From positions 32,001-96,000 of IMG/VR virus record IMGVR_UViG_3300028920_000041: 64,000 nt of DNA; one strand, 5' to 3'. The notes below the pieces were generated by a model. That model had not been told where the DNA came from and searched no databases. It worked only from the letters and a program-made list of their open reading frames with translations. A program made the translations under genes and the position numbers. Position 1 is the stretch's first letter. Every line of letters begins with the position of its first letter. Origin of the DNA: a virus. This document shows, piece after piece, positions 1 to 64,000 of the stretch.

Positions 1-1
1 G

Positions 2-319
2 ATAGACAAAACGCTAACAAGCATTCTGTCAGGGACTTACTCAGAGGCTCGCCAGTCCCTGACTGACATCTACCAGTTTGCACCGAATAGGCGTATTGTG
101 TGCTCTGTCTGTGCCATCAAAGGAATAGAGCCAGAGAATCTAAGGCATCTTGTTTTGGTGATTCGAGACCTAATCACAAATCGCTGGATTGGTCTTCGCT
201 TGCCTACGGTCCGTAAGATTGTCAAGTTTGTTATTGGTAATAAACTCTTGTCAAGCCGTGCATTGTCAGATGTAGAGAGGCTAAAATTATACTGGATTAA
301 AACGTTCAAGGAAAGTTAA
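2..319 (+). CDS. Hypothetical protein, 5'-partial; may be the N-terminal part of the next gene across a frameshift
   Basis: Frame open from base 2 to TAA at 317-319. The frame of ORF 447..1343 is already open from 285. Confidence 0.35.
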   Translation: MDKTLTSILSGTYSEARQSLTDIYQFAPNRRIVCSVCAIKGIEPENLRHLVLVIRDLITNRWIGLRLPTVRKIVKFVIGNKLLSSRALSDVERLKLYWIKTFKES

Positions 320-446
320 GAACAGAATCAAGCGCACAACACGAAGAGTCATCAGGGAGGTTATAGAAGAAGGCGAGGAGTTTTCAGCAAAGTTTGTTGA
401 AGGTAAGATCCGCGACAAGGGTCTTTTAAACAAATGTGTCTTAGAC

Positions 447-1343
447 TTGGGTCAATACCTAAAAGAGGAAGCTCGTAGTAAGGTGTGGGTTGTCTGTACA
501 AAGGATACAGGAGTTCCACGCTATAAGCTGATTCAAGGTGGTATTGAGTCTACTGAAGCAATTGAGGTAAAAGAAGAGATGTCAGAATCTACAGAGTCTA
601 TTAGTGATAGGATAGCTGAGATACAGGGACCGGAAGAGCCAGTAGGATCTAAGGGATTCTCCAGAATAGCCCAATACGTTACACGGTTCGTGGAAGTCTT
701 CGCTTCTGTGCTGGGTACAGAAGAGTCCATGTCCAAGCAAGAGGCCAAAGAAGTTTTGCGCAAGGTGTGTGGTTTTACGGACCAGACACCAGCCACTGCC
801 GTTGGAAAGATACTAGCAGGCCTTGCTAAGACAACATCGGCAAGACCAGAGCTATTGTACTTTCTAGATCATCAACAGGTAACACTGAGCCTGACCGGTC
901 GCAAGGTTGCTAAGGGTACGTGGGCGCTAAGAGACCATTTCAAAGGTGTAAGGGTCCTTAACTTCGCTACGGGCTGTTTTGTAGACGCTGACGAGATGGA
1001 TATCGAGGAAGCAGACAAGCCCCCCAAGCGGACCCGAGCCAAAGTGCCCCCTTTCAATCCCCCTCGCCTGGCGGCCGAATCCAGGCCAGCCAGACAGCGC
1101 CAGACAGCGCCTGACAGCTCGGATAGGCCTGGTATCCCCGAGCTACCCACAACGCAATCTCAAGAGGCTGGCGAGGCCTCAGAGCCTGTCCCAAGTGTTC
1201 CCACCGGACAGGTTTCCTATCAAGAGTTCTATTGGTCTCGTGCCGCGCAGCGGCTGTTTGAGATTTTGGTAACGGAGTGCCATCCGGCAGATTACCCACA
1301 CGTGATAGACCTGTTTGTACAAAAGATAACAGGTAGAAAGTAA
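447..1343 (+). CDS. Hypothetical protein with Pro/Arg-rich linker (true start uncertain, frame open from 285)
   Basis: 298-aa ORF that abuts the next gene; no clear ATG/SD at the 5' end. Confidence 0.6.
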   Translation: MGQYLKEEARSKVWVVCTKDTGVPRYKLIQGGIESTEAIEVKEEMSESTESISDRIAEIQGPEEPVGSKGFSRIAQYVTRFVEVFASVLGTEESMSKQEAKEVLRKVCGFTDQTPATAVGKILAGLAKTTSARPELLYFLDHQQVTLSLTGRKVAKGTWALRDHFKGVRVLNFATGCFVDADEMDIEEADKPPKRTRAKVPPFNPPRLAAESRPARQRQTAPDSSDRPGIPELPTTQSQEAGEASEPVPSVPTGQVSYQEFYWSRAAQRLFEILVTECHPADYPHVIDLFVQKITGRK

Positions 1344-1348
1344 GATCT

Positions 1349-1609
1349 ATGTCCAAGCTTCGTGAGGATTTGGCAGACTATGCGCATGAGACCTGGTGTG
1401 GATGGATGCGTTATATGTTCCATGTCTGCACGGAGCTAGACAGAACAGAAAAAGAAGTGATACTGAGCCTTCCAGCCAAGACCTACGACCGGTGGCAGCG
1501 ACAGATGAATACGCTTTATGCTAATTTGCCAGTGCAGGAGAAGGACAGTGATAGGCGGGAAGCAGACCGTATTTTGTCTATCATTCATTTTGACTATCCT
1601 TCGAGATAG
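1349..1609 (+). CDS. RyR-repeat-like small protein
   Basis: LREDLADYAHETW...YANLPVQEKDSDRREADRILSII matches the RyR-domain pattern LAxxxHxxW...YxxLPxxEKxxDR. Confidence 0.55.
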   Translation: MSKLREDLADYAHETWCGWMRYMFHVCTELDRTEKEVILSLPAKTYDRWQRQMNTLYANLPVQEKDSDRREADRILSIIHFDYPSR

Positions 1610-1618
1610 TGAGATCTT

Positions 1619-1879
1619 ATGACACAAAAAGTGAAGTTAGAAACTAACTTAACGGACGAAGAAAAAGAGTTGCTTGATGCAATTATGGATGTGTCTAGGC
1701 TCCTTAGAAAAGCGTTAGAAATCGCTAGATCAAAAGAGGAAGAGTTACAACATTCTTCAAAGGTCGTGGAACACCTGCAATCGGATTTTGAAGAGCTGAA
1801 ACAAAAGATAAAAGAGCATGATTTAGGTGGCAACTACAGAAGGCTTTGCTACATTCACGGTATAATAAAAGGATTTTAA
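1619..1879 (+). CDS. Hypothetical coiled-coil protein
   Basis: 86 aa, heptad-rich, GAG-containing SD-like sequence upstream, tightly packed with neighbours. Confidence 0.6.
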   Translation: MTQKVKLETNLTDEEKELLDAIMDVSRLLRKALEIARSKEEELQHSSKVVEHLQSDFEELKQKIKEHDLGGNYRRLCYIHGIIKGF

Positions 1880-1882
1880 GCT

Positions 1883-2149
1883 ATGCCTATATATGAAGTT
1901 TCAGGTACTCTCAAGTGTACAGTTGTCTGCGAAGTGGAAGTGTCTAAGGAAGAGATAGATCGGATTAAGGAAAATGAAGGTGATGTAGATGATTACATCA
2001 TTGCAAAGGCCTACGATACCTTTGGTGGTGTGAGTAACTATTCTGGCAACGGTGGGATGGACAAGTTAGTTGGTGTCTGTGGTAGTGATGAGTCTATCGA
2101 GGCATCTGATGACTATGAGTTTACTACTGTTGAAGAACAAAGAGTCTAA
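1883..2149 (+). CDS. Hypothetical acidic protein
   Basis: 88-aa ORF in operon-like spacing. Confidence 0.6.
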   Translation: MPIYEVSGTLKCTVVCEVEVSKEEIDRIKENEGDVDDYIIAKAYDTFGGVSNYSGNGGMDKLVGVCGSDESIEASDDYEFTTVEEQRV

Positions 2150-2297
2150 TACGTTCATAAAGTACGTCAAAGTGGACTCTTTAATGGCTTACTTGGACGG
2201 ACTCGAAAAAGACGTAGCATCGAAAGAGCAATTAGCTGTTGTCAAAGAAATCAAAAGGTGGTTGCGAATTAAATTCTATTTGGAGGATCGTCAATGA
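2070..2297 (+). CDS. Hypothetical protein (start probably later, near 2180)
   Basis: Fills the gap; ATGA overlap with the next gene. Confidence 0.4.
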   Translation: MVSVVVMSLSRHLMTMSLLLLKNKESNTFIKYVKVDSLMAYLDGLEKDVASKEQLAVVKEIKRWLRIKFYLEDRQ

Positions 2298-2533
2298 AAG
2301 ACAAAGCAAAGACTCGGTGTGAAAAATTCGTCAAGGCAGTAAAGGACCAGACCTACGGCAAGACTCTAGGCCTCAAAGACAGAATCGACAACATGGTTTT
2401 TGTCTTTGATGATCGTGTTAACGTTACCGTATCTCAGTGCTCAGATAAACAGAAACGCTATCTACTGAATGTGGCTCGTGAGCTTCAGTATGAGCCTCTT
2501 TGGTACAATCCAGAGCCATCGTTTGATTGGTAA
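2294..2533 (+). CDS. Hypothetical protein
   Basis: 79 aa, GGAGG upstream, coupled to neighbours. Confidence 0.6.
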   Translation: MKDKAKTRCEKFVKAVKDQTYGKTLGLKDRIDNMVFVFDDRVNVTVSQCSDKQKRYLLNVARELQYEPLWYNPEPSFDW

Positions 2534-2823
2534 TGGATGATCTGTTACACACGGTAGTTAAAGTGGTAGCCAGGCTCAACTATGTCTCAGAAAAAGAGCT
2601 TGGCTGCCACCTTTTTCGTGTGGAGTATGTACCCAACACAGTTATTTCCATTTGCACCAGTGAGTTTGTCATCTGGAATAACGAGGAAGAGCAGTATGAC
2701 GACTGCGATGGATCAGAGACTAGCATACTGTCTTACGTGAAGTTGAGGTTAGGTGAGATACAAGATGAGATGGGTAAGATAGTGGAAGCCTACCCGTCAC
2801 TATCTCCAGGCCTGATGAGTTAA
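2527..2823 (+). CDS. Hypothetical protein
   Basis: 98 aa, TAATG coupling at 2533. Confidence 0.55.
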   Translation: MVMDDLLHTVVKVVARLNYVSEKELGCHLFRVEYVPNTVISICTSEFVIWNNEEEQYDDCDGSETSILSYVKLRLGEIQDEMGKIVEAYPSLSPGLMS

Positions 2824-2825
2824 GC

Positions 2826-3140
2826 ATGAACATAGGACCATCAAGAAACAAACTGAGGTATAAGAATCACTGCAAGTACTGTGGCCGAGAGTTTAATGCT
2901 AAGAGAAGCTCTACTCTTGTGTGTGACAGAGGGGAGTGTCAGCGTCGTAAAGGCTCTGAGAACAACCATAAGAAGTATGTTACCAGTGTCCGCCGCAAAT
3001 GGGAGGAGTCAGATAGTGTAGTGGACCAGATCCATTACCTGGAGCTTTGTCTGAAGCATGAGGTTTTGTACAACAACGGGGAGCCTAACCAAGAAAAAAT
3101 AGAGTCAATAAAGAAGCAAATACAAGAGCTGTGTATTTAA
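2826..3140 (+). CDS. Zn-binding hypothetical protein
   Basis: CKYC...CDRGEC motif followed by a basic helix. Confidence 0.6.
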   Translation: MNIGPSRNKLRYKNHCKYCGREFNAKRSSTLVCDRGECQRRKGSENNHKKYVTSVRRKWEESDSVVDQIHYLELCLKHEVLYNNGEPNQEKIESIKKQIQELCI

Positions 3141-3355
3141 TGACGAACATCATCAGAAGTGGAACACCTTGTCCATTCTGTGGCTCGACAGAATGGTATG
3201 GCTACTTTTTTCAAGCGGATGGTTCTTTGGATGAAGAGCACGTTAGTTCTCCAGAGATGTATCCTCCGCTGATAGATTGTGACTATGATCTATATTTCTC
3301 AATCCATGGTGCGCTTGATGAGTGCGTCAACTGCGGTGCAGTGATAGGAGTCTAG
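3131..3355 (+). CDS. Zn-ribbon hypothetical protein
   Basis: CPFC...CVNC; probable ATG at 3140. Confidence 0.6.
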   Translation: MYLMTNIIRSGTPCPFCGSTEWYGYFFQADGSLDEEHVSSPEMYPPLIDCDYDLYFSIHGALDECVNCGAVIGV

Positions 3356-3356
3356 T

Positions 3357-3587
3357 GTGAATATGGTTGACGATATATTTGAGCCTTTACTTGACAAAGA
3401 AGTACAGATTGGCATCTACACAGCCGAAGGAGACTACAGACGGATTTTGGTTGCTGTGTTTGTGGATTATGCAGTAGATGAGTATAACAGTGTTACACTG
3501 CTCAAAGTCAGGCATGGTCGTGTGGTATCAGTTCTTTTTGTGAGACCTGGAATGCTGATACAAGAAACTGTCCGTAATGCGGAGTAA
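3357..3587 (+). CDS. Hypothetical protein
   Basis: 76 aa, beta-rich, packed in the operon. Confidence 0.55.
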   Translation: MNMVDDIFEPLLDKEVQIGIYTAEGDYRRILVAVFVDYAVDEYNSVTLLKVRHGRVVSVLFVRPGMLIQETVRNAE

Positions 3588-3592
3588 TCGAT

Positions 3593-3934
3593 ATGATCCG
3601 TTTACGTAGAAAAGTGATTGAGATACTCTCTCAAACGAGAAGTGGTGTCCGTATGTACCTCTTAGAGTGTGGCCACACAGTAAGCCGAAGAGACTATGGC
3701 AAGAACAAGCCACACAATTCTACTTACTGTGATTTGTGTCAGATTGTCTTAGAGCGATTAGACAGGCTAGGTGGGAATCAGACTTCTTTTGCGCTTAGAA
3801 CAAACGATGAGGTTATGGAGTTCTTGGCAAAGGAAGGTCGTGTTAAACGGATCGAAGAGCCTGCAGATCCTACAACACAAGCACAGTGCCCAAATGCTGT
3901 TGTCGTTTCGTGGAAGCGTTACGATTACAGGTAA
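3593..3934 (+). CDS. LxCGH-type Zn-finger protein
   Basis: LECGH...CDLC motif. Confidence 0.6.
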   Translation: MIRLRRKVIEILSQTRSGVRMYLLECGHTVSRRDYGKNKPHNSTYCDLCQIVLERLDRLGGNQTSFALRTNDEVMEFLAKEGRVKRIEEPADPTTQAQCPNAVVVSWKRYDYR

Positions 3935-4332
3935 CAGGGACTATGCATAGAACAACAAAGCAAGGTGTACGAGACCTGAACAGCTTGAAACCATCTGTAG
4001 ATGTTCCAGAGCCTGCTAAGCCTTCTAAAGAGTCATGCTCTGAGCTTGACAAACCAATTCAGCAGGACTTGATCTATGATTCGTCAGCTAAGGAAGACAT
4101 ACTCACACAGTTTCCAAATGCTAAGATTGCAGAGGTATGGGATTATATCCATGACACAAGGCTGAAGGTCGTTATTCCAGACTGCTCCTTACGAAGTTGG
4201 TTTATGTTTTTGCTAGATACGGGCTGGGCTGGTGTTTCTTTTGTGTGTCAAATGTATATTATACAAGATACTGAGTTGATATCTGGTTTGATGGACGAGA
4301 TCAATCCAGGTTGGAGGAACAAAAACAGATGA
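3886..4332 (+). CDS. Hypothetical protein (start probably near 3943)
   Basis: ORF fills the gap; ATGA overlap downstream. Confidence 0.55.
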   Translation: MPKCCCRFVEALRLQVTGTMHRTTKQGVRDLNSLKPSVDVPEPAKPSKESCSELDKPIQQDLIYDSSAKEDILTQFPNAKIAEVWDYIHDTRLKVVIPDCSLRSWFMFLLDTGWAGVSFVCQMYIIQDTELISGLMDEINPGWRNKNR

Positions 4333-4589
4333 ACGAACAAGAGATTGAAGTGGTAAAGATTATACAAAGGTTCGTTAAAAGGTCTGGAGGCCTTGAAAGA
4401 ATTGTCAAGGCGAAAGATGCTATCAAGTCAATACCTCCAGGCAGTATGAGTGAGTACGTTAAAAGGATATCCCAAACAGAAGGGGGATCTAGTCAGTTAC
4501 TAGCAGCAGCTCTTTTAGGCTTCTCTGTTGCAGCACAGATAGGCAAGGTCAAACTTGAGGATAAGGTCAAACTTGAGGATGATGAATAA
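4311..4589 (+). CDS. Hypothetical protein (start probably 4329)
   Basis: 92-aa ORF; GGAGG about 9 nt before the ATG at 4329. Confidence 0.55.
   Translation: MEEQKQMNEQEIEVVKIIQRFVKRSGGLERIVKAKDAIKSIPPGSMSEYVKRISQTEGGSSQLLAAALLGFSVAAQIGKVKLEDKVKLEDDE
4545..4580 (+). repeat. Perfect 18-bp tandem duplication (KVKLED x2)
   Basis: AAGGTCAAACTTGAGGAT at 4545-4562 and 4563-4580. Confidence 0.9.
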
Positions 4590-4659
4590 AGAGCAAGAGA
4601 CGCCCGGAGCCTGTTACCTGCGATGTGTGTAGGAAAAAACTAGAAAAGGGTGAGTACCG

Positions 4660-4866
4660 ATGATCCCCACTGGTTACTGGGTAAAGCCAGCACCACACAT
4701 AAGGCAATACCCGGAGCCACCCTATTATGGTTCTTGGGTCTGTCAAAAGTGTTGGGGCATTGATGAGTGTTGGTGCATGGGAGATGAGTCAGACCCTATA
4801 TGTGATTGTGGATGGCCTGCATATTCTTGTCGATGCGACGATGAAGAGGCTTGGATTGAAGAGTAA
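4660..4866 (+). CDS. Cys/Trp-rich small protein
   Basis: CQKC..ECWC..CDCG..CRC. Confidence 0.55.
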   Translation: MIPTGYWVKPAPHIRQYPEPPYYGSWVCQKCWGIDECWCMGDESDPICDCGWPAYSCRCDDEEAWIEE

Positions 4867-4869
4867 TCA

Positions 4870-5115
4870 ATGCAAGTAAGAACAACATGCGCCAGGTGCG
4901 GTAGTACTGAAACTTATAAGATTGACCCGTCCCATCACCTTGACCCATGGGTTGGTTGTTGGGTTTGTTTTGATTGCAAGAACGGCAATCAGTCTCAATT
5001 TGAGCCGGTAGAGCACAAGGGAAGAGACGAAATCCGTTGTAAGCTCTGCGGAAGTTTTAACACCGGTGAACCTGACTGGCATGCAGGAACAGAAACGGAT
5101 GGCCAAAAATACTGA
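4870..5115 (+). CDS. Cys-rich Zn-ribbon protein
   Basis: CARC, CWVCFDC and CKLC motifs. Confidence 0.6.
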   Translation: MQVRTTCARCGSTETYKIDPSHHLDPWVGCWVCFDCKNGNQSQFEPVEHKGRDEIRCKLCGSFNTGEPDWHAGTETDGQKY

Positions 5116-5314
5116 AGTCCGTGTTTGTGCTTGCGGCCACTACTACGTAGGAGATCATGGTTGTCCTGAATGTGGTGCTCCTTGGCTTCTGACTAGTCGA
5201 ATCATGATAGCGGTATCCAGGAAGGTCGCAAGGCTGATTGCAGCGGAGTGTCGGGCCAACGGGAAGCGAGCGGTGGAGCACCACAAGGGAGGACGATTTG
5301 GTGCAGAGCATTGA
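5066..5314 (+). CDS. Zn-ribbon protein (start probably 5099)
   Basis: CACGH...CPECG. Confidence 0.5.
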   Translation: MNLTGMQEQKRMAKNTEVRVCACGHYYVGDHGCPECGAPWLLTSRIMIAVSRKVARLIAAECRANGKRAVEHHKGGRFGAEH

Positions 5315-5630
5315 TTGCCGAAAGTGTGGGGCATGTTGTTCTGGGCTCATGGACTATGGGTATTTTGTTGATCTGGAAGAGGGTGACGTTTTGCGTCTGC
5401 CCAAGCACTACCGCAAGAAGCATGTGCTTCAGGTGAACAATTCCAGTGACTGGATGGCCTTGGCGACAAAGGTTCGACCATCAGGGATGGTGGTTTGCGT
5501 GGCGTTTCGAGGTCGGCCAGGCAAAAAGTGTTGGTGTTCCATTTATGACATGAGGCCTAGGGCTTGCAGAGACTTTAAGCCTGGAAGCCTTGCTTGTCGA
5601 GAGTTAGTCAAGCTACAGGAGCGTAAATAA
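5298..5630 (+). CDS. YkgJ-family (CxxCxxCC) cysteine-cluster protein
   Basis: CRKCGACC...CVAF...CSIYDMRPRACRDF; GGAGG before TTG/GTG at 5298/5301. Confidence 0.75.
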   Translation: MVQSIDCRKCGACCSGLMDYGYFVDLEEGDVLRLPKHYRKKHVLQVNNSSDWMALATKVRPSGMVVCVAFRGRPGKKCWCSIYDMRPRACRDFKPGSLACRELVKLQERK

Positions 5631-5631
5631 C

Positions 5632-5829
5632 ATGGACGACAAGAGCAACGTATTAGCCGTGGGCACTATCAAAGATGCACGTGTTGAATGCAGGATTGTT
5701 GAGTGGCCGAACACTACTGGAAAAGACCAGTACGAAATCGTATGGATTGTGATCAAGGGGGATAAGGTTGTGAAGATAGACCCCATTCAAGCCATCGCTT
5801 TGGGTATAATGGAGGATTTTGAATCATAA
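5632..5829 (+). CDS. Hypothetical protein
   Basis: 65 aa, directly after the previous stop. Confidence 0.55.
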   Translation: MDDKSNVLAVGTIKDARVECRIVEWPNTTGKDQYEIVWIVIKGDKVVKIDPIQAIALGIMEDFES

Positions 5830-6022
5830 ACAGAGAATGATAGACTTTATGGCTAGAGTTGATGTTCATCTTGGTGAATGTCCGAACTGTAAAGGGACTG
5901 GTAGAGACCCTCGTAAACGGACTCGTAATTGTCCTGAGTGTAATGGTCATAAAGTCATTGAACTTTGTAACAAGTGCAATACGAAGATTCCATGCCCTTG
6001 TGATGAAGGGATATTGTATTGA
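5819..6022 (+). CDS. DnaJ central-domain-like Zn finger (CxxCxGxG) small protein
   Basis: CPNCKGTG...CPECNGHK...CNKC; start probably near 5837. Confidence 0.6.
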   Translation: MNHKQRMIDFMARVDVHLGECPNCKGTGRDPRKRTRNCPECNGHKVIELCNKCNTKIPCPCDEGILY

Positions 6023-6024
6023 CA

Positions 6025-6198
6025 ATGAGAGATCCCAGAGACGAACCACAGGTTGAAACGGATGTAAATGGAGATATGTTTTTTGTGTCGCAGAACGGTA
6101 AACGAATTACAGTTGAAGGTATCGAAGTAGCTAAACTTATTGAAAAGGTTGAAAAGTATTTGAAGTTCTCAGAACAGTTCCCTATGGGGATGAAATAA
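6025..6198 (+). CDS. Small hypothetical protein (57 aa)
   Basis: Read by hand: MRDPRDEPQVETDVNGDMFFVSQNGKRITVEG...; fills the intergenic gap. Confidence 0.45.
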   Translation: MRDPRDEPQVETDVNGDMFFVSQNGKRITVEGIEVAKLIEKVEKYLKFSEQFPMGMK

Positions 6199-6219
6199 GA
6201 TAATAAACAAAAGAGGCCT

Positions 6220-6516
6220 GTGATGTTACCTAAACTAAACCTTGGTATTGTTAGAAACAAAGAACGTTCTATTTCACATAGGTCTCTTCTAAAGGTTGTC
6301 TGCAATCCCTTCCTCAGAACATTAGGTTTTATGATAGCTACTATTGTGCAACCTAAATTGCAGAGTGTATTTGTAGATGAAGATGAAGATGAAGTCGTTG
6401 GTATCTCTCTCATAAGAGTACCAAAGAGCTTTGATCTAATAAGTAACCTTAGAGATAGCTGGATATACGAGCTAGAGCCTGATGAATTTGTAATCAAATC
6501 AAACAGACTATGGTGA
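6220..6516 (+). CDS. Hypothetical protein
   Basis: 98 aa, GAGG upstream. Confidence 0.5.
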   Translation: MMLPKLNLGIVRNKERSISHRSLLKVVCNPFLRTLGFMIATIVQPKLQSVFVDEDEDEVVGISLIRVPKSFDLISNLRDSWIYELEPDEFVIKSNRLW

Positions 6517-6542
6517 GTCCGATTAATGAAAAGGAGTAAGAG

Positions 6543-7172
6543 ATGAAAGACGCAACTGAGATTGTTATTGTTCTAGATAAATCTGGATCCATGTACGGCA
6601 TTAAGGATGATACAATAGGTGGGTTCAACAATTTTCTCCAGGAGCAACAGAAAGAATCAGGAGAAGCTAATTTAACACTTATCCAGTTCGATAGTGGCTA
6701 CCGTACAGTTTATTTAGGCAAGCCAATCAAGCAAGTAGAGCCTTTGAACAAAGAAACTTATGTTACAGGAGGCAACACAGCTCTGAATGATTCGTTGGCT
6801 AGCGCAATACTACAAACAGGAATGCGTTTAGAGGCACTGGAAGAGCAAAATAGACCAGACAAGGTTATTGTTGTTGTGATAACAGATGGTCAGGAGAATA
6901 GCTCCAAAGAACATTCTAAGCAGCAACTTGCTGAAATGGTCAAACACCAAGAAGAGAAGTACGATTGGGCATTCTTGTTTTTCGGAGCTGATATTGATTC
7001 GTTTAGAGAAGCTAGGAAGATTGGAATAAGTGGGGATGCTGTAATGGATTTTAGTAAGACTCAGATCAAGTCTGCTTATTTAGGGGCAAGCCATGCGGTT
7101 AGTAGCTTTAGAGTGGGCGGTAAGAAAAAGATGAAGGAGGAAGAGACTTCTTGGAAGTCAAAGGTTAAGTAA
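6543..7172 (+). CDS. von Willebrand factor A (vWA) domain protein
   Basis: MIDAS motif LDKSGSM, TALNDS, ITDGQENSS; AAGGAG SD. Confidence 0.85.
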   Translation: MKDATEIVIVLDKSGSMYGIKDDTIGGFNNFLQEQQKESGEANLTLIQFDSGYRTVYLGKPIKQVEPLNKETYVTGGNTALNDSLASAILQTGMRLEALEEQNRPDKVIVVVITDGQENSSKEHSKQQLAEMVKHQEEKYDWAFLFFGADIDSFREARKIGISGDAVMDFSKTQIKSAYLGASHAVSSFRVGGKKKMKEEETSWKSKVK

Positions 7173-7243
7173 ATGGTATATGGCTTTCGCAGAAATCCTT
7201 TAGTCAAGTCAATCAACCCCTCACCGGATAACTGGGATCTCGT

Positions 7244-7456
7244 GTGGCAGAACTGTCAAACGGTAGTAGCCACTGTACAACCATAACTAAAGCTTACTCT
7301 CTAAATGAGATAATCGTAGACATGGAACGGTACCACGAGCAAGAAAACGAACCCATGCCTGACATACCTACAATAGCCTATGATCTAATCAGACTCATCT
7401 CAGTAGGCCTGGTACTGGTAGAAGAGATTAAAGAAGAAAAGCACTCCACAACCTAA
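7244..7456 (+). CDS. Hypothetical protein
   Basis: 70-aa ORF at the end of the small-gene run; start uncertain. Confidence 0.4.
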   Translation: MAELSNGSSHCTTITKAYSLNEIIVDMERYHEQENEPMPDIPTIAYDLIRLISVGLVLVEEIKEEKHSTT

Positions 7457-7809
7457 TACCCACGCTAAATCCTCCCTAAACCACTTCCAGATGGTAATTC
7501 CATTCGGTCTTTACCAATCACTATCTTATGTTTTTCGCAGTAGACTTTGTAGCTAACCCGTCAAACATGATCAGTCAAGACAAGCAAAACAACTTCTTGA
7601 GCGATGACTTCAAGTCAAACTCATTCGTTTGTTGTTCCTTCCAAAGAGATTTTCATCTCAAGTCTTGACTTCTCCAACCAATCAAACTTAACAATTCATT
7701 TAACACACCAACTATGTCCAAACAGTCTTAACACTGTTTGTGACCAAGATACCCCTTTTCACCCTATAGGGGATGCATCAAACCATGTCAATTTCGCCCA
7801 AATCCATCC

Positions 7810-8005
7810 GATATTGACACAAACCAAATCAACTCAAACAAACGATATCAACAGCACAACCCAATCAACACTCCTCACTGACACAAACGATATCAACAAC
7901 ACAAACCAACCCCACAGAACACACAAACCGAATCAACGAACCCAAACAGCTAACTCCAACCCTATCAACAAAACACACAAACGATATCAAAAAACACACA
8001 AATCA
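7810..8005 (+). repeat. A/C-rich, G/T-poor non-coding tract with ACACAAA x6 and ACAAACGATATCAA x3
   Basis: ACACAAA at 7817, 7881, 7899, 7921, 7975, 7996; ACAAACGATATCAA at 7838, 7883, 7977. Confidence 0.75.
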
Positions 8006-8098
8006 TGTCAAGACGTAGTTTCCCCCCGGTGGAACCGCGCTGTTTCGTGACTTTTGGATCTGATTCACTATGTAACGGACAATAACAAGGAGAAACAA

Positions 8099-8524
8099 AT
8101 GGGATTCAAGCGAATGAACGAAGTTGGACCCGGTGGCTACTCTGGACCCGAGAAGGTACTGAGAGATGAAAAGAAGAAGAAGAAGCCAAAGTTCGGCAAG
8201 ATCACAACCAAGAACACGAGCGATGATGAAATCTCTGTAAAGGCTCCAGCTGGGAGCATGATGGCAGACAAGCTTGACAATACGGATTTCCAAAAGGAGA
8301 TCAAAGGCGTCAAGACTTCCAAGAAGTATCCAAAGAAAGCACAAGCAAAGAGAGCGTTCCTTGCAGGCCTCATCCATAAGATGACTGGCAAGAGCGAGTC
8401 CTCGGATACAGCTAACGAGATGATTGATTTGGTACTCGAAGGCTATGATCCGTTTGACATCGTCGAGAAGTTCCCGTTCAAGAAAAAGAAGTGCAAGGAC
8501 GACGAAGAAGACGATGACGAGTAG
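8099..8524 (+). CDS. Lys-rich putative prohead-core/internal head protein with C-terminal targeting motif
   Basis: AAGGAG SD before ATG 8099; ANEMIDLVLEGYDPFDIVE motif; acidic tail. Confidence 0.7.
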   Translation: MGFKRMNEVGPGGYSGPEKVLRDEKKKKKPKFGKITTKNTSDDEISVKAPAGSMMADKLDNTDFQKEIKGVKTSKKYPKKAQAKRAFLAGLIHKMTGKSESSDTANEMIDLVLEGYDPFDIVEKFPFKKKKCKDDEEDDDE

Positions 8525-8561
8525 GTCATAACGATAACCCACAAACACAGCACATAGCCCA

Positions 8562-9440
8562 ATGACAAAAAACGCATCGAATAGCAGAGCAAGAAACCCG
8601 CCCAAAGAATCTGTAGCAACCAGGCTCGTTGAATCAGCCACACAAGGAACACTTCCAGCCGATTTAATCAAGTCTATGATCTACCAGGGTAAGTTTAACG
8701 ATGACCACAAAGAGCATCACTATAAGCTAACTGAAGGTGAAGCCGCTTTCAAGCTCAACACACCGGAAGAGATGACACAGGTTGAAGAGCTTATAACGAA
8801 CTTGTCAGCGGCACAAATACCCTATACTCTTTCAGACGATGAAGACACAAGAGAAGTAGTCTTGTCATGGAAAGAAGAGTACACAGATCAAATTGAATCC
8901 ACGATGGAAGCTCTTGGTATCGAAGTCTACGATGATGACAGTCAAACAGAGTCACTTATAGAGACTTCCATTTTCAAACCGCAAGGCGAAATCAAGAACA
9001 CAAAACCACCATACAAGAGAAAGCCGACCGGTTACTTGCAGAGACTCTCAAAGAAGACACAATCCACGCATGCAAGAGGCCTGCAGCCAGAGACACCAAT
9101 AGAGCCGATGGTATCGGCTATGGAGCAATCAATGAACGTAAAAGAGATGATCGACAGTGTTATCAACGGTGAGTCTGTAAAGCACTTGGTAGGCTCTTTC
9201 TGTGAATCTGATAAGCCTTGGTTGAAGAAACTAAAGAGTCTTGGATGGGATCCGACTCCTGTAGAGGTTAAGCAAGCTCTTTCTACCTATAAATCGCTCA
9301 ATAAGAAGTATGGGGCGCAGAGGGCAGCAGTTGAAGTGTTTGGAGGTGTAAAGAACAAACTTCGTAGAGCAGAGATGGCAAATGTTCTACGAAAAGAACT
9401 TGGCTTAGATCCAGTGGAGTTGCCTAAGCCTCTTAGGTAG
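8562..9440 (+). CDS. Putative internal head protein
   Basis: 292 aa; contains VKEMIDSVINGESVKHLVGSFCE and several L/I-x-E sites. Confidence 0.65.
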   Translation: MTKNASNSRARNPPKESVATRLVESATQGTLPADLIKSMIYQGKFNDDHKEHHYKLTEGEAAFKLNTPEEMTQVEELITNLSAAQIPYTLSDDEDTREVVLSWKEEYTDQIESTMEALGIEVYDDDSQTESLIETSIFKPQGEIKNTKPPYKRKPTGYLQRLSKKTQSTHARGLQPETPIEPMVSAMEQSMNVKEMIDSVINGESVKHLVGSFCESDKPWLKKLKSLGWDPTPVEVKQALSTYKSLNKKYGAQRAAVEVFGGVKNKLRRAEMANVLRKELGLDPVELPKPLR

Positions 9441-9471
9441 GGATATAGTAATCTATCCAAGGAGCAAGCAA

Positions 9472-9909
9472 ATGGATTGGTCACCAAATAGCTCAAAGAG
9501 AAGACTGCTGGAAGCCTGCGAGTCAAGAGGCATTGATGCTTCAATGACTATGGTCAAAGCTGAGCTGATTGCTTTGCTGACAGCTCACGACATAGAAGCC
9601 GACATAGAAGCCGATCAAGGCCCACCAGAGCCACCTGCAGAGCCCACACAGCTGCCACCCCTTCCCCCTATCCCCAAGTTCGAGCCGACTCCTAAACCGG
9701 CCCCACAGGCCACGCCAGAGCCACCACAGGCCACGCCAGAGCAAGGTGGAGTCCTGGATTACCTCGCAGCGGCAGAAGAGAAGGTATCCCTGAAACACCT
9801 TGTCAAAGACCTTGGCAGTGAAGTGATCGAAGAACTCAGAGAGCTAGTAAAAGCCAACAAAGTAACTCAGTACAAACAGCACAACAATTTTTGGTACAAG
9901 GCTAGGTAA
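9472..9909 (+). CDS. HeH/LEM-like plus Pro linker plus winged-helix-like DNA-binding protein
   Basis: N-terminal SKRRLLEACESRGIDASMTMVKAELIALL; PQATPEP repeats; C-terminal VLDYL...VSLKHLVKDLG...LRELVKANKV. Confidence 0.55.
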   Translation: MDWSPNSSKRRLLEACESRGIDASMTMVKAELIALLTAHDIEADIEADQGPPEPPAEPTQLPPLPPIPKFEPTPKPAPQATPEPPQATPEQGGVLDYLAAAEEKVSLKHLVKDLGSEVIEELRELVKANKVTQYKQHNNFWYKAR

Positions 9910-9920
9910 TAGTCCACTAG

Positions 9921-10562
9921 ATGACACCCGAGCTAATCACACCAAAGCCGATCATATTCATACACATACCAAGAACTGGAGGTATGTCTTTCCGTAAGAT
10001 GATGCACATTGCTTACGGCTATGACAACATAGGTAGGCCATGGTGGGGTGAGCATGAAGGCGAGTACATAAACGATAAGCAGAAGTCTAAGAAAGCTTGG
10101 TATGGTCACTTCAAGTTTGGACTACATGAGCAGATACCTTTTCCAGTCAAATACTTCACTATAGTAAGAGAGCCAGCAGCTAGGTTGCTATCTGAGTATC
10201 ATAGAAACGAGTACAGGACTCGATATAACATGAGTCCATTGGACTTGGCTAGATCTGACAGAGGCAATAACATCATGGTTCGTATGCTATCAGGTGCGAA
10301 CATGACAGACACTCTAACGATACACCATGTAGATATCGCTATGGCCAACATAGAAGAGCACTTCGTTTTCGTTGGCCAGACAGAGAAGTTTTCTGACATT
10401 ATGCGAGTAGTAAAGCGCATGGGTTGGCCTGTATCGAAACAGCCTCATGAGAACACCGGTAAGACAGAAACGATAACACTGAATGAGTTGATAGATCTAA
10501 GGAAGCTACCAGAGCTTGCCTTGGACTATGAACTATACAGGAGGGTTGCCTATGCCTGGTAG
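9921..10562 (+). CDS. Sulfotransferase (Sulfotransfer_2-like family)
   Basis: FIHIPRTGGMS (5'-PSB loop) and VREPAARLLSEY (3'-PB motif). Confidence 0.8.
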   Translation: MTPELITPKPIIFIHIPRTGGMSFRKMMHIAYGYDNIGRPWWGEHEGEYINDKQKSKKAWYGHFKFGLHEQIPFPVKYFTIVREPAARLLSEYHRNEYRTRYNMSPLDLARSDRGNNIMVRMLSGANMTDTLTIHHVDIAMANIEEHFVFVGQTEKFSDIMRVVKRMGWPVSKQPHENTGKTETITLNELIDLRKLPELALDYELYRRVAYAW

Positions 10563-11100
10563 AGTAGAGTCCATTCGACAAGTACTAAGGTCTACGTTAC
10601 TGGAGTCAACACAAGATTTTTCGAAGATGTCTAAGGATCAGCTAAAGGATGCACGTCAGATGTATCAAGACGTTATTTCCATGAATAAATCCAAGGGAAG
10701 GCCTATAAAGCAGTACTACCTTGATAATTTGAGTAGTATTGAGGCTCTTCTTTCAGGCAAGCCTAGTGGTCAAGGTGTTACTAGCGATCCTTCAGTGTTT
10801 GGGCATCCACAGCAAACTAGCCATCCTAAGTATAGAAACTTGGTTCCTGTCAAAGTAAAAACCAAGGCACAGGTTCAGAAGTTCATAGACAAAGCACAGA
10901 AGTCTTATGATTCAATAATGACTAAATGGTCTAAGGAAGAGGCTATTGCTTTAGGTAGAATCAAGGCAACACCGACACGAAGAGCTAAAGCCAAGAGAGC
11001 TATCAAGTCAAGAGACTGGATTGATCTGAAAAGCTATGCAGAGCTTATCAGAGATGAGACAATGAAAGAGCTTCAGAGGCTTTACAAGTTGGCGGGATAA
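10552..11100 (+). CDS. Putative head-packaged protein with VESIRQVLR leader
   Basis: GGAGG SD before ATG 10552; leader MPGRVESIRQVLRSTLLE. Confidence 0.7.
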   Translation: MPGRVESIRQVLRSTLLESTQDFSKMSKDQLKDARQMYQDVISMNKSKGRPIKQYYLDNLSSIEALLSGKPSGQGVTSDPSVFGHPQQTSHPKYRNLVPVKVKTKAQVQKFIDKAQKSYDSIMTKWSKEEAIALGRIKATPTRRAKAKRAIKSRDWIDLKSYAELIRDETMKELQRLYKLAG

Positions 11101-11112
11101 AGAGAGAGACCT

Positions 11113-11703
11113 ATGCCTGGTAAAGTAGAGTCCATTCGACAAGTACTCAGAGAGTCCCTTTTGAAAGAAGCCAATGATTGGGATGGTCGTTCTACAATGT
11201 TTGGACACCTTCCAAGCCAAGATCTATACTTCTCTCCAGTTGAGAAGCTAAAAAACGGTAACTACAAGGGCTATATGGTTGATGTGAGTTCGGGCCGACC
11301 AAAGAAGGCCAAACAGACCAGTATGAACAAGCGTTGGTGGTCAGAGTCCTGGAAGATAATCAGTCAAAGCGAAGTTCCAAAAACGGTGCTTAGCAAGTTT
11401 TCAGACAAAATCGAATTACAAGCGCAGAAGGCCAGCGAACCAAAGGCAGCACCAACACCTGTTAATGTTAAGTCACCGGACAAGCTCTTGACGCAGAGAC
11501 AAGCCAGGGTAGGGCTCAGAGTAGATACAGATCCAGAGAGTGAAAGCAGTAGTTGGGTGATTCGGCGTATGACAAACAAGTCTGTTACCATTGGCTCTGA
11601 TAGTGGGGTTGACGTTGGACCAAAGTTTGCTGGAAGGACATTCATGTATCGTTGGGACGGTACAGGGTTTGTTAGACAAAAACAGTACCTCTATGCGGTG
11701 TGA
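11113..11703 (+). CDS. Putative head-packaged protein with VESIRQVLR leader
   Basis: Leader MPGKVESIRQVLRESLLKE, nearly identical at DNA level to the previous gene start. Confidence 0.7.
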   Translation: MPGKVESIRQVLRESLLKEANDWDGRSTMFGHLPSQDLYFSPVEKLKNGNYKGYMVDVSSGRPKKAKQTSMNKRWWSESWKIISQSEVPKTVLSKFSDKIELQAQKASEPKAAPTPVNVKSPDKLLTQRQARVGLRVDTDPESESSSWVIRRMTNKSVTIGSDSGVDVGPKFAGRTFMYRWDGTGFVRQKQYLYAV

Positions 11704-12497
11704 CGATGCCTGATACGGTTCAAGAGTCCATTAGAGACTCTCTGAGAGCAACGCTACTTGAGGGAAGACCTGTCCCTATCAAGAAAGCCTATCTGAAAAG
11801 GCTAGCTAGGTCTCTATTTGATGAAATGTACAAAAGGTGGCTCAAACCATTTCACTTAAAGAAGCGGGATCGACCAACCAGTATATTGTTCATTGGGAGT
11901 AAAGATGGGATCCCAAGTCACCATACTATAGAGTTTACAGAGTTAGCTGGCCCCTGGAAGGGTCGCAAGAGGCAAGTTCCCATTGTCTTCCAGTTAGGAG
12001 GAACAGGGAATTTTGTAAGAAAGTACATCACAGGTGGCGGTGTCTATAGTGTGAGGCAGGGTAAACGTAGTGTTTCTAAGTACATGATCTATCTTAATAT
12101 AGCTGATACTCTTATTCTGGATTTTGTCAAGAACAAGAAACAAGTTATAGATGAGTTTTACTCTGTTTTGATACACGAAGCAACACACCTAGCAGATCAA
12201 CTCCCTAGAGTTGCTTCTGATGCAGATAACGAAGACCTAAAAATCTACTACAATAAGCCAACAGAAGTCAGAGCGTTCATGCAGCAGATTGTTGATGAAG
12301 TAGTTGCACACGCTAGGTCCATAGCGAAAGACCTTGAAGGCTTCACTGACACAGAACAGCTTGTCAGATTGTCTCTTGAGCGAAGCACGACATGGGACAG
12401 AGTCAGACCCTACGTCAACCCAAGCAACAAAAGGAAGATACTGAAAGCTGTTCATGGAGTCATAGACAGAGCCAATCTTCCAGCTAGGTATGAGTGA
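11700..12497 (+). CDS. Zincin-like metallopeptidase (HExxH) with leader peptide
   Basis: VLIHEATH...YYNKPTEVRAF; leader QESIRDSLRATLLE; ATG probably 11706. Confidence 0.7.
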   Translation: MTMPDTVQESIRDSLRATLLEGRPVPIKKAYLKRLARSLFDEMYKRWLKPFHLKKRDRPTSILFIGSKDGIPSHHTIEFTELAGPWKGRKRQVPIVFQLGGTGNFVRKYITGGGVYSVRQGKRSVSKYMIYLNIADTLILDFVKNKKQVIDEFYSVLIHEATHLADQLPRVASDADNEDLKIYYNKPTEVRAFMQQIVDEVVAHARSIAKDLEGFTDTEQLVRLSLERSTTWDRVRPYVNPSNKRKILKAVHGVIDRANLPARYE

Positions 12498-15400
12498 TGC
12501 CTGACAGAGATAAGTGGATCTATGGTAAGGGCCAGTCAAAGTCCACTGGACTCTATAAAGACGTAACGTATGCCTCAAAAGGCAGTCAACCTCACTCTAC
12601 TACTCCAGATGACTGGCCATGGTCCAAAGAAGCCAAAAAGAAGTATGGTAAGAACATAGCATTCAACAAGCCATTGCCTGAAGTGTCAGACGATGAAGAT
12701 GTTGAAGCATGGTTCAAGCGTGTTGAAAAAGAACGCAAAGAACGAGAGAGACGCTATAAGCGTGAAGTCAAGTTAGGCACAGAATGGAAGACAAGAAACC
12801 TTGACTGGATCGCAGTCCTGCCTGATGCAAGTCACCCGGGCAAGGTCCGTATACAGCGCTATGATGAAGATGGCTTCTCAGGACATACTACGTTTGACAA
12901 TCTACAGAAGCTAGTGGCCTATCTCATTGAATGGGAAACATCACTAAAGAAGGCCAACGGCACTATGGACAAGTTCAGCAAGACAGCCCGATGGAAACGA
13001 GGCATGAAAAGACTAGCAGCGTTTCACACCAAAGAGTCTAGTGTTGAAGATCTTGTTGATAGGATAGACCAGTTACTTGAGAGAGCGGCGCGAATAAAGC
13101 CTATCCTTATGTTCCATGGTACGGCTTCCAAGAATCTTCGTTCAATACTCAAAAAAGGCTTTGTGCCGAATCCTAAAGAAAGGGTTTGGCAAGATGATCC
13201 AAATGCGGCACAGTCCTACCAGACAGTTACTAGAAAGACTGTAGGAGGTACCTATTTCTCTACTAACTTAAACGTAGCTACATCATCAGCATTAACAGCA
13301 GCACAAAAGTCCAAATCAGAGCAGTTGGTTATTGTTGCCAAGATACAGCCGAGAAGTGGTTATGCTGATGAAGACGACATTATTCATGATGCAAAACGCG
13401 GTATGAAGAAAGCCATGTTTCCATCTGGCCACATAGGGCATGAGGAAGCCTGGCCGCGGCGGTGGATAGAATTTGTTACGAGTCCGGGTGAAGCAAAGAA
13501 AGCTATCCAGAAGTTTGCTAAAGAGTTCAAGGTAGGTCTTGAGGCAGATCTACCTCAAGTAAAAAAGATACCCTTAGCTCCAAAAGCAGTAGAAGATATG
13601 TTTTGGGGTCTTTTAGAGCAAGTTGTAGCAAAGTGGTACTCGTATAACAAAAAGATGCCGTATGGTGCAGACTACTACGCAGCTACTAAGAGACTGAATC
13701 TCAGTAGAGAGCAAGAGCACAAGTACTATGCGTTGGTCTTGAAAAGGCTAAAGAGAGTCAGTTTGCAGAAGGCAGAAAAGCGCTACCTTAGTGCTGCAGA
13801 TAAGCTAACCAGACAGTTAAGCAAGTTAGCTATACCGAAGCCAGATGCTTTTAGAACGAATGTGAGGATCACAGACCCTGTCAACTTCAGGGGTAAGAAC
13901 AAGATTATTGCTGTGTTTGAGATGCGTAGTGGTGAGGACTATAAAGAAGATATCAAAGTCCACTATGGTAAGATCCCTTCAGAGGTAAAGAGCGCTCTTA
14001 ACCAGAATCTTGGGGACTGGCGTGAGGTTGATAAGTTTGAAACGTCTAGTTGGTGGACTAAGGCAAATAATGAGTCTGCTATGACTTTTTCAGATCCAAA
14101 GACGACACAAGAAAAGAAAGCTCTGAAGATGAACCGAAAGAAGTCAGAACAACAGCTCATCTCGAAGATTCAGAGCTTCATAGGTGACACTAATGAGGAA
14201 ACTCGACATAATACTAGGGTTCATGTTCGCTATGATAACAGCAGCACTGATCTACATAATCATGTCACTGAACTAGCAATAGGCAAGTTCAACTGGAAGC
14301 CTCTAAGAGATACGCCTATCGGTCCAGTCAAAGGCTATGAAGCAACCGGTTCGCTAAAGGGTAGGGCGAAGATTGAAAAGCGAAAAGTTGGAAGAGCACA
14401 GCGCTGGTTTTTGGTGTTGGATGGTAAGGACTATCCAATGCCTGGCAAGAAAGCGTCACTGGACCATGCCGAAGGGACTATAAAGAAAATGCTAGAATCA
14501 ACAGCCCTAGATCTTATTGAGCAAGTCATTCAAGGCGAAAGTCCATCGGAGTTGATTGAAAAGGTCAGCTACGCTTATGACATTCGACTTGACCAGAACA
14601 TACGAACTGGACCCGTGGTAAAGCTCACTAGCGGTCATTTCGGCGTAGCGAGTGCTCACAACTACGCCACAGAGTATGTGTGCGAAGCTAAGAAGGTCAA
14701 AGCAGTATGGTCGAAAGGTGCTACCAGAGCTTCTATAAGAAAGTGGCCTTTGACTGGCCGTAAAGCAGACCAATACAAAGATGGTACTTGGGCATGGGTA
14801 ACAAAGCTTGTCGATAATTGGAGTTCATCCAGTACGCGAAGACCTAAGCTTGTGATCAATGTTTTGGTATGGGACATGGATGGTAAACCTGTGCATAAAA
14901 AGCTTGGGCAGGAATTCACAGCGAAGGACTTAAAGGCAGCAAAGAGCTATGCAAAGAAGCTTATAGAGGATGGATTGTCTAGAATGACTAGTGTTGAGGG
15001 TAGGGTTATTATGCCTTATGAAGAAGATCAAATTGTTAATTTTGGGACTTTCGAACCTGCTAGGTCGTATGGGGAGGCGTTGAACGAAGTACGTAAGAAG
15101 CGAACACCATTCTATCAGATGGGTAAGGATGCTTTTGAGTCAGGTGTCAAGAGTCCAGCACCTATACTCAATAAGAAGGTGTTTGGTAAGATCTCAAAGA
15201 TAAAGTCAGACAAAGAACGTATGAAAGCAATGAAGGACTATCAAGATGGATGGCAACAAGCCAACCTAGATTCTCCACTTTCAGAGTCTATTGATGAAGC
15301 TAAGGGTAAGAAGCGCAAGGTTGGTGGTAGAATGGAGTATGCTCTAAGAGCTGCAGCAGATCATGGTATTACTGCCGGTGGTTCTTTTGCTTCATTTTCC

Positions 15401-15511
15401 TTGTTTCACAAAATGAGGGAAGCAGAGCTTATACATCCTCCAGGTTCAGGAGCTTGGAAGATCACAGATAAAGGTAAGCAAGCGCTCAAAGATGGGTTCT
15501 ACTACGCTTGA
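12494..15511 (+). CDS. Large multi-module (polyvalent-like) protein containing an ADP-ribosyltransferase-fold domain
   Basis: 1005 aa; MFHGTASKNLRSILKKGF...GGTYFST (ART-fold His and aromatic motifs); internal leader-like peptides. Confidence 0.7.
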   Translation: MMPDRDKWIYGKGQSKSTGLYKDVTYASKGSQPHSTTPDDWPWSKEAKKKYGKNIAFNKPLPEVSDDEDVEAWFKRVEKERKERERRYKREVKLGTEWKTRNLDWIAVLPDASHPGKVRIQRYDEDGFSGHTTFDNLQKLVAYLIEWETSLKKANGTMDKFSKTARWKRGMKRLAAFHTKESSVEDLVDRIDQLLERAARIKPILMFHGTASKNLRSILKKGFVPNPKERVWQDDPNAAQSYQTVTRKTVGGTYFSTNLNVATSSALTAAQKSKSEQLVIVAKIQPRSGYADEDDIIHDAKRGMKKAMFPSGHIGHEEAWPRRWIEFVTSPGEAKKAIQKFAKEFKVGLEADLPQVKKIPLAPKAVEDMFWGLLEQVVAKWYSYNKKMPYGADYYAATKRLNLSREQEHKYYALVLKRLKRVSLQKAEKRYLSAADKLTRQLSKLAIPKPDAFRTNVRITDPVNFRGKNKIIAVFEMRSGEDYKEDIKVHYGKIPSEVKSALNQNLGDWREVDKFETSSWWTKANNESAMTFSDPKTTQEKKALKMNRKKSEQQLISKIQSFIGDTNEETRHNTRVHVRYDNSSTDLHNHVTELAIGKFNWKPLRDTPIGPVKGYEATGSLKGRAKIEKRKVGRAQRWFLVLDGKDYPMPGKKASLDHAEGTIKKMLESTALDLIEQVIQGESPSELIEKVSYAYDIRLDQNIRTGPVVKLTSGHFGVASAHNYATEYVCEAKKVKAVWSKGATRASIRKWPLTGRKADQYKDGTWAWVTKLVDNWSSSSTRRPKLVINVLVWDMDGKPVHKKLGQEFTAKDLKAAKSYAKKLIEDGLSRMTSVEGRVIMPYEEDQIVNFGTFEPARSYGEALNEVRKKRTPFYQMGKDAFESGVKSPAPILNKKVFGKISKIKSDKERMKAMKDYQDGWQQANLDSPLSESIDEAKGKKRKVGGRMEYALRAAADHGITAGGSFASFSLFHKMREAELIHPPGSGAWKITDKGKQALKDGFYYA

Positions 15512-15526
15512 TATGGAGTTAGTAAC

Positions 15527-16621
15527 ATGACTCTTGCCAGTGATTTGATTGAAGCTGTCTTGAACGAGATTCCTGCATCTATTGTCTTAGGCTCCATTTG
15601 TGAAGTAGCCCATCAAGATGAGTTTTCCAAGATAGCTTTCAGGTTGGTCAAGTCTAACAAAGGCAACTGGAAGAGTGAAAAGCAAGCTCTGTTCTTGCTC
15701 GACAGTGCCACTGGTTTTAGCAAAAGACTTCTAGCACACGAGTCCGGGCTAGCGAAAGATTGGCTCAAAAAGAAAGGCTACAAAACAGACAATCTAGTAG
15801 CTTTAGCGTGGGCAAAACAGCTCAAAGGCTATGGTACGAGAGATCCAAGCAAGGTCCGTTACTCAGGTACTATTGTGGCCTTTGATGAGGTTGGTGTAGT
15901 ACTGATTGGTACTGTCAAAGTCATTCACCAAAAGCAGGGTGTGAAGCAGCAAAAAGGCTCAAGCCTAGATTTCAGCCGAGTCACTGTCAAGTATGAGAGA
16001 CCCAAGAGCCATAAGCCTACCGTTGTTATCAACTACTACAACAGACCCGTGGACTCAAAGACCATTGAAGTCATCAAGGGCATACCTGGCTATCAGAACC
16101 ACAGAATTCTGGTTAGCTTCCTTGATCAGCTAAACGACCATAAGAAGCTCTCACCAAAGCAGATGGTTGTCTTGAACAAGTTCTTACCGGAGCCGAAAGA
16201 CACCGGCATAGGGACCAAACAAGATCTACAGAAGGAACTAGAGACATTCTTCCAGTTGATACGAACCAAGTGTGTGCCTGTTGTCGTGGAAGGTGCTAAG
16301 GAGTTCGGTTGGAAGATCACAGAGGCTGATATTTCAAAGGACTGGACAAGCTTTGAGAAGGGAGCTAAGTATGATTTTTCTTCATCGGTGAAGCATGTTC
16401 AGACGTTGATTGTTCGTCTCTTTGAGAATGCTAGTGGTAGGCCAAAGAAGCTCTACAGTCAGACTTTCCTTCACGACACGAGAGACAGAGTCAAACGTGC
16501 TATCAAGATGAAGACACCAGGCAAGAGTCACGTTGAAGCCATTGCTGATATGCGATGGCTGAATAAAGCCTTAGAGAGGGTATCTGTGTCTAAGATACGA
16601 ACAGCGATGCAGCTTGATTAA
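15527..16621 (+). CDS. Putative head-packaged protein with N-terminal targeting motif
   Basis: MTLASDLIEAVLNEIPASIVLGSICE; GGAG SD. Confidence 0.65.
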   Translation: MTLASDLIEAVLNEIPASIVLGSICEVAHQDEFSKIAFRLVKSNKGNWKSEKQALFLLDSATGFSKRLLAHESGLAKDWLKKKGYKTDNLVALAWAKQLKGYGTRDPSKVRYSGTIVAFDEVGVVLIGTVKVIHQKQGVKQQKGSSLDFSRVTVKYERPKSHKPTVVINYYNRPVDSKTIEVIKGIPGYQNHRILVSFLDQLNDHKKLSPKQMVVLNKFLPEPKDTGIGTKQDLQKELETFFQLIRTKCVPVVVEGAKEFGWKITEADISKDWTSFEKGAKYDFSSSVKHVQTLIVRLFENASGRPKKLYSQTFLHDTRDRVKRAIKMKTPGKSHVEAIADMRWLNKALERVSVSKIRTAMQLD

Positions 16622-16632
16622 CGGAGAGACCT

Positions 16633-16977
16633 ATGGACTTGGTAGATCGCATCCAAGAGTTCTTAGAGGAAGACTTGAGGACTCTTTTCCCAAAAAGACA
16701 GTTCAAAGGATGGAAGTCAAGCAAGAGCAAAAAAGACTTCATTTGGTACACCAAAGGAGATTATGTCTTCAGGCTCGAAGATGATGGTAATGCTGTGTCT
16801 ATCTTTTTGCAGTGGCCTGCATCGTTAGGTGATAGATTCGTTCCATCCGGCCGTAGTTGGATGGCAAGCAAGTCTGGCAACAAGTACTCTTTGTCTACTG
16901 ACTCCGATGAAGAGACTTGGAGTGATGATGTAGCTACCTTGAAAAAGATCATGAAACTGTTTATCTCCAAGGCGTAA
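16633..16977 (+). CDS. Putative head-packaged protein
   Basis: Leader MDLVDRIQEFLEE (cf. EDLVDRIDQLLE inside the 1005-aa protein); GGAGAG SD. Confidence 0.65.
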   Translation: MDLVDRIQEFLEEDLRTLFPKRQFKGWKSSKSKKDFIWYTKGDYVFRLEDDGNAVSIFLQWPASLGDRFVPSGRSWMASKSGNKYSLSTDSDEETWSDDVATLKKIMKLFISKA

Positions 16978-16983
16978 TCAAAG

Positions 16984-17337
16984 ATGAGAGTATCTGCAAA
17001 ACTGCATCAGTCAATCCAGGCTCTAGGTCTTATGCTAGAGTTGAATCGAGTAGCACAGTCAAGGTCGTTTGATGAAGCGAAGCAGCAATTAGCAGATCTA
17101 AAGAGCAAGGCTAAGCAGAACTTCAAAGAGCTATCGCTAAAGCATCATCCCGATGTTGGTGGTGATGAAGAAACCATGAAGCTACTATCTGCAGCGTATG
17201 ACGAGATCAAGAAAGTTGACATAAAACAAGCACAGCCAAGGCCTGTTGCTCAAGTGGTTCGTGTTTATTGTGGTGGTGTGTACTCAACAACTAGCACTTG
17301 GCCCACAGGCAGCACAACCTCAACAAGCGGTTGGTGA
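16984..17337 (+). CDS. J-domain (DnaJ-like, class C) protein
   Basis: KQNFKELSLKHHPDVGGDEETMKLLSAAYDEI with an intact HPD motif. Confidence 0.85.
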   Translation: MRVSAKLHQSIQALGLMLELNRVAQSRSFDEAKQQLADLKSKAKQNFKELSLKHHPDVGGDEETMKLLSAAYDEIKKVDIKQAQPRPVAQVVRVYCGGVYSTTSTWPTGSTTSTSGW

Positions 17338-17341
17338 TCTT

Positions 17342-18877
17342 ATGAACACACTAGCACTCATAGAGGACTACATAAACAACAACTCTGTTTCATCTGCTAT
17401 AGACAACGCTCTATGGGAGGCTAGTTTATGTCAAATCAAGAAACAGAAGCCATGGTTCAAGGACTTAATAGACCTACTGAAAAAAGAGAAAGTAGCTAAC
17501 AAGTACATCCCATGGATCGTAGCTGTAATTGATGACAGAGAGAAAAGCACAATAGCTTCAATAAAAAAAGACTATAGTACTAGAGGTACAGCAGCAGGTA
17601 AAGTGTGGAACTCTTTTCTACTGTTTCCAGAGTACAAAATGGCGAAGCGTAGTAAAACGGTAAGTTTAAGATCTATGCCTCATTTGATAGGTGGGCTTGT
17701 TGGGCTCGCACTCCGCTACGAAGAAGCAGACAAAGCCAAACGGTGGGACAAAGCCATCAAGATGGGTCTCTTCCAGAACAGTCGTGTTAAAGACATCATG
17801 TTCTGGTCAAAGAAGAACGTCAAAACACAGTTCAAAAGTGGCGACTCGCTAGATGTCTTGTCTTCAGCACTTGATAGAATCTCAACACTCAAGAGCAGAA
17901 AAGAAATCAAAGTATCCGATGCAGATCTAATCCACAGAGACGATAGGTTTGTTATCTACTCACCACGGACAAAGAGAGCCTCTTGCCAGCTAGGTGCTGG
18001 TACCAAGTGGTGTATTGCTTCACGGCAAGATGACTACTTTGAAGACTACACAGAAAAGGGCGTTGCTTTTGCTTTCATCATGGACTCTGCAGCCGGCAAG
18101 GACATGGAAAAAATTGCAGTGGTCTATGATATAAACACCAGATCTATTGATGAGTACTATGATGTCATAGATGACAGCATCCCGGAGAAAGAAGTTAAGG
18201 ACAGTGTTGGCGACGCTAACTGGAAAAAGCTCAAGCCAAAGATATTGAGCTATATGAAGACCAGAAAGCTCGATATCAAGAGAAAAGAGGGTGACTACTG
18301 GGCTGGAGATCAAGTTGAGTATGATACTCAGATTAACGATAGTCTATGGAACAGGCTCTATGATGAAGTTAAACACTACTGGCTAGATCCTTGGCGATTC
18401 AAGAGCAAGCTACCAAGTACCGATCCTCCAGAATTTCGAGATGACGGGCTAGAAAATGAGGTACACGAAGCTCTTCACGATATCTTTTCCGGTGCATCGG
18501 GAGTAATCATAGCTCCGACTAGAACAAATGTAGACGATACAGAACCTATGGTCGATGTTGAGGGCGAGCTAGATTCAGATGCCAAGGATTGGAAAGAAAT
18601 AGCAGAGGAGTACTTTCCTATTCCAGACAAGCCAAAAGAGCCTGGCCAGAAAGATATATCCCTAGACAAAGGGAAGGGTCTCAGGGACCAGTACTTGATT
18701 GATCTGGAAGCTTATAACGATGCTGTGATGTTAAGGAAGGCTTTTGAAAAGGAAGTTGTAAAACCAATCAAAGCCTTGAGGTATGGTAAGTGGAAGGAAG
18801 AAATACACGTTTTCGACTTGAGCATAACCATGAAGATAGACCCAGCAAAATCTATTGAGAAGTATGGGCCTGTGTGA
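17342..18877 (+). CDS. Large phage protein with GTKWC-type domain and leader peptide
   Basis: SPRTKRASCQLGAGTKWCIA...YFEDY; leader MNTLALIEDYINNNSVSSAIDNALWE; ATG 17342 in frame with ORF 17246. Confidence 0.65.
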   Translation: MNTLALIEDYINNNSVSSAIDNALWEASLCQIKKQKPWFKDLIDLLKKEKVANKYIPWIVAVIDDREKSTIASIKKDYSTRGTAAGKVWNSFLLFPEYKMAKRSKTVSLRSMPHLIGGLVGLALRYEEADKAKRWDKAIKMGLFQNSRVKDIMFWSKKNVKTQFKSGDSLDVLSSALDRISTLKSRKEIKVSDADLIHRDDRFVIYSPRTKRASCQLGAGTKWCIASRQDDYFEDYTEKGVAFAFIMDSAAGKDMEKIAVVYDINTRSIDEYYDVIDDSIPEKEVKDSVGDANWKKLKPKILSYMKTRKLDIKRKEGDYWAGDQVEYDTQINDSLWNRLYDEVKHYWLDPWRFKSKLPSTDPPEFRDDGLENEVHEALHDIFSGASGVIIAPTRTNVDDTEPMVDVEGELDSDAKDWKEIAEEYFPIPDKPKEPGQKDISLDKGKGLRDQYLIDLEAYNDAVMLRKAFEKEVVKPIKALRYGKWKEEIHVFDLSITMKIDPAKSIEKYGPV

Positions 18878-18975
18878 TTCTGGTAAGCGCTACTCTTGCA
18901 AGTCCTCTTCGTAGAGTAGATCCATGCCCAAGGCTTTAATGGTTTTTTTAATGGTTTTCCTTGTTCCATGAGTCG

Positions 18976-19365
18976 TTACCTCTCAACTCCAGTAACTATG
19001 ACACGTTCAGAATCAAGTATGAACTCAACATTGTCAGGTTTTGAGTAAGCTTTTTGAAACAGAGAGAAATCAATTCGGTTCATGTACTGGTGATCTCTTA
19101 GTGGAACACAGATGTAAACTTTACTATCACGAGATTCTTTCCAACCCTGGAGTAATTGGTATAGCTTTAGCACATTTTCGTTGCTCCAGTTGTCGTCGAT
19201 GTCAATATGTGCTGTCTTCCCGTGGCATTTATAGAGTAGTTTATACCCCTGTATATCAGAGTCCTTCCATGAGACATAGTACATAGTTACTTTGTTGGAA
19301 TCCGGATGGTCCACTGAGACTTCTTCCCAGATCACTACGAAGTTTCTCATGATGTCTTTAGACAT
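18976..19365 (-). CDS. Hypothetical protein (inverted island)
   Basis: 129 aa, GAGGT SD immediately upstream on the minus strand, visibly AT-rich. Confidence 0.6.
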   Translation of the reverse strand: MSKDIMRNFVVIWEEVSVDHPDSNKVTMYYVSWKDSDIQGYKLLYKCHGKTAHIDIDDNWSNENVLKLYQLLQGWKESRDSKVYICVPLRDHQYMNRIDFSLFQKAYSKPDNVEFILDSERVIVTGVER

Positions 19366-19414
19366 TTACCTCTACCTCTCAATTCGGTTGTCAAAGAACA
19401 GAATATCGGGCAGG

Positions 19415-19443
19415 GTCTTACCACGAATCATGGCAAGCGTCAA
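19415..19443 (-). promoter_or_regulatory. Candidate sigma70-type promoter
   Basis: Minus strand TTGACG-17 nt-TAAGAC with TG extended -10, about 50 nt upstream of the 19365 start. Confidence 0.45.
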
Positions 19444-19531
19444 CTTGGCAGGAATGGCTTGGATTGACGGAACTAGAGTGTGCTCCTGACACGGAGCCGA
19501 GGAAGGAATGAGTGTGTGTGGTTAGCAGAGT

Positions 19532-20014
19532 CTAGGGCACAGAATCGCCATGCTCCGCTGCAAGCTTTCCAGAGACTAAGTCTTGCCCCCATGAGCACGG
19601 ACAAGGATGGCCTTCCAGATCGTCACCTCGAATCAATCCGGTGTTCTCGCATCGGTGACAATTCGGCCGGGGAACTTGGCCAAGCTTGCTACAGCCGGTG
19701 ATGCGTCCCTTGTCGTCCCTGACAAGTCCTGCAGGGAAAACAAGGTCACGCCTTTCAGGCACGGCATTAGCAACCATCTGTGAAACGATGAGCCAGACTC
19801 CAGGTTGTGGTTCAGGTAGACCGGTCACCCGGCCAGGCCTCTGCAGGACCAGCGGGACAGGAAGCTCAAGGCTTCCCACGACCCTCACAGGCTCTTCGAG
19901 CATGGAGACCCGGGGCAGTGCCCCACAAGGCTCCAGGATGGCTGTGGTGGCGCTGTCAGACGCCACCAGATTGATGGTATGGGGTGTGCAGTTCTTGATT
20001 GTGGTGTGTTCCAT
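19532..20014 (-). CDS. Conserved viral NxTPH-family hypothetical protein with C-terminal Zn finger
   Basis: IKNCTPHTINL...VTGLPEPQPGVWLIVSQMVA...RRDLVFPAGLVRDDKGRITGC, then CHRC..CPC; visibly GC-rich. Confidence 0.65.
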   Translation of the reverse strand: MEHTTIKNCTPHTINLVASDSATTAILEPCGALPRVSMLEEPVRVVGSLELPVPLVLQRPGRVTGLPEPQPGVWLIVSQMVANAVPERRDLVFPAGLVRDDKGRITGCSKLGQVPRPNCHRCENTGLIRGDDLEGHPCPCSWGQDLVSGKLAAEHGDSVP

Positions 20015-20098
20015 GCCGACCTAGACGACATGAGACAGGCCAATTTGACAGGTGCCTGAAAAATAATTTCCAAGTAGCTCAGAGAGAGAGAGAGTCCG

Positions 20099-20836
20099 AT
20101 GATTCAAGAGAGCACACTTGACGTATTCAAGAAACTCGTTTTGACAGAGGCTGCTACGAGACTAAAGAAGATGCCTCCTAACACGAAGATCTATGCGGAT
20201 GCTCTTCACTGGTCATCTTGGGATGGCAAGCTGTCAATGGTCCATGGTCCTAGCTACTACAACACACAGAACAGTGCTTCTAAAGAATGGTTTGATCCTG
20301 CTTTGATGGCTAGAAAGTACATCGTACAGTTTGCCGTTGACAGCAATGGTAAGAGGTTGGCCCCACCTTCACAAGCCGTTATTGGTGGCAACATTGTGGT
20401 GAGAGATAGACGGTTACCTTATCACAAAACAACATGGTCCATGGGAACACCAAACTATGGACCAGTTATCACAGGATCGTTTGAGCCTAAACAATATGAG
20501 TACTTAGTGTTGGTAAAGTTGAAAGAGCTTGGTAAAGCTGAAGTAGGTATGGTTACAGATCTATATGACTCCTATGGGTACCTTGATGTTTCCGGGTATC
20601 CAAAGCTAAAGACTAAACAAGCTAACTGGAAAAAGCTTTTCACTAAGCGCAAGTTTGCAGACACTCAAAACCTGGATTCAGACTTAGCTAATGTTGCTGA
20701 TGCACTTATTCACATGAAAAACTCTTTCAGGTACGCAGATGATGAGACGCATGAACAGATCTTATGGGATGCTATCCAGGGTGTTTATAGCACAAACAAA
20801 AAAGGCGATAAGATTTCTTTTATCATAAAGAAGTGA
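20099..20836 (+). CDS. Putative head-packaged protein
   Basis: Leader MIQESTLDVFKKLVLTEA. Confidence 0.65.
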   Translation: MIQESTLDVFKKLVLTEAATRLKKMPPNTKIYADALHWSSWDGKLSMVHGPSYYNTQNSASKEWFDPALMARKYIVQFAVDSNGKRLAPPSQAVIGGNIVVRDRRLPYHKTTWSMGTPNYGPVITGSFEPKQYEYLVLVKLKELGKAEVGMVTDLYDSYGYLDVSGYPKLKTKQANWKKLFTKRKFADTQNLDSDLANVADALIHMKNSFRYADDETHEQILWDAIQGVYSTNKKGDKISFIIKK

Positions 20837-20842
20837 GTAACC

Positions 20843-21169
20843 ATGCCCAAGATAGACAAAAAGAAAGCTAAGAAGGTCTACAACAAGTTGATGATGTCAG
20901 CGGCTTCTCTTAGCCCAGCGATGGTAGATCAAATTAGGCTCTTGTATTCTCTACTGTCCGGCCAAGTCGAAGACACAAGAAAGAGCTATCTTGTGAGGGT
21001 ACTCAGCGGCGAAGAGCCTGCAGACCTAATCAATGAGCTGACTACGTCTGCAAATAGCCTTGCAACCAAGATACCCAAGCCAATGGGTATGATCAAAAAG
21101 ACTCGAAAGAAAGACAAAATCATCAAACCAGCCGAGGCGAAGAAGCTTGGGCTAGACTTGAATGGATAA
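20843..21169 (+). CDS. Basic protein with internal targeting motif
   Basis: YLVRVLSGEEPADLINEL; Lys-rich ends. Confidence 0.65.
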   Translation: MPKIDKKKAKKVYNKLMMSAASLSPAMVDQIRLLYSLLSGQVEDTRKSYLVRVLSGEEPADLINELTTSANSLATKIPKPMGMIKKTRKKDKIIKPAEAKKLGLDLNG

Positions 21170-21172
21170 CAA

Positions 21173-21418
21173 ATGACGCCAGAACAGAGACGAACCGGGA
21201 ACATCGCAGCACTATATGGGTACAAGGTTCATGAAGACACGGTAGCTGCTGAATCATTTTCTCCAGGTGATGGTGCTATCGTTTTGACAGCAAAAGGTGA
21301 GCCTGTGATGTCAGGTACCATAGAAGAGGTCAAACCTGGTAACGATATGATGGCAGCTTCAATCAAGATAGGTGATATGTGGTACTATGAAGGACAATAC
21401 AAATTCAGAGATCTGTAA
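21173..21418 (+). CDS. Hypothetical protein (small beta-barrel-like)
   Basis: 81 aa, operon spacing. Confidence 0.6.
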   Translation: MTPEQRRTGNIAALYGYKVHEDTVAAESFSPGDGAIVLTAKGEPVMSGTIEEVKPGNDMMAASIKIGDMWYYEGQYKFRDL

Positions 21419-21421
21419 TTC

Positions 21422-21691
21422 ATGACGACAAGTACAAAGCTAATTGATTTACGTGTTTCTGGGACATCTGCTAAGTACTTGGTAGACGCTTTGTTAGAAG
21501 AGCTTCCCCCTCCGGATGTGATCAAAAGAACCATTCTTAGGGACCTTCCAAAGAGCCTGGTTATTGTTAAAGAGGATGTTGTCTACATAGAATGCAGCGA
21601 TCGACAACTGCTAGCCTCAACACTCCCGCTCTTTGAACATATGTATCCTGAACTTGACTTTGTCAACTTAAACAAGACAGACAAAAGATAA
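21422..21691 (+). CDS. Hypothetical protein
   Basis: 89 aa; SAKYLVDALLEE resembles the leader motif. Confidence 0.55.
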   Translation: MTTSTKLIDLRVSGTSAKYLVDALLEELPPPDVIKRTILRDLPKSLVIVKEDVVYIECSDRQLLASTLPLFEHMYPELDFVNLNKTDKR

Positions 21692-22581
21692 TGGAGAGAA
21701 TCATGCAAGACAGAATGTCCCTGATCGAAGAGCAAGTAGAAGGTTTGATTGATCTCGTTCTGGACGGGGAAGATGCGAATGACTTGATGGAAGGTGTGTA
21801 TAGTGAGATTAACGAGGGTCCTGGTAACGGTCCTTATCACATCGGCTCTAAGGTCAAAGTCAATACAGGTTGGTCCGGGCAAGGAATCGATGGAAGCAAC
21901 GTCAATGTGTCCAAGGGCGACGTTGTCTCTGTTGTCTTGGCTAACTTAGGTGAGGAAGGCCAGGATCGTATGGTCCTCTTAGCAGACGGTAAGACCCGTG
22001 TAGTGGTTCCGTTTGCTATCTTGGGTGAAGGCCTCGAAGAGCAGAGCATGATGCATGGCCCAAAGGGACATGTTGTTAAATCTGCCAAAGGCAAGCTAGG
22101 TGGTATGGTCCAAGGCAGAGCACAGGGTGATGCGACAACTCCTGAACAGAGCATGTTAAAGCCAATTCCGGGCACTCGTAAGCCAAGCTCTCTGCAGTCC
22201 AAATCCATTGGTAAAGCAAAGCCAAAGGGTGACCCAACAGCCCAGATGCAAGGCCAGATGGTACCTTCTACTATCTCTGGAAAGACAGTAGAGCAAGTAG
22301 TGGATGAAGTTCTTTCCAGGTTTGAAGAAATCAGTGAAAAAGACGCTAGTGCACAGTCGCTAAGCGAAATGTTGGTTTCTGAAGATGATGAGATCATGTA
22401 TGCCATTATGCATGAGGCTCTCTTTGGTGAAGGTGAGTGCACACTAGATACTCTGCAGGGACTTGCAGAGATGATGAAAGACAAAAAGAAGAAGAACAAG
22501 AAAGACGATGACGAAGAAGGATACACTGAAGAAGACATTGACGAGATCTTCAGTGCTATGCACGAAGCATCGATGAGTTAA
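21691..22581 (+). CDS. Acidic putative prohead core protein with SH3/KOW-like segment
   Basis: EGLIDLVLDGEDANDLME motif; HIGSKVKV...KGDVVSV beta segment; K/D/E tail like that of 8099. Confidence 0.65.
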   Translation: MERIMQDRMSLIEEQVEGLIDLVLDGEDANDLMEGVYSEINEGPGNGPYHIGSKVKVNTGWSGQGIDGSNVNVSKGDVVSVVLANLGEEGQDRMVLLADGKTRVVVPFAILGEGLEEQSMMHGPKGHVVKSAKGKLGGMVQGRAQGDATTPEQSMLKPIPGTRKPSSLQSKSIGKAKPKGDPTAQMQGQMVPSTISGKTVEQVVDEVLSRFEEISEKDASAQSLSEMLVSEDDEIMYAIMHEALFGEGECTLDTLQGLAEMMKDKKKKNKKDDDEEGYTEEDIDEIFSAMHEASMS

Positions 22582-22592
22582 TCTCAACTCAT

Positions 22593-22635
22593 CACAAGTT
22601 GGTACAGACCAACTTAACACACAAGGTACAGACCT
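22593..22635 (+). promoter_or_regulatory. Tandem CACAAG(TT)-GGT-ACAG-ACC hairpins upstream of the SD
   Basis: AAGTTGGT/ACCAACTT 8-bp stem (22596-22615) and AGGT/ACCT stem (22624-22635), both with an ACAG loop. Confidence 0.6.
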
Positions 22636-22650
22636 AAAAGGAGTAGGAAC

Positions 22651-23271
22651 ATGAGCGCAGTTCATCAGGGTTTTGGTGCCGCACTTGAAAACGCTGCAAC
22701 AGAGATTATGAGGATCGGGGAAGCCAAGGGACCGATTACTTTGTCCGTGAAACACGTGGATGAAGATGGTGGTCTTTTGGTTGTTCAGGTATCTCGTAAG
22801 AGTGACGGGGCATTGGTAGCGCTTGCCGAGGAAACAGCCGTTACCGATGAAGATACGGCATATGACGGCGATGCTTCGGAACTGGTCTTTACGGGTCAGG
22901 CTCTTGACAACACGCCTATCGTTCCAGGCTCAGTGACGATCAAGCCTACTGCAGGTGGTAACACCGTTAACCTGGTTGACACCAATGCAGATGGTATTCT
23001 GTACACTGATGACGTTGATGCAGACGTGGCCGGGAGTGTTAACTACTTCACTGGTGATCTTGAGCTGTCTTTCCCGAGTGGCAAAGACCCGGCTGCTACG
23101 AACATCTTGGCTGACTACAGCTATGGTGTTGGTGTTAACGTGCTCGGTACCAGGAATTTCCAGATCCAGTACTTCTCTGCAGCGGTTGACTTTGAGACGC
23201 TGATTGTCAAGGCGGCTGCAGCATCTAGTTCCAGGGTTCGTATTGAGGCCTATCAGTCAACGGTCGGCTAA
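22651..23271 (+). CDS. Putative capsid decoration/structural protein sharing a beta-sandwich domain with the MCP
   Basis: PIVPGSVTI...GSVNYFTGDLELSF...ADYSY; AAGGAG SD; own terminator. Confidence 0.6.
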   Translation: MSAVHQGFGAALENAATEIMRIGEAKGPITLSVKHVDEDGGLLVVQVSRKSDGALVALAEETAVTDEDTAYDGDASELVFTGQALDNTPIVPGSVTIKPTAGGNTVNLVDTNADGILYTDDVDADVAGSVNYFTGDLELSFPSGKDPAATNILADYSYGVGVNVLGTRNFQIQYFSAAVDFETLIVKAAAASSSRVRIEAYQSTVG

Positions 23272-23287
23272 CAGGTAGGTTTTTGGC

Positions 23288-23346
23288 ACCGTAGGGGGTG
23301 ATTTGGAGCATGCTTCCCTGTGCGATCACCCCCTACGGTACCTTTT
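23288..23346 (+). terminator. Rho-independent terminator
   Basis: Perfect 15-bp stem ACCGTAGGGGGTGAT / ATCACCCCCTACGGT followed by ACCTTTT. Confidence 0.75.
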
Positions 23347-23357
23347 AGGACAATCAA

Positions 23358-23612
23358 ATGCCAAGACGACATGGATGGTTGCAAGACTATCACCAAGAGT
23401 TAGACCATGGTCCAGAAAGGTCTATCCAGGTGAACAATGGTTCTAGCACGCCACAAGCGCAGCCAAGTCCTGTAACTGTCAATGTGAATATCAATCTAGG
23501 GGACATTATAAGCCAGTTAATTAAGGGCCAGAAGACAACGAAAGAGGCTCTTGAAGAGATAGTTCAAGAAAGTCACAATAGAAAGAGATTGCTGATCGAA
23601 GATGAAGATTGA
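23358..23612 (+). CDS. Hypothetical protein
   Basis: 84 aa, AGGA SD. Confidence 0.55.
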   Translation: MPRRHGWLQDYHQELDHGPERSIQVNNGSSTPQAQPSPVTVNVNINLGDIISQLIKGQKTTKEALEEIVQESHNRKRLLIEDED

Positions 23613-23719
23613 GGGAGTGATTTACAGGTACATACAGCCTGATAAGTGCATAGTTGCTAAGAAGGTATACCCTAGTAGACTTATCCTGTTGAAAGAGATT
23701 AAGGCAAAAAAGGTCAAAG

Positions 23720-24085
23720 ATGGCAGTTCCGATCAATAAAGCAATTTACTTCAGAAGCTACACGTTCGAAACACTGACAGAAAAGACAAGCGGGCCAGCA
23801 CAGTTTGTAGGGGTTCAAGGTGTTGTGTTCTACTGCAAGTCAACACAAGCTGGCATTCTACATATAGACATCAAAGTAGGATCTAATTGGGAAGAGCTTA
23901 CCGAGGAAACAGTCAGAGAAAACAAACTGCATGTATTGGATGTAGGATTCTATATCCCAGAGGCAAGAGTGAGGTTTGAACCAAAGGTAATCAACGCAGT
24001 GTTCTCAGCGTCTGCTTTTGGTTATCCATCTGTTTATGTCCGTGAGGACTTGAGTATCTTTGATACAGAAAGAGATCAGTTCTAG
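23720..24085 (+). CDS. Putative virion structural protein (beta-rich)
   Basis: 121 aa, coupled to the next gene. Confidence 0.6.
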   Translation: MAVPINKAIYFRSYTFETLTEKTSGPAQFVGVQGVVFYCKSTQAGILHIDIKVGSNWEELTEETVRENKLHVLDVGFYIPEARVRFEPKVINAVFSASAFGYPSVYVREDLSIFDTERDQF

Positions 24086-24288
24086 TGGCAGGTGGGGCTA
24101 CAGTACACAAGCTTGGCAAGCGTCCTCTACACAATCCCGAGGAAGGACCAAACCCGGAGCTTGTGTTAACGTGGTCCGGAGATGAATTGATCTATATTGA
24201 TAAGACTATCGGTGAAATAAAGTATCGTAAGACGTTAACATGGACTGCTGGTAACTTAACTTCTATAAGCGAATGGGTTGAGCAGTGA
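24085..24288 (+). CDS. Small beta-hairpin-repeat virion protein
   Basis: LTWSGDELIYIDKTIG..KTLTWTAGNLTSI. Confidence 0.55.
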   Translation: MAGGATVHKLGKRPLHNPEEGPNPELVLTWSGDELIYIDKTIGEIKYRKTLTWTAGNLTSISEWVEQ

Positions 24289-24289
24289 T

Positions 24290-24634
24290 ATGGCAAAGCA
24301 TACCCATTTTGTACTGGACTTTGAAGAAGGGGAAATAATAGGGCTTGCTTTACCTGTTGAAGCCAATGGAAGCTCTTCGGCAGGGAATGAAGTAACAGCA
24401 GTTCTTTCTGGATCAATCGACGGGTCAAACAGAGTGTTCGCTTTCCCTGTACCTGTGGTTTATGAAGGTGATGGTGGTGTTCAACCAAAGGTTTACCATG
24501 GGCCAAGAAGGCTGACTCCAGATCATATTGTCATATACGAGTCAAGTCCTGGTAGCTCTGGTTATGATAGGGTGCGGCTAAAGTGGTTCGCACCTAGAAG
24601 AAACAGCATCATTGCAGACTTCGTAGCCGCATAG
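24290..24634 (+). CDS. Putative virion structural protein
   Basis: LSGSIDGSNRVF motif typical of fibre/collar proteins; ATG 24290. Confidence 0.6.
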   Translation: MAKHTHFVLDFEEGEIIGLALPVEANGSSSAGNEVTAVLSGSIDGSNRVFAFPVPVVYEGDGGVQPKVYHGPRRLTPDHIVIYESSPGSSGYDRVRLKWFAPRRNSIIADFVAA

Positions 24635-24646
24635 GAGGAAAGCCTC

Positions 24647-26599
24647 ATGTCTGGAATTCTTGATAACCTTATTGACCCTTTCAAAGACATCGGCGGTATT
24701 GATACCGCAGATCAGGCAAAGACCCTTGCCGATGAAAATTCCGGTATTGGTGATAGCGTCCAAACAGGGACAGGTGACTCCCTTACAGCGCCGGTATCCA
24801 ATGAGCAGACTTTAACGGATTCAGGCGCAACCTTTGTTGCTGCAGACATTGGCCGGTTTATTGTCATCAGTGGTGCGACCAATGGTGGCAATAACGGAAC
24901 CTTTCTTGTTACCGAGTTTGTTGATGTAAATAACATTAAGATCTTGAATTCCTCTGGTGTTGTAGAAACCAGTTCGTTTAGCTGGGACATCAGAGAGCCT
25001 TATATGATCGGTGACGATATCAACTTTGCTCGTACCGATAGAAAACTCATCAAAGGCACTACCAACTACTATGATGCTGTTCCGACTTATGAGCGGCCTA
25101 CAGCTATCGGTACTGACGTTGATGCAAACCTGACAAACTTAGCAGGTAAGACAGCGGATGCTTTGACCACTGTCAGGAATGTTAAGCAGGAAGGTATCAA
25201 GCTTCGTCCATCGATTACCGATGGTGATGCAACGCTAGCTATTGGTGATGAGACTTTCACCACAACGAACTATCACTTTACTTCAGACGATCTGAATTCG
25301 TTTATCACAATCAGTGGGTCAACGGATGCAGACGGTACTTACCGTATTAAGACAGTAACAAGTGGTAACACACTTGAACTTGATGGACTCAATAGCGCCA
25401 CAGCAGAGGGAACCATTACATGGGTCCTGGAAGCAGATTTGAAGGGCGTTCTTTCTTCCAGGAAGTATGCAGACGCTGCCAATAGGATCGGTCTTCCTAT
25501 TGCTGATAGCGGCGAGTATGACGAAACAAACTATGATGCTACTTACACCATGGTTGCCAATGGTGTTTCCGGTGGTGGGTCACCCCAAGAGGAAGATGGG
25601 GATGGGATTTATGGTCGTATGTTTGGTGATGAAAAAGATCCAAACAACACGACTTCAAATGAGGATACCAGGTTCTTTGTCCAGCTTGTTACCGGAGACA
25701 ATGACGGGACAGCCGTAGACAGCTCGTTAGAGGCTATCTCTGGTAGATCTGGTGCTGCAGCGTCGTTAGCGGGTAGCAATACCAATGTCTCTGGCCTTTC
25801 AGGCATGGTAACTGAGGACATTGGTCGATACATCTCCATTTGGAACCTTGCAGCCGATGAAGCAGGTCACTATCTCATTACTGCTGTGGTTTCTGCTACG
25901 GAAGTTACAGTAAGCCGTGGTTCTAGCTTCACAGCAGATGCTTCCGGAGCTATCAACTGGCAGGTTTCTAGGCATCCCGATACTTGGGATTTCTATAACG
26001 GTGATAGGTACCGCAACGATCAACTTGATGAAGCGTGGGCAAGAACGCTTTTGGTTGGTGGTCTGGTTTCTGGTAGCGAAGTCACCGGCGCTATTGATGA
26101 CTTGAGAGAGTTTGTTGGTGCTGCTGCTGGTGACACGACGCCAGGACTTACCAACACAGGTAACTACTACACGTTTTCAGATCTTGCTAATCCTGCAGAT
26201 ACGAGCCTTGAAGAAGCTGTCAACGTTATCAACCAAGAGATTGGGTCTAGAGACTACTCTGCAGGTGCTATTGCCAATGTTTCAGGCCTTGCAGACGGAC
26301 AGGACATCACAGCCAGTATTGAGGCTATCGCGCTGGCTATCGGTGCTTCGTCTGTAACCAGAACCATTGAAAGGCTTGCTGCTGCTATCCCCAAAAACAC
26401 AGCTTATACTATCCCGGTAACGTACACACTTGATGGGACAGGCAACGGTCGGAACCTTTGGGTTTTTGTCAGAGGGGTTCTGCAAGATCCTGGCACCAAA
26501 GCTGCTGGAGACAACTACGCTGAAACGTCTACTACACAGCTTACGTTCTATAAGCTTGTTTCAAGTGGAGACCACATCAACTACTTCTTACTCCAGTAA
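24647..26599 (+). CDS. Large virion structural/fibre protein with three repeated beta domains
   Basis: 650 aa, G/T/S/D-rich; three DIGR.I.I.G....NGT[FY].[VI] repeats; GGAGG SD. Confidence 0.7.
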   Translation: MSGILDNLIDPFKDIGGIDTADQAKTLADENSGIGDSVQTGTGDSLTAPVSNEQTLTDSGATFVAADIGRFIVISGATNGGNNGTFLVTEFVDVNNIKILNSSGVVETSSFSWDIREPYMIGDDINFARTDRKLIKGTTNYYDAVPTYERPTAIGTDVDANLTNLAGKTADALTTVRNVKQEGIKLRPSITDGDATLAIGDETFTTTNYHFTSDDLNSFITISGSTDADGTYRIKTVTSGNTLELDGLNSATAEGTITWVLEADLKGVLSSRKYADAANRIGLPIADSGEYDETNYDATYTMVANGVSGGGSPQEEDGDGIYGRMFGDEKDPNNTTSNEDTRFFVQLVTGDNDGTAVDSSLEAISGRSGAAASLAGSNTNVSGLSGMVTEDIGRYISIWNLAADEAGHYLITAVVSATEVTVSRGSSFTADASGAINWQVSRHPDTWDFYNGDRYRNDQLDEAWARTLLVGGLVSGSEVTGAIDDLREFVGAAAGDTTPGLTNTGNYYTFSDLANPADTSLEEAVNVINQEIGSRDYSAGAIANVSGLADGQDITASIEAIALAIGASSVTRTIERLAAAIPKNTAYTIPVTYTLDGTGNGRNLWVFVRGVLQDPGTKAAGDNYAETSTTQLTFYKLVSSGDHINYFLLQ

Positions 26600-26607
26600 T
26601 CAGTAAC

Positions 26608-26829
26608 ATGCTAAAAGCCAACCTCACCCTTAATCATTTGCTGGAAGATCACGAACTATATCCTCGCAACGGTTTGTGTAAGTCTGGTCATAAGGTTGAG
26701 GGTGAGGTTAGGTTCTTTTATATCTCTGGTGAAACCCTACCAAGCCATAGGTGGGGTGCTTACTGTGAAGGTTGTGTCAAAGCAGCGTTTGACTTGAACC
26801 ATGCAAGGAAGACTAATGTCAACAGATGA
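26608..26829 (+). CDS. Small Cys-containing hypothetical protein
   Basis: CKSGH...YCEGC. Confidence 0.5.
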   Translation: MLKANLTLNHLLEDHELYPRNGLCKSGHKVEGEVRFFYISGETLPSHRWGAYCEGCVKAAFDLNHARKTNVNR

Positions 26830-27352
26830 AGTGTCAACAGCTCAAAAGAGGCATGGTACGCTAAGAGAAAACATCGCTAGGCTTAGAGTAGAGCTTCGTT
26901 CTTTGCTCGAAATGGGTGCTGGTATAGGGGACTTTGAAGTTATCTTGTTTCGGTTGTTGAAAGAGTTTGAGACGAGTAGGATAAGAGCAGAAGCAGCACA
27001 TAGAGATCTAGAGAAGAAACTAGCTTATGTGGAAGCAGATATTCGCGCTGCATCGGCTTACAGTGAATCTTTGATTACACTTGTCGAAGGCTATCGCAGC
27101 GAAGCCAAACAAAAGCAAGAAAAAGTGGAGTATAAGCTTACAGAAGATGTTATTCAGAATGTTTGTGCTTGTGGTTGTACGGACGAAGAGGACGAAAAAG
27201 AGTGTAAATGTTCTTGTCATCAAGGGACTCCTTGTGATGTTCCATGGTGTGTACCTTGCAGGGAGATAGAAGGTGTGAAGCCAACACCACATCCACATGC
27301 TAGAAACAAAACTACGCCACTCCATGGATCTGCCCGGCCCGGAACACAGTAA
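26816..27352 (+). CDS. Coiled-coil protein with Cys-rich C-terminus
   Basis: Long heptad helix followed by CACGC..CKCSCH..CDVPWCVPC. Confidence 0.6.
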   Translation: MSTDEVSTAQKRHGTLRENIARLRVELRSLLEMGAGIGDFEVILFRLLKEFETSRIRAEAAHRDLEKKLAYVEADIRAASAYSESLITLVEGYRSEAKQKQEKVEYKLTEDVIQNVCACGCTDEEDEKECKCSCHQGTPCDVPWCVPCREIEGVKPTPHPHARNKTTPLHGSARPGTQ

Positions 27353-28077
27353 TGACAGGTCTTCGTAAAGCAGACTTTGTTGATGTTGAGATTGTGGACC
27401 AAGAAGAGCTTGGTTCTGATGGCTCTTTGTCCATATTCACCGGAGCTACTGTTACTTCGTGTACGTCTTCAACAAAGAGGGTTGTCTGTTCAGGAACCCT
27501 CTTCATAAACGGTGATACAGATGAAACACTGGAGCCAAAAGACGTTGTCACAATAGCAGGATCTACAGCCGCAGATGGAACGTACACAGTAGACTCTATT
27601 GTCAGTGATACTGAATTTGATGTAGTTGAAGCTATATCAGACTCTACAGGCGGAACGCTAAGCGCGGTTCACCCTCCAGGAGCTAGGAAAGTAGGATTTG
27701 ATTCAACAGGCCTTACACATACAACAGCAGACAATTTACAAGATGCAATAGAAGATCTAGACGGGGCAATTTCTGATGGGGGTATAACAGAAGCCCAACA
27801 CGAAGCTCTTGATACCCTAACCCATGATCTGACAGAGAGCCACACGGTTACTATTACTAAAGCGTCTGGTAAGGTATCTCAAGTACTAGCTGAAGTCACT
27901 CCAGGCGGTACGGATATTAGGAAGGTAGATATACTGACTAGAACGGGCGGTAAAGTGAATACTCTTCGAGTCACACAGTATGCAGCAAATGGAACGACTA
28001 TAGAAAGACAACTTGATTTAACTCTCAATCGAACGGACGGTAAAGTAACGTCTATCACCGTAGTAAGGACTGTGTGA
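27352..28077 (+). CDS. Putative virion structural protein
   Basis: One repeated beta domain (DVVTIAGSTAADGTYTVDSI), ADNLQDAIEDL fibre motif, C-terminal beta hairpins. Confidence 0.65.
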   Translation: MTGLRKADFVDVEIVDQEELGSDGSLSIFTGATVTSCTSSTKRVVCSGTLFINGDTDETLEPKDVVTIAGSTAADGTYTVDSIVSDTEFDVVEAISDSTGGTLSAVHPPGARKVGFDSTGLTHTTADNLQDAIEDLDGAISDGGITEAQHEALDTLTHDLTESHTVTITKASGKVSQVLAEVTPGGTDIRKVDILTRTGGKVNTLRVTQYAANGTTIERQLDLTLNRTDGKVTSITVVRTV

Positions 28078-28078
28078 T

Positions 28079-28708
28079 ATGTTCTTTATTGTCGAAGTAG
28101 ACAATGACGGGTTCCAGATACTGGACGTAAACGGCAACCCAATCATCTCTAAAGATAGGGGTGACGGAGATAGGTTAGGCGTTGATGCTACTATTGCTCC
28201 AGGCCAATCAATCAGTTTAGAGCCTGTCTCATCTAACGTAAGCCAGTCCTTTAGGGAATACTGTGAGAATGGTGGTTCTGAAGATCTAAGGGTTGATGGG
28301 AGTAGCTCTGCTGTTGATTTTGTGGTTAATGCTGACGCTACCGATGATATTCGTATAAGTGAAATTCGTTTTTTGTTAACTATAACCAATTTCAGAGAGA
28401 ATGGATCTATGTTTGGACAAGATCCAGAGCTTACCAATGGTATCCTCTTGTCTATTAGGTCGAATAGCATTGATAAAGACTTAATCAATATTACGCTATC
28501 GGAGCATTTTAGAGAGTTATTTAGTCATTCAGGAACAACGGTAGATCGTAGCGGCAATAATGATGTGGTTAGTGCTGGTATTTATTTTGGTGGTGCTGTT
28601 TCTCTTGTCGGAGGGAGCAGTGATTATGTCAGAGTTAGAGTTAGAGATGATCTGACTGATAATGAGTATAAGTATTTTACATGCACAGTCACAGGAATCA
28701 AAGGTTAG
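28079..28708 (+). CDS. Virion protein, paralogous jelly-roll-like family member 1
   Basis: DLRVDGSS...LTNGI...VRVRVRDDLT. Confidence 0.65.
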   Translation: MFFIVEVDNDGFQILDVNGNPIISKDRGDGDRLGVDATIAPGQSISLEPVSSNVSQSFREYCENGGSEDLRVDGSSSAVDFVVNADATDDIRISEIRFLLTITNFRENGSMFGQDPELTNGILLSIRSNSIDKDLINITLSEHFRELFSHSGTTVDRSGNNDVVSAGIYFGGAVSLVGGSSDYVRVRVRDDLTDNEYKYFTCTVTGIKG

Positions 28709-28711
28709 ACT

Positions 28712-29950
28712 ATGCCGGTCACTACTGAAGAGTCTAAGGGCTTAAATGCTTCTGACGAAGAGACTCCTTTACGGATAGATGTTAACAACCGTTTGTTGGT
28801 TTCTACACAAGATGAACTTCATCCTGGTTTTCTTGCTGTAAAGACAACTGCTGCAGCTTTACCCGCTTGCATTACTTCTACAGGGACAGCGCCTTTTGCT
28901 ATTGGTGGCGAGACGCTCAATATCAAGGTCAACGGGGTGGCGCAGTCCGTAACGTTTTCGACGACGCCTGCCACGGCCGGAACGTCAACATCTGACTACG
29001 ACCCAGCCACCTCGAATGCGTCGAAGAACAAGTTCAAGATCAGCATTGATGGTGGGGCTTCTACAGAAATTGAAATTAGTAAGAGTCTGACAAGTGGTGT
29101 GGCTATAGCCGCTGATATTGAGGATGAAATTCAGTCTGAGGTACCTAACGGTGGTAGCGCAACGTGTGACTATGATTCATCTGCTCCGGGTAAATATCGT
29201 GTTACAAGCGGTACCACAGGATCTAGTTCTAGTGTAGTTATTGTTGATTCTGGTAAGAGCAATATGGCTGCTATCTTAAAAATGGGAGTAGTCAATGGAG
29301 GACTTGAGATTGTAGGCACAGATGCTAACTCGTATAGTGTTTATGATGTTGTTGAAGAGCTAAACTCTCAGCTTTCAGATATTAGTGCATATGTTATTGA
29401 TGGTGATGTTGCAATAAAAACACTAGATATAGGGGCTTCTACAACCTTAGAAGTGACCGGAGGGGCAGCCAATACAGATCTAGGATTCACGACAGACGAA
29501 GTAACAGGCTCTGCACCTTCCGGAGCAACAGATTTAGCTGTAGATGGCAGTTCAGTACCTGTGGTTTTTAGAGTACCGCTTCATTCTCAGTACAAGTACG
29601 TTGTTACAAGGATCGTTTATGCTATCCGTGATGCCTCTGCTTCCAACAATACATTTGGAGGACTCGCAGAGCTAACAAATGGAGTCAAGGTGGAGGTTGA
29701 AAACTACAGTGAGCCATTACACGAATGGTTTATCGTTAAGACGAATTCAGAGTTACTCTCTCGGGCTGGTAGAGGTCAGCTCATAATCAGTGCATACGCT
29801 ACAGACGATCTTGTGTATGCTGATTTTGTTCTGAGCCCCGGTATTGTTTTAAGACCCGGAAGCTCTGACACTGTGCAGTTTACAGTTCAAGATGATCTGT
29901 CCGGTCTTACAGCGTTCGATATATTGGCAGAAGGATACTTGTATACATGA
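28712..29950 (+). CDS. Virion protein, paralogous family member 2, with sheath/hook-like N-terminal domains
   Basis: C-terminal DLAVDGSS...LTNGV...VQFTVQDDLS; N-terminal FKISIDGG...VTSGTTGSSSSV. Confidence 0.65.
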   Translation: MPVTTEESKGLNASDEETPLRIDVNNRLLVSTQDELHPGFLAVKTTAAALPACITSTGTAPFAIGGETLNIKVNGVAQSVTFSTTPATAGTSTSDYDPATSNASKNKFKISIDGGASTEIEISKSLTSGVAIAADIEDEIQSEVPNGGSATCDYDSSAPGKYRVTSGTTGSSSSVVIVDSGKSNMAAILKMGVVNGGLEIVGTDANSYSVYDVVEELNSQLSDISAYVIDGDVAIKTLDIGASTTLEVTGGAANTDLGFTTDEVTGSAPSGATDLAVDGSSVPVVFRVPLHSQYKYVVTRIVYAIRDASASNNTFGGLAELTNGVKVEVENYSEPLHEWFIVKTNSELLSRAGRGQLIISAYATDDLVYADFVLSPGIVLRPGSSDTVQFTVQDDLSGLTAFDILAEGYLYT

Positions 29951-30345
29951 GAATTTGTGCTGAATGTGCAGCTTGTTGTCGGTCCCTTATAGTTGAAGAA
30001 CTTTCTAAGCCAACTAATACGAAGTGTAGGTTCCAAGACATTGGATGTTTGGTTTACCACAATAGGCCTAAGTCTTGTAGAGGCTTCGATTGTGCTTGGA
30101 AGATTAATATGATCGGGTTTGAGTCAGAGAGCATGAGACCTGATAGGTGTGGTATTGTAGCAACTCCTTGCTCTACAGATCATGGTACTGGGTTAGCTCT
30201 TTTCGAAGTATGGTTAGATGCTGCTATAGACAGTCGTATACAAGACATCATCATAAAGTACAACAAAAGATATCCTATCATGATAGTTCCTCCAAGTGGC
30301 AATAAAGGTAACCTCTTCGATATACATGGTGCACTATGCGAGTAG
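29947..30345 (+). CDS. Second YkgJ-like cysteine-cluster protein
   Basis: CAECAACC...KCRFQDIGCLVYHNRPKSCRGFDCAW. Confidence 0.7.
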   Translation: MRICAECAACCRSLIVEELSKPTNTKCRFQDIGCLVYHNRPKSCRGFDCAWKINMIGFESESMRPDRCGIVATPCSTDHGTGLALFEVWLDAAIDSRIQDIIIKYNKRYPIMIVPPSGNKGNLFDIHGALCE

Positions 30346-31355
30346 TAGAGCTTCCAGCAATACGATCTATAGATGGTGTTCCTGTTTCTGCAAAGAGGAT
30401 TCTTAAACCGGGTCAAGTATCTTTTAAGAGACATGACAACAATACAGAGCAGATGAATGTTAATGGAGAGTCTTCTGGTACGGCTCTTGTTGTTTGGAAT
30501 GGAACCGGAGTAGGCGATACGGGAGGAGATTGGTCTGTATCAGGAGTAGGTTCTGAAACTTCAGGATCTATGTATTCAGGTACAAATGGATGGGATACCG
30601 GAGTCACGTCTTCTGGCAACAATACAACGCTTGACAATGGGTCTATGATTGATGTTGATGGCACCTATGATGAATTGAAGTTTTGGTTACAGCCGAAAGC
30701 GTATCCTGCAGGATCTAGGTTAAGAGTTGTGTGGTTGGATTCTAGCAATACAGCTATCGGACGCAGTATTCTAGTATCTAATTACACTGAAGACATGGAT
30801 CTAGACACTTGGCAACAGATAGCTATACCTATCAGTGATTTCAACTTGACGGGAAATGTTCAGAAGCTTCGTTTTATGTACATGAATGCCAGTGGACAGC
30901 AGTACTATCTAGATGACATAGATCTAGTCCATTCAGGTGGTGGAGGCCCTTATAGATTTCAAGTTGAGGCACCGGACGCTAACACTAGATACCATCTTTC
31001 TATGCTCGTGTTGATGATAGCAGGGCCGGGGTCTTCGTGGAGTCCGTCCACATTTGCAAACATATCTGCGCTTTCAAAAGGGCTATTGTTAAGGCAAAGA
31101 AGAAAGTCAGATGGTGAGATCTTGTGGAAGAGAAACAGTAAAGACAACCTAGCTCTGTTTGGTAGGTACCATCCTCAAGATGATATCACTTACTCAGATG
31201 GTACACTTCAGTTAGGTTTTATGATGAAACCAGGTAGGGCAGATGTTCTTATTACATATGATGAGATACTAGAGTTTGTTGTCAGAGATGATCTAAGTAG
31301 CATAACAGAGGCAAGAGCTTATGCAGAATTTGGTATAGAAGAGGCTTCATCATGA
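30336..31355 (+). CDS. Virion protein, paralogous family member 3, with inserted carbohydrate-binding-like module
   Basis: MNVNGESS...[YDELKFW...WQQIAIPISDF...YYLDDIDL]...LSKGL...EFVVRDDLS. Confidence 0.65.
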   Translation: MRVVELPAIRSIDGVPVSAKRILKPGQVSFKRHDNNTEQMNVNGESSGTALVVWNGTGVGDTGGDWSVSGVGSETSGSMYSGTNGWDTGVTSSGNNTTLDNGSMIDVDGTYDELKFWLQPKAYPAGSRLRVVWLDSSNTAIGRSILVSNYTEDMDLDTWQQIAIPISDFNLTGNVQKLRFMYMNASGQQYYLDDIDLVHSGGGGPYRFQVEAPDANTRYHLSMLVLMIAGPGSSWSPSTFANISALSKGLLLRQRRKSDGEILWKRNSKDNLALFGRYHPQDDITYSDGTLQLGFMMKPGRADVLITYDEILEFVVRDDLSSITEARAYAEFGIEEASS

Positions 31356-32071
31356 GTGTTAATCTGAAGAGACCCTTAGAGACATCAGACCGTAAGCAGT
31401 ACATTAGATCTTCAGCGTACACTCTTGGTACACGTCTTTACATAGCCGGGTGTGGAGATCACAGAACCAATGGTACAGGTAAGGGGTCTCGGTTTGAAAA
31501 GGAACACAGTTCGTCAGGACTTTCTTCTTGGTATCCTTTTCAATTTAACGATTGGGTGGAATTAGGTGGCGGTGGGATGTGGTATAAGAATGCTGTTTAC
31601 GGTGACTATGTCACATTCAGAATGTACGCACCAGCTACAGAGATAGTTGAAAACGCGGGTAACGGAAACTGTAATGTGCACGCTTCTGGGATCTTAATCC
31701 CTGCTAGTGATGATGGCTCACATGATGTGGACTTGACAACAGCGGACAAAGCGATTCCTTTGATTACATCCGGTGGATTCTGGGACTGGAGCTATCCGGA
31801 TACAGGCCTAGGATCTTGTACTCCAGCACCTTCAGGGACTGGTAACTGCAATTTGGTGCCTGCCGAGGTTGCTATACACACCTACGTTGCCGATGTTGGG
31901 ATCTTAGGTGATGGTTACTTGAATGTCACTTTCCCTGGAGTAGACCCAACACGGTTTTTACCGCATTGGAAGATGGCTTGTAGGATCTATAATACAGATG
32001 GCTCTCACACTATACAGCTCACATGGGAACTTGAGGTAGCTCGAATGAGCGGAGTTATAGACTACTCATGA
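31352..32071 (+). CDS. Hypothetical virion-associated protein
   Basis: 239 aa, beta-rich, ATGA-coupled. Confidence 0.6.
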   Translation: MSVNLKRPLETSDRKQYIRSSAYTLGTRLYIAGCGDHRTNGTGKGSRFEKEHSSSGLSSWYPFQFNDWVELGGGGMWYKNAVYGDYVTFRMYAPATEIVENAGNGNCNVHASGILIPASDDGSHDVDLTTADKAIPLITSGGFWDWSYPDTGLGSCTPAPSGTGNCNLVPAEVAIHTYVADVGILGDGYLNVTFPGVDPTRFLPHWKMACRIYNTDGSHTIQLTWELEVARMSGVIDYS

Positions 32072-32145
32072 GTACAACAGACACAATAGTCATTATTAGT
32101 CTGTTTGTGCTGTTTCTGGCTCTAGTTATCACAACGGTAAGATAA
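32068..32145 (+). CDS. 25-aa single-TM peptide
   Basis: MSTTDTIVIISLFVLFLALVITTVR; ATGA overlap upstream, TAATG downstream. Confidence 0.5.
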   Translation: MSTTDTIVIISLFVLFLALVITTVR

Positions 32146-32468
32146 TGGACTACGGACCTATTTTAGACTGGTGGATCTTGCCTCACTTTTGTTTCTTTCT
32201 GTTCTTGGCATCTTCTATCCATGCAAAGTGGGAACCTGTGTGGTGGGAACACATAATTCTCTGTGTTATGCTTTCTATTGCGTGGGAAGTGCCAGAGTAT
32301 TTTTTGCAGAGAAAGTACATAGAGACATGGGTTGTGGTAGAACACCCTGTCAACTCATGGGTGATAGATCCTATTTCTAATGGTGCAGGTTGGTTCGTCG
32401 GTACTCTCATTGGTGCGTGGTCCAAATCTCGTAAGAGGTATTCACCTAGCAACAGGCACCTAAAATGA
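32145..32468 (+). CDS. Membrane protein, DUF2585/UPF0314-like
   Basis: LDWWILPHF...AWEVPEY...EHPVNSWVID; 2-3 hydrophobic segments. Confidence 0.55.
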   Translation: MDYGPILDWWILPHFCFFLFLASSIHAKWEPVWWEHIILCVMLSIAWEVPEYFLQRKYIETWVVVEHPVNSWVIDPISNGAGWFVGTLIGAWSKSRKRYSPSNRHLK

Positions 32469-33001
32469 CCCATAGAGGCAGGGGTCCTATAGACATCACG
32501 ATAGGGTTCTCAACGACTAACAAATTTATGTCAAGGGTGATCCGGTTTGTCACAAGAGCACCTTGTAGTCATGCTTGGATTTCTTTCTATGATGCTACGC
32601 TTGGTATGAAGATGGTAATGCAGGCGGAATGGTGGGGGTTTGAACTCAGGCCTTGGAAGAGATGGCAAAAAGAAAACACTCTAGTAGCAGAATTTGGCGT
32701 TTATGGAGGTGGCTACTACTCAAGTCTTACAGACTTAGCGAAATGGCTTGGATCTCGATACGATTTTAAAAGCGCTCTATTGGTTGGTGTTTCTAGCTGG
32801 TTCAAGTATTGGTTTAAGTCAAAATTCAGCATCCGGCCAAGTAGAACACCACACAAGCTCATGTGTGCAGAGTCCGTAGTTCGCTTTTTACAGAGTAACG
32901 ATTGCTCCGCTGTCTATGACTTAGATCCTGAGACCACTTCTCCAGGCGAGCTATTAAAGGTGCTTTCATCATCAAAGAAGTTTCTAACAAGAGGCCAATA
33001 A
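32465..33001 (+). CDS. Permuted papain-like (YiiX/YebB-type NlpC/P60) amidase/peptidase
   Basis: His before Cys: SRVIRFVTRAPCSHAW...LGSRYDF...LMCAESV...TSPGEL. Confidence 0.75.
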   Translation: MTHRGRGPIDITIGFSTTNKFMSRVIRFVTRAPCSHAWISFYDATLGMKMVMQAEWWGFELRPWKRWQKENTLVAEFGVYGGGYYSSLTDLAKWLGSRYDFKSALLVGVSSWFKYWFKSKFSIRPSRTPHKLMCAESVVRFLQSNDCSAVYDLDPETTSPGELLKVLSSSKKFLTRGQ

Positions 33002-33670
33002 GTGCCTACGCTAGAGGACAAGTTCGATCTAGGTAAGACAATAGGGTCTATTGAATCCAGTGTTGGTTCAATTCAAAACACTGTTGATAAAGTCAACCTC
33101 AAGGTTGATTCACTAGGCGACAAACTCAGTCACTTGAACCATACCACAGTCAAGAAAAATGAATGCTCAGAGGGTTGCGGCAAAGTAGAGAGAAAGGTTG
33201 ATTCTGTACGTCAAGAGCTTGTAGGGATCAGACAAGACCTTGCAAAGAAGCAAACACGTAAGGAAGTCCCAACACTCAATTCATTTGCAGATGACACGAA
33301 ACGATTTAGGGTAAGCTCTGTTATAAGTCCTGTTGCTATAGAGGAAGAAAAACCTTCTAAGAGGAACATCCTTCAGAGAGTGAAAGATAATGCTGTAGCG
33401 ATAACAGCGATCATAGGATTCTTGACACTTGTTGGTGCTGGGTTCTTAAACCTAGCTCGATTCGTTGTCAGAGTAGAAACTGTGTTAGAAGAAAACAAGC
33501 AAGCCACAAAAGCACAGACAAAGAAGCTTGAAAAAGAGATCCGACGTATTGACGAATCCAAGCCCCGTATCGTCTACCTGCCGGCCAGGCCAGATGCGCG
33601 AGTCAAGCCAAGACCTGCCCGGCCAAGGCCTCGGCGCAGTCGTCGGACAAGCCGCCCCACGCCTCCCTGA
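33002..33670 (+). CDS. Coiled-coil plus single-TM membrane protein with Pro/Arg-rich tail
   Basis: AITAIIGFLTLVGAGFLNLA TM segment flanked by coiled coils. Confidence 0.6.
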   Translation: MPTLEDKFDLGKTIGSIESSVGSIQNTVDKVNLKVDSLGDKLSHLNHTTVKKNECSEGCGKVERKVDSVRQELVGIRQDLAKKQTRKEVPTLNSFADDTKRFRVSSVISPVAIEEEKPSKRNILQRVKDNAVAITAIIGFLTLVGAGFLNLARFVVRVETVLEENKQATKAQTKKLEKEIRRIDESKPRIVYLPARPDARVKPRPARPRPRRSRRTSRPTPP

Positions 33671-33746
33671 ATCGCGGTTAGGGACATCTGACCCATAGGA
33701 CTGCGGCCAAGCCCAAACTCAGCACACAGAGGCTCTGAACCCTCCC

Positions 33747-34187
33747 ATGCCGACTCTGACAGAATCCATCAAACAGCTTGGAGCAAATTACGTGATTACC
33801 CAAGGCAGGTACAACCTCACAGCGGATGCACTTCGGTTAAGAGACATCAAACCAATTCACTGTGGTGATAAGTATGTTTTTGAATTCAGTCTACAGAACC
33901 CGGATGGATCTGAATACGACCTTACAGGCAAGACTGTCAGGTTTACTGCAAAGTATGTGGTTGGGGATGGTGAAGCAAGCGCTATTGTCCAAAAGACAGG
34001 CGTGATAACCAATCCTCCAGGAACCGATGGATTAGTTACAGTGACTCTAACTCCGACAGATGTATCCGGTCCAGAGTTGATAAGAGGACTTTATGATCTG
34101 CAAGTAGCAACAGATGCAACAGACCCTGAAACGTTCATTTGGGGTGACATAGAGTTCCTGCCAAACATCACAGAGACAGTGCCATGA
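33747..34187 (+). CDS. BppU N-terminal-like Ig-fold virion protein
   Basis: GDKYVFEFSL..DGSEYDLTGKTVRFTAK...VTVTLTPTD...YDLQV. Confidence 0.65.
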   Translation: MPTLTESIKQLGANYVITQGRYNLTADALRLRDIKPIHCGDKYVFEFSLQNPDGSEYDLTGKTVRFTAKYVVGDGEASAIVQKTGVITNPPGTDGLVTVTLTPTDVSGPELIRGLYDLQVATDATDPETFIWGDIEFLPNITETVP

Positions 34188-34327
34188 ATGAGTCTATAAG
34201 AGAAGTGTTGAAAGAGCATTGTCTAACAGAAGACAAAAAGATTGTAGCATACCACGGTGGACCTAAACCTATCCGTAGATTTGATCCAAAGAGAGTCAAA
34301 GTTGTTAAGACAGAAAAGATTAAGTAA
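34184..34327 (+). pseudogene. Truncated ART-fold gene remnant retaining its leader (47 aa)
   Basis: Read by hand: MNESIREVLKEHCLTE-DKKIVAYHGGPKPIRRFDPKRVKVVKTEKIK*. Confidence 0.5.
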
Positions 34328-34336
34328 AGTATATCC

Positions 34337-34471
34337 ATGACAGCTAATTTCTTCTGGGACTGGTTACGCATCGTAGGTTTCCTGACTATAGGTTTGATTG
34401 TATCTATCATCATCGCACTTTTTGGTATCAGTATCTCTCACCAGAGACGGAAAAATGATAACAAATCCTGA
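34337..34471 (+). CDS. Small single-TM peptide (44 aa), paralogue A
   Basis: MTANFFWDWLRIVGFLTIGLIVSIIIALFGISISHQRRK... Confidence 0.55.
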   Translation: MTANFFWDWLRIVGFLTIGLIVSIIIALFGISISHQRRKNDNKS

Positions 34472-34607
34472 TATTTTGGATTACCTCAAGATCATAGGGT
34501 TTGTAGCTGTTTGTTTGTTGATAGCTGTTCTTATTGCACTTATTGGAATTTACGTTTCAGATAAAAGAGACGAAAAGAAGATAAAGAAGATCAGGAGACG
34601 AAGATGA
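34455..34607 (+). CDS. Small single-TM peptide (50 aa), paralogue B
   Basis: MITNPDILDYLKIIGFVAVCLLIAVLIALIGIYVSDKRDEKK... Confidence 0.6.
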   Translation: MITNPDILDYLKIIGFVAVCLLIAVLIALIGIYVSDKRDEKKIKKIRRRR

Positions 34608-35029
34608 GTGCCTTTTGCCGTATCAGAGCAAACGACGTAGCCGACATTTCCAGACTGGCTCTAGCCAGAGGCCTTGAGCATAACATCATGCCGTTTGAAG
34701 GAGATGACTACGCTGATTGGGTTACGGTTCAGTTAACCAATGATAGAAGCCGCAGAGCTTTCGAGAATCTGTGTGCTGAAAACAACGTTACGGTTGACGG
34801 TAGGCAGGTGATCCACCGTATGACCGATGCTGTGCTAGCAGGCACTTCTCCAGAGCGTGCAATGGATGAAGCTCTAACAGGCGGCATGAAACGAGCTATG
34901 ACAAACGGAGCTAAGTATACCTGTGGTGATTGCGGTTTGCCGATCCCTAGGTACAGAGGCAGGTACCCTACTACTTGCCCGGAGTGCAATGGCGAGTTGA
35001 CTCCACCCCATGAAAGACCGGCAGAGTAG
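34604..35029 (+). CDS. Protein with targeting motif and C-terminal Zn ribbon
   Basis: RMTDAVLAGTSPERAMDEAL; CGDCG...CPEC. Confidence 0.65.
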   Translation: MSAFCRIRANDVADISRLALARGLEHNIMPFEGDDYADWVTVQLTNDRSRRAFENLCAENNVTVDGRQVIHRMTDAVLAGTSPERAMDEALTGGMKRAMTNGAKYTCGDCGLPIPRYRGRYPTTCPECNGELTPPHERPAE

Positions 35030-35038
35030 GAAACTCCT

Positions 35039-35905
35039 ATGGAACACCTAAAGAGCGTTATCCGTCAAAGTATTTTAACTGAAAGCTTCCTAAAAGAAGA
35101 CGATGCAGGTGATCCACCCAAGACGCTCAAAGTCAAAGACACAGCCGGTAAAGATGTTCTGAGCTACTTCTATAGCGGTGTACTGGATAACTACAAGCTA
35201 AAGCCTGATCAAGTCATGGCCATGATAGGTGGTGGTGACATTGATAAAGGCAAACAGATGTTCGTTGCCAACTTCAACACACTTCGTAAAGCGGCGAGCA
35301 GTAGTGGCAAGCCTCCCAGAGCTTGGATGCCTGTCATAAAACCTAATGACATACCAGGCCTTGTAAGAGCGCTCAAAGCAGGCCAGATAGACATCGCTAT
35401 CCCGCATGCAGATCTCAAGAAGAAAACAGAGAGCTTTCTATCAGCGTTGAATGACATGTTGACAGAGGCTCCAAAGTATAAAGACAAAGAGATTGATATG
35501 GCTAAAGGCAAAGGACAGCCTAAGCCAGCGCCTGACAAAAAGACCTTTCTCAAGAAAGGGACTATGGACAATGTCAAAGCTGATGACATTGTCAGAGGCA
35601 TCAAAGTTGCTGAGATACCGGTTAAGCAGCTAAAGCCGTCTCAAGATGAAATCTATGGATCTAAGATTGCTTTGAACATGACAAAGATGGGACCAACGGT
35701 AGGTGGCAAGACTGCTTTTGGTGAGCCTGACATCATTGTTACTTCAGATAACTACATACTAGATGGTCATCATAGGTGGGCTACAGCGTGGGCCGGTCAC
35801 CCAAGCAACAAGATAAAGGTTACTGTGATCCCACTGCCACTAAAGCACCTGTTCTTGGTTCTGAGAGCATATGGTGCAGCACTTGGCAATCCACAGCAGT
35901 CCTAG
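35039..35905 (+). CDS. ParB/sulfiredoxin-like domain protein with leader
   Basis: LKPSQDEI...IIVTSDNYILDGHHRW; leader MEHLKSVIRQSILTE. Confidence 0.75.
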   Translation: MEHLKSVIRQSILTESFLKEDDAGDPPKTLKVKDTAGKDVLSYFYSGVLDNYKLKPDQVMAMIGGGDIDKGKQMFVANFNTLRKAASSSGKPPRAWMPVIKPNDIPGLVRALKAGQIDIAIPHADLKKKTESFLSALNDMLTEAPKYKDKEIDMAKGKGQPKPAPDKKTFLKKGTMDNVKADDIVRGIKVAEIPVKQLKPSQDEIYGSKIALNMTKMGPTVGGKTAFGEPDIIVTSDNYILDGHHRWATAWAGHPSNKIKVTVIPLPLKHLFLVLRAYGAALGNPQQS

Positions 35906-35914
35906 GAGATAACA

Positions 35915-36223
35915 ATGGTTGCTGAAAAGATGATCGAAGCAGTACTCGAAGGTAACACTGCTGAAGATGTTATGACTCAAACTCTTTCAGAGAAGAGCGA
36001 AAGAGTACATACCATCTGGCGTCATATACCCGATGACTGGAAAGCACAGTTTGAAAAAAAGAAGCTTAAAAGGAAGTCTGGCGAAGATGAAGTGATCACC
36101 ATGATACCTGACTATGGCGAAGTATCAGCCGGTAAGGGTATGTTCAAGCTAAAGACAATAGAGCCAGGAAAAGCGTCAATCAGAAAAGTCATCAGAGGCC
36201 TAACCGGAATGCAGAAGTGGTAG
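35915..36223 (+). CDS. Putative head-packaged protein
   Basis: MVAEKMIEAVLEGNTAEDVMTQTLSE; AGGAG SD. Confidence 0.65.
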   Translation: MVAEKMIEAVLEGNTAEDVMTQTLSEKSERVHTIWRHIPDDWKAQFEKKKLKRKSGEDEVITMIPDYGEVSAGKGMFKLKTIEPGKASIRKVIRGLTGMQKW

Positions 36224-36233
36224 GGGATCTATT

Positions 36234-36944
36234 ATGAACGAAACTATACTAGATGTTATCAGTAAGAATCTTGTAGTAGAAGCAACATCACTTCAACCTG
36301 TAACAAGGACTTTTAAGAGGTTTTTGAAATCAAAGGTTGTTCCTTATCTAACCAGATCCACAGGGCAGGAGTGGCAGGTTTCTAATCTTGGAGGTAAGTC
36401 TTCTGGAAGGTTTGTAAAATACTATGTCAATACAAACGGATCTCCAAGGTTAGAAATTAGTTGGGAGTTTGAAGTTGCTAAAGCTGCAAATGAAGATGAG
36501 TTCAACCTGAGAATTTACTTCACCAAGGACAATAACATACTTGGTCAGTATATTTATGGAGTTCAGGGGCAAGGTAATAGCTATATTAAACAAAACGATT
36601 TGAAAGACTTAAATAAGTTGGTTCCAGAAGTGATTATAACCGCTATAGAAGGATCAAAAGTTACTACAGTTCCCACTAAAGAGATTGAAGCTATAACTAA
36701 AGAGATTGAAGCTATAAAATCATTATCAGAAAGCTTGGATAGAACTTTATCTAAAGTTCAAAACTTTGTTCCAAAGTTTAATGATATAGTTAAAAAAGCT
36801 CTTAAATCTAAAGATCCGCAGAGGGAATTAGTTAATAGCTATAAACTTCTTTCTAGCATAAAAAAGACTCATCTCAGCGGGTATATATCACCACCGGATA
36901 GATCAGCTAAGAGTATACTTGAGCGTATTAAAGATCTATCTTAG
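36234..36944 (+). CDS. Putative head-packaged protein, AT-rich gene
   Basis: Leader MNETILDVISKNLVVEA; 21-bp tandem repeat at 36675-36716. Confidence 0.65.
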   Translation: MNETILDVISKNLVVEATSLQPVTRTFKRFLKSKVVPYLTRSTGQEWQVSNLGGKSSGRFVKYYVNTNGSPRLEISWEFEVAKAANEDEFNLRIYFTKDNNILGQYIYGVQGQGNSYIKQNDLKDLNKLVPEVIITAIEGSKVTTVPTKEIEAITKEIEAIKSLSESLDRTLSKVQNFVPKFNDIVKKALKSKDPQRELVNSYKLLSSIKKTHLSGYISPPDRSAKSILERIKDLS

Positions 36945-36961
36945 GCTAAATAAAAATCAAC

Positions 36962-37308
36962 ATGACAGCTCAAGAGAGAGACAAGTTCGCAAGAGCAGTA
37001 TTCGACGGTTCGTTCTTCCAGTACTGGAAGCTAAAGGACATGACTACTCTGGCGATGAAGACATAAACAGTAACTTTCCCATTGTTGCTAGACGGATGAA
37101 AGAGGAAATAGACAAATACGATGTCTGGCAAGTGTACTTCACAAAGCACATGATGGCTATCGAGACATGGCTAGAAGACAGGGAAGTCAAGAGTGAGCCG
37201 ATCCACATGAGAATAGTGGATGCTATTAACTATCTCATCATCTTATGGTCTATGGCAGCAGACCAAGGCCTTATGCCAAGTGCTATAGACGTACCTCAAC
37301 AAATGTAA
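36962..37308 (+). pseudogene. Nucleotide-modification-associated (DUF1599/Nmad-like) protein, apparently frameshifted
   Basis: VLEAKGHDYS...NF...VYFTKH...SEPI..RIVDAINYL in one frame; natural N-terminus MTAQERDKFARAVFD in another; one base short near 37006. Confidence 0.55.
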
Positions 37309-37318
37309 AGGATCTACC

Positions 37319-37912
37319 ATGCCGCCTGCAATGGTTAAGAAATGGGCCAAAGAAAAGGGTATGAGTACCAAAGAAGCAGAACGCAGGTGGGCCAAAGCTA
37401 AGCTACTCGCTTCAAAGCAAGGTCGCAATCCAGAAATCACTGGTGTTAACAAAGACTGGGAGTATGTAGTCGGTATATACAGAACTATGATGAAAAAGAA
37501 GCCTAAAACAGAGTCTCTGATACACAAAAGTTTAATCGAGACAATGATCGACCAAGTACTGAACGGCAAGTCTCCCAGTCAATTGATCCATAGTTTCTTT
37601 GCAAGTAGTTCGTCAGACAGTACACCGATTCGGGAAAGTGATAACACTATCAACGTTGGCGATAGCTACGTCCAAAACAAAAATTTGCGTACATTTTTCG
37701 ACGGTGAGGGAAAACTTAGGTTTTGCACTACCGAGAATGTACTAATCAGGCCAAACAGTGATCCTCGATTATTAGAACTTGTTGCATACGCTGACTGTTT
37801 GAGTGTTGATAACCCTCTGTTTGATGTGTTTGAGTCTTACGAGGGTTCGTTAGAAGATTTGTATGATCAAGTAACAAGTGCATACTCTTTGGTAACACAA
37901 ACAGGTGCATAA
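37319..37912 (+). CDS. Conserved phage protein (MPxxxVKxWAK...WxKAK) fused to targeting motif
   Basis: N-terminal helical domain, then LIETMIDQVLNGKSPSQLI. Confidence 0.65.
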   Translation: MPPAMVKKWAKEKGMSTKEAERRWAKAKLLASKQGRNPEITGVNKDWEYVVGIYRTMMKKKPKTESLIHKSLIETMIDQVLNGKSPSQLIHSFFASSSSDSTPIRESDNTINVGDSYVQNKNLRTFFDGEGKLRFCTTENVLIRPNSDPRLLELVAYADCLSVDNPLFDVFESYEGSLEDLYDQVTSAYSLVTQTGA

Positions 37913-37913
37913 A

Positions 37914-38426
37914 ATGCTAGTTGGACAAGAATACACAGTCATTGGTTGGTGTAAGAACAGACTGATTTTGCGTGACAAGATCATGTTGCAAAATCTACTA
38001 GAGGAAGTCTGTTTTGTTATTGACATGACATCGCTCGGATCTATCGGAGTTAATGTTCCTATCGAACTTGACAAGTTGAACAAAGATAAATTCGAAGATG
38101 AAGGTGGTTCTACGTCTTGTGTTCTGGCTGGAAGAGTAGACGCGAATCAAGCTTCACTGGTCTTGTCTACCAGTCACGCAAACATTCATGGCTGGCCAGA
38201 CAGAGACGTTAATAGAGATGATGGTGGCTTCTTTTGGTTTACGGTAGGTTCCTGCAGGCCTTTTAAGACAATGAAAGTTGATAACTGGCTACATGAGTAC
38301 TTGAAAGCTACTCACGTAAAGCGGATCTCCAGGTGGATTGAGTACAAGGATGGAGTGTTCATGCACTCCGAACAAGGCCTCCCTTCAGGAATTGGAGTAT
38401 CTTCTGAACAAGGATTCATAGGATGA
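37914..38426 (+). CDS. Hypothetical protein
   Basis: About 170 aa, ATGA overlap with the next gene. Confidence 0.55.
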   Translation: MLVGQEYTVIGWCKNRLILRDKIMLQNLLEEVCFVIDMTSLGSIGVNVPIELDKLNKDKFEDEGGSTSCVLAGRVDANQASLVLSTSHANIHGWPDRDVNRDDGGFFWFTVGSCRPFKTMKVDNWLHEYLKATHVKRISRWIEYKDGVFMHSEQGLPSGIGVSSEQGFIG

Positions 38427-38737
38427 TCACAGCACAAGAGCTTATAGAGAACTATCTGACTTCTGATATGGATGCAGAGGAAGTTATTGATGAAGTCATT
38501 GGACGCAGTAAAAGAACGTTTCGTAGACCTAGAAAACGAAGGTTCAGGAAGCGTGGCTCTGCTGTAGATCCTATCACCGGAAAGAGGAAAGACCCGCGCC
38601 GTAGGCGTCTAATGCGCAAAGTACGTAGACGCTTCAAGTCCAAGTTCAAGCGTGCAGCAAAGCTTAGGGCGAGAAAGCTCAAGTCCAGAGGCTTCTATAA
38701 GAAGCTTGGCAAGCTTGCCGCTCGCATCCGTCGATAA
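38423..38737 (+). CDS. Very basic prohead core protein (T4 gp68-like position and composition)
   Basis: Acidic leader MITAQELIENYL..DAEEVIDE, then an R/K-rich body; just upstream of the protease. Confidence 0.6.
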   Translation: MITAQELIENYLTSDMDAEEVIDEVIGRSKRTFRRPRKRRFRKRGSAVDPITGKRKDPRRRRLMRKVRRRFKSKFKRAAKLRARKLKSRGFYKKLGKLAARIRR

Positions 38738-39001
38738 ATGCCAAGATACTACAAACCAGTAGATCCAAAATACATCATCAAGATTGATGTCTTGGAACTA
38801 CCTCAAGTCTATGCAGCAGGTGAAGGACAGTACGAGCTAAGGCAAGCTGATACTCCAGATAAGTATGAACTACATGATCTATTCTCACTTAAAAGAACGT
38901 TGAAAACGATAATGCCGAAACGAGTTGATGACATCTTGTGTCGGCTGCAGAACTTCAGAGTTGCCTATTTGAATGTAGCAACCGGAGAAATTACGTCATG
39001 A
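38738..39001 (+). CDS. Hypothetical protein
   Basis: 87 aa; ATGA overlap with the protease start. Confidence 0.6.
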   Translation: MPRYYKPVDPKYIIKIDVLELPQVYAAGEGQYELRQADTPDKYELHDLFSLKRTLKTIMPKRVDDILCRLQNFRVAYLNVATGEITS

Positions 39002-40437
39002 CACAACTTGTTGAGGTACAGCCTTTTAACTATGCAATCGTTGAAGGGAAGGCTAAGCCTGGAGTCCTTTTGACTCTGGAAGGGACTTTTCAACGGGCTG
39101 GTACAAAGAACGCTAACGGTAGGATCTATCCGTTGCCTCTTTGGAAAAAGTTGATGTCTGATGAAGATGTCAACGAAAGGATCCAAGCCAGAAGGATGCT
39201 TGGCCACTTGGACCATCCTTCAAGTGGTGCGACTTCTCTAAGTTGTGTGTCTCACGTAGTTACAGAGCATAAGCTTCAAAGCGATGGCAGTGTAAAGGGT
39301 AAGCTTGAAATACTTGATACACCAATGGGTCAGATTGCTTCTACACTTGCTAAAGCAGGTGTTCAGTTCGGTGTGTCTTCAAGGGGTGATGGTTCTGTCG
39401 AAAGGAAAGGAGATGTAGACGAAGTACAGAACGATTATCGACTAGAAACGTATGATCTTGTGTTAAAGCCTTCGACTCCAGGCGCTTACCCTCAGATTGT
39501 TGAGTCAGAGGAAAAAGCAAAGGAGAATCTAGATCTCATCGCACAAGCAGTTGAAGGACTTGTCAATCGCACTAATGAAGTTGATGTGCTATTAGAGTGT
39601 CACAAAATAATCAGTGTCCTGGAAGGCTGCAACGAGCGTCGAGAGCAGATCTTAGCCGAGCTAAAGACAAAGCTTGGTACTGGTCAAGAGGAACAAGAAA
39701 AAAGAGAAACTCACGATTCGGAGGGACTAAAGATGACGGGAACTAATGCTGTTCCGAATGCTCCGACTGCTACGCCACAGCTTACAATTTCTCCTGAGAT
39801 GAAAGACTATCTCCAGGAATGGGTTGATAAAGGTGTGGAGGAAGCCGTTGCAGCTAAGAACGAAGAGATTAACGATTTGAACGAAAGGATCGTTGGTCTG
39901 GTCAATGAACGAGATGAGCTTGTTTTACGTATGGGTGCGGCTGAGCAGTTGATCGAGGAGTTCACTCGTAAGGTCAAATCTCTGAGTGACAATCGCACTA
40001 CAGACGAAGAGCTTCACGAAAGGTTTGACGCTTCTGTGTCATTGCTTGATGAAGCGATGTCAAGGTTGCAGGAGCTAGGCGAGACGCAGAGGCGTTTAGC
40101 TGCAGCCGAAGAGCTTCTTCAGGCTTCTATTTGTCGAGCGCAAGTGGAGTCTGTTGCAGCTAGCATTGAAGAGAAGATAGAAGACCTTGACGAATCAACG
40201 CAAGAGACGCTTAGGACGTTGCTTGAGGACTGCGAATCTGCCGAGGAAGTAGATAGCAAGTTTTCTCAGCTTGAGAGTCTGATTGAAAGCCAGAGTGATG
40301 GTTTTCCGGAGCCTGTTGTCAGGGAACCGCTGCCATCCAGAACAGGGAATCTGACAGAAGACCAGATCGGTAACGCTCGTTCGAACGGACCTAAAGACTT
40401 CATTACCAGTAGGCTTCTTTCGAAGATTGCTGGTTAA
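38998..40437 (+). CDS. gp21: Prohead protease (T4 gp21-like) fused to C-terminal scaffold-like coiled coil
   Basis: NANGRIYP, GHLDHP, GVSSRGDGS, YDLVLKPSTPGAY motifs; long acidic coiled coil; GGAG SD before ATG 38998. Confidence 0.9.
   Translation: MTQLVEVQPFNYAIVEGKAKPGVLLTLEGTFQRAGTKNANGRIYPLPLWKKLMSDEDVNERIQARRMLGHLDHPSSGATSLSCVSHVVTEHKLQSDGSVKGKLEILDTPMGQIASTLAKAGVQFGVSSRGDGSVERKGDVDEVQNDYRLETYDLVLKPSTPGAYPQIVESEEKAKENLDLIAQAVEGLVNRTNEVDVLLECHKIISVLEGCNERREQILAELKTKLGTGQEEQEKRETHDSEGLKMTGTNAVPNAPTATPQLTISPEMKDYLQEWVDKGVEEAVAAKNEEINDLNERIVGLVNERDELVLRMGAAEQLIEEFTRKVKSLSDNRTTDEELHERFDASVSLLDEAMSRLQELGETQRRLAAAEELLQASICRAQVESVAASIEEKIEDLDESTQETLRTLLEDCESAEEVDSKFSQLESLIESQSDGFPEPVVREPLPSRTGNLTEDQIGNARSNGPKDFITSRLLSKIAG
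39733..40437 (+). CDS. Nested in-frame scaffolding protein (gp22-like), predicted internal start
   Basis: TCGGAGGG SD 7 nt before the in-frame ATG 39733, at the protease/coiled-coil boundary. Confidence 0.55.
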   Translation: MTGTNAVPNAPTATPQLTISPEMKDYLQEWVDKGVEEAVAAKNEEINDLNERIVGLVNERDELVLRMGAAEQLIEEFTRKVKSLSDNRTTDEELHERFDASVSLLDEAMSRLQELGETQRRLAAAEELLQASICRAQVESVAASIEEKIEDLDESTQETLRTLLEDCESAEEVDSKFSQLESLIESQSDGFPEPVVREPLPSRTGNLTEDQIGNARSNGPKDFITSRLLSKIAG

Positions 40438-40454
40438 GGTCAAAGACGACAACA

Positions 40455-40472
40455 CACAAGTTAAATCAACTT
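40455..40472 (+). promoter_or_regulatory. CACAAGTT hairpin upstream of the MCP SD
   Basis: CACAAGTT-AAATC-AACTT directly followed by CGGAGG. Confidence 0.5.
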
Positions 40473-40480
40473 CGGAGGAC

Positions 40481-41902
40481 ATGATGATTATTGGAATTGA
40501 CGAACACAAGGCAGAGCACAATAAGATGCTTAGTGTTGGGCACTCTTTGGCCTCGAATTACAACATGACCCTTTACGAGAATGAAAAAGAGGGTCGTAAG
40601 ATGTCCATGGGGGAGCTTCTGGAAGGCCTCCCGGAAGATTCTTTGGTTCGTGCTCACACAGCAGTTATGGTTGAAAACACTCGTCGCTATTTCAACTCGC
40701 TAGATGAGACAACCAAGCTTGTGAACATCGGTGATTTCGAAAAGTACGCTTACCCGATGGTTCGGGCGGTGTTCCCGAACCTTGCTGCGCACAACTTGGC
40801 TTCTGTACAGCCGATGCTGGGTCCCGTCTCTTTAGTGTTCTACATGAAGTTCATCTATGGTCTGACCAAAGGATCTGCGGTCGCGGGTACAGACATCATC
40901 GAAAACCCGAATCAGAACTATGCTTCTGAGGATATCGATGAAGAAAACGTCGGTACGGGCACTGGTGTTGCTACTGCTTTTACAGGAAACCTGTCTTACC
41001 TTCCGGTGAAGCCTGGTACGGTGAAGTTCACAGGCGATGTTAGTGGTGTTCTGCTTGAGGTAACGGACGATGGCAACGGGAACATGATCGGTGATATTGG
41101 TGTTGGTACCAATACCATCAATTACGTTACCGGCGCTTTCAACTTCGATTTCTCCAGCGCTATCGATAGCGGAGATCCGGTCAATGCTGCTTACAGCTAT
41201 GACTTGGAAGGTAACGATACCATCCCCGATATTGATATGCAGCTTACTTCGAGTCCGGTTGTTGCCACGACTCGTAAGCTTAGGACTCGGTGGAGCCTTG
41301 AGGCTGCGCAAGATCTTAGGAACCTGCATGGTCTTGAGGCAGAGGTTGAGCAAGTCGCGGCAGTGTCCAATGAGATGAAGTTTGAGATTGACCGCGAAGT
41401 GATCGACAACATGGCGGCTATTGCTAACGGCTCTGTTGCAGCGTTTAGCAAGACACCCCTTACTGGTATCTCGTTCACAGAGCATAAGCTCGGTTTCGTA
41501 GACACACTGATTGCTGCCTCTAATGTGATCTTTGGTGCTACGCAGCGCGCTCTTGGAACGTGGATTATCGCCGGTCTGAATGTCACCAACCTGATCGAGT
41601 CCCTTCCGGGCTTTGTCCCCTCGCCACGTCCAAAGGGAACGAGGGCGGTTTACAAGGCTGGCGTGTTAAATGGCCAGTGGGACATCTGGAAAGATCCAAA
41701 CTACGGTGTTAACAACTACCTCATGGGGTACCAGGGTGATGCAATGTGGGAGGTTGGCTATATCTTCGCTCCTTACATCCTGGCCTACACGACTGCTACG
41801 ATCATGCTGGATGATTTTGTCGGTCGTAAGGGTATCTCTTCGCGGTATGGCAAGAAGGCTATTGATGGTAACTTCTACTGCCAGGGCAGTGTAACCGCAT
41901 AA
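40481..41902 (+). CDS. gp23: Major capsid protein (T4 gp23-like)
   Basis: PMVRAVFPNL..SVQPMLGPVSLVFYM; TRKLRTRWSLEAAQDLRNLHG...EIDREVI; GGAGG SD before ATG 40481/40484. Confidence 0.95.
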   Translation: MMIIGIDEHKAEHNKMLSVGHSLASNYNMTLYENEKEGRKMSMGELLEGLPEDSLVRAHTAVMVENTRRYFNSLDETTKLVNIGDFEKYAYPMVRAVFPNLAAHNLASVQPMLGPVSLVFYMKFIYGLTKGSAVAGTDIIENPNQNYASEDIDEENVGTGTGVATAFTGNLSYLPVKPGTVKFTGDVSGVLLEVTDDGNGNMIGDIGVGTNTINYVTGAFNFDFSSAIDSGDPVNAAYSYDLEGNDTIPDIDMQLTSSPVVATTRKLRTRWSLEAAQDLRNLHGLEAEVEQVAAVSNEMKFEIDREVIDNMAAIANGSVAAFSKTPLTGISFTEHKLGFVDTLIAASNVIFGATQRALGTWIIAGLNVTNLIESLPGFVPSPRPKGTRAVYKAGVLNGQWDIWKDPNYGVNNYLMGYQGDAMWEVGYIFAPYILAYTTATIMLDDFVGRKGISSRYGKKAIDGNFYCQGSVTA

Positions 41903-41940
41903 CCAGTTTTTCAAGTCGCATGCCATCTGCGGCACTCCTA

Positions 41941-41990
41941 ACCGAAGGGGGTTAGGACTTCGCCCCCTAACCCCCTTCGGTGCTTTTCTC
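41941..41990 (+). terminator. Rho-independent terminator after the MCP
   Basis: Perfect 16-bp stem ACCGAAGGGGGTTAGG / CCTAACCCCCTTCGGT followed by GCTTTTCTC. Confidence 0.8.
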
Positions 41991-42010
41991 TAGCAAGTCA
42001 AGGACAGCAA

Positions 42011-42730
42011 ATGTCAGCGTCTGTTACATCAGATGTGATCAAGCGGTACGTAAGACGCATGCTAGGGGAACCTGTTGTTGAAGTTGAAATAGAAGACGAG
42101 ACAATAAGCGAGATCATAGAGCAAGCTCTAGGTATCTATGGAACGTACAAGCCAATTGAAAAAGTAGGTACTCTAAACATCCTGTCTGGACAACAAAAGT
42201 ATGAGTTGACAGCAGCCGAGGTAGGCAAAGGAATAATCGAAGTCTTTCGTCCAGACTTGCTAAGAGCACCACTTTCTTTAGACCAATTTGATGTGTTTAA
42301 ATACCATACGCACTTGCCGAACCTAGATCCAGGTGACTACTACATGGAACGTCTCTGGTGGAAAGAAGTGCGTATGTCTGCCGGGTCAGACGATGATTGG
42401 TTTTTGGACTTTAACTATGATGATGGGTCAGCGACGTTTTACGTGAATCCTATTCCCAGTAGTTCTTACACACTAAATTACAGGTATGTGGTAGATCCTA
42501 CTTTGGCACAAGTCCCTGCTAGTGATGATGACTTAATCAAGGACTACATCCTAGCTCTTTGTAAAATCGTTGTTGGTGAGATAAGAAGCAAGTTCCAAGG
42601 TGTCGAAGGCGCTGAAGGCTCTATTGTGATGAATGGTGAAGCCTTGAAAGCAGAAGGCAAAGAAGAGAAGCAGACCTTTGATGACTACTTGGCTAATAGA
42701 GGACAAATTATACCACCTATCAGAGGCTAG
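42011..42730 (+). CDS. gp13: Neck/adaptor protein (T4 gp13-like)
   Basis: IKRYVRRMLGEPVVEVEI..E..IEQAL; IKDYILALCKIVVGEIRSKF. Confidence 0.8.
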   Translation: MSASVTSDVIKRYVRRMLGEPVVEVEIEDETISEIIEQALGIYGTYKPIEKVGTLNILSGQQKYELTAAEVGKGIIEVFRPDLLRAPLSLDQFDVFKYHTHLPNLDPGDYYMERLWWKEVRMSAGSDDDWFLDFNYDDGSATFYVNPIPSSSYTLNYRYVVDPTLAQVPASDDDLIKDYILALCKIVVGEIRSKFQGVEGAEGSIVMNGEALKAEGKEEKQTFDDYLANRGQIIPPIRG

Positions 42731-42732
42731 TT

Positions 42733-42882
42733 ATGGGTCAGTTTCCTTGGCAATCTCCTGTTATTGAAGACAGTAAAGCAAAGACTAAGGATAAAAAGAA
42801 AGAAGCAAAGACCTCACTAGATCAAGAGGTAACTGGACTCCGGTATGTTCCGTGGCTTTTCAAGACTGTAAAAGATAAATAA
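42733..42882 (+). CDS. Small hypothetical protein (49 aa)
   Basis: Read by hand; TAATG-coupled to the next gene. Confidence 0.45.
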   Translation: MGQFPWQSPVIEDSKAKTKDKKKEAKTSLDQEVTGLRYVPWLFKTVKDK

Positions 42883-43589
42883 TGCCCACCTTGAGATTTT
42901 CTTCTGGTAAAGACGCTAAGTACTTCAGGAAGAGATCTGCCGAAAAGGCAAGACTGTACTATCCCCCGCTGCGTTGGCTTCTCAACAGCAATACTATCAC
43001 GTTAAATCTGTATGGGGAGCCTGGTAACCCTATTTCAGGTACAGACGGAGCTACATCGGTAGCAGCTACACAGCAGTTCACTTCTGCCAGTGCTGATTTT
43101 GTAGATGATGGGATCAGTCCGGGTGACATTTTGGAGATTGAAACGCCAACGTGTAACAGTGGCGACAATGGCAGGTACCAAGTAAGCTCTGTCATTGATG
43201 AGAACACACTAGACATTGGCGAGGACTGGCCTGCAGGTAACCTTTCGAACTTGGTCTATAACGTCCATCTATTGAAAGAACGCTACACAGAACATCCTCA
43301 GTTGATCCCGTTTAATGTAAAGCTACGCCCTACAGAAAAAGAGCTAACCCGGTGGGGTATTGGTGAGAGAAGAGACTGTATGTTTGTAATGAGCATTTAC
43401 TTGTGTGATGAGATTGGTTTGATCCCAAAGATAGGGGATAGGTTCCTTTATCCGTACCAAAGAAGTGGAAGACCTAGAGTCATTCACATGGAAGTCAAAA
43501 ACCTCTACGAAGAAACACAGCTAACGAATAGTGCTGTACCCATTGACTATATTGGTTTTGCTGTCAGAACGACCAATAAGTTGCCGTAG
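42882..43589 (+). CDS. gp14: Head completion/neck protein (T4 gp14-like) with inserted beta domain
   Basis: NLYGE...LTRWGI...PKIGDRFLYP; position after gp13. Confidence 0.7.
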   Translation: MPTLRFSSGKDAKYFRKRSAEKARLYYPPLRWLLNSNTITLNLYGEPGNPISGTDGATSVAATQQFTSASADFVDDGISPGDILEIETPTCNSGDNGRYQVSSVIDENTLDIGEDWPAGNLSNLVYNVHLLKERYTEHPQLIPFNVKLRPTEKELTRWGIGERRDCMFVMSIYLCDEIGLIPKIGDRFLYPYQRSGRPRVIHMEVKNLYEETQLTNSAVPIDYIGFAVRTTNKLP

Positions 43590-44135
43590 ATGCCGAGAGC
43601 AAAGAGAACAACTAAAGCTGGAGTCCGCAAAAAGAAAAAGAACTTCACTTCTCTGATCTCTGTCTTTACTGAAGAAGTAGAGCTACACGCTTACAAGTGC
43701 AACAAAGAGATAGCCAGAGCATACACCAAAGAAGCCAAAGAGGTTATAGAGTCACAACGGTACAAATGGGCACCTTTAAGTCCTAGGTATAGAGAAGAAA
43801 AGATACAAAGAGGCTACGACCATAGGATCTATATCAGAACGGGAGAGTTTTTAGACTCCATATCTTGGGGCGTAACACATAAGAAGGTTTGGATGGGAAT
43901 TCCTTCCAGAAAGATGCATACAGGCAAGTTTGCTAGATCTGATGAGCCAGATAGAGAGCCTATTCCACTAAGAAAGCTTGCCCGGTGGTTGGAGTTTGGT
44001 ACAAAGCACATTCCACCTAGACCTATTTGGAGGCCTCTTTTAGCAAAGTACGTTAGGTTATATCCTGAGTTTGGTAGGCGGTATCGTACAGCAGCAATGA
44101 GAGCTGCTAAGAGAAAAGCCAAAGTCGGTAAATGA
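43590..44135 (+). CDS. Virion morphogenesis/tail completion protein (P2 gpS/HK97 gp10-like)
   Basis: WAPLSPRY...IYIRTGEFLDSI...LARWLEFGTKHIPPRPIWRP. Confidence 0.7.
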   Translation: MPRAKRTTKAGVRKKKKNFTSLISVFTEEVELHAYKCNKEIARAYTKEAKEVIESQRYKWAPLSPRYREEKIQRGYDHRIYIRTGEFLDSISWGVTHKKVWMGIPSRKMHTGKFARSDEPDREPIPLRKLARWLEFGTKHIPPRPIWRPLLAKYVRLYPEFGRRYRTAAMRAAKRKAKVGK

Positions 44136-45052
44136 TAGATCAAATCCTTCTATATGACCAAGCCGTTGTGACGTGGCTGAATAACACGCTTCCTCCTTTG
44201 TTGGAAGGTAGGAGTACGCAGATCTTGGTCTCGACAGCCAGGAAAGCGTATGCTGAAGTTACTACCGCACGACTCGCAGACAATGAGACGTTAACCACAC
44301 CGAGGATCTCTCTAACACGGCTTGATTACGTTAATGACCCTATGCGATTCAACTCTAACAGGGTTCGTAGACTGGGATGGTGCTCTACTCCAGTTAACCA
44401 ATCTTTGAGAAACGCCAAATTCCCAGCGCCGGTTACTATAAGCTACCAAGTAGATCTATGGACTCGTTTTGCTAAAGAAATGAATCTATGGGTTCAGCAA
44501 CTGATGTTTGACTTTGCACAACAGTACATTTACTTGAGCACAAGACCTGACTCTGTTTGGCAAGACAAACTCTTTATCATGTTCTTGGAAGGTGGGATTT
44601 CGGATAACTCCGAACTAGAACCGGGTGAAGGCGATAGGTCTATAAGAAGGACGTTTACCCTGAGAGCAGACGGCTGGATTTTCGATCAGTCTTTCTTGGA
44701 CACAAAAGTTGTCAAGTCTTTGGAGTTTCAGTGGTACGACAAAGACCTGGGAACGCAGTACGAGCTGTCTTTTCTTCCACCCTTAGAGGTAGTCGATCAA
44801 GGAACGGGCGGGCAAACCACGTTTAGCTTCACGGTCCCAAGGCCTCCAGTTTTAGAGCATTCTTTTGTTCTTCAGACATTGATAGGAACAGAAATAGAGC
44901 ATGTTCAAGATGACGGTTCTGGTAACCTATCTGGTGACAATGTCTCTTCAGGAACTTTGAACTATACAACAGGTGAAGTGTCTATCACGTTCTTTACAGC
45001 GCCGGATTCTGGTGCTGATTTGACGGTGACATACTTCACAGATCTGAGTTGA
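44132..45052 (+). CDS. gp15: Tail terminator/sheath stabiliser (T4 gp15-like) with C-terminal beta-sandwich
   Basis: PRISLTRLDYVNDPMR...PAPVTISYQVDLWTRF. Confidence 0.75.
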   Translation: MIDQILLYDQAVVTWLNNTLPPLLEGRSTQILVSTARKAYAEVTTARLADNETLTTPRISLTRLDYVNDPMRFNSNRVRRLGWCSTPVNQSLRNAKFPAPVTISYQVDLWTRFAKEMNLWVQQLMFDFAQQYIYLSTRPDSVWQDKLFIMFLEGGISDNSELEPGEGDRSIRRTFTLRADGWIFDQSFLDTKVVKSLEFQWYDKDLGTQYELSFLPPLEVVDQGTGGQTTFSFTVPRPPVLEHSFVLQTLIGTEIEHVQDDGSGNLSGDNVSSGTLNYTTGEVSITFFTAPDSGADLTVTYFTDLS

Positions 45053-45387
45053 CAATGATTATTGCTCAAATAAAGAACTTGTATCATGAACCACTTGTTA
45101 TATCACTCCTTGCCAAGGGCTTTGGAGGATCTGTACAAAACCGTCTCATGCTGCAGCTCCTAGTCGGTGACTGCATTGAAGTAGAATACAGCTCTGTTTC
45201 ACCAGAGCTTATTAGTATGGCTAAAAAAGGACGAGTGCAGATTGTAAAGATTACAACTGAAGTTGTTCCAACCGTCGAGCCAGAAAAAATTGATACGCCC
45301 CATGACGATCCGTCAAGTGTCAGTGCTGAATCTGATGATGTAGAAGAGCAGTTTAACAAAGAACTTGAAAGAGAACTTCTTGAGTAG
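45049..45387 (+). CDS. Hypothetical protein
   Basis: 112 aa, acidic tail; typical small gene before the sheath. Confidence 0.55.
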   Translation: MTMIIAQIKNLYHEPLVISLLAKGFGGSVQNRLMLQLLVGDCIEVEYSSVSPELISMAKKGRVQIVKITTEVVPTVEPEKIDTPHDDPSSVSAESDDVEEQFNKELERELLE

Positions 45388-45410
45388 CACAAGTTGGCAC
45401 TGATGCCAAC
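45388..45410 (+). promoter_or_regulatory. CACAAGTTGG hairpin upstream of the sheath gene
   Basis: GTTGGCA-CTGA-TGCCAAC 7-bp stem preceded by CACAA; AAGGAG SD follows. Confidence 0.55.
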
Positions 45411-45433
45411 AAGCAATATAAGGAGAAAAACAA

Positions 45434-47668
45434 ATGGCGTTCGTCAGTGCTGGAGCTTATGCACGAGAAGTAGATCTTTCTCTGTATGCAGAGACCATTA
45501 CCTCAACCATTCTTGGGATGGCCCACACGTTCAACAAGGGTCCTATTGGTACTCCTACTCTTATCACGAATATTGATAGGTTGATTGCCGAGTTTGGGGA
45601 ACCCATAGATCCAGGCTCTAGCTCTTCAGCATGCCAAGGTTGGTTTGCTGCCAGAGAGTATCTCAGAAAAGGTAATAAGCTTTATGTCAATAGGGTTGAG
45701 TCTACAGCTACTCCTGCAGCCTATGCAGCACAGTCCGTTCGTGGTGTAACGGATCAAACTCTGGCAACAGGTACAGACGGAGCTACTTCTGTTCCAGCAA
45801 CCAGAACACTAACATCGGCTACCGGGGATTTTGTAAATGATGGGATTTTGGTAGGCGATGTTTTGGAGGTTGACGAAGGTGGTGCCGATGATGGGTTCTA
45901 TGTTTTAACTGCGGTTGCTGCTACGGTCCTAACGATTGACAGAGACTGGCCTACAGGCTCTTTGGCCGATCAAGACTTCACGGTTTGGACAGCAAAGAAA
46001 GAGGAAGGTGAAGACGGTGTTACAAGCGCTCTTGGCGTTCGTACACTAACCTCTGCAGCATCCACGTTCCAGACCAATGGTGTTGCGGCTGGAGATATCC
46101 TCAAGATTGCGGATCCCGGTGACACGGGGGATAACGGTGTCTATTACATTGCATCGGTTGACAGCGAAACGCAGCTAACGGTTAACAGGGACTGGCAGGA
46201 AGGTGGCCTGTCTACGCTTACCTTTACGGTTTATGGTCCAAACAGCTCCGGAGCAACAGGAAGCACCGCTACAGCCGGTGAGTTTGCCGATACGAACGCC
46301 AAGTTCCAAGATCACGGTGTTCAAGCTGGAGATATCCTCTGGATTAAGGACGCTGTTGATATTGGTGATAATGGCTATTACATGATCACAGGCCTCAAGA
46401 CAGGCTCTGAAGATACCACGCTAGAGGTTAACGAAACAGCGTGGCCTGCAGGATCTCTGACGGGTCTTACCTATGAGGTTTTTCCAGGCTCTGTTACGTA
46501 TCAAGGTGCAACAAAGGGAACCGCTTTCAGTGGTCTCAGAATTATCCCTTCTGTTAATGCCAATGACAATACCAAGGTGGACCTTGAGACCAAAAACTCT
46601 GCTGGTACATTCAGGCTTGAAAAAGTCTTTTCCATGGATCGCACTGATGCGGATACGGTGATGTCTTCTGACAGTGCGTATTGGACAGCAACCATAAGGT
46701 CTAACCGGTCAGACATCGTTGCAGGGGATACATTTACGGTCTCTGGTGGAGATGATGGGTACACAGGGATCGTAGATAGTGACTACATTGGCAACTCTAC
46801 TTTAGGTACAGGACTCCGAGGCTTTAGCAATGCAGAAGCAATTGACGTAAACTTGCTTGTGTGCCCCGGGCAATCGAGCCAGAACGTACAAGATGAGCTA
46901 ATCAATATCTGTGAGTCAAGAGCAGACTGTATGGCGATTGTAGATCCGCCAGATTGGTCTGCAATCGATACAGTCCAAGAGATTTTGAACTTCCACAATG
47001 GGACTCTAACGCGCACTACAGCGCTCAACACAACCTATGGTGCTTTGTATTGGACTTGGCAGAAAGTTTATGATGAGTACCATGATGTTGATGTGTGGAC
47101 GGCACCCTCGGGTCACATGGCAGCAGTCTATGCCAATAACGATAACGTTCAGGCTCCTTGGTTTGCCCCGGCTGGATTAAAGCGTGGTAAGCTGACTGGA
47201 TCTACCGATGTTCGTTACTCGCCCAATCAGGATGACAGAGACGCTCTTTATGGGCCTGGAGCACGGGTCAACCCCATTGTCAACTTCACAGGCTCTGGGA
47301 TCTATGCTTTTGGTCAGAAAACACTAACCACAGCGACTACAGCACTTGATAGGGTCAATGTTCGTCGGATGCTGCTTTATGTGGAAAAGGTCATTGCTAC
47401 AGCATCTAGACAGCTTGTTTTTGATCCGAATGATGATGTACTAGAGAGGGAGTTTAAGCAGCTAGTAGAGCCTGTGCTGGACGATGTTTTGTCCAGGCGC
47501 GGGATCGCTGAGTACCTGATAACAACGGCTACGACAGATTCAGACAGAGACAACAACAAAGCCGTGTTTAAGATCTTCATCAAACCGATAAAATCAGCCG
47601 AGATTATCGAGATAGTCTTTGCTTTAACCTCGCAAGGGGCAAATTTTTCTGAGCTTATAGCAGCATAG
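45434..47668 (+). CDS. gp18: Contractile tail sheath protein
   Basis: VSAGAYAREVDLS, KGPIGTPTLIT, PWFAPAG..RGKL, INVRRML, IFIKPIKSAEIIEI. Confidence 0.95.
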   Translation: MAFVSAGAYAREVDLSLYAETITSTILGMAHTFNKGPIGTPTLITNIDRLIAEFGEPIDPGSSSSACQGWFAAREYLRKGNKLYVNRVESTATPAAYAAQSVRGVTDQTLATGTDGATSVPATRTLTSATGDFVNDGILVGDVLEVDEGGADDGFYVLTAVAATVLTIDRDWPTGSLADQDFTVWTAKKEEGEDGVTSALGVRTLTSAASTFQTNGVAAGDILKIADPGDTGDNGVYYIASVDSETQLTVNRDWQEGGLSTLTFTVYGPNSSGATGSTATAGEFADTNAKFQDHGVQAGDILWIKDAVDIGDNGYYMITGLKTGSEDTTLEVNETAWPAGSLTGLTYEVFPGSVTYQGATKGTAFSGLRIIPSVNANDNTKVDLETKNSAGTFRLEKVFSMDRTDADTVMSSDSAYWTATIRSNRSDIVAGDTFTVSGGDDGYTGIVDSDYIGNSTLGTGLRGFSNAEAIDVNLLVCPGQSSQNVQDELINICESRADCMAIVDPPDWSAIDTVQEILNFHNGTLTRTTALNTTYGALYWTWQKVYDEYHDVDVWTAPSGHMAAVYANNDNVQAPWFAPAGLKRGKLTGSTDVRYSPNQDDRDALYGPGARVNPIVNFTGSGIYAFGQKTLTTATTALDRVNVRRMLLYVEKVIATASRQLVFDPNDDVLEREFKQLVEPVLDDVLSRRGIAEYLITTATTDSDRDNNKAVFKIFIKPIKSAEIIEIVFALTSQGANFSELIAA

Positions 47669-47682
47669 GCAGGGGTTACGGG

Positions 47683-47955
47683 CTAGGCAGGGGTAGGGCT
47701 TTCGATAACGTCTTCGACAGTTTCACCTCTGCTTAGTCTTGCTTTTATCTCTTTTGAGTCTAGTAGCAAGATCTCTGCAATATCTTCCAAAGTAAACACT
47801 TCACCTCGGTATTCAAACAGCTCGGGTTCTTCTTTCGCTGGTAGGATCAAGACTATTCGTTTAAGAAAGCTGTTTGTCAGGAGTAAGAAGATCTTCGTTG
47901 TTGTCAAGTACAACATACTAGCCAGTTTACAAATAGTCCCATTACGAATTGACAT
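47683..47955 (-). CDS. Small antisense gene with HNH-endonuclease-type C-terminal DNA-binding helix motif
   Basis: AAGGGAG SD before ATG 47955; FEYRGEVFTLEDIAEIL...EIKARLSRGETVEDVI. Confidence 0.55.
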   Translation of the reverse strand: MSIRNGTICKLASMLYLTTTKIFLLLTNSFLKRIVLILPAKEEPELFEYRGEVFTLEDIAEILLLDSKEIKARLSRGETVEDVIESPTPA

Positions 47956-48031
47956 AAGGTGTCTCCCTTTTGACAGTATCTGTTGATGTTCAGGCAACTC
48001 TGACTTTTCAGGCAAACCCTACCGGCGACGA

Positions 48032-48059
48032 AGTATATAGCGTAGATCTCGAAAGTCAA
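48032..48059 (-). promoter_or_regulatory. Candidate strong sigma70 promoter (minus strand)
   Basis: TTGACT-16 nt-TATACT, each 5/6 to consensus. Confidence 0.6.
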
Positions 48060-48079
48060 CAACATTCAGGAGAAATTTT

Positions 48080-48625
48080 ATGGCTCTCACAAATCCGATG
48101 TCTGCGGACCACATAGCTGCAGAAGCAGGATCTTTTGAACCCCAAAGGTCCAATAACTTCTCTATAGAAATTGCTCTGGAAGCAGCGGACAAAGACCTTA
48201 TTATCATGGGTCTTCAGTCTGTACCACTTCCAAACGAAAGCAATGATGAAATAGAGATCCAGTATCAGAATGAAAAGAGGTACATTGCTGGCCAATACAC
48301 AATAGACTCGACAACGCTGATTGTCAGAGACTTTGTCGATCAGGACACGCGTGGTGCTTTAATGCGTTGGCGAAAGAAAGTCTATGATCCGGCTACAGGT
48401 CAGGTAGGCTTAGCAGCGGACTATAAGAAGTCAGCAAACATCGTCCTTACGGCTCCAGATGGATCAGAAAAGCGCGTTTGCAAGCTCAAGGGAACGTGGC
48501 CACAGGCTTTGACCGGTGGAAACCTTGCTATGGATGCAAGTGACCAAGTGTTAGTTGAGTTGACCCTTCGGGTAGACAAAGCAATCTGGGATCTGCCCGG
48601 TGCCTCTGGTGGGGGTGCTGGTTAG
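48080..48625 (+). CDS. gp19: Tail tube protein (T4 gp19-like)
   Basis: FEPQRSNNF...LPNESNDEIEI...WRKKVYDPATG...YKK...GTWP; AGGAG SD. Confidence 0.9.
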   Translation: MALTNPMSADHIAAEAGSFEPQRSNNFSIEIALEAADKDLIIMGLQSVPLPNESNDEIEIQYQNEKRYIAGQYTIDSTTLIVRDFVDQDTRGALMRWRKKVYDPATGQVGLAADYKKSANIVLTAPDGSEKRVCKLKGTWPQALTGGNLAMDASDQVLVELTLRVDKAIWDLPGASGGGAG

Positions 48626-48683
48626 GCCTAAACCTATCTTCAACTAGCTTACTCAGTCAAACAATTGTCAATAGGGGTGTCAA

Positions 48684-49469
48684 ATGGGGAAAGAGTATAT
48701 TGGTGAGTTGCAAGTTGCTTCTAAGGGATTACTCTATGATGAAAAATTTCCATCTGGAAAGCTTCATGTAGAGCCATGGGGAACCCAAGAAGAGCGGCTT
48801 TTGATCTCGCCCAACATAGACTATGATGAGGTTATAGATAGGCTCGTAAAACGTCTTACCGATTGTCCTATTCCCGCCGACGATCTAACCCTCCCTGACA
48901 GGCAACACATTTTCATTTACATGCGGTGTCTTTCTTTTGGAGGGGACTACTCGTTCTTCTTCCAATGCTCGGAGTGTAAAGAGAAAGTGAAACACTCTAT
49001 GGATTTGGAAAAAGAGCTTGATGTCAAGTACGCTGATGATCCTGAGTTGCTTAGTTCGCTAGGTTTTGATGATGCTGAAGACTTCAAAGAACCCTTCGAG
49101 TTTGTGCTACCTCTAAAGCAACAACGGGTTGGCTGGCGTATGCTTCGCGGCAAGGATGAAAGGAAGGTTAAAAAGTACGTACAAAAGATGACCAAGAGGC
49201 ATGGATCTGATGAGCGTTATGACTACATCTATAGAGCGGCTTTGCGCATTGTCTCAGTAGATGGTAAAGACCTAGAGATTACAGACAAGCTCTCTTTTGT
49301 CTCCAGCCTCAAAGGCAAAGATGCTTTAGCTATTCGTCAGGCAGTGGATAAGGTTGATTTTGGGTTGGACACAGAGCTTGAGGTTAAGTGTCGAAGTTGC
49401 GGCTATCCAAATGATCTGATTATGCCGATAGATAAGAGCTTTTTTCGTCCTGAGCGGTCAGTTATATAG
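48684..49469 (+). CDS. gp26: Baseplate hub assembly/tail chaperone (T4 gp26-like)
   Basis: LTLPDRQHIFIYMRCLSFG...CSEC...CRSCG...SFFRP; upstream of the tape measure gene. Confidence 0.75.
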   Translation: MGKEYIGELQVASKGLLYDEKFPSGKLHVEPWGTQEERLLISPNIDYDEVIDRLVKRLTDCPIPADDLTLPDRQHIFIYMRCLSFGGDYSFFFQCSECKEKVKHSMDLEKELDVKYADDPELLSSLGFDDAEDFKEPFEFVLPLKQQRVGWRMLRGKDERKVKKYVQKMTKRHGSDERYDYIYRAALRIVSVDGKDLEITDKLSFVSSLKGKDALAIRQAVDKVDFGLDTELEVKCRSCGYPNDLIMPIDKSFFRPERSVI

Positions 49470-49647
49470 CGTCCAAGATCAGGCTAGTATCATAAATGAC
49501 CTAGTCTTCTATGGAGGTTTTAGTTACGAAGCCGCCGTAACGATGCCAGTGTTCGAAAGAGACTTTCATCATCAGGAGATAAAGCGCAAGAGATCTGAAG
49601 AAAGAGATTTTCAACTAGCAATCCATGGCGTGAAGAAGAAGAGCTAA
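49432..49647 (+). CDS. gp51-like chaperone extension in the +1 frame lacking its own start
   Basis: Open frame ...DLVFYGGFSYEAAVTMPVFERDFH...; TAATG-coupled to the tape measure gene; T6 run at 49440-49445. Confidence 0.6.
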   Translation: MRAFFVLSGQLYSVQDQASIINDLVFYGGFSYEAAVTMPVFERDFHHQEIKRKRSEERDFQLAIHGVKKKS

Positions 49648-52052
49648 TGCCGAACGACAAAAAAGACAATCCGTTTTTCTTTGAAGCTGGGCTTGATGTC
49701 TCAGATCTTCAGAAGTCTTTGACAAAAGCGGAGAAGTCTTATCTGGCGTTTAGCAAGCAAATAGGTGAGACGGTTGAAGGCCTCGAAGAGCAAGAACAAG
49801 TCCATAAAAAGGTAGGCGAGAGAGCTAAAGAGTCAGCGGAGAAAGAAGAGGAAGCCGCTAAGAAGACAAGCAACTGGCTTAGCCGTTTATTCAAGAAAAG
49901 ACAAAAGTCAGAACGAGATCGCAAGAGGAAGGAAAAGGATTCAGAGCAGTCTGGAAAAGATAGACTTAGCTTTACCAAGTCTGTAGGTGCTGGCGTTACC
50001 AAAGTGTTGCAAAGGGAGCGTTCTGCAGCCGATGCACTAGGGCTTTCTTTTTCCAATTTAGCAGCTCTTATAGGTGGTGTTACTGTAGTTGGGTTGATCG
50101 GAAAAGCTATAAAAGACTACCTTGAATTTGACTCTCAGATACGGTCTTTGAATGTTTCGATGGGATCTACTCCAAAGATTATGCAGGTAGCAGCGACAAG
50201 CATCCGAGACTTGACAGGCTACTTGAACGTAACCCGGGAAGAGCTTTCATCCGTAACAAAGCTTATGGGTGAGACCCGGATGTTTGCAAAGAACACAGAT
50301 GAAGCAGCGCGATCGTTCCGTGCTTTGACAATGGACGTTATTCACTTGAGCAAGTCCATGGATGTCTCTATGGATTCCGTTGTTGGCATGTTCGAAAACT
50401 TTACAAGAGTCTATAAGTTGCCACACCATAGATTGAGAAACATAGCAGCATCCATGAAATTCATTCAAGAGCAGACTTCAATCAGTGGTCAAGAGCTTGT
50501 CTCGTTTAGTGAAGGCCTTGATGAAGTCATCTCCAGAATGATCCGTACAACAGAGGAGGGAAGAGCCCAAGCAACTGCTGACTTGATGGCTATGGCTGGA
50601 GTCTTAAAGTATATGGGAGTTCAGCCGCAAAAGGTTTCTCAGATGTTTGGGGAAGCCATGAAACTGCATTCAGAGCAAGGCGCGCAGTTCCTTTCGTTCA
50701 TTACAGAAGGTACGGACAAGTCTGCAGAGCAAGTCAGGCGTATGATGCAGGCAGGAGATATGCAGACGCCTTTGACAATGCTGATTAATAGGATCAAAAA
50801 AGAAGGTCCGGAGTACTTAGAGCGTAACGAAGAGTGGTTGACAGAAGTAACAGGTATGACGTTTGCTGAGCTAAGAAACATACAGCAGTCTAGCACTCAA
50901 GGTATGCAAGATCTATTTGAGCGAAATCGTAAGGAATACATTCGTGGTCAAAAGCATGCAGAGGAAGCACAAAAGAGGCAGCATGCTTTGTCGAAACTGT
51001 GGAACAACCTAAAGCGCGTTGCGGAACGTGTCTGGCTCGGTATTGGTAAGGTGTTTGTGTCTGTAGCATCCAAGGTATCTAACATCTTGGTTCCTGTTCT
51101 TCAGAACATGATGGAACGGCTAGACAGATGGCTCAGTGATCCAAGGGGTGCTGAATCTATAAACGAGTGGGCAAAGCGCTTGGTAGGTTGGTTTAAGTCA
51201 ATCTACGAATGGGCAGTTAACGCACTCGTTCCAGCGATTGCCGCTGTTGCAGGTGTTGTCAAGTCTGCAATCAATTGGTGGCAGAATTTGTCTGGTACAG
51301 AGCAGAGTATTGTCAAATGGGGAATGGCTGTTGGTGCTGTAATGACCATGATTGGAGGCAAGACAGGCCTTGTCGTGGGTGCTTTTAGCGCTGCTTTTAG
51401 TGTGGGTATGAAGCTTGGTGAAGCCATTCACGAGATCACAGGCGGTGCTGATAAACTGCGTATGACTATGGAGTCTTTAAGATTCTACAAGAGGTTGAAT
51501 AAAGCAGAATCGACTCAAATGGAATTTAAAGACATGATGCAGCGTGCTAGCCATATGCAGACTGGTAAGAACATTGCCATTGAAGAACTCCAAAGGTTCA
51601 TAGCATCAGGTGTTATAGATAGCAGTGGAGCAGTTAACTTAAACCATCCTGTGATTCGTGCCATGACAGCAGATCAAGGAATTGGTCCAGTTAAAGCACT
51701 TCAAAAAACCATCTCAAAGTCTTTGGCAAATGCAGCCTCAATAGAGACAGCCATAGGATCCAAGGCGGTTACTTCAGGCGATATACTATCAGAAGCTGGA
51801 TCTTCTTTCCGGATAGCAGCACCTACAGCAAAGCCTACAGGTGTCCAGGCAGCTCCATCTATGCCGCTTCCAGGGGTTGGTGCACCACCTGTAGATGTCC
51901 AACCGGCCGCACCACCACCTTCCCCTGTTGTCAAGGTCAGCACAGATAGCCCAAAGGAAGAAAGGCTCCTTGGAGAGATCAGAGACACGTTAGTGCGTAT
52001 CTCTGGTAAGGGTATAGCTCACCCGTCCAGACAACTCTTGCATGCTACGTAG
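49647..52052 (+). CDS. Tape measure protein
   Basis: 801 aa, largely helical, Trp-periodic C-terminal half, between the chaperone and baseplate genes. Confidence 0.8.
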   Translation: MPNDKKDNPFFFEAGLDVSDLQKSLTKAEKSYLAFSKQIGETVEGLEEQEQVHKKVGERAKESAEKEEEAAKKTSNWLSRLFKKRQKSERDRKRKEKDSEQSGKDRLSFTKSVGAGVTKVLQRERSAADALGLSFSNLAALIGGVTVVGLIGKAIKDYLEFDSQIRSLNVSMGSTPKIMQVAATSIRDLTGYLNVTREELSSVTKLMGETRMFAKNTDEAARSFRALTMDVIHLSKSMDVSMDSVVGMFENFTRVYKLPHHRLRNIAASMKFIQEQTSISGQELVSFSEGLDEVISRMIRTTEEGRAQATADLMAMAGVLKYMGVQPQKVSQMFGEAMKLHSEQGAQFLSFITEGTDKSAEQVRRMMQAGDMQTPLTMLINRIKKEGPEYLERNEEWLTEVTGMTFAELRNIQQSSTQGMQDLFERNRKEYIRGQKHAEEAQKRQHALSKLWNNLKRVAERVWLGIGKVFVSVASKVSNILVPVLQNMMERLDRWLSDPRGAESINEWAKRLVGWFKSIYEWAVNALVPAIAAVAGVVKSAINWWQNLSGTEQSIVKWGMAVGAVMTMIGGKTGLVVGAFSAAFSVGMKLGEAIHEITGGADKLRMTMESLRFYKRLNKAESTQMEFKDMMQRASHMQTGKNIAIEELQRFIASGVIDSSGAVNLNHPVIRAMTADQGIGPVKALQKTISKSLANAASIETAIGSKAVTSGDILSEAGSSFRIAAPTAKPTGVQAAPSMPLPGVGAPPVDVQPAAPPPSPVVKVSTDSPKEERLLGEIRDTLVRISGKGIAHPSRQLLHAT

Positions 52053-52060
52053 GATCAATC

Positions 52061-52594
52061 ATGCCAGTTGGAGTTGAAGGTCATATTATAGATTATGACG
52101 CTAGGCGAAGTCCTTCCAGGGGTACTGAGAAAGACTCTGTCAAGTTCTTGTATTATGAAGATATAGAAACGTCTGTAGACACTGTTTATGAAGACCAGTC
52201 TGTTAGAGGTAGATCTGAAGAACACGTTTTCTACTCCCACACTTCAGGTGAGAGCTATAGCTTCTCTGTAAGACTGCCATCATCCGTCAATGAGTCTGAC
52301 GGATCTAATGCCAAAAAGTCCTATCAAGATTATCTCTTTATCAAGTCTTTTGCATACCCGGACTATGGACCCTCTTTCACAGGCCCAACGATCCCACCTA
52401 GGAAAGCCATCATCACAATAGGAAGGTGGTTCAAAGAAGTAGGAATCATAAAGAGCCCATCGGCTACGTTTTCCAAAGTCTGTGATGAGGACGGGTATCC
52501 ACACTTGATAGATGTTAGGTTCCAATTCCGTGTTATCAATTCCCGTGCTTTGAGCTTTAGAGATGTCAGAGCAAACAGAGGCAGAGATCTCTAA
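52061..52594 (+). CDS. Tail tube initiator/baseplate protein (gp48/gp54-like)
   Basis: YEDQSVRGRSE...YSFSV...AYPDY...PPRKAIITIG. Confidence 0.7.
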   Translation: MPVGVEGHIIDYDARRSPSRGTEKDSVKFLYYEDIETSVDTVYEDQSVRGRSEEHVFYSHTSGESYSFSVRLPSSVNESDGSNAKKSYQDYLFIKSFAYPDYGPSFTGPTIPPRKAIITIGRWFKEVGIIKSPSATFSKVCDEDGYPHLIDVRFQFRVINSRALSFRDVRANRGRDL

Positions 52595-52983
52595 TGGCTG
52601 AAACAAACAAAGTCAAAGAGGACAGCCAGGGAAAAACGGTTTTCATCGAAAACCAAGAACCCAATAGGCCTCTTTCTCGATACAACGGACTTCGAACGCT
52701 ACTTAATGCGAACCGTTTCCCTGTCATGGAAACTTGGGAAATGGACGAGATAGAAGAGTCAGAAGACGATACATACTTTCGTGTGACAGTAGAGTTTGCA
52801 CATAGACCAGACATCATCTCTCAGATCTTTTACGGTACCGAACAGCTTTATTGGGTCATTGCTTTTGTCAACAAGCTGACAGAGCCCTTTGCACAAACTA
52901 TTGTCGGAAAGACTTTCAGAATACCTAGTAGAGAGAACGTATTTCAAACGATCTTGGTTAATCAAAACGCTCGAAGTTCATAA
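52594..52983 (+). CDS. gp53: Baseplate wedge LysM-like protein (T4 gp53-like)
   Basis: RPDIISQIFYGTEQLYWVIAFVN...FRIP. Confidence 0.8.
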   Translation: MAETNKVKEDSQGKTVFIENQEPNRPLSRYNGLRTLLNANRFPVMETWEMDEIEESEDDTYFRVTVEFAHRPDIISQIFYGTEQLYWVIAFVNKLTEPFAQTIVGKTFRIPSRENVFQTILVNQNARSS

Positions 52984-54455
52984 TGCCAGAAGTGCCAAAA
53001 ATAGTTGAGCCGTACCATCCTGTTGTACAGCTACGTTTTGGACGTAAGCCATTCATTATAACTATCCCACCGGATTATTTGGTTGAGTTTACGGCAACAG
53101 AGGTTAGGGGAGGCAAGGACCAAGCAACTCTGGTTTTCATAGATCCTACGTTCGTAAAGATAGAATCTTTCTTGCTCCAATTGGACAAAGAAACAGCGGA
53201 GTCACGAAGCAGTAAAGACGTACCTACCGATGTTCTTTTCTACAGGTGGGGCTTTCCTGGTTTAGGCTTGGAAGAAAGGCCTTGGCGTCAAGGTGCTATT
53301 GCAACGTATACACCAACGCTATCAACAGCAGGAATGCGGATCTCACTTGATATCTGGGCCAGAGGAACAACCTTCCAGTTCATTACAGAGCCGAAGACCT
53401 ACAAAGGAAAGATTAGCTCTGTAGTAACACAAATGGCCTTAGAGATGGGTTACCCAAAGGCTAATGTTTTTGTAGAAGAGACAGACGATGATGAAATGGA
53501 GGAAGATCCAAGAGCTGAATGGTCTGTTAAGAACCAAAGTCGTGTTGACTTTATGGAATCACTAAAGCAGTCTGCTAAATCAAAAACCAACCCGTCTAAA
53601 CCCTACTTTTTCAAGCTCTCACTTGATGGCACATTCCACTTTCACACGATTGATTTCAGCAGAACAAAGAAGCGAAAAAGAACAGAGCCAAGGATCTTTA
53701 AGGTCTTGTTCGCAGGACCAAATACAGGAGTAACAAGCTTTACTCCAGCCTATAACTCTCGCCGTATAGGAAACTTTGCGCAGACTGTACTTGCTACTAC
53801 TTATGATCCAAGAACCAAGCAATACCAGAAACGGGTTCTGACTCGAAAGACACTTGGACTGCAAACCAAAGATGATCCAAAGAACGCCAGAACAACCTCC
53901 GGTCCTTTGGTTAAATCAGATGATAGAGAAGAGCTTGAAAAGGTTGTTAACGCTGCAACGTTCAAACCAAGTCAACAAGTAGCATTAGGCGGTAGGTGTT
54001 CTGGTAAGACCAAACAGATCTATGCAAGTCCACAAAGAGCATTCGCTTACCTCGAACATAGCTTCAAAGTGCTCCATGAGACTGTTTCAGGTGCCCAATT
54101 AGAGTTAGTTGGCTTACCTGAATTTTCAGACTTCACTCCCGATGAGCACTATTGCGATGTACACGTGGTCCTGCCACCACAGGCCTACCAGGACGCTGTA
54201 CAGACCGGATCTTGGCCAGAGCTGTCCCAAGGGGCCAATGTTCGATCTGGCGTCTCCAGGGATGCACAGCTCGACGTGACAGCCGGTCTGCACTGGTCTT
54301 CGGGCCGCTACCAGGTCAAACGGGTCACCCACACGATCACCTCGGGCTATACCATCTCTGCAGAGCTTGGAAAGCCCACTATGTTGGTTGGCCCGGATGA
54401 AGCCCGAACGGGTCCACCGGCTAAAGCCAAGCCAGCAACTGTCAAAACAACCTGA
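52983..54455 (+). CDS. Baseplate hub protein (gp27/Mu gp44/P2 gpD-like)
   Basis: Position, plus SGRYQVKRVTHTITSGYTISAEL C-terminal motif. Confidence 0.75.
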   Translation: MPEVPKIVEPYHPVVQLRFGRKPFIITIPPDYLVEFTATEVRGGKDQATLVFIDPTFVKIESFLLQLDKETAESRSSKDVPTDVLFYRWGFPGLGLEERPWRQGAIATYTPTLSTAGMRISLDIWARGTTFQFITEPKTYKGKISSVVTQMALEMGYPKANVFVEETDDDEMEEDPRAEWSVKNQSRVDFMESLKQSAKSKTNPSKPYFFKLSLDGTFHFHTIDFSRTKKRKRTEPRIFKVLFAGPNTGVTSFTPAYNSRRIGNFAQTVLATTYDPRTKQYQKRVLTRKTLGLQTKDDPKNARTTSGPLVKSDDREELEKVVNAATFKPSQQVALGGRCSGKTKQIYASPQRAFAYLEHSFKVLHETVSGAQLELVGLPEFSDFTPDEHYCDVHVVLPPQAYQDAVQTGSWPELSQGANVRSGVSRDAQLDVTAGLHWSSGRYQVKRVTHTITSGYTISAELGKPTMLVGPDEARTGPPAKAKPATVKTT

Positions 54456-54456
54456 T

Positions 54457-56187
54457 ATGGAAAGCTACGAAAAAGAAGCGCTCTTAGTAGCGCTTGACTC
54501 ATCCAAGAAGATTTGGCCTGGCTGCTATCGTGGCAAGGTTGAATCAATTGATGATCCAGACAGGCTTGACAGAGTAAAAGTTAGAGTGTGGGCAATTCAC
54601 AGAGATGATACAGCGACTCCGGACTCGGCTCTACCATGGGCAGATGTAAATGAGATAGGCGGTGGAGGTTATGACTTCGGTGGTTACAATCCCCCTCCTG
54701 TTGGTTCTAGCGTTTGGGTTATGTTTGAAGGAGGCGATTCTGATTACCCTGTTGTCATTGGAACGTTTCGTGGTGTACCTAAAAGAGATGACATTAACTC
54801 TAATGTATTTCTTGTCAAAGATCAGTCACCGGTTGTTGAGAGTCCTTGGACTCCTCCAGATGAAGAGACAGAAACACCAAAGGATGTATTTGAAGATGTA
54901 GATGGTGGAGATCCTCACCCAACCAAGAGAGTCTGGCAAAAGAGCTACAAAGGCCACACCATTGTTATTGATGATGGGGATGGCAAGGAGTCTTTTAAGA
55001 TAATAGACAGGGCAGGTCAGATCATAGAGTTTGACTGCGCCGTTGATGCTGAGTATGCAGCTAGCAATAATGCACAAAGGGGTGTAAGGGATGCATCCAG
55101 GGGAGATCAATTGCCTCATGATGCACTAAGAGACAAAAGGGCTGCCATTCGTATCAAGGATTTGTCCGGTCAAGAGCTTGTTTTTGATTCACGGAATATG
55201 GATGAAAGAATTACATTAAAAAGCAAGAGCAAACTAGGTGGGGAGAATAAAATTGTACTCAGATCTGGCAAAGGCAAGAATTCCATTGAACTTAGAGACA
55301 GCGGTGGAGATTTTGTTAGACTTGACCCACACTCTGACACACCGATTGTTATACAAGATTCTACTGGTAATGGAATCATTTTCGATAAGGCTACAGGACA
55401 AGTTCGAATTGTTGGCACTAAGACTAGAGAAGAGGACTTACCTCAGAAAACCACTACGGTAAGAGGCAAAAAGAGGTCAGACATAAGAGGTGATGAAGTT
55501 AAGCAGATCTTAGGCAACAAAAAGACATCGGTAATGAACGATGTTTTGCAGAGTGTTTTAGGCAATGCACAGGTCTCTTTAGGTGGTGCGTTGAAGATGA
55601 TGCTAACCAATCAATCACCGTCTGGATCTGAAGAGAAAGCTTTAGACATCCAAGTCAATAACCCTACAGGTGGGGACTTTGCGTTTCAAACACTAAATGG
55701 AAATATTGACTGGAATACTATTCTTGGTAGCATCCAAATGTCTGTGGATACTACTGGAGATATGGTCACACAATCTGGACAAGTCTCAGGCAACAACAAC
55801 GTTGACGCTCCAGCCGCTACAGGTAAGGTTTTGCTTGGTAACGCTCTTTTACCTGTGGGTCCTAATCCTGTACCCGGTGCTAGTCAAGAATCCTTGATCC
55901 GTGGCAGCTACTTTAATCAAATGCTGACTGTATATTTGACAGCTCTTAGTGCTTCGTGGAGTACTCGCGCTGGCGTTGCTGCATCGTTTTCAAACACACT
56001 GCCAATAGGGTTGGTTTTGAACTTTATACCCGCTGTAGGTAACACGCTTTTTACGACATTGATGGGGCCACTTTGGGAAGCTTATGCAGTAGGAGAAACT
56101 ACGGCATTTGGCGTTCAGTCTGCGGCAGCAGCGGCTTTGCTAGCAGCACTCCCTGCAACACTATCGACAAAAAGTAGCACACAATGA
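54457..56187 (+). CDS. gp5: Central spike protein (gp5/VgrG/GpV OB-fold)
   Basis: YRGKVESIDDPDRLDRVKVRV...PPVGSSVWVMFEGGDSDYPV; SYKGHTIVIDD; no lysozyme domain seen. Confidence 0.85.
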   Translation: MESYEKEALLVALDSSKKIWPGCYRGKVESIDDPDRLDRVKVRVWAIHRDDTATPDSALPWADVNEIGGGGYDFGGYNPPPVGSSVWVMFEGGDSDYPVVIGTFRGVPKRDDINSNVFLVKDQSPVVESPWTPPDEETETPKDVFEDVDGGDPHPTKRVWQKSYKGHTIVIDDGDGKESFKIIDRAGQIIEFDCAVDAEYAASNNAQRGVRDASRGDQLPHDALRDKRAAIRIKDLSGQELVFDSRNMDERITLKSKSKLGGENKIVLRSGKGKNSIELRDSGGDFVRLDPHSDTPIVIQDSTGNGIIFDKATGQVRIVGTKTREEDLPQKTTTVRGKKRSDIRGDEVKQILGNKKTSVMNDVLQSVLGNAQVSLGGALKMMLTNQSPSGSEEKALDIQVNNPTGGDFAFQTLNGNIDWNTILGSIQMSVDTTGDMVTQSGQVSGNNNVDAPAATGKVLLGNALLPVGPNPVPGASQESLIRGSYFNQMLTVYLTALSASWSTRAGVAASFSNTLPIGLVLNFIPAVGNTLFTTLMGPLWEAYAVGETTAFGVQSAAAAALLAALPATLSTKSSTQ

Positions 56188-56381
56188 ACCTTGACAAGTT
56201 AGCCGATTCACTTTCTCAAGATATCTTCGATCAATTCCCAAAAGAGACTAAAGAGCACAAAGTTGTTATACGTGATTCTATTGTGAAGATACTCAAAGCA
56301 TTGCCTAAAGGCTACTCCAGAGAGAAGTATATAGAACACGTTAGGAAAGGGTTGAATTCAGTGAACTATGAAAAAACTTGA
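56184..56381 (+). CDS. Small hypothetical protein
   Basis: 65 aa, ATGA-coupled. Confidence 0.55.
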   Translation: MNLDKLADSLSQDIFDQFPKETKEHKVVIRDSIVKILKALPKGYSREKYIEHVRKGLNSVNYEKT

Positions 56382-56646
56382 AGAGGTGATAGATCAGTCT
56401 ATCAGTGACTTTATCAAAGAGATAGTAGATAAGATTGATGATAAAGCACTAACAGACATTGGTCCAAAGATACTTGAACTTTTGGAGAAGAAGAAACAAG
56501 GCACTTTGGACTTGAACGATCTGAAGTCACTATTACTTCTATATCGAAATGTCATAATCCCTGCTTCTATGGTTCAAGAAGCAAACAAGCTTAGAGCAAT
56601 CAGCGGAATAGTCAATGGCGCAATGGGTATCAGCAAACCTCGCTAA
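56368..56646 (+). CDS. Small hypothetical protein
   Basis: 92 aa, helical. Confidence 0.55.
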   Translation: MKKLEEVIDQSISDFIKEIVDKIDDKALTDIGPKILELLEKKKQGTLDLNDLKSLLLLYRNVIIPASMVQEANKLRAISGIVNGAMGISKPR

Positions 56647-57832
56647 TCTACTACCGGGAAGCGTAGATGCGATCTTCGATTCTATTCGTGCGTTAACATC
56701 TACTGTATCTGTGCCGCTGACTGCCGTTAAAACGATAATGAATAAATACAAGCTTGCTTTGTCAAGCTTGCCAGCCTTTGACTTTGTATCCATAGCCAGA
56801 GGCCTTGTGGAGGACTTCAAAGAAGACTTGATAGGATCTGGCTACTACGTATTGGATATGTGGGACTACCCGGTAAAACAGCTTCAACCTGCTACATTTG
56901 GGTTCGATCAGACATACAGCAATGCTGATATGTCTGGTCACTTGTTCTCAGAGTCTTTCCAGCAAGACTTGATTAATAGCTTTGATGATACAAAGGATGT
57001 AAGTAGGCCACAGTTTTCTGGTAACGTTGCCATGTTGGTTATTGTAGTGGCTCGCGGTACACTTGATGATATGGGAGTTGATACCGAAGAAGATCATATA
57101 GGAGAAGCTTGGAAGGGTTTTGACACTGCAATTCATGGCGCGGCAAGAGCAATTGAAGAGATAAGGTGGAAGGCTTCTTTCGGTCTTATACGAAGTGCGG
57201 CAGAAGTACAAGAATCAGAAAAAGTAGCAACTCGTGTTGCAAGAGCACAAAGAGCCTTTCGTTTACTAACCTATATGACTCAAGAAGAGCTAGATCTACT
57301 GCCAAAGCCTCTGAACCCTGAGACTGGAGAAGCCTTCTTTGAAGGTATGACGGCTTCTGATATAGATTGGGAAGAGGATATTGTTCCTATCTTGGAAGCA
57401 GTAGAGAGCAATTTCGAGCCTTACTCTTATCCAGACTGGCAGAGTTCAACACTCTATGATGTCTATCCAGAGCTTGCTGATTTGGTGAACACTATCTTCG
57501 ATCCTGTGATTGAGCTTTTAGAGTCCGGTGGAACCATAGTTCAGTCTATCATTGACTTGATTGATGCGATTACGGCGAAGTTGAATGAACTGCAACGCAT
57601 CATAGACGATATAGATGTTTTCTTGGAGCAGATTGAAGATCTATTGAGTGCTACGGGGTTTCATGCAGTGTTCATTAGTTCAAGTAGCGGTGTGGAAGGG
57701 CTAAAAACAGAGCTTGAAAACGCTACAGACTTTCCGTTTTCAGGAAAAGGGTTTTATGCCGGAATGTCCATTTTAGTTGGAAGTGATGCTGTAGCACCTT
57801 TCACAGCGTTGTTTCAACCTGTTGTGTCATAG
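56615..57832 (+). CDS. Baseplate-associated hypothetical protein
   Basis: 405 aa, acidic, coiled-coil C-terminus, between the spike and gp25. Confidence 0.65.
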   Translation: MAQWVSANLANLLPGSVDAIFDSIRALTSTVSVPLTAVKTIMNKYKLALSSLPAFDFVSIARGLVEDFKEDLIGSGYYVLDMWDYPVKQLQPATFGFDQTYSNADMSGHLFSESFQQDLINSFDDTKDVSRPQFSGNVAMLVIVVARGTLDDMGVDTEEDHIGEAWKGFDTAIHGAARAIEEIRWKASFGLIRSAAEVQESEKVATRVARAQRAFRLLTYMTQEELDLLPKPLNPETGEAFFEGMTASDIDWEEDIVPILEAVESNFEPYSYPDWQSSTLYDVYPELADLVNTIFDPVIELLESGGTIVQSIIDLIDAITAKLNELQRIIDDIDVFLEQIEDLLSATGFHAVFISSSSGVEGLKTELENATDFPFSGKGFYAGMSILVGSDAVAPFTALFQPVVS

Positions 57833-58273
57833 ATGAGCTATACATACACATTCACAGTAGGAGTTGCTCCAGTTGTAAGATCAACAACAGATTCAGACTT
57901 TCTAAAGGCTTTTGACTTTCCACTTCAGTTCAAATCGAATGGTGATTTAACTCTAACGTCAAACGATCGTGCAATTGAGCATGATTTGAAGCATGCTGTA
58001 ATGCTGCTTATAGGTGGTATACCTCTTTCTGGGCAGATTGGAAGCAGGGTGCCTACCATGCCGTTTGACCCTAATGATTCTGTTAACAGCGATATCATTG
58101 TAGAGGAAATAGCAAGGTCTTGTAGACTAAACGTACCTCAAGCTCTAGTTGACAAAGACATATTCATAGTTGAAGAGGATCATAGTGTAAGAGCTGTGGT
58201 TCCTTACGTAGCTCCAGGCAGAATGAATCTGAAGATTTTGAATTTGGCTATTCCTGTGCAAGACATTGACTGA
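57833..58273 (+). CDS. gp25: Baseplate wedge/sheath initiator (T4 gp25-like)
   Basis: FDFPLQF...AIEHDLK..L..GGIP...IGSRV. Confidence 0.7.
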   Translation: MSYTYTFTVGVAPVVRSTTDSDFLKAFDFPLQFKSNGDLTLTSNDRAIEHDLKHAVMLLIGGIPLSGQIGSRVPTMPFDPNDSVNSDIIVEEIARSCRLNVPQALVDKDIFIVEEDHSVRAVVPYVAPGRMNLKILNLAIPVQDID

Positions 58274-58329
58274 CCTGTCTATAGCTTCTCTTAACCAACA
58301 TAAGAACAAGCAAAGAAAAGGAGTTATAG

Positions 58330-59907
58330 ATGGCTGTTCCAGTTGTAACCTGTTCTGCGGATATAGTTCTTTCTTACGATGCATCTGGACGAACAATACA
58401 GTTAAATGCATCTGCCACGAATTCTCCAACCTCTTGGCAGTGGACAATACTACACGTTCCTCCAGGATCTACAGCTAATGTAGGCACTAAAGGAGATTTT
58501 GTTGATGGTGTGTCAGCAGAGCAAAATCCGCAATTGGAGATAGATGGTGGAATAGACGGGGGTTATTGTATTCAAGCAATGGCTCTAAATGGAGACGGTA
58601 GCTCTAGTTCTTTAAATTCCGGATCTCAGCAGTTGATCATTGTAAAAACCCAAGATGGTGAGTATTCGCTACCTCCGGATTATGCCTATGATTGGGGCGA
58701 GCGATATTTGAATGAGACCATAAGAGCTATTGAAGCAGATCTAGAACTTGCTGGGGAAACTCCTTTAACAACAAAAGGAGACATTTTAGGATACGATACT
58801 GCCAATGCTCGTATTCCTATAGGATCAGACTATGGGGTTTTGACTTCTGACAGTGGTCAAAGTCTAGGGGTTAAGTATTCCCGTGTTGTCAACGCTAGTC
58901 TTGATGACATGGCTCAAGAAACCATAAAAGGTAGAGCTTCTGGTGCTGGAACAGGGGCACCTACAGATCTAACTCCTACTCAAGTTACTGCGATGCTGAA
59001 TGAAGTAACTTCCTCTTTGAAAGGCCTAGCGCCTGCATCTGGTGGGGGAACTGATAATTTTCTTAGAGCTGATTTGTCGTGGGAAGAGCCAACTTTACCT
59101 GTTACGACTAAAGGCGATTTACTAGGGTATGACACTACAAAAAATCGTGTACCTGTAGGATCAGATGATGAAGTACTAACGGCTGACAGTGGACAGGGTC
59201 TAGGTGTTAAGTACTCTCGTGTTGCCAATGCTAGTCTTGGTGACATGTTAGAAAGCACAATAAAGGGTAGGGCAGACGGTGCTGGAACTGGGGCACCTAC
59301 AGATCTAACTCCAGCACAAGCAACAGCCATTATCAATGAACTGTCAGACTCTGAAAAAGGCTTAGCTCCTGCATCTGGGGGTGGCACGGATAACTTTTTA
59401 AGGGCTGACAAAAGTTGGGCAGTTCCTCCAGGTACAGGAATAAATCCTCTAACGACAAAAGGGGATCTATATGGCTATGATACAGAAGCTACTAGAATTC
59501 CTGTAGGAGTCAATGAGAGAGTCCTCACAGCGGATGATACAGCTAGCTTAGGTGTTATCTGGCAGGAACCGCAGAAAAGCCATGAACAGATAATTGATTC
59601 TAGTTCAAGTGGAAATATTGATACACAAATCGACTACCTTGTTTATGGTGACGGCAATCTGGATACGCCTTCTGGTTATGACCTTATGGTGTTTAGAGAT
59701 GGTGTTAAGATGACGTATTCAGCAACACCCTCTGCTTCCAATGAGTATTGGTTTAATGATTCTTTGAACGAAGTTCGTGTTATTGGAGATGGTTCTTCCC
59801 ATCGTTGGGAAGTCTATTATAGATCTACCGCTGTTAGCGGTTACTCAGCAAATAACCCTGGAACCTTTGGTACTGCGAACTTTGGTACATCCACATTTGA
59901 CGGATAG
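58330..59907 (+). CDS. Tail fibre-like protein with N-terminal PKD/Ig domain and internal repeats
   Basis: IQLNASATNSPTSWQWT; PLTTKGD repeats; AAGGAG SD. Confidence 0.75.
   Translation: MAVPVVTCSADIVLSYDASGRTIQLNASATNSPTSWQWTILHVPPGSTANVGTKGDFVDGVSAEQNPQLEIDGGIDGGYCIQAMALNGDGSSSSLNSGSQQLIIVKTQDGEYSLPPDYAYDWGERYLNETIRAIEADLELAGETPLTTKGDILGYDTANARIPIGSDYGVLTSDSGQSLGVKYSRVVNASLDDMAQETIKGRASGAGTGAPTDLTPTQVTAMLNEVTSSLKGLAPASGGGTDNFLRADLSWEEPTLPVTTKGDLLGYDTTKNRVPVGSDDEVLTADSGQGLGVKYSRVANASLGDMLESTIKGRADGAGTGAPTDLTPAQATAIINELSDSEKGLAPASGGGTDNFLRADKSWAVPPGTGINPLTTKGDLYGYDTEATRIPVGVNERVLTADDTASLGVIWQEPQKSHEQIIDSSSSGNIDTQIDYLVYGDGNLDTPSGYDLMVFRDGVKMTYSATPSASNEYWFNDSLNEVRVIGDGSSHRWEVYYRSTAVSGYSANNPGTFGTANFGTSTFDG
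58762..59560 (+). repeat. Internal repeat of about 112 aa, 2.3 copies
   Basis: P[LV]TTKGD units start at 58762, 59098 and 59446 (spacings 336 and 348 bp). Confidence 0.85.
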
Positions 59908-59918
59908 GAGCCTCAGAA

Positions 59919-61541
59919 ATGCCACTCCCAGATCAACCATGGAGCACTTCGTTTCCAACGTCGCAGGACACTCCAGGTGTGGAGCAACCGGACCTTACTC
60001 CTGATTCAACTCCAGGTGCGGAGGATGGTCATCGTGTTCTTGTACAGCACTTTCATGCTCTAAGAGACAAGCTCCAAGACTTAGCAGACGATCATGGTGA
60101 TGATTCGAACCTTCCAGCCGGTTGTACTCGTGACAAGGTAGCAGACCTTGAGGAAGCTGGTTTTAGCAAAGCCGTAGGATCTACAGTAAAGTACTACATT
60201 GATGGTACAGCCGGTAATGACTCTACCGGTGATGGTGCGGCATGGGGAACTGCATTTGCTACATTTGATCATGTTTGGAACAATGTATTACCTGTTGTTC
60301 TTAGAGATAAATACATCATCCAATTCCGAAACGTTGGAGCTGTTGCAGATACAAATCCCAACAGTGGTATCCATACCGGTAAGATGCTTCTTGGAGCAGA
60401 TTCCAAGTTCGTTCTTGTTGGCGAAGATGGGTACAACGTAGTTTCTGCAGGAAGCACCTTTACTGGTGGAGACACCAAAACTGGTACTCTTGGTGCGGCC
60501 GGCTGGACTATTAACGATCACGCTGGAAAGTGGGTTCGTATCACGACAGGACCGGATGCAGGGTATGTTAGAAGTGTTATTAGAAATACAGCAGATACAC
60601 TTTACTTTAACGTAGATCTAGCTAATACAGCGTCAGGACAAACATGGGAATGGGTAGAGCCTAACGCTACTGCGTCTGGTCAGTTCACAACGGTTTGGAC
60701 TGCCGGAACACAAGATGGTGGGGGCGTAACTTATGACCATTTCAAACACTCAGGAGATCTATTAGAAGTCTTGGGTTCTCCAGGGGCTGTTTCTTTCGGC
60801 AACCTTTACAATGTTGGTCAAAGTCGTGTGAACCTTAACAAAGAAGGTGGTAATTCCTTTTCAGCGACTGCAGTGAAAACTAGTTCTACTACCGGCGATG
60901 ATCTTTCAGATGGGGTTGACAGAGGTGGACTTTCTCATGATTTATCAGGGACTGAAAACGGTTTGCTAGATCTACAAGGATTGAATACTTTGGATGTTCA
61001 GGGTTGGATTGCTGCTGGACTTGAGATGTCAGATTGTTCTTTGTGGGGAAACCTTGGGAGCAATGGTGATACAGATACTATTCGTGCATCTATTATAAAT
61101 CCAAGCAACGCAAACCGTTGTGCAATGATGCGTATGTGCAAGGTTCAAGATTCAACCAAAGGTCTTGGTTTTTACATTGATTCTGAAAGCGGAGGACAGG
61201 ATGGACTTCGCGCTTTAGGATCTAGTCTTATATTAATAGCGGGTATGGAGGCGAATAATTGTGTAGATGGGTTGAGTCTTATTGAGTCTACTATTGTTAT
61301 GTCTAGAGGTATGACAGGTACTGGAAATTCCGGTTGGGGTGTTAGAGCAAGACGCGGATCATTCATAGTGATAGATAGGACAACGTCTGACCCGTCCGTG
61401 ACAGGTACATCAGGCGACGTTCAGCTCGACAGCGGCCCGTCTACCTGGGCAGCAATCCTCGCCGGGACCGCCCTGGTAGATCCGGTGGAGTTTTCTTCGG
61501 TCTACGTAGACACGACCCTTATCCAGGAAGCTGGCTGGTAG
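59919..61541 (+). CDS. Tail spike/fibre, beta-helix-like (paralogue 1)
   Basis: YYIDGTAGND...FATFDHVWNN; beta-helix-like C-terminal half; N-terminal FPTSQD anchor. Confidence 0.7.
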   Translation: MPLPDQPWSTSFPTSQDTPGVEQPDLTPDSTPGAEDGHRVLVQHFHALRDKLQDLADDHGDDSNLPAGCTRDKVADLEEAGFSKAVGSTVKYYIDGTAGNDSTGDGAAWGTAFATFDHVWNNVLPVVLRDKYIIQFRNVGAVADTNPNSGIHTGKMLLGADSKFVLVGEDGYNVVSAGSTFTGGDTKTGTLGAAGWTINDHAGKWVRITTGPDAGYVRSVIRNTADTLYFNVDLANTASGQTWEWVEPNATASGQFTTVWTAGTQDGGGVTYDHFKHSGDLLEVLGSPGAVSFGNLYNVGQSRVNLNKEGGNSFSATAVKTSSTTGDDLSDGVDRGGLSHDLSGTENGLLDLQGLNTLDVQGWIAAGLEMSDCSLWGNLGSNGDTDTIRASIINPSNANRCAMMRMCKVQDSTKGLGFYIDSESGGQDGLRALGSSLILIAGMEANNCVDGLSLIESTIVMSRGMTGTGNSGWGVRARRGSFIVIDRTTSDPSVTGTSGDVQLDSGPSTWAAILAGTALVDPVEFSSVYVDTTLIQEAGW

Positions 61542-61550
61542 GAGATAACC

Positions 61551-62864
61551 ATGACAAAGAAATTTGGTTTTGATCTCAGTGGTCGCAGAAGCATGCAGGC
61601 TGACCGGGCGTATGGGTCCCCTGGATGGGCCACGCAGAACTATTACCTGGATCCTGTCTCCGGCAATGATGATAACGATGGCAGGAGCGCTGGAAGCCCC
61701 ATCCAAACGTTTGATCATTACTGGAACAACATCCTGCCGGATGTTGTAATGCAGTCCCACACGCTTACAATGGCGGAGGGAGTGGTCTCAGTCTCCGGAA
61801 CGTATGCGCAGAAGCAACTACTTGGGACCGCGAGTCTGCGGTTCCAGGGGGATACTACCGGTTTTGATTTTACTGGGTCTGGCGGCCCCCTGTCGGTCAG
61901 CTCGGGGAGTTCCGGGGTAATGACATTCTCCCCCTCGCCTGGTTGGGTTACCAATACGCACGCTGGCAGGATGATCTACAATCACACCAAGGGCTATATG
62001 GCGTATGTTTTTAGAAACACCGCCGATACGCTCTATCTCTACTACGGGTATTCCGTGAGTGCATCGGACTCCGTGGAGTGGTGCAAATTCAAAACGTCAA
62101 TCGATGGCTACTGGGACATCCGGGTGATTGGAGGAGATCCCGGTCTTAACGCCGTTCGTTTTAACGATCTAAATCTTACAGGTTTTAGCAAGACTTTCTT
62201 CGGTGATGTGGAGTTTCGGTTTGATTATGTTTGTAGTGAGCAAAACTTGGCCGTTTGGGGGACAGCCATGGGCTGGCGAATGCCTGCGTTTGATTTCTAT
62301 GACTCTTGCGTGAAGGGGCGGCTACTAGTTCAGTCTTGCATTTTTGACGCGGAGTACCCGTGTGTAACTGGTGGCCTGCAATTGTATGGGTGTGATCTCC
62401 AGTCTTACTACATGGATGGTAAATTTCTAGGCTCTGGCTATGATCCAGCGATTAAACTCTACCGCTGTGACTGTTTGGAAGAGGACGGATTTGGGGATAT
62501 CGAGGTAGATCCAAACGGCAACGATATTGCAATAGATATCAAGAACTGCCCCCTTGTTCGTCTCTACCGAGATCTTAACATTACCAACCCTGGAGCCAAC
62601 GGTATCCGAGTGCAAAACTCTCAACTCGTCGTCAGCCACAACGGGTTGTCAGGGGCACCCACATCCTACGGAGTTATTCTGCGACACGGATCCAGGCTTC
62701 GTTTAAAATCATTCGTAATTCCTACTCTTAACGGGGGAACAGCGGATATATACGACGGCAGCGGAACGTCCACATGGGCTGCTGTCCAGGGAGGTACGCC
62801 GCTCGTTAACACAAATGAGATGACCTCGGCCGTTTTGGATACCATCGCCCTTGAAGACGAATAG
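61551..62864 (+). CDS. Tail spike/fibre, beta-helix-like (paralogue 2)
   Basis: YYLDPVSGND...IQTFDHYWNN; RNTADTLY; STWAA..GT.LV C-terminus shared with paralogue 1. Confidence 0.7.
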   Translation: MTKKFGFDLSGRRSMQADRAYGSPGWATQNYYLDPVSGNDDNDGRSAGSPIQTFDHYWNNILPDVVMQSHTLTMAEGVVSVSGTYAQKQLLGTASLRFQGDTTGFDFTGSGGPLSVSSGSSGVMTFSPSPGWVTNTHAGRMIYNHTKGYMAYVFRNTADTLYLYYGYSVSASDSVEWCKFKTSIDGYWDIRVIGGDPGLNAVRFNDLNLTGFSKTFFGDVEFRFDYVCSEQNLAVWGTAMGWRMPAFDFYDSCVKGRLLVQSCIFDAEYPCVTGGLQLYGCDLQSYYMDGKFLGSGYDPAIKLYRCDCLEEDGFGDIEVDPNGNDIAIDIKNCPLVRLYRDLNITNPGANGIRVQNSQLVVSHNGLSGAPTSYGVILRHGSRLRLKSFVIPTLNGGTADIYDGSGTSTWAAVQGGTPLVNTNEMTSAVLDTIALEDE

Positions 62865-62872
62865 GAACGGAC

Positions 62873-63127
62873 ATGCCGAACCCAAACAAAAACTACATCA
62901 TCAAGACGTGTCCAAGCTGTTCGGACACCAACCTTTCCGTACTGCGTGGCCACGCAGAAAGTTATTATGGTCGCAATGCGCAGGGAATTCCACTGAGCGC
63001 AAAGATTGAAAGAGGACTCCCCACGCAGAGCGTTGCAAAATGCAGGGTTTGTTTTGCTACATCGACGTGGAACTTGGTCCAGACTGATCTGTCATCCCCT
63101 GATATCGACTACACAGAGCAGACCTGA
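62873..63127 (+). CDS. Small Zn-ribbon protein
   Basis: CPSC...CRVC; AGGA SD. Confidence 0.5.
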   Translation: MPNPNKNYIIKTCPSCSDTNLSVLRGHAESYYGRNAQGIPLSAKIERGLPTQSVAKCRVCFATSTWNLVQTDLSSPDIDYTEQT

Positions 63128-63184
63128 TCTGTTCTCCTGTAGAATCAAGTTGCATGCAATCGCGGTAAGGGTTGAGGTTAGTGT

Positions 63185-64000
63185 ATGAGTAAACAAATCA
63201 CTCTTTGGACCGCTTCAGCAGACGGTCTTGCATACAGCTTGGATTGGGGTGCGACATGGACTGAAGTTTCTACGGCTCCCATTTTTTCAGGAGGCATTGT
63301 AAACGCGCTTTGGGGGCCACGTGACTCTTGGAAGATATATGTACTGTATGGCCCGAACTTTGGTGGCCAAGGGGGGATTTGGTACTACGACGAAACGGGT
63401 TGGCATTCTGAATTGATAGGGTTCAATACAGAGCCTATTTATTCTACTTGGCCTACTCGGCGCGGAATTTGGTGTAACGAAGACGATACGTATGTTGTTC
63501 ATGTCCACAAAGGGATCATCCGGGAAAGAGATGGTGCTCCAGGAACTTCTTGGACGGAAACTGTTGTTTATTTTCCTGGTAGCTGGTGGGAAGGATTTTA
63601 TGATGTTCATGGTAATCCCGATGGGTCTGCTGTGTATGCTGCTTATAGCGAGACACAGCTTTATAGAAAAGACCCAACCACAGGGGTTTGGGCAAGGGCA
63701 ACACTTGTACCTTCATATAGACTTCACTGTGTACGTGTAGTTAGCGATACCGAAGTTTGGATCTGTGGTCAAGGTAACACTGGCGGTCTAGGGCGTAGTG
63801 GGAACATTTGGAAGTGGGACGGTGCTACTTTAACTGAAGAGTTTGTTAAATCAGACCCCTTTGGTACTACGCGAATAACCTCACTATACATGGAGGACGA
63901 CGGATCTGCGGGTTGGGCCATTTGGCACAACAATAATGATCTTTCCTTTCTTCAGTACAACGGATCTGTCTGGTCCGAAGTTCAAGCAGCAGATTTCGGC
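63185..64000 (+). CDS. Beta-propeller (BNR/sialidase-like) virion protein, 3'-partial
   Basis: Read by hand; open to the window end (272 codons); SLDWGATW, IWYYDETGW, IWKWDG, YNGSVW blades; GAGG SD. Confidence 0.7.
   Translation, partial: MSKQITLWTASADGLAYSLDWGATWTEVSTAPIFSGGIVNALWGPRDSWKIYVLYGPNFGGQGGIWYYDETGWHSELIGFNTEPIYSTWPTRRGIWCNEDDTYVVHVHKGIIRERDGAPGTSWTETVVYFPGSWWEGFYDVHGNPDGSAVYAAYSETQLYRKDPTTGVWARATLVPSYRLHCVRVVSDTEVWICGQGNTGGLGRSGNIWKWDGATLTEEFVKSDPFGTTRITSLYMEDDGSAGWAIWHNNNDLSFLQYNGSVWSEVQAADFG

Follow-up and report, generated by a model that had tools for sequence, protein, structure and literature searches.

Results

The window analysed is a stretch of 64,000 nucleotides from an uncultured giant phage, a myovirus for which a metagenomic contig is the sole source and whose genome is estimated at ~200 kb. 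The reading frame at 12494-15511 on the plus strand was confirmed to be open. The original prediction of a 1005-aa product was right as to this frame but not as to its start, which is likely the ATG at 12497, overlapping the upstream TGA (TGATG). The N-terminus MPDRDKW is found in all close homologues, and the gene (12497-15511, +) would encode a multi-module protein of 1004 aa (P0001); P0004, a database copy of this protein, also has 1004 aa. Residue numbering in the following begins with the GTG at 12494.

The gene belongs to a block of co-oriented ORFs bearing a peptide tag, with the genes for the protease and the capsid protein ~23 kb downstream. Its free-standing neighbours are an ORF at 15527-16621 (+), with a tag-like leader (MTLASDLIEAVLNE...SICE) at its start, as evident from the ORF list and the tag HMM, and an ORF at 16633-16977 (+), which starts with MDLVDRIQEFLEE and contains DLVDRI, found by 6-mer comparison. 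The prohead protease (38938-40437, +) is a Peptidase_S77 of the T4 gp21 family (PF03420, 61.8 bits against a cut-off of 27) with a long acidic, scaffold-like coiled-coil tail fused to it, and is presumed to be the processing enzyme. The major capsid protein (40427-41902, +), assigned to the Gp23 family by profile match, has an N-terminal propeptide region. An S77 protease is present in 6/6 large phage genomes with a family member, a co-occurrence without a baseline since large myoviruses commonly carry S77.

The predicted structure of P0001 shows at least five modules that fold separately. The N-terminal segment (aa 2-63; 12497-12682, +) is conserved and predicted to be disordered (alignment A2; pLDDT <50), carries DWPWS..YG.N.A as an invariant motif and has LPE63 at its end. 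Module 1 (aa 70-158; 12701-12967, +), defined from homologues and predicted structure as a helix, a β-sheet and a helix, is common to P0001, P0006 and P0018 and shows a weak likeness to PUR repeats (Z 4.9). It is followed by leader 1 (aa 180-198; 13031-13087, +), the ART-fold enzyme module (aa 201-515; 13094-14038, +) and module 3 (aa 520-650; 14051-14443, +), for which the alignment and model indicate a pair of helices followed by disorder (565-624) and then three strands, and which contains the conserved junction DP..(Q/D)EK.ALK.N. Leader 2 (aa 670-690; 14501-14563, +) precedes a conserved core segment (aa 691-731; 14564-14686, +), predicted to be disordered from alignment and model and ending in VCE731, in which VSYAYDIRLDQNI..GPV.K is invariant in 6/6 family members; P0006 and P0007 terminate just past it. 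Module 5 (aa 737-857; 14702-15064, +), supported by homologues and the model, is a confident α/β domain. The remainder comprises a modelled helical segment with a disordered basic linker (aa 859-944; 15068-15325, +), containing LNE865, LSE931 and IDE935, and a small C-terminal module (aa 945-1005; 15326-15508, +) with a weak Mrr_N-like winged-helix match. The latter also occurs in P0005, where it stands straight after VCE-AK (the hyphen marks the junction here and below).

Free-standing versions of two modules, the ART module (~198-515) and module 5 (737-857), occur elsewhere, the latter as proteins of 135-188 aa, and these genes start with peptides that are internal in P0001. This is what a fusion of separate tagged cargo genes predicts, and it supports the earlier suggestion that former separate genes were fused. 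The protein is, as described, a chain of separable modules, but an activity can be assigned to the ART module alone, the others being putative effectors.

The AF2 model of aa 185-520 has a pLDDT of 88.5 and a pTM of 0.85. In a Foldseek-independent VIA-align wide search of 48,161 chains, the NAD lobe of KptA ranks highest (Z 9.7, rmsd 2.4, 85 aligned residues), and ~36 of the next 40 matches are ARTs, including pertussis S1, Arr, PARP13/16, DarT, Scabin, LT and DT; TreX, pertussis S1, Arr, PARP16, PltA, DarT and others match at Z 5-7.6. The full-length model reproduces the ART matches, while Foldseek gives weak E-values (0.09) with match probabilities of 0.9-0.97. The proposed ART fold is thus upheld by a confident model and by a structure search in which nearly all best matches are ARTs; as modelled, aa ~201-515 is an ART-superfamily fold, with a split β-sheet NAD+-binding core superposable on solved ARTs.

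H208 (FHGT; nt 13112-13123), Y254 (GGTYFST; nt 13244-13264), D292-E293-D294 and R458 are invariant in 45 family sequences, both strings having been located where they were first read. The catalytic motif of ARTs has H or R on strand 1, Y or S-x-S on strand 2 and an acidic residue on strand 5. H208 and Y254 correspond in the alignment to HG[ST] and Y of PARP and Tpt1. The third position is less certain: the invariant acidic triplet comes after strand 4, and R458 lies on the next core strand. The strand usually bearing the catalytic Glu thus carries an invariant Arg in this module. A ~150-aa helical insert (aa 294-446; 13373-13831, +), evident from the predicted secondary structure, interrupts the core, setting strand 4 apart from the strands at the C-terminal side. 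Invariance of H, Y and DED in 45 diverse family members favours a working enzyme, and the module is predicted from its sequence to be an NAD+-using ART-superfamily enzyme, probably an active one.

The family of this module comprises 775 representative clusters at 50% identity, most members being free-standing proteins of ~320 aa. It is without an entry in Pfam, PHROGs and NCBIfam and, judged by sequence, is an undescribed family outside the domain libraries. No Pfam ART model scores above its cut-off on P0001; the PARP model (PF00644; gathering cut-off 26.7 bits) gives 17.6 bits on the whole protein and 20.2 on the module alone, and is just exceeded by the sisters P0005 and P0007 (27.6 bits). 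A profile of 45 members matches Tpt1, PARP1 and DarT at the HGT motif. A tblastn search of 50,697 phage records returned only two Stenotrophomonas jumbo phages. In Stenotrophomonas phage RAS14 the homologue is located among nucleotide-metabolism genes and not head genes, a setting that counts against the cargo reading discussed below.

KptA/Tpt1 (e.g. 9ld3, 6ede) is the best match by both structure (Z 9.7-9.9) and profile (E 5e-5), and has the motif YHGT..L..IL..GL.P in common with the ART module. The alignment is limited to the C-terminal NAD lobe (chain residues from ~87 or ~91 to 180), and the 150-aa helical insert and the invariant DED are particular to the phage family. Tpt1/KptA is a two-lobe enzyme, the N-terminal RNA-binding lobe of which bears the catalytic Arg-His-Arg-Arg tetrad. 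Identity with Tpt1/KptA was rejected, as this lobe is absent and the PTS_2-RNA score is far below its cut-off; NCBIfam equivalogs of the Tpt1/KptA type score 16-21 bits against cut-offs of ~235. Kinship with T4 Alt, ModA and ModB was rejected as well, as the site here is H..Y..DED and not the R-S-E of the clade that includes Alt (PMC5512222), and no exotoxin- or Alt-type ART match to P0001 was found in Pfam. The module is therefore unrelated to the T4 Alt originally cited as a precedent.

Leader 2 is a 21-aa acidic helix-turn-helix tag containing LIE676 and LIE689, with predicted helices at 656-679 and 684-695; the string ESTALDLIEQVIQGESPSELIE noted earlier was located at aa 668-689 (nt 14495-14560). 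A tag HMM derived from 15 instances, all in proteins of other phages, matches aa 670-690 with an E-value of 7.6e-7 (25.4 bits) when the entire 121-kb record is searched in six frames, which corroborates a second internal leader ahead of another module. The HMM also matches ORFs at 8408, 37541, 21739, 9135, 20996, 35921, 34826, 38471 and 15536, all nine on the plus strand (the weakest at E 1.4 and 3.3) and four of them situated directly upstream of the prohead protease gene. Free-standing homologues of the ART module (P0013, P0095, P0134, P0011) and of module 5 (P0009, P0155, P0157) carry this tag at the N-terminus, while P0012, another free-standing module 5, has a short leader-like N-terminus. 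Some copies in the genome are mid-protein or C-terminal and some are without the terminal Glu; a tag is therefore not necessarily a cleavage mark.

Leader 1, identified by comparison and predicted structure, is an amphipathic helix with LLE196, situated before the first ART strand; ESSVEDLVDRIDQLLE was found within it at aa 181-196 (nt 13034-13081), as had been read. The helix is outside the ART core, since structural matches begin at aa 199-205, mostly 201. The 6-mer DLVDRI is indeed common to leader 1 and the start of the ORF at 16633, but this likeness is near chance, a 6-mer match to any ORF N-terminus being obtained in 5% of shuffles (p~0.05), and a generic leader-1 profile had no discriminating power. 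Comparison of homologous sequences appears to back leader 1 better than the 6-mer match does. Free-standing ART homologues begin at the leader-1 position, and a hydrophobic-x-Glu site is present 8-15 residues ahead of the catalytic His in 106/138 family representatives (77%) and in 24/26 internal ART copies, against a background of 17%. P0011 has the leader-1 helix together with a separate hairpin tag, and leader 1 may be merely the N-terminal helix of the ART family.

P0001 contains 10 L/I-x-E sites against 7.6 +/- 2.5 in shuffles, i.e. no enrichment. In the model, the junction sites map to regions that are disordered or of low confidence, and three other sites (375, 476 and 825) lie buried inside cores (pLDDT >=95). 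The NES, LNE and LSE sites named earlier are all present, but NES is outside the L/I-x-E rule.

Sister proteins retain the two conserved segments (aa 2-63 and 691-731) and exchange the modules between them, which include Tad3 (anti-Thoeris), GNAT and further ART-like modules. A Tad3 module (PF25185) was found in P0007, P0029 and P0140 at 43-48 bits (cut-off 27), the match being confined to positions 6-65 of the 119-position profile, its N-terminal half; the module directly follows an ALIE-A junction. P0001 itself has no Tad3 module. Similar junctions recur elsewhere: the C-terminal module is preceded by IDE-AKGKKRKVGG in P0001 and by VCE-AKPKKRKVGG in P0005, and module 5 by VCE-AKKVK in P0001 and by VNE-SKK or LDE-AKVKV when free-standing.

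Discussion

The modules of P0001 are joined by the same tags that head free-standing cargo proteins, which suggests that the gene encodes a capsid-cargo polyprotein, loaded in the head and cut into separately injected proteins; a rough probability of 0.5 is assigned to this reading. We infer packaging, cleavage, injection and the existence of an ART target, the first two by analogy with T4. The tags would dock the polyprotein to the prohead core during assembly, and the prohead protease would then cut after Glu at exposed hydrophobic-x-Glu junction sites, the proposed cuts being E63, E196, E676/E689, E731, E865 and E931/E935. The freed modules would enter the host with the DNA, where the ART would modify a host protein or nucleic acid.

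In T4, gp21 recognises L/I-X-E and cleaves behind the Glu, internal proteins are loaded by means of an N-terminal targeting sequence of 10 residues, Alt is cut at both ends, and the core proteins gp67 and gp68 are cut to fragments that mostly exit the head (PMC9026906). The present phage resembles T4 in its gp21-family (S77) protease and gp23-family capsid protein, in the short N-terminal hydrophobic-x-Glu peptides heading many unrelated small proteins, and in a presumably packaged NAD+-using enzyme. It differs in that the main tag is a 21-aa helix-turn-helix rather than a 10-residue peptide, and in that T4 cargo proteins are single-module whereas here tags are repeated inside one 1004-aa chain, so that a single gene is expected to yield several mature products. 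SPN3US and phiKZ are likewise large myoviruses with many head-internal ejection proteins (PMC10052503, PMC5694885), a T4-related protease, a short x-x-Glu motif and long propeptides cut at several sites; their cleavage motif is A/S/G-x-E in place of L/I-x-E, and multi-enzyme chains are not described for SPN3US.

P0001 also resembles the polyvalent proteins known from phages and conjugative elements (Iyer, Burroughs, Anand, de Souza and Aravind 2017), for which head packaging and injection were predicted (PMC5512222), in combining disparate modules in one polypeptide with mosaic sisters. It has at least two disparate domains in one phage polypeptide, by which polyvalent proteins are recognised, with one predicted activity, and the ART is the commonest enzymatic module of such proteins (PMC5512222; PMC9503650). 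Described polyvalent proteins are proposed to be anchored by MuF/portal-type domains and to be cleaved, where this happens, by peptidase domains of their own (PMC5512222), whereas no MuF, portal or peptidase domain was found in P0001 with Pfam and its punctuation is the general cargo tag of the phage, putatively read by the prohead protease.

This likeness also underlies the strongest alternative, which we regard as unlikely: that a packaged polyvalent protein stays essentially whole, trimmed at most at its ends, with modules acting in cis after injection and tags that are docking helices or fusion relics. Polyvalent proteins with 2-15 domains abound; some are packaged unprocessed and others are thought to be self-processed by built-in peptidases (PMC5512222), and N4 virion RNA polymerase is reported to stay essentially whole when packaged (cited in PMC5512222). 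The SPN3US protease cuts identified, self-cleavage aside, all remove N-terminal propeptides (PMC10052503), and the lack of L/I-x-E enrichment and the non-terminal tags in other ORFs of the genome point the same way. Against this, if S77 cuts the tag from free-standing proteins, an identical tag exposed internally should also be cut, the junction sites do fall in disordered or low-confidence stretches, and modules recombine exactly at hydrophobic-x-Glu / Ala/Ser-Lys boundaries.

It is improbable that the protein is a structural component of the prohead core or inner body, with disordered segments and tags that build or size the scaffold, pieces that are degraded and expelled after maturation, and an ART-like domain that is structural or inactive. 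The tag on small ORFs directly upstream of the protease, the position of gp67 and gp68 in T4, would suit such a role, as would the fact that conservation in the family is highest in two unstructured segments and not in modules; the invariant H, Y and DED, however, favour a working enzyme, and modules that differ freely between sisters, Tad3 and GNAT included, are unexpected for a scaffold. Equally improbable is an unpackaged, cytoplasmic multi-domain enzyme with leader-like peptides that are helical linkers or oligomerisation motifs, for although the RAS14 gene setting and the closest structural match, the NAD lobe of an RNA-repair enzyme, are in line with it, the protein lacks the N-lobe to which Tpt1 owes its RNA phosphotransferase activity, at least 10 unrelated ORFs clustering with head genes carry the tag, which in free-standing homologues stands exactly at the N-terminus, and the gene is in a co-oriented tag-ORF block that lies upstream of the head module and shares its strand.

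The cargo-polyprotein reading can tentatively be extended, at somewhat lower odds, to a portable ~21-aa tag that may serve both as a prohead address and as protease punctuation. Effector arsenals, i.e. the ART family, Tad3-like Thoeris inhibitors and acetyltransferases, would then be strung in a single gene, recombine at the tags and reach the host together with the DNA ahead of phage gene expression. Tad3 is an inhibitor of the type I Thoeris protein ThsB (PMC13728456); it is described as a free-standing protein, whereas here it is a module of sister polyproteins. The presence of Tad3 and GNAT in sisters fits an early-acting effector arsenal.

Pre-packaged injected proteins precede phage gene expression and are thus the first answer of a phage to host defences. 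Apart from T4 IPI and Alt and P1 Dar, few have to our knowledge been described. Head-packaged polyvalent effectors are already known; a cargo tag as internal punctuation would be new. If the present reading is true, the tag plus hydrophobic-x-Glu would provide a sequence rule for capsid cargo in uncultured T4-type giant phages, the polyprotein route would deliver several effectors at a fixed ratio, Tad3-type Thoeris inhibitors may be deliverable ready-made, and a large unannotated ART-fold family would be added. The tag could also load foreign proteins into capsids, as has been done with the T4 capsid targeting sequence reportedly described by Mullaney and Black in 1996.

Gene limits and genomic setting

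The reading frame at 12494-15511 (+ strand) is open over 1005 codons, as the original prediction held, and every sequence string quoted there is present where it was placed. The start is ATG at 12497 instead. The TGA stop of the upstream ORF (12495-12497) overlaps this ATG (TGATG), MPDRDKW is the N-terminus of every close homologue, and the database copy has 1004 aa; the gene is therefore assigned to 12497-15511, and its product, the multi-module protein P0001, has 1004 rather than 1005 aa. Residue numbers below count the GTG at 12494 as residue 1.

The source is a 120,930-base IMG/VR virus record with an estimated completeness of 57%, which also encodes a major capsid protein of the Gp23 family (at most 36% identity to that of any cultured phage), a tail sheath, a baseplate hub and, at 38938-40437, a 499-aa Peptidase_S77 protease (T4 gp21 family) with a long acidic coiled-coil tail. 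The tail of this S77 protease comprises ∼300 aa and is abundant in L-x-E sites, so that the ORF looks like a protease-scaffold fusion, with the functions of gp21 and gp22 in a single gene. At 9921-10562, within the cargo-gene block, lies a gene for a protein of the sulfotransferase family (PF03567, E 2.4e-7; phrog_3347) with no obvious tag, and a 117-aa ORF at 16984-17337 gives a weak J-domain match including the HPD motif (PF00226, E 0.001, under the cut-off).

ART module

The proposal that an internal segment of P0001 folds as an ART has been borne out by modelling. The AlphaFold2 model of the module, built from a 45-member alignment, is confident (pLDDT 88.5, pTM 0.85), and its best match in a Foldseek-independent search of 48,161 PDB chains is the NAD lobe of KptA (Z 9.7, rmsd 2.4, 85 residues), followed almost exclusively by members of the ART superfamily (Rhs ART toxin, pertussis S1, Arr, PARP13/16, PltA, DarT, Scabin, LT, CARDS, DT and pierisin). 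The same ART-dominated result was obtained with the full-length P0001 model. The confident model and the ART-filled list of structural matches thus support a predicted ART-superfamily fold for residues ∼201-515, the core of which is interrupted by a helical insert of ∼150 residues (aa 294-446). Foldseek against the PDB gave no match at E ≤ 0.001 for the ART module or the full-length model, phmmer with the whole of P0001 found none among PDB sequences, and Pfam, PHROGs and NCBIfam hold no family model for the module.

An exhaustive HMMER search revealed a family of 775 representative clusters, most members of which are free-standing proteins of 300-340 aa matching residues ∼195-510 of P0001. 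Invariant positions in the 45-member alignment are H208, G209, G222, W232, Y254, D292, E293, D294, R458 and I471 (P0001 numbering), and the alignment profile matches Tpt1/KptA, PARP1 and DarT in the PDB at the YHGT..L..IL..GL.P motif. Weak PARP matches occur in 23 of the 45 aligned members.

Membership of Tpt1 was rejected because the alignment is confined to the NAD lobe, and that of T4 Alt because Alt is R-S-E (PMC5512222). PARP membership was likewise rejected for P0001, as its Pfam match at the FHGT motif is sub-threshold. The cyanophage A4 pre-ejectosome was dismissed as a structural relative (Foldseek probability 0.12-0.14, rmsd 26).

Modules and junctions

The full-length model of P0001 (mean pLDDT 71) is ordered at residues 70-158, 204-515, 520-564, 626-648, 656-695 (a hairpin), 737-857, 894-923 and 968-1000, with disordered stretches at 1-65, 565-624, 693-731, 869-895 and 922-967. 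Module 5 (737-857) has no family in PHROGs or NCBIfam. Its match to a kinesin motor fragment (Z 5.7), like that of module 1 (70-158) to a PUR repeat (Z 4.9), was treated as chance; both modules were modelled within the full-length chain only.

All junction sites of P0001 (E63, E196, E593, E676, E689, E731, E865, E931 and E935) lie in low-confidence regions of the model, and those at 375, 476 and 825 are enclosed within cores whose pLDDT is at least 95. L/I-x-E sites are not enriched in P0001, their total count not exceeding that expected by chance; the signal is one of position, not of number. The C-terminal module (945-1005) is preceded by IDE|AKGKKRKVGG in P0001 and by VCE|AKPKKRKVGG in the homologue P0005, while module 5 is preceded by VCE|AKKVK in P0001 and by VNE|SKK or LDE|AKVKV in its free-standing forms. 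In sister polyproteins, an ALIE|A junction precedes the Tad3-type module. Judged from sequence comparison, module recombination falls at hydrophobic-x-Glu | Ala/Ser-Lys boundaries.

Five sisters of P0001 were found (P0005, P0006, P0007, P0029 and P0140); P0007, P0029 and P0140 are metagenomic, and P0005-P0007, together with the ART homologue P0011, lie on Logan contigs of up to 74.8 kb. No sister loci were found in viral or metagenome contigs with P0001, P0005, P0155 or the sister alignment as queries. Two segments are shared in the alignment, namely the N-terminal ∼60 residues with the invariant DWPWS..YG.N.A (12497-12682) and the hairpin tag plus VSYAYDIRLDQNI..GP..K. The stretches at 12497-12682 and, after the tag, at 14564-14686 are the best-conserved parts of the polyprotein family, yet both are predicted to be disordered (pLDDT <50); they may act as peptides that bind a partner in the capsid, portal or scaffold.

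The modules between the shared segments vary from sister to sister. P0007, P0029 and P0140 contain a module of the Tad3 type that scores over the Pfam cut-off and comes straight after the ALIE|A junction; Tad3 is an inhibitor of the Thoeris protein ThsB (PMC13728456). P0029 also has a GNAT module, P0005 a second ART-like module, P0029 and P0140 an HExxH module (HELGH, metallopeptidase-like, in P0029), and P0006 and P0140 basic repeats. A further protein, P0018 (576 aa, JGI), has a module at 80-177 in common with P0001 (62% identity), followed by two stretches with ART-like YHAT / FHAS ... GTYVS motifs; one chain may hence hold several ART-like modules.

Leader peptides

The second leader of the original prediction is a 21-aa hairpin tag (aa 670-690), modelled as helix, turn and helix in full-length P0001. 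An HMM built from 15 instances in proteins of other phages, with P0001 left out, matched these residues (E 7.6e-7) in a six-frame search of the 121-kb record, as well as ORFs at 8408, 37541, 21739, 9135, 20996, 35921, 34826, 38471 and 15536, all on the + strand, with E-values from 5.9e-6 upwards (38471 and 15536 being the weakest at 1.4 and 3.3). The tag is the exact N-terminus of the free-standing ART homologues P0013, P0095, P0134 and P0011, and the N-terminus of the free-standing module 5 homologues P0009, P0155 and P0157; sister polyproteins have two or three internal copies. It is therefore a portable element, independent of the sequence that follows. These comparisons support the tag-punctuated modular architecture of P0001, and they give good support to its proposed origin by fusion of tagged genes that were formerly separate.

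Some tag copies in the regions 34604-38737 and 20843-22581 (ORFs 20996 and 21739) are mid-protein rather than N-terminal. The strong copy (E 5.9e-6) in the 156-aa ORF at 8054-8524 stands at the C-terminal end with ∼15-20 residues beyond it, the opposite of the leader arrangement.

Leader 1 (aa 181-196), also held to match free-standing leaders, is less secure than leader 2. A match like the DLVDRI 6-mer that it shares with the beginning of ORF 16633 turns up in 5% of shuffles, and a generic profile of the short pre-ART leader had no discriminating power, missing both leader 1 and ORF 16633. As P0011 carries the hairpin tag and the leader-1 helix together, the helix may be part of the ART family itself. 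Other observations favour a leader role: structural matches start at residue ∼201, which places the helix outside the ART core; free-standing homologues start with it (Met, ∼10-20 helical residues, a hydrophobic-x-Glu site and a basic ..KP motif); and 106 of 138 family representatives (background 17%), as well as 24 of 26 internal copies, have the hydrophobic-x-Glu site 8-15 residues ahead of the catalytic His.

Three successive ORFs immediately upstream of the polyprotein gene (10552-11100, 11113-11703 and 11706-12497), unrelated in other respects, begin with a third class of leader, MPG[RK]VESIRQVL...LLE (decayed form MPDTVQESIRDSL...LLE); the last of these ORFs contains a HEATH (HExxH) motif.

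Proposed packaging and processing

T4 gp21 cleaves after Glu in L/I-X-E, and Asp in place of this Glu prevents processing while leaving targeting intact. Internal proteins of T4, like foreign proteins fused to the same signal, enter the prohead by means of 10 N-terminal residues that are cleaved off afterwards, and the packaged ART Alt is trimmed at both ends (PMC9026906). In P0001, the tags would bring the chain into the prohead, the S77 protease would cleave it at exposed junctions, and the freed modules would be injected. This joint reading is considered the most likely, with a probability of about 0.5; packaging and cleavage we infer. Free-standing ART family members are found on 14 IMG/VR contigs, and the S77 protease is encoded on all five with an estimated completeness of at least 45%; the four family-bearing contigs without it are fragments (12-37% complete). 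Being a count over family-bearing genomes, this co-occurrence is only suggestive of a link.

For polyvalent proteins that include ART modules, packaging and injection have been predicted, and processing has been attributed to peptidase domains that they carry themselves (PMC5512222; PMC9503650). In SPN3US, all mapped prohead-protease cuts, self-cleavage aside, take off an N-terminal propeptide (PMC10052503). That P0001 is such a packaged polyvalent protein, left uncut, is a lesser but real possibility, to be weighed against the exposed position of its junctions. The tag-bearing small ORFs 34826, 35921, 37541 and 38471 (region 34604-38737) lie directly upstream of the S77 gene, the place taken in T4 by the core genes 67 and 68. 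That P0001 itself serves in the core or scaffold seems improbable. Two cultured phages have an ART family match, Stenotrophomonas phages RAS14 and CM1, and RAS14 encodes S77. The RAS14 homologue (OP752703.1, 5995-6765) is annotated as hypothetical and has 256 aa; it shows a YHAT variant and, at the N-terminus, a helix with LLNE|A. Its gene lies between those for GMP reductase and thymidylate synthase, among nucleotide-metabolism genes and not in a head module. That P0001 is a cytoplasmic enzyme seems as improbable as a core or scaffold role.

Under the preferred reading of tag loading and cleavage, P0001 differs from known polyvalent proteins as a chain punctuated by the general cargo tag of the phage, an arrangement of which no description was found in the literature. 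P0001 would thereby unite two known themes, the capsid targeting of T4 and polyvalent effectors.
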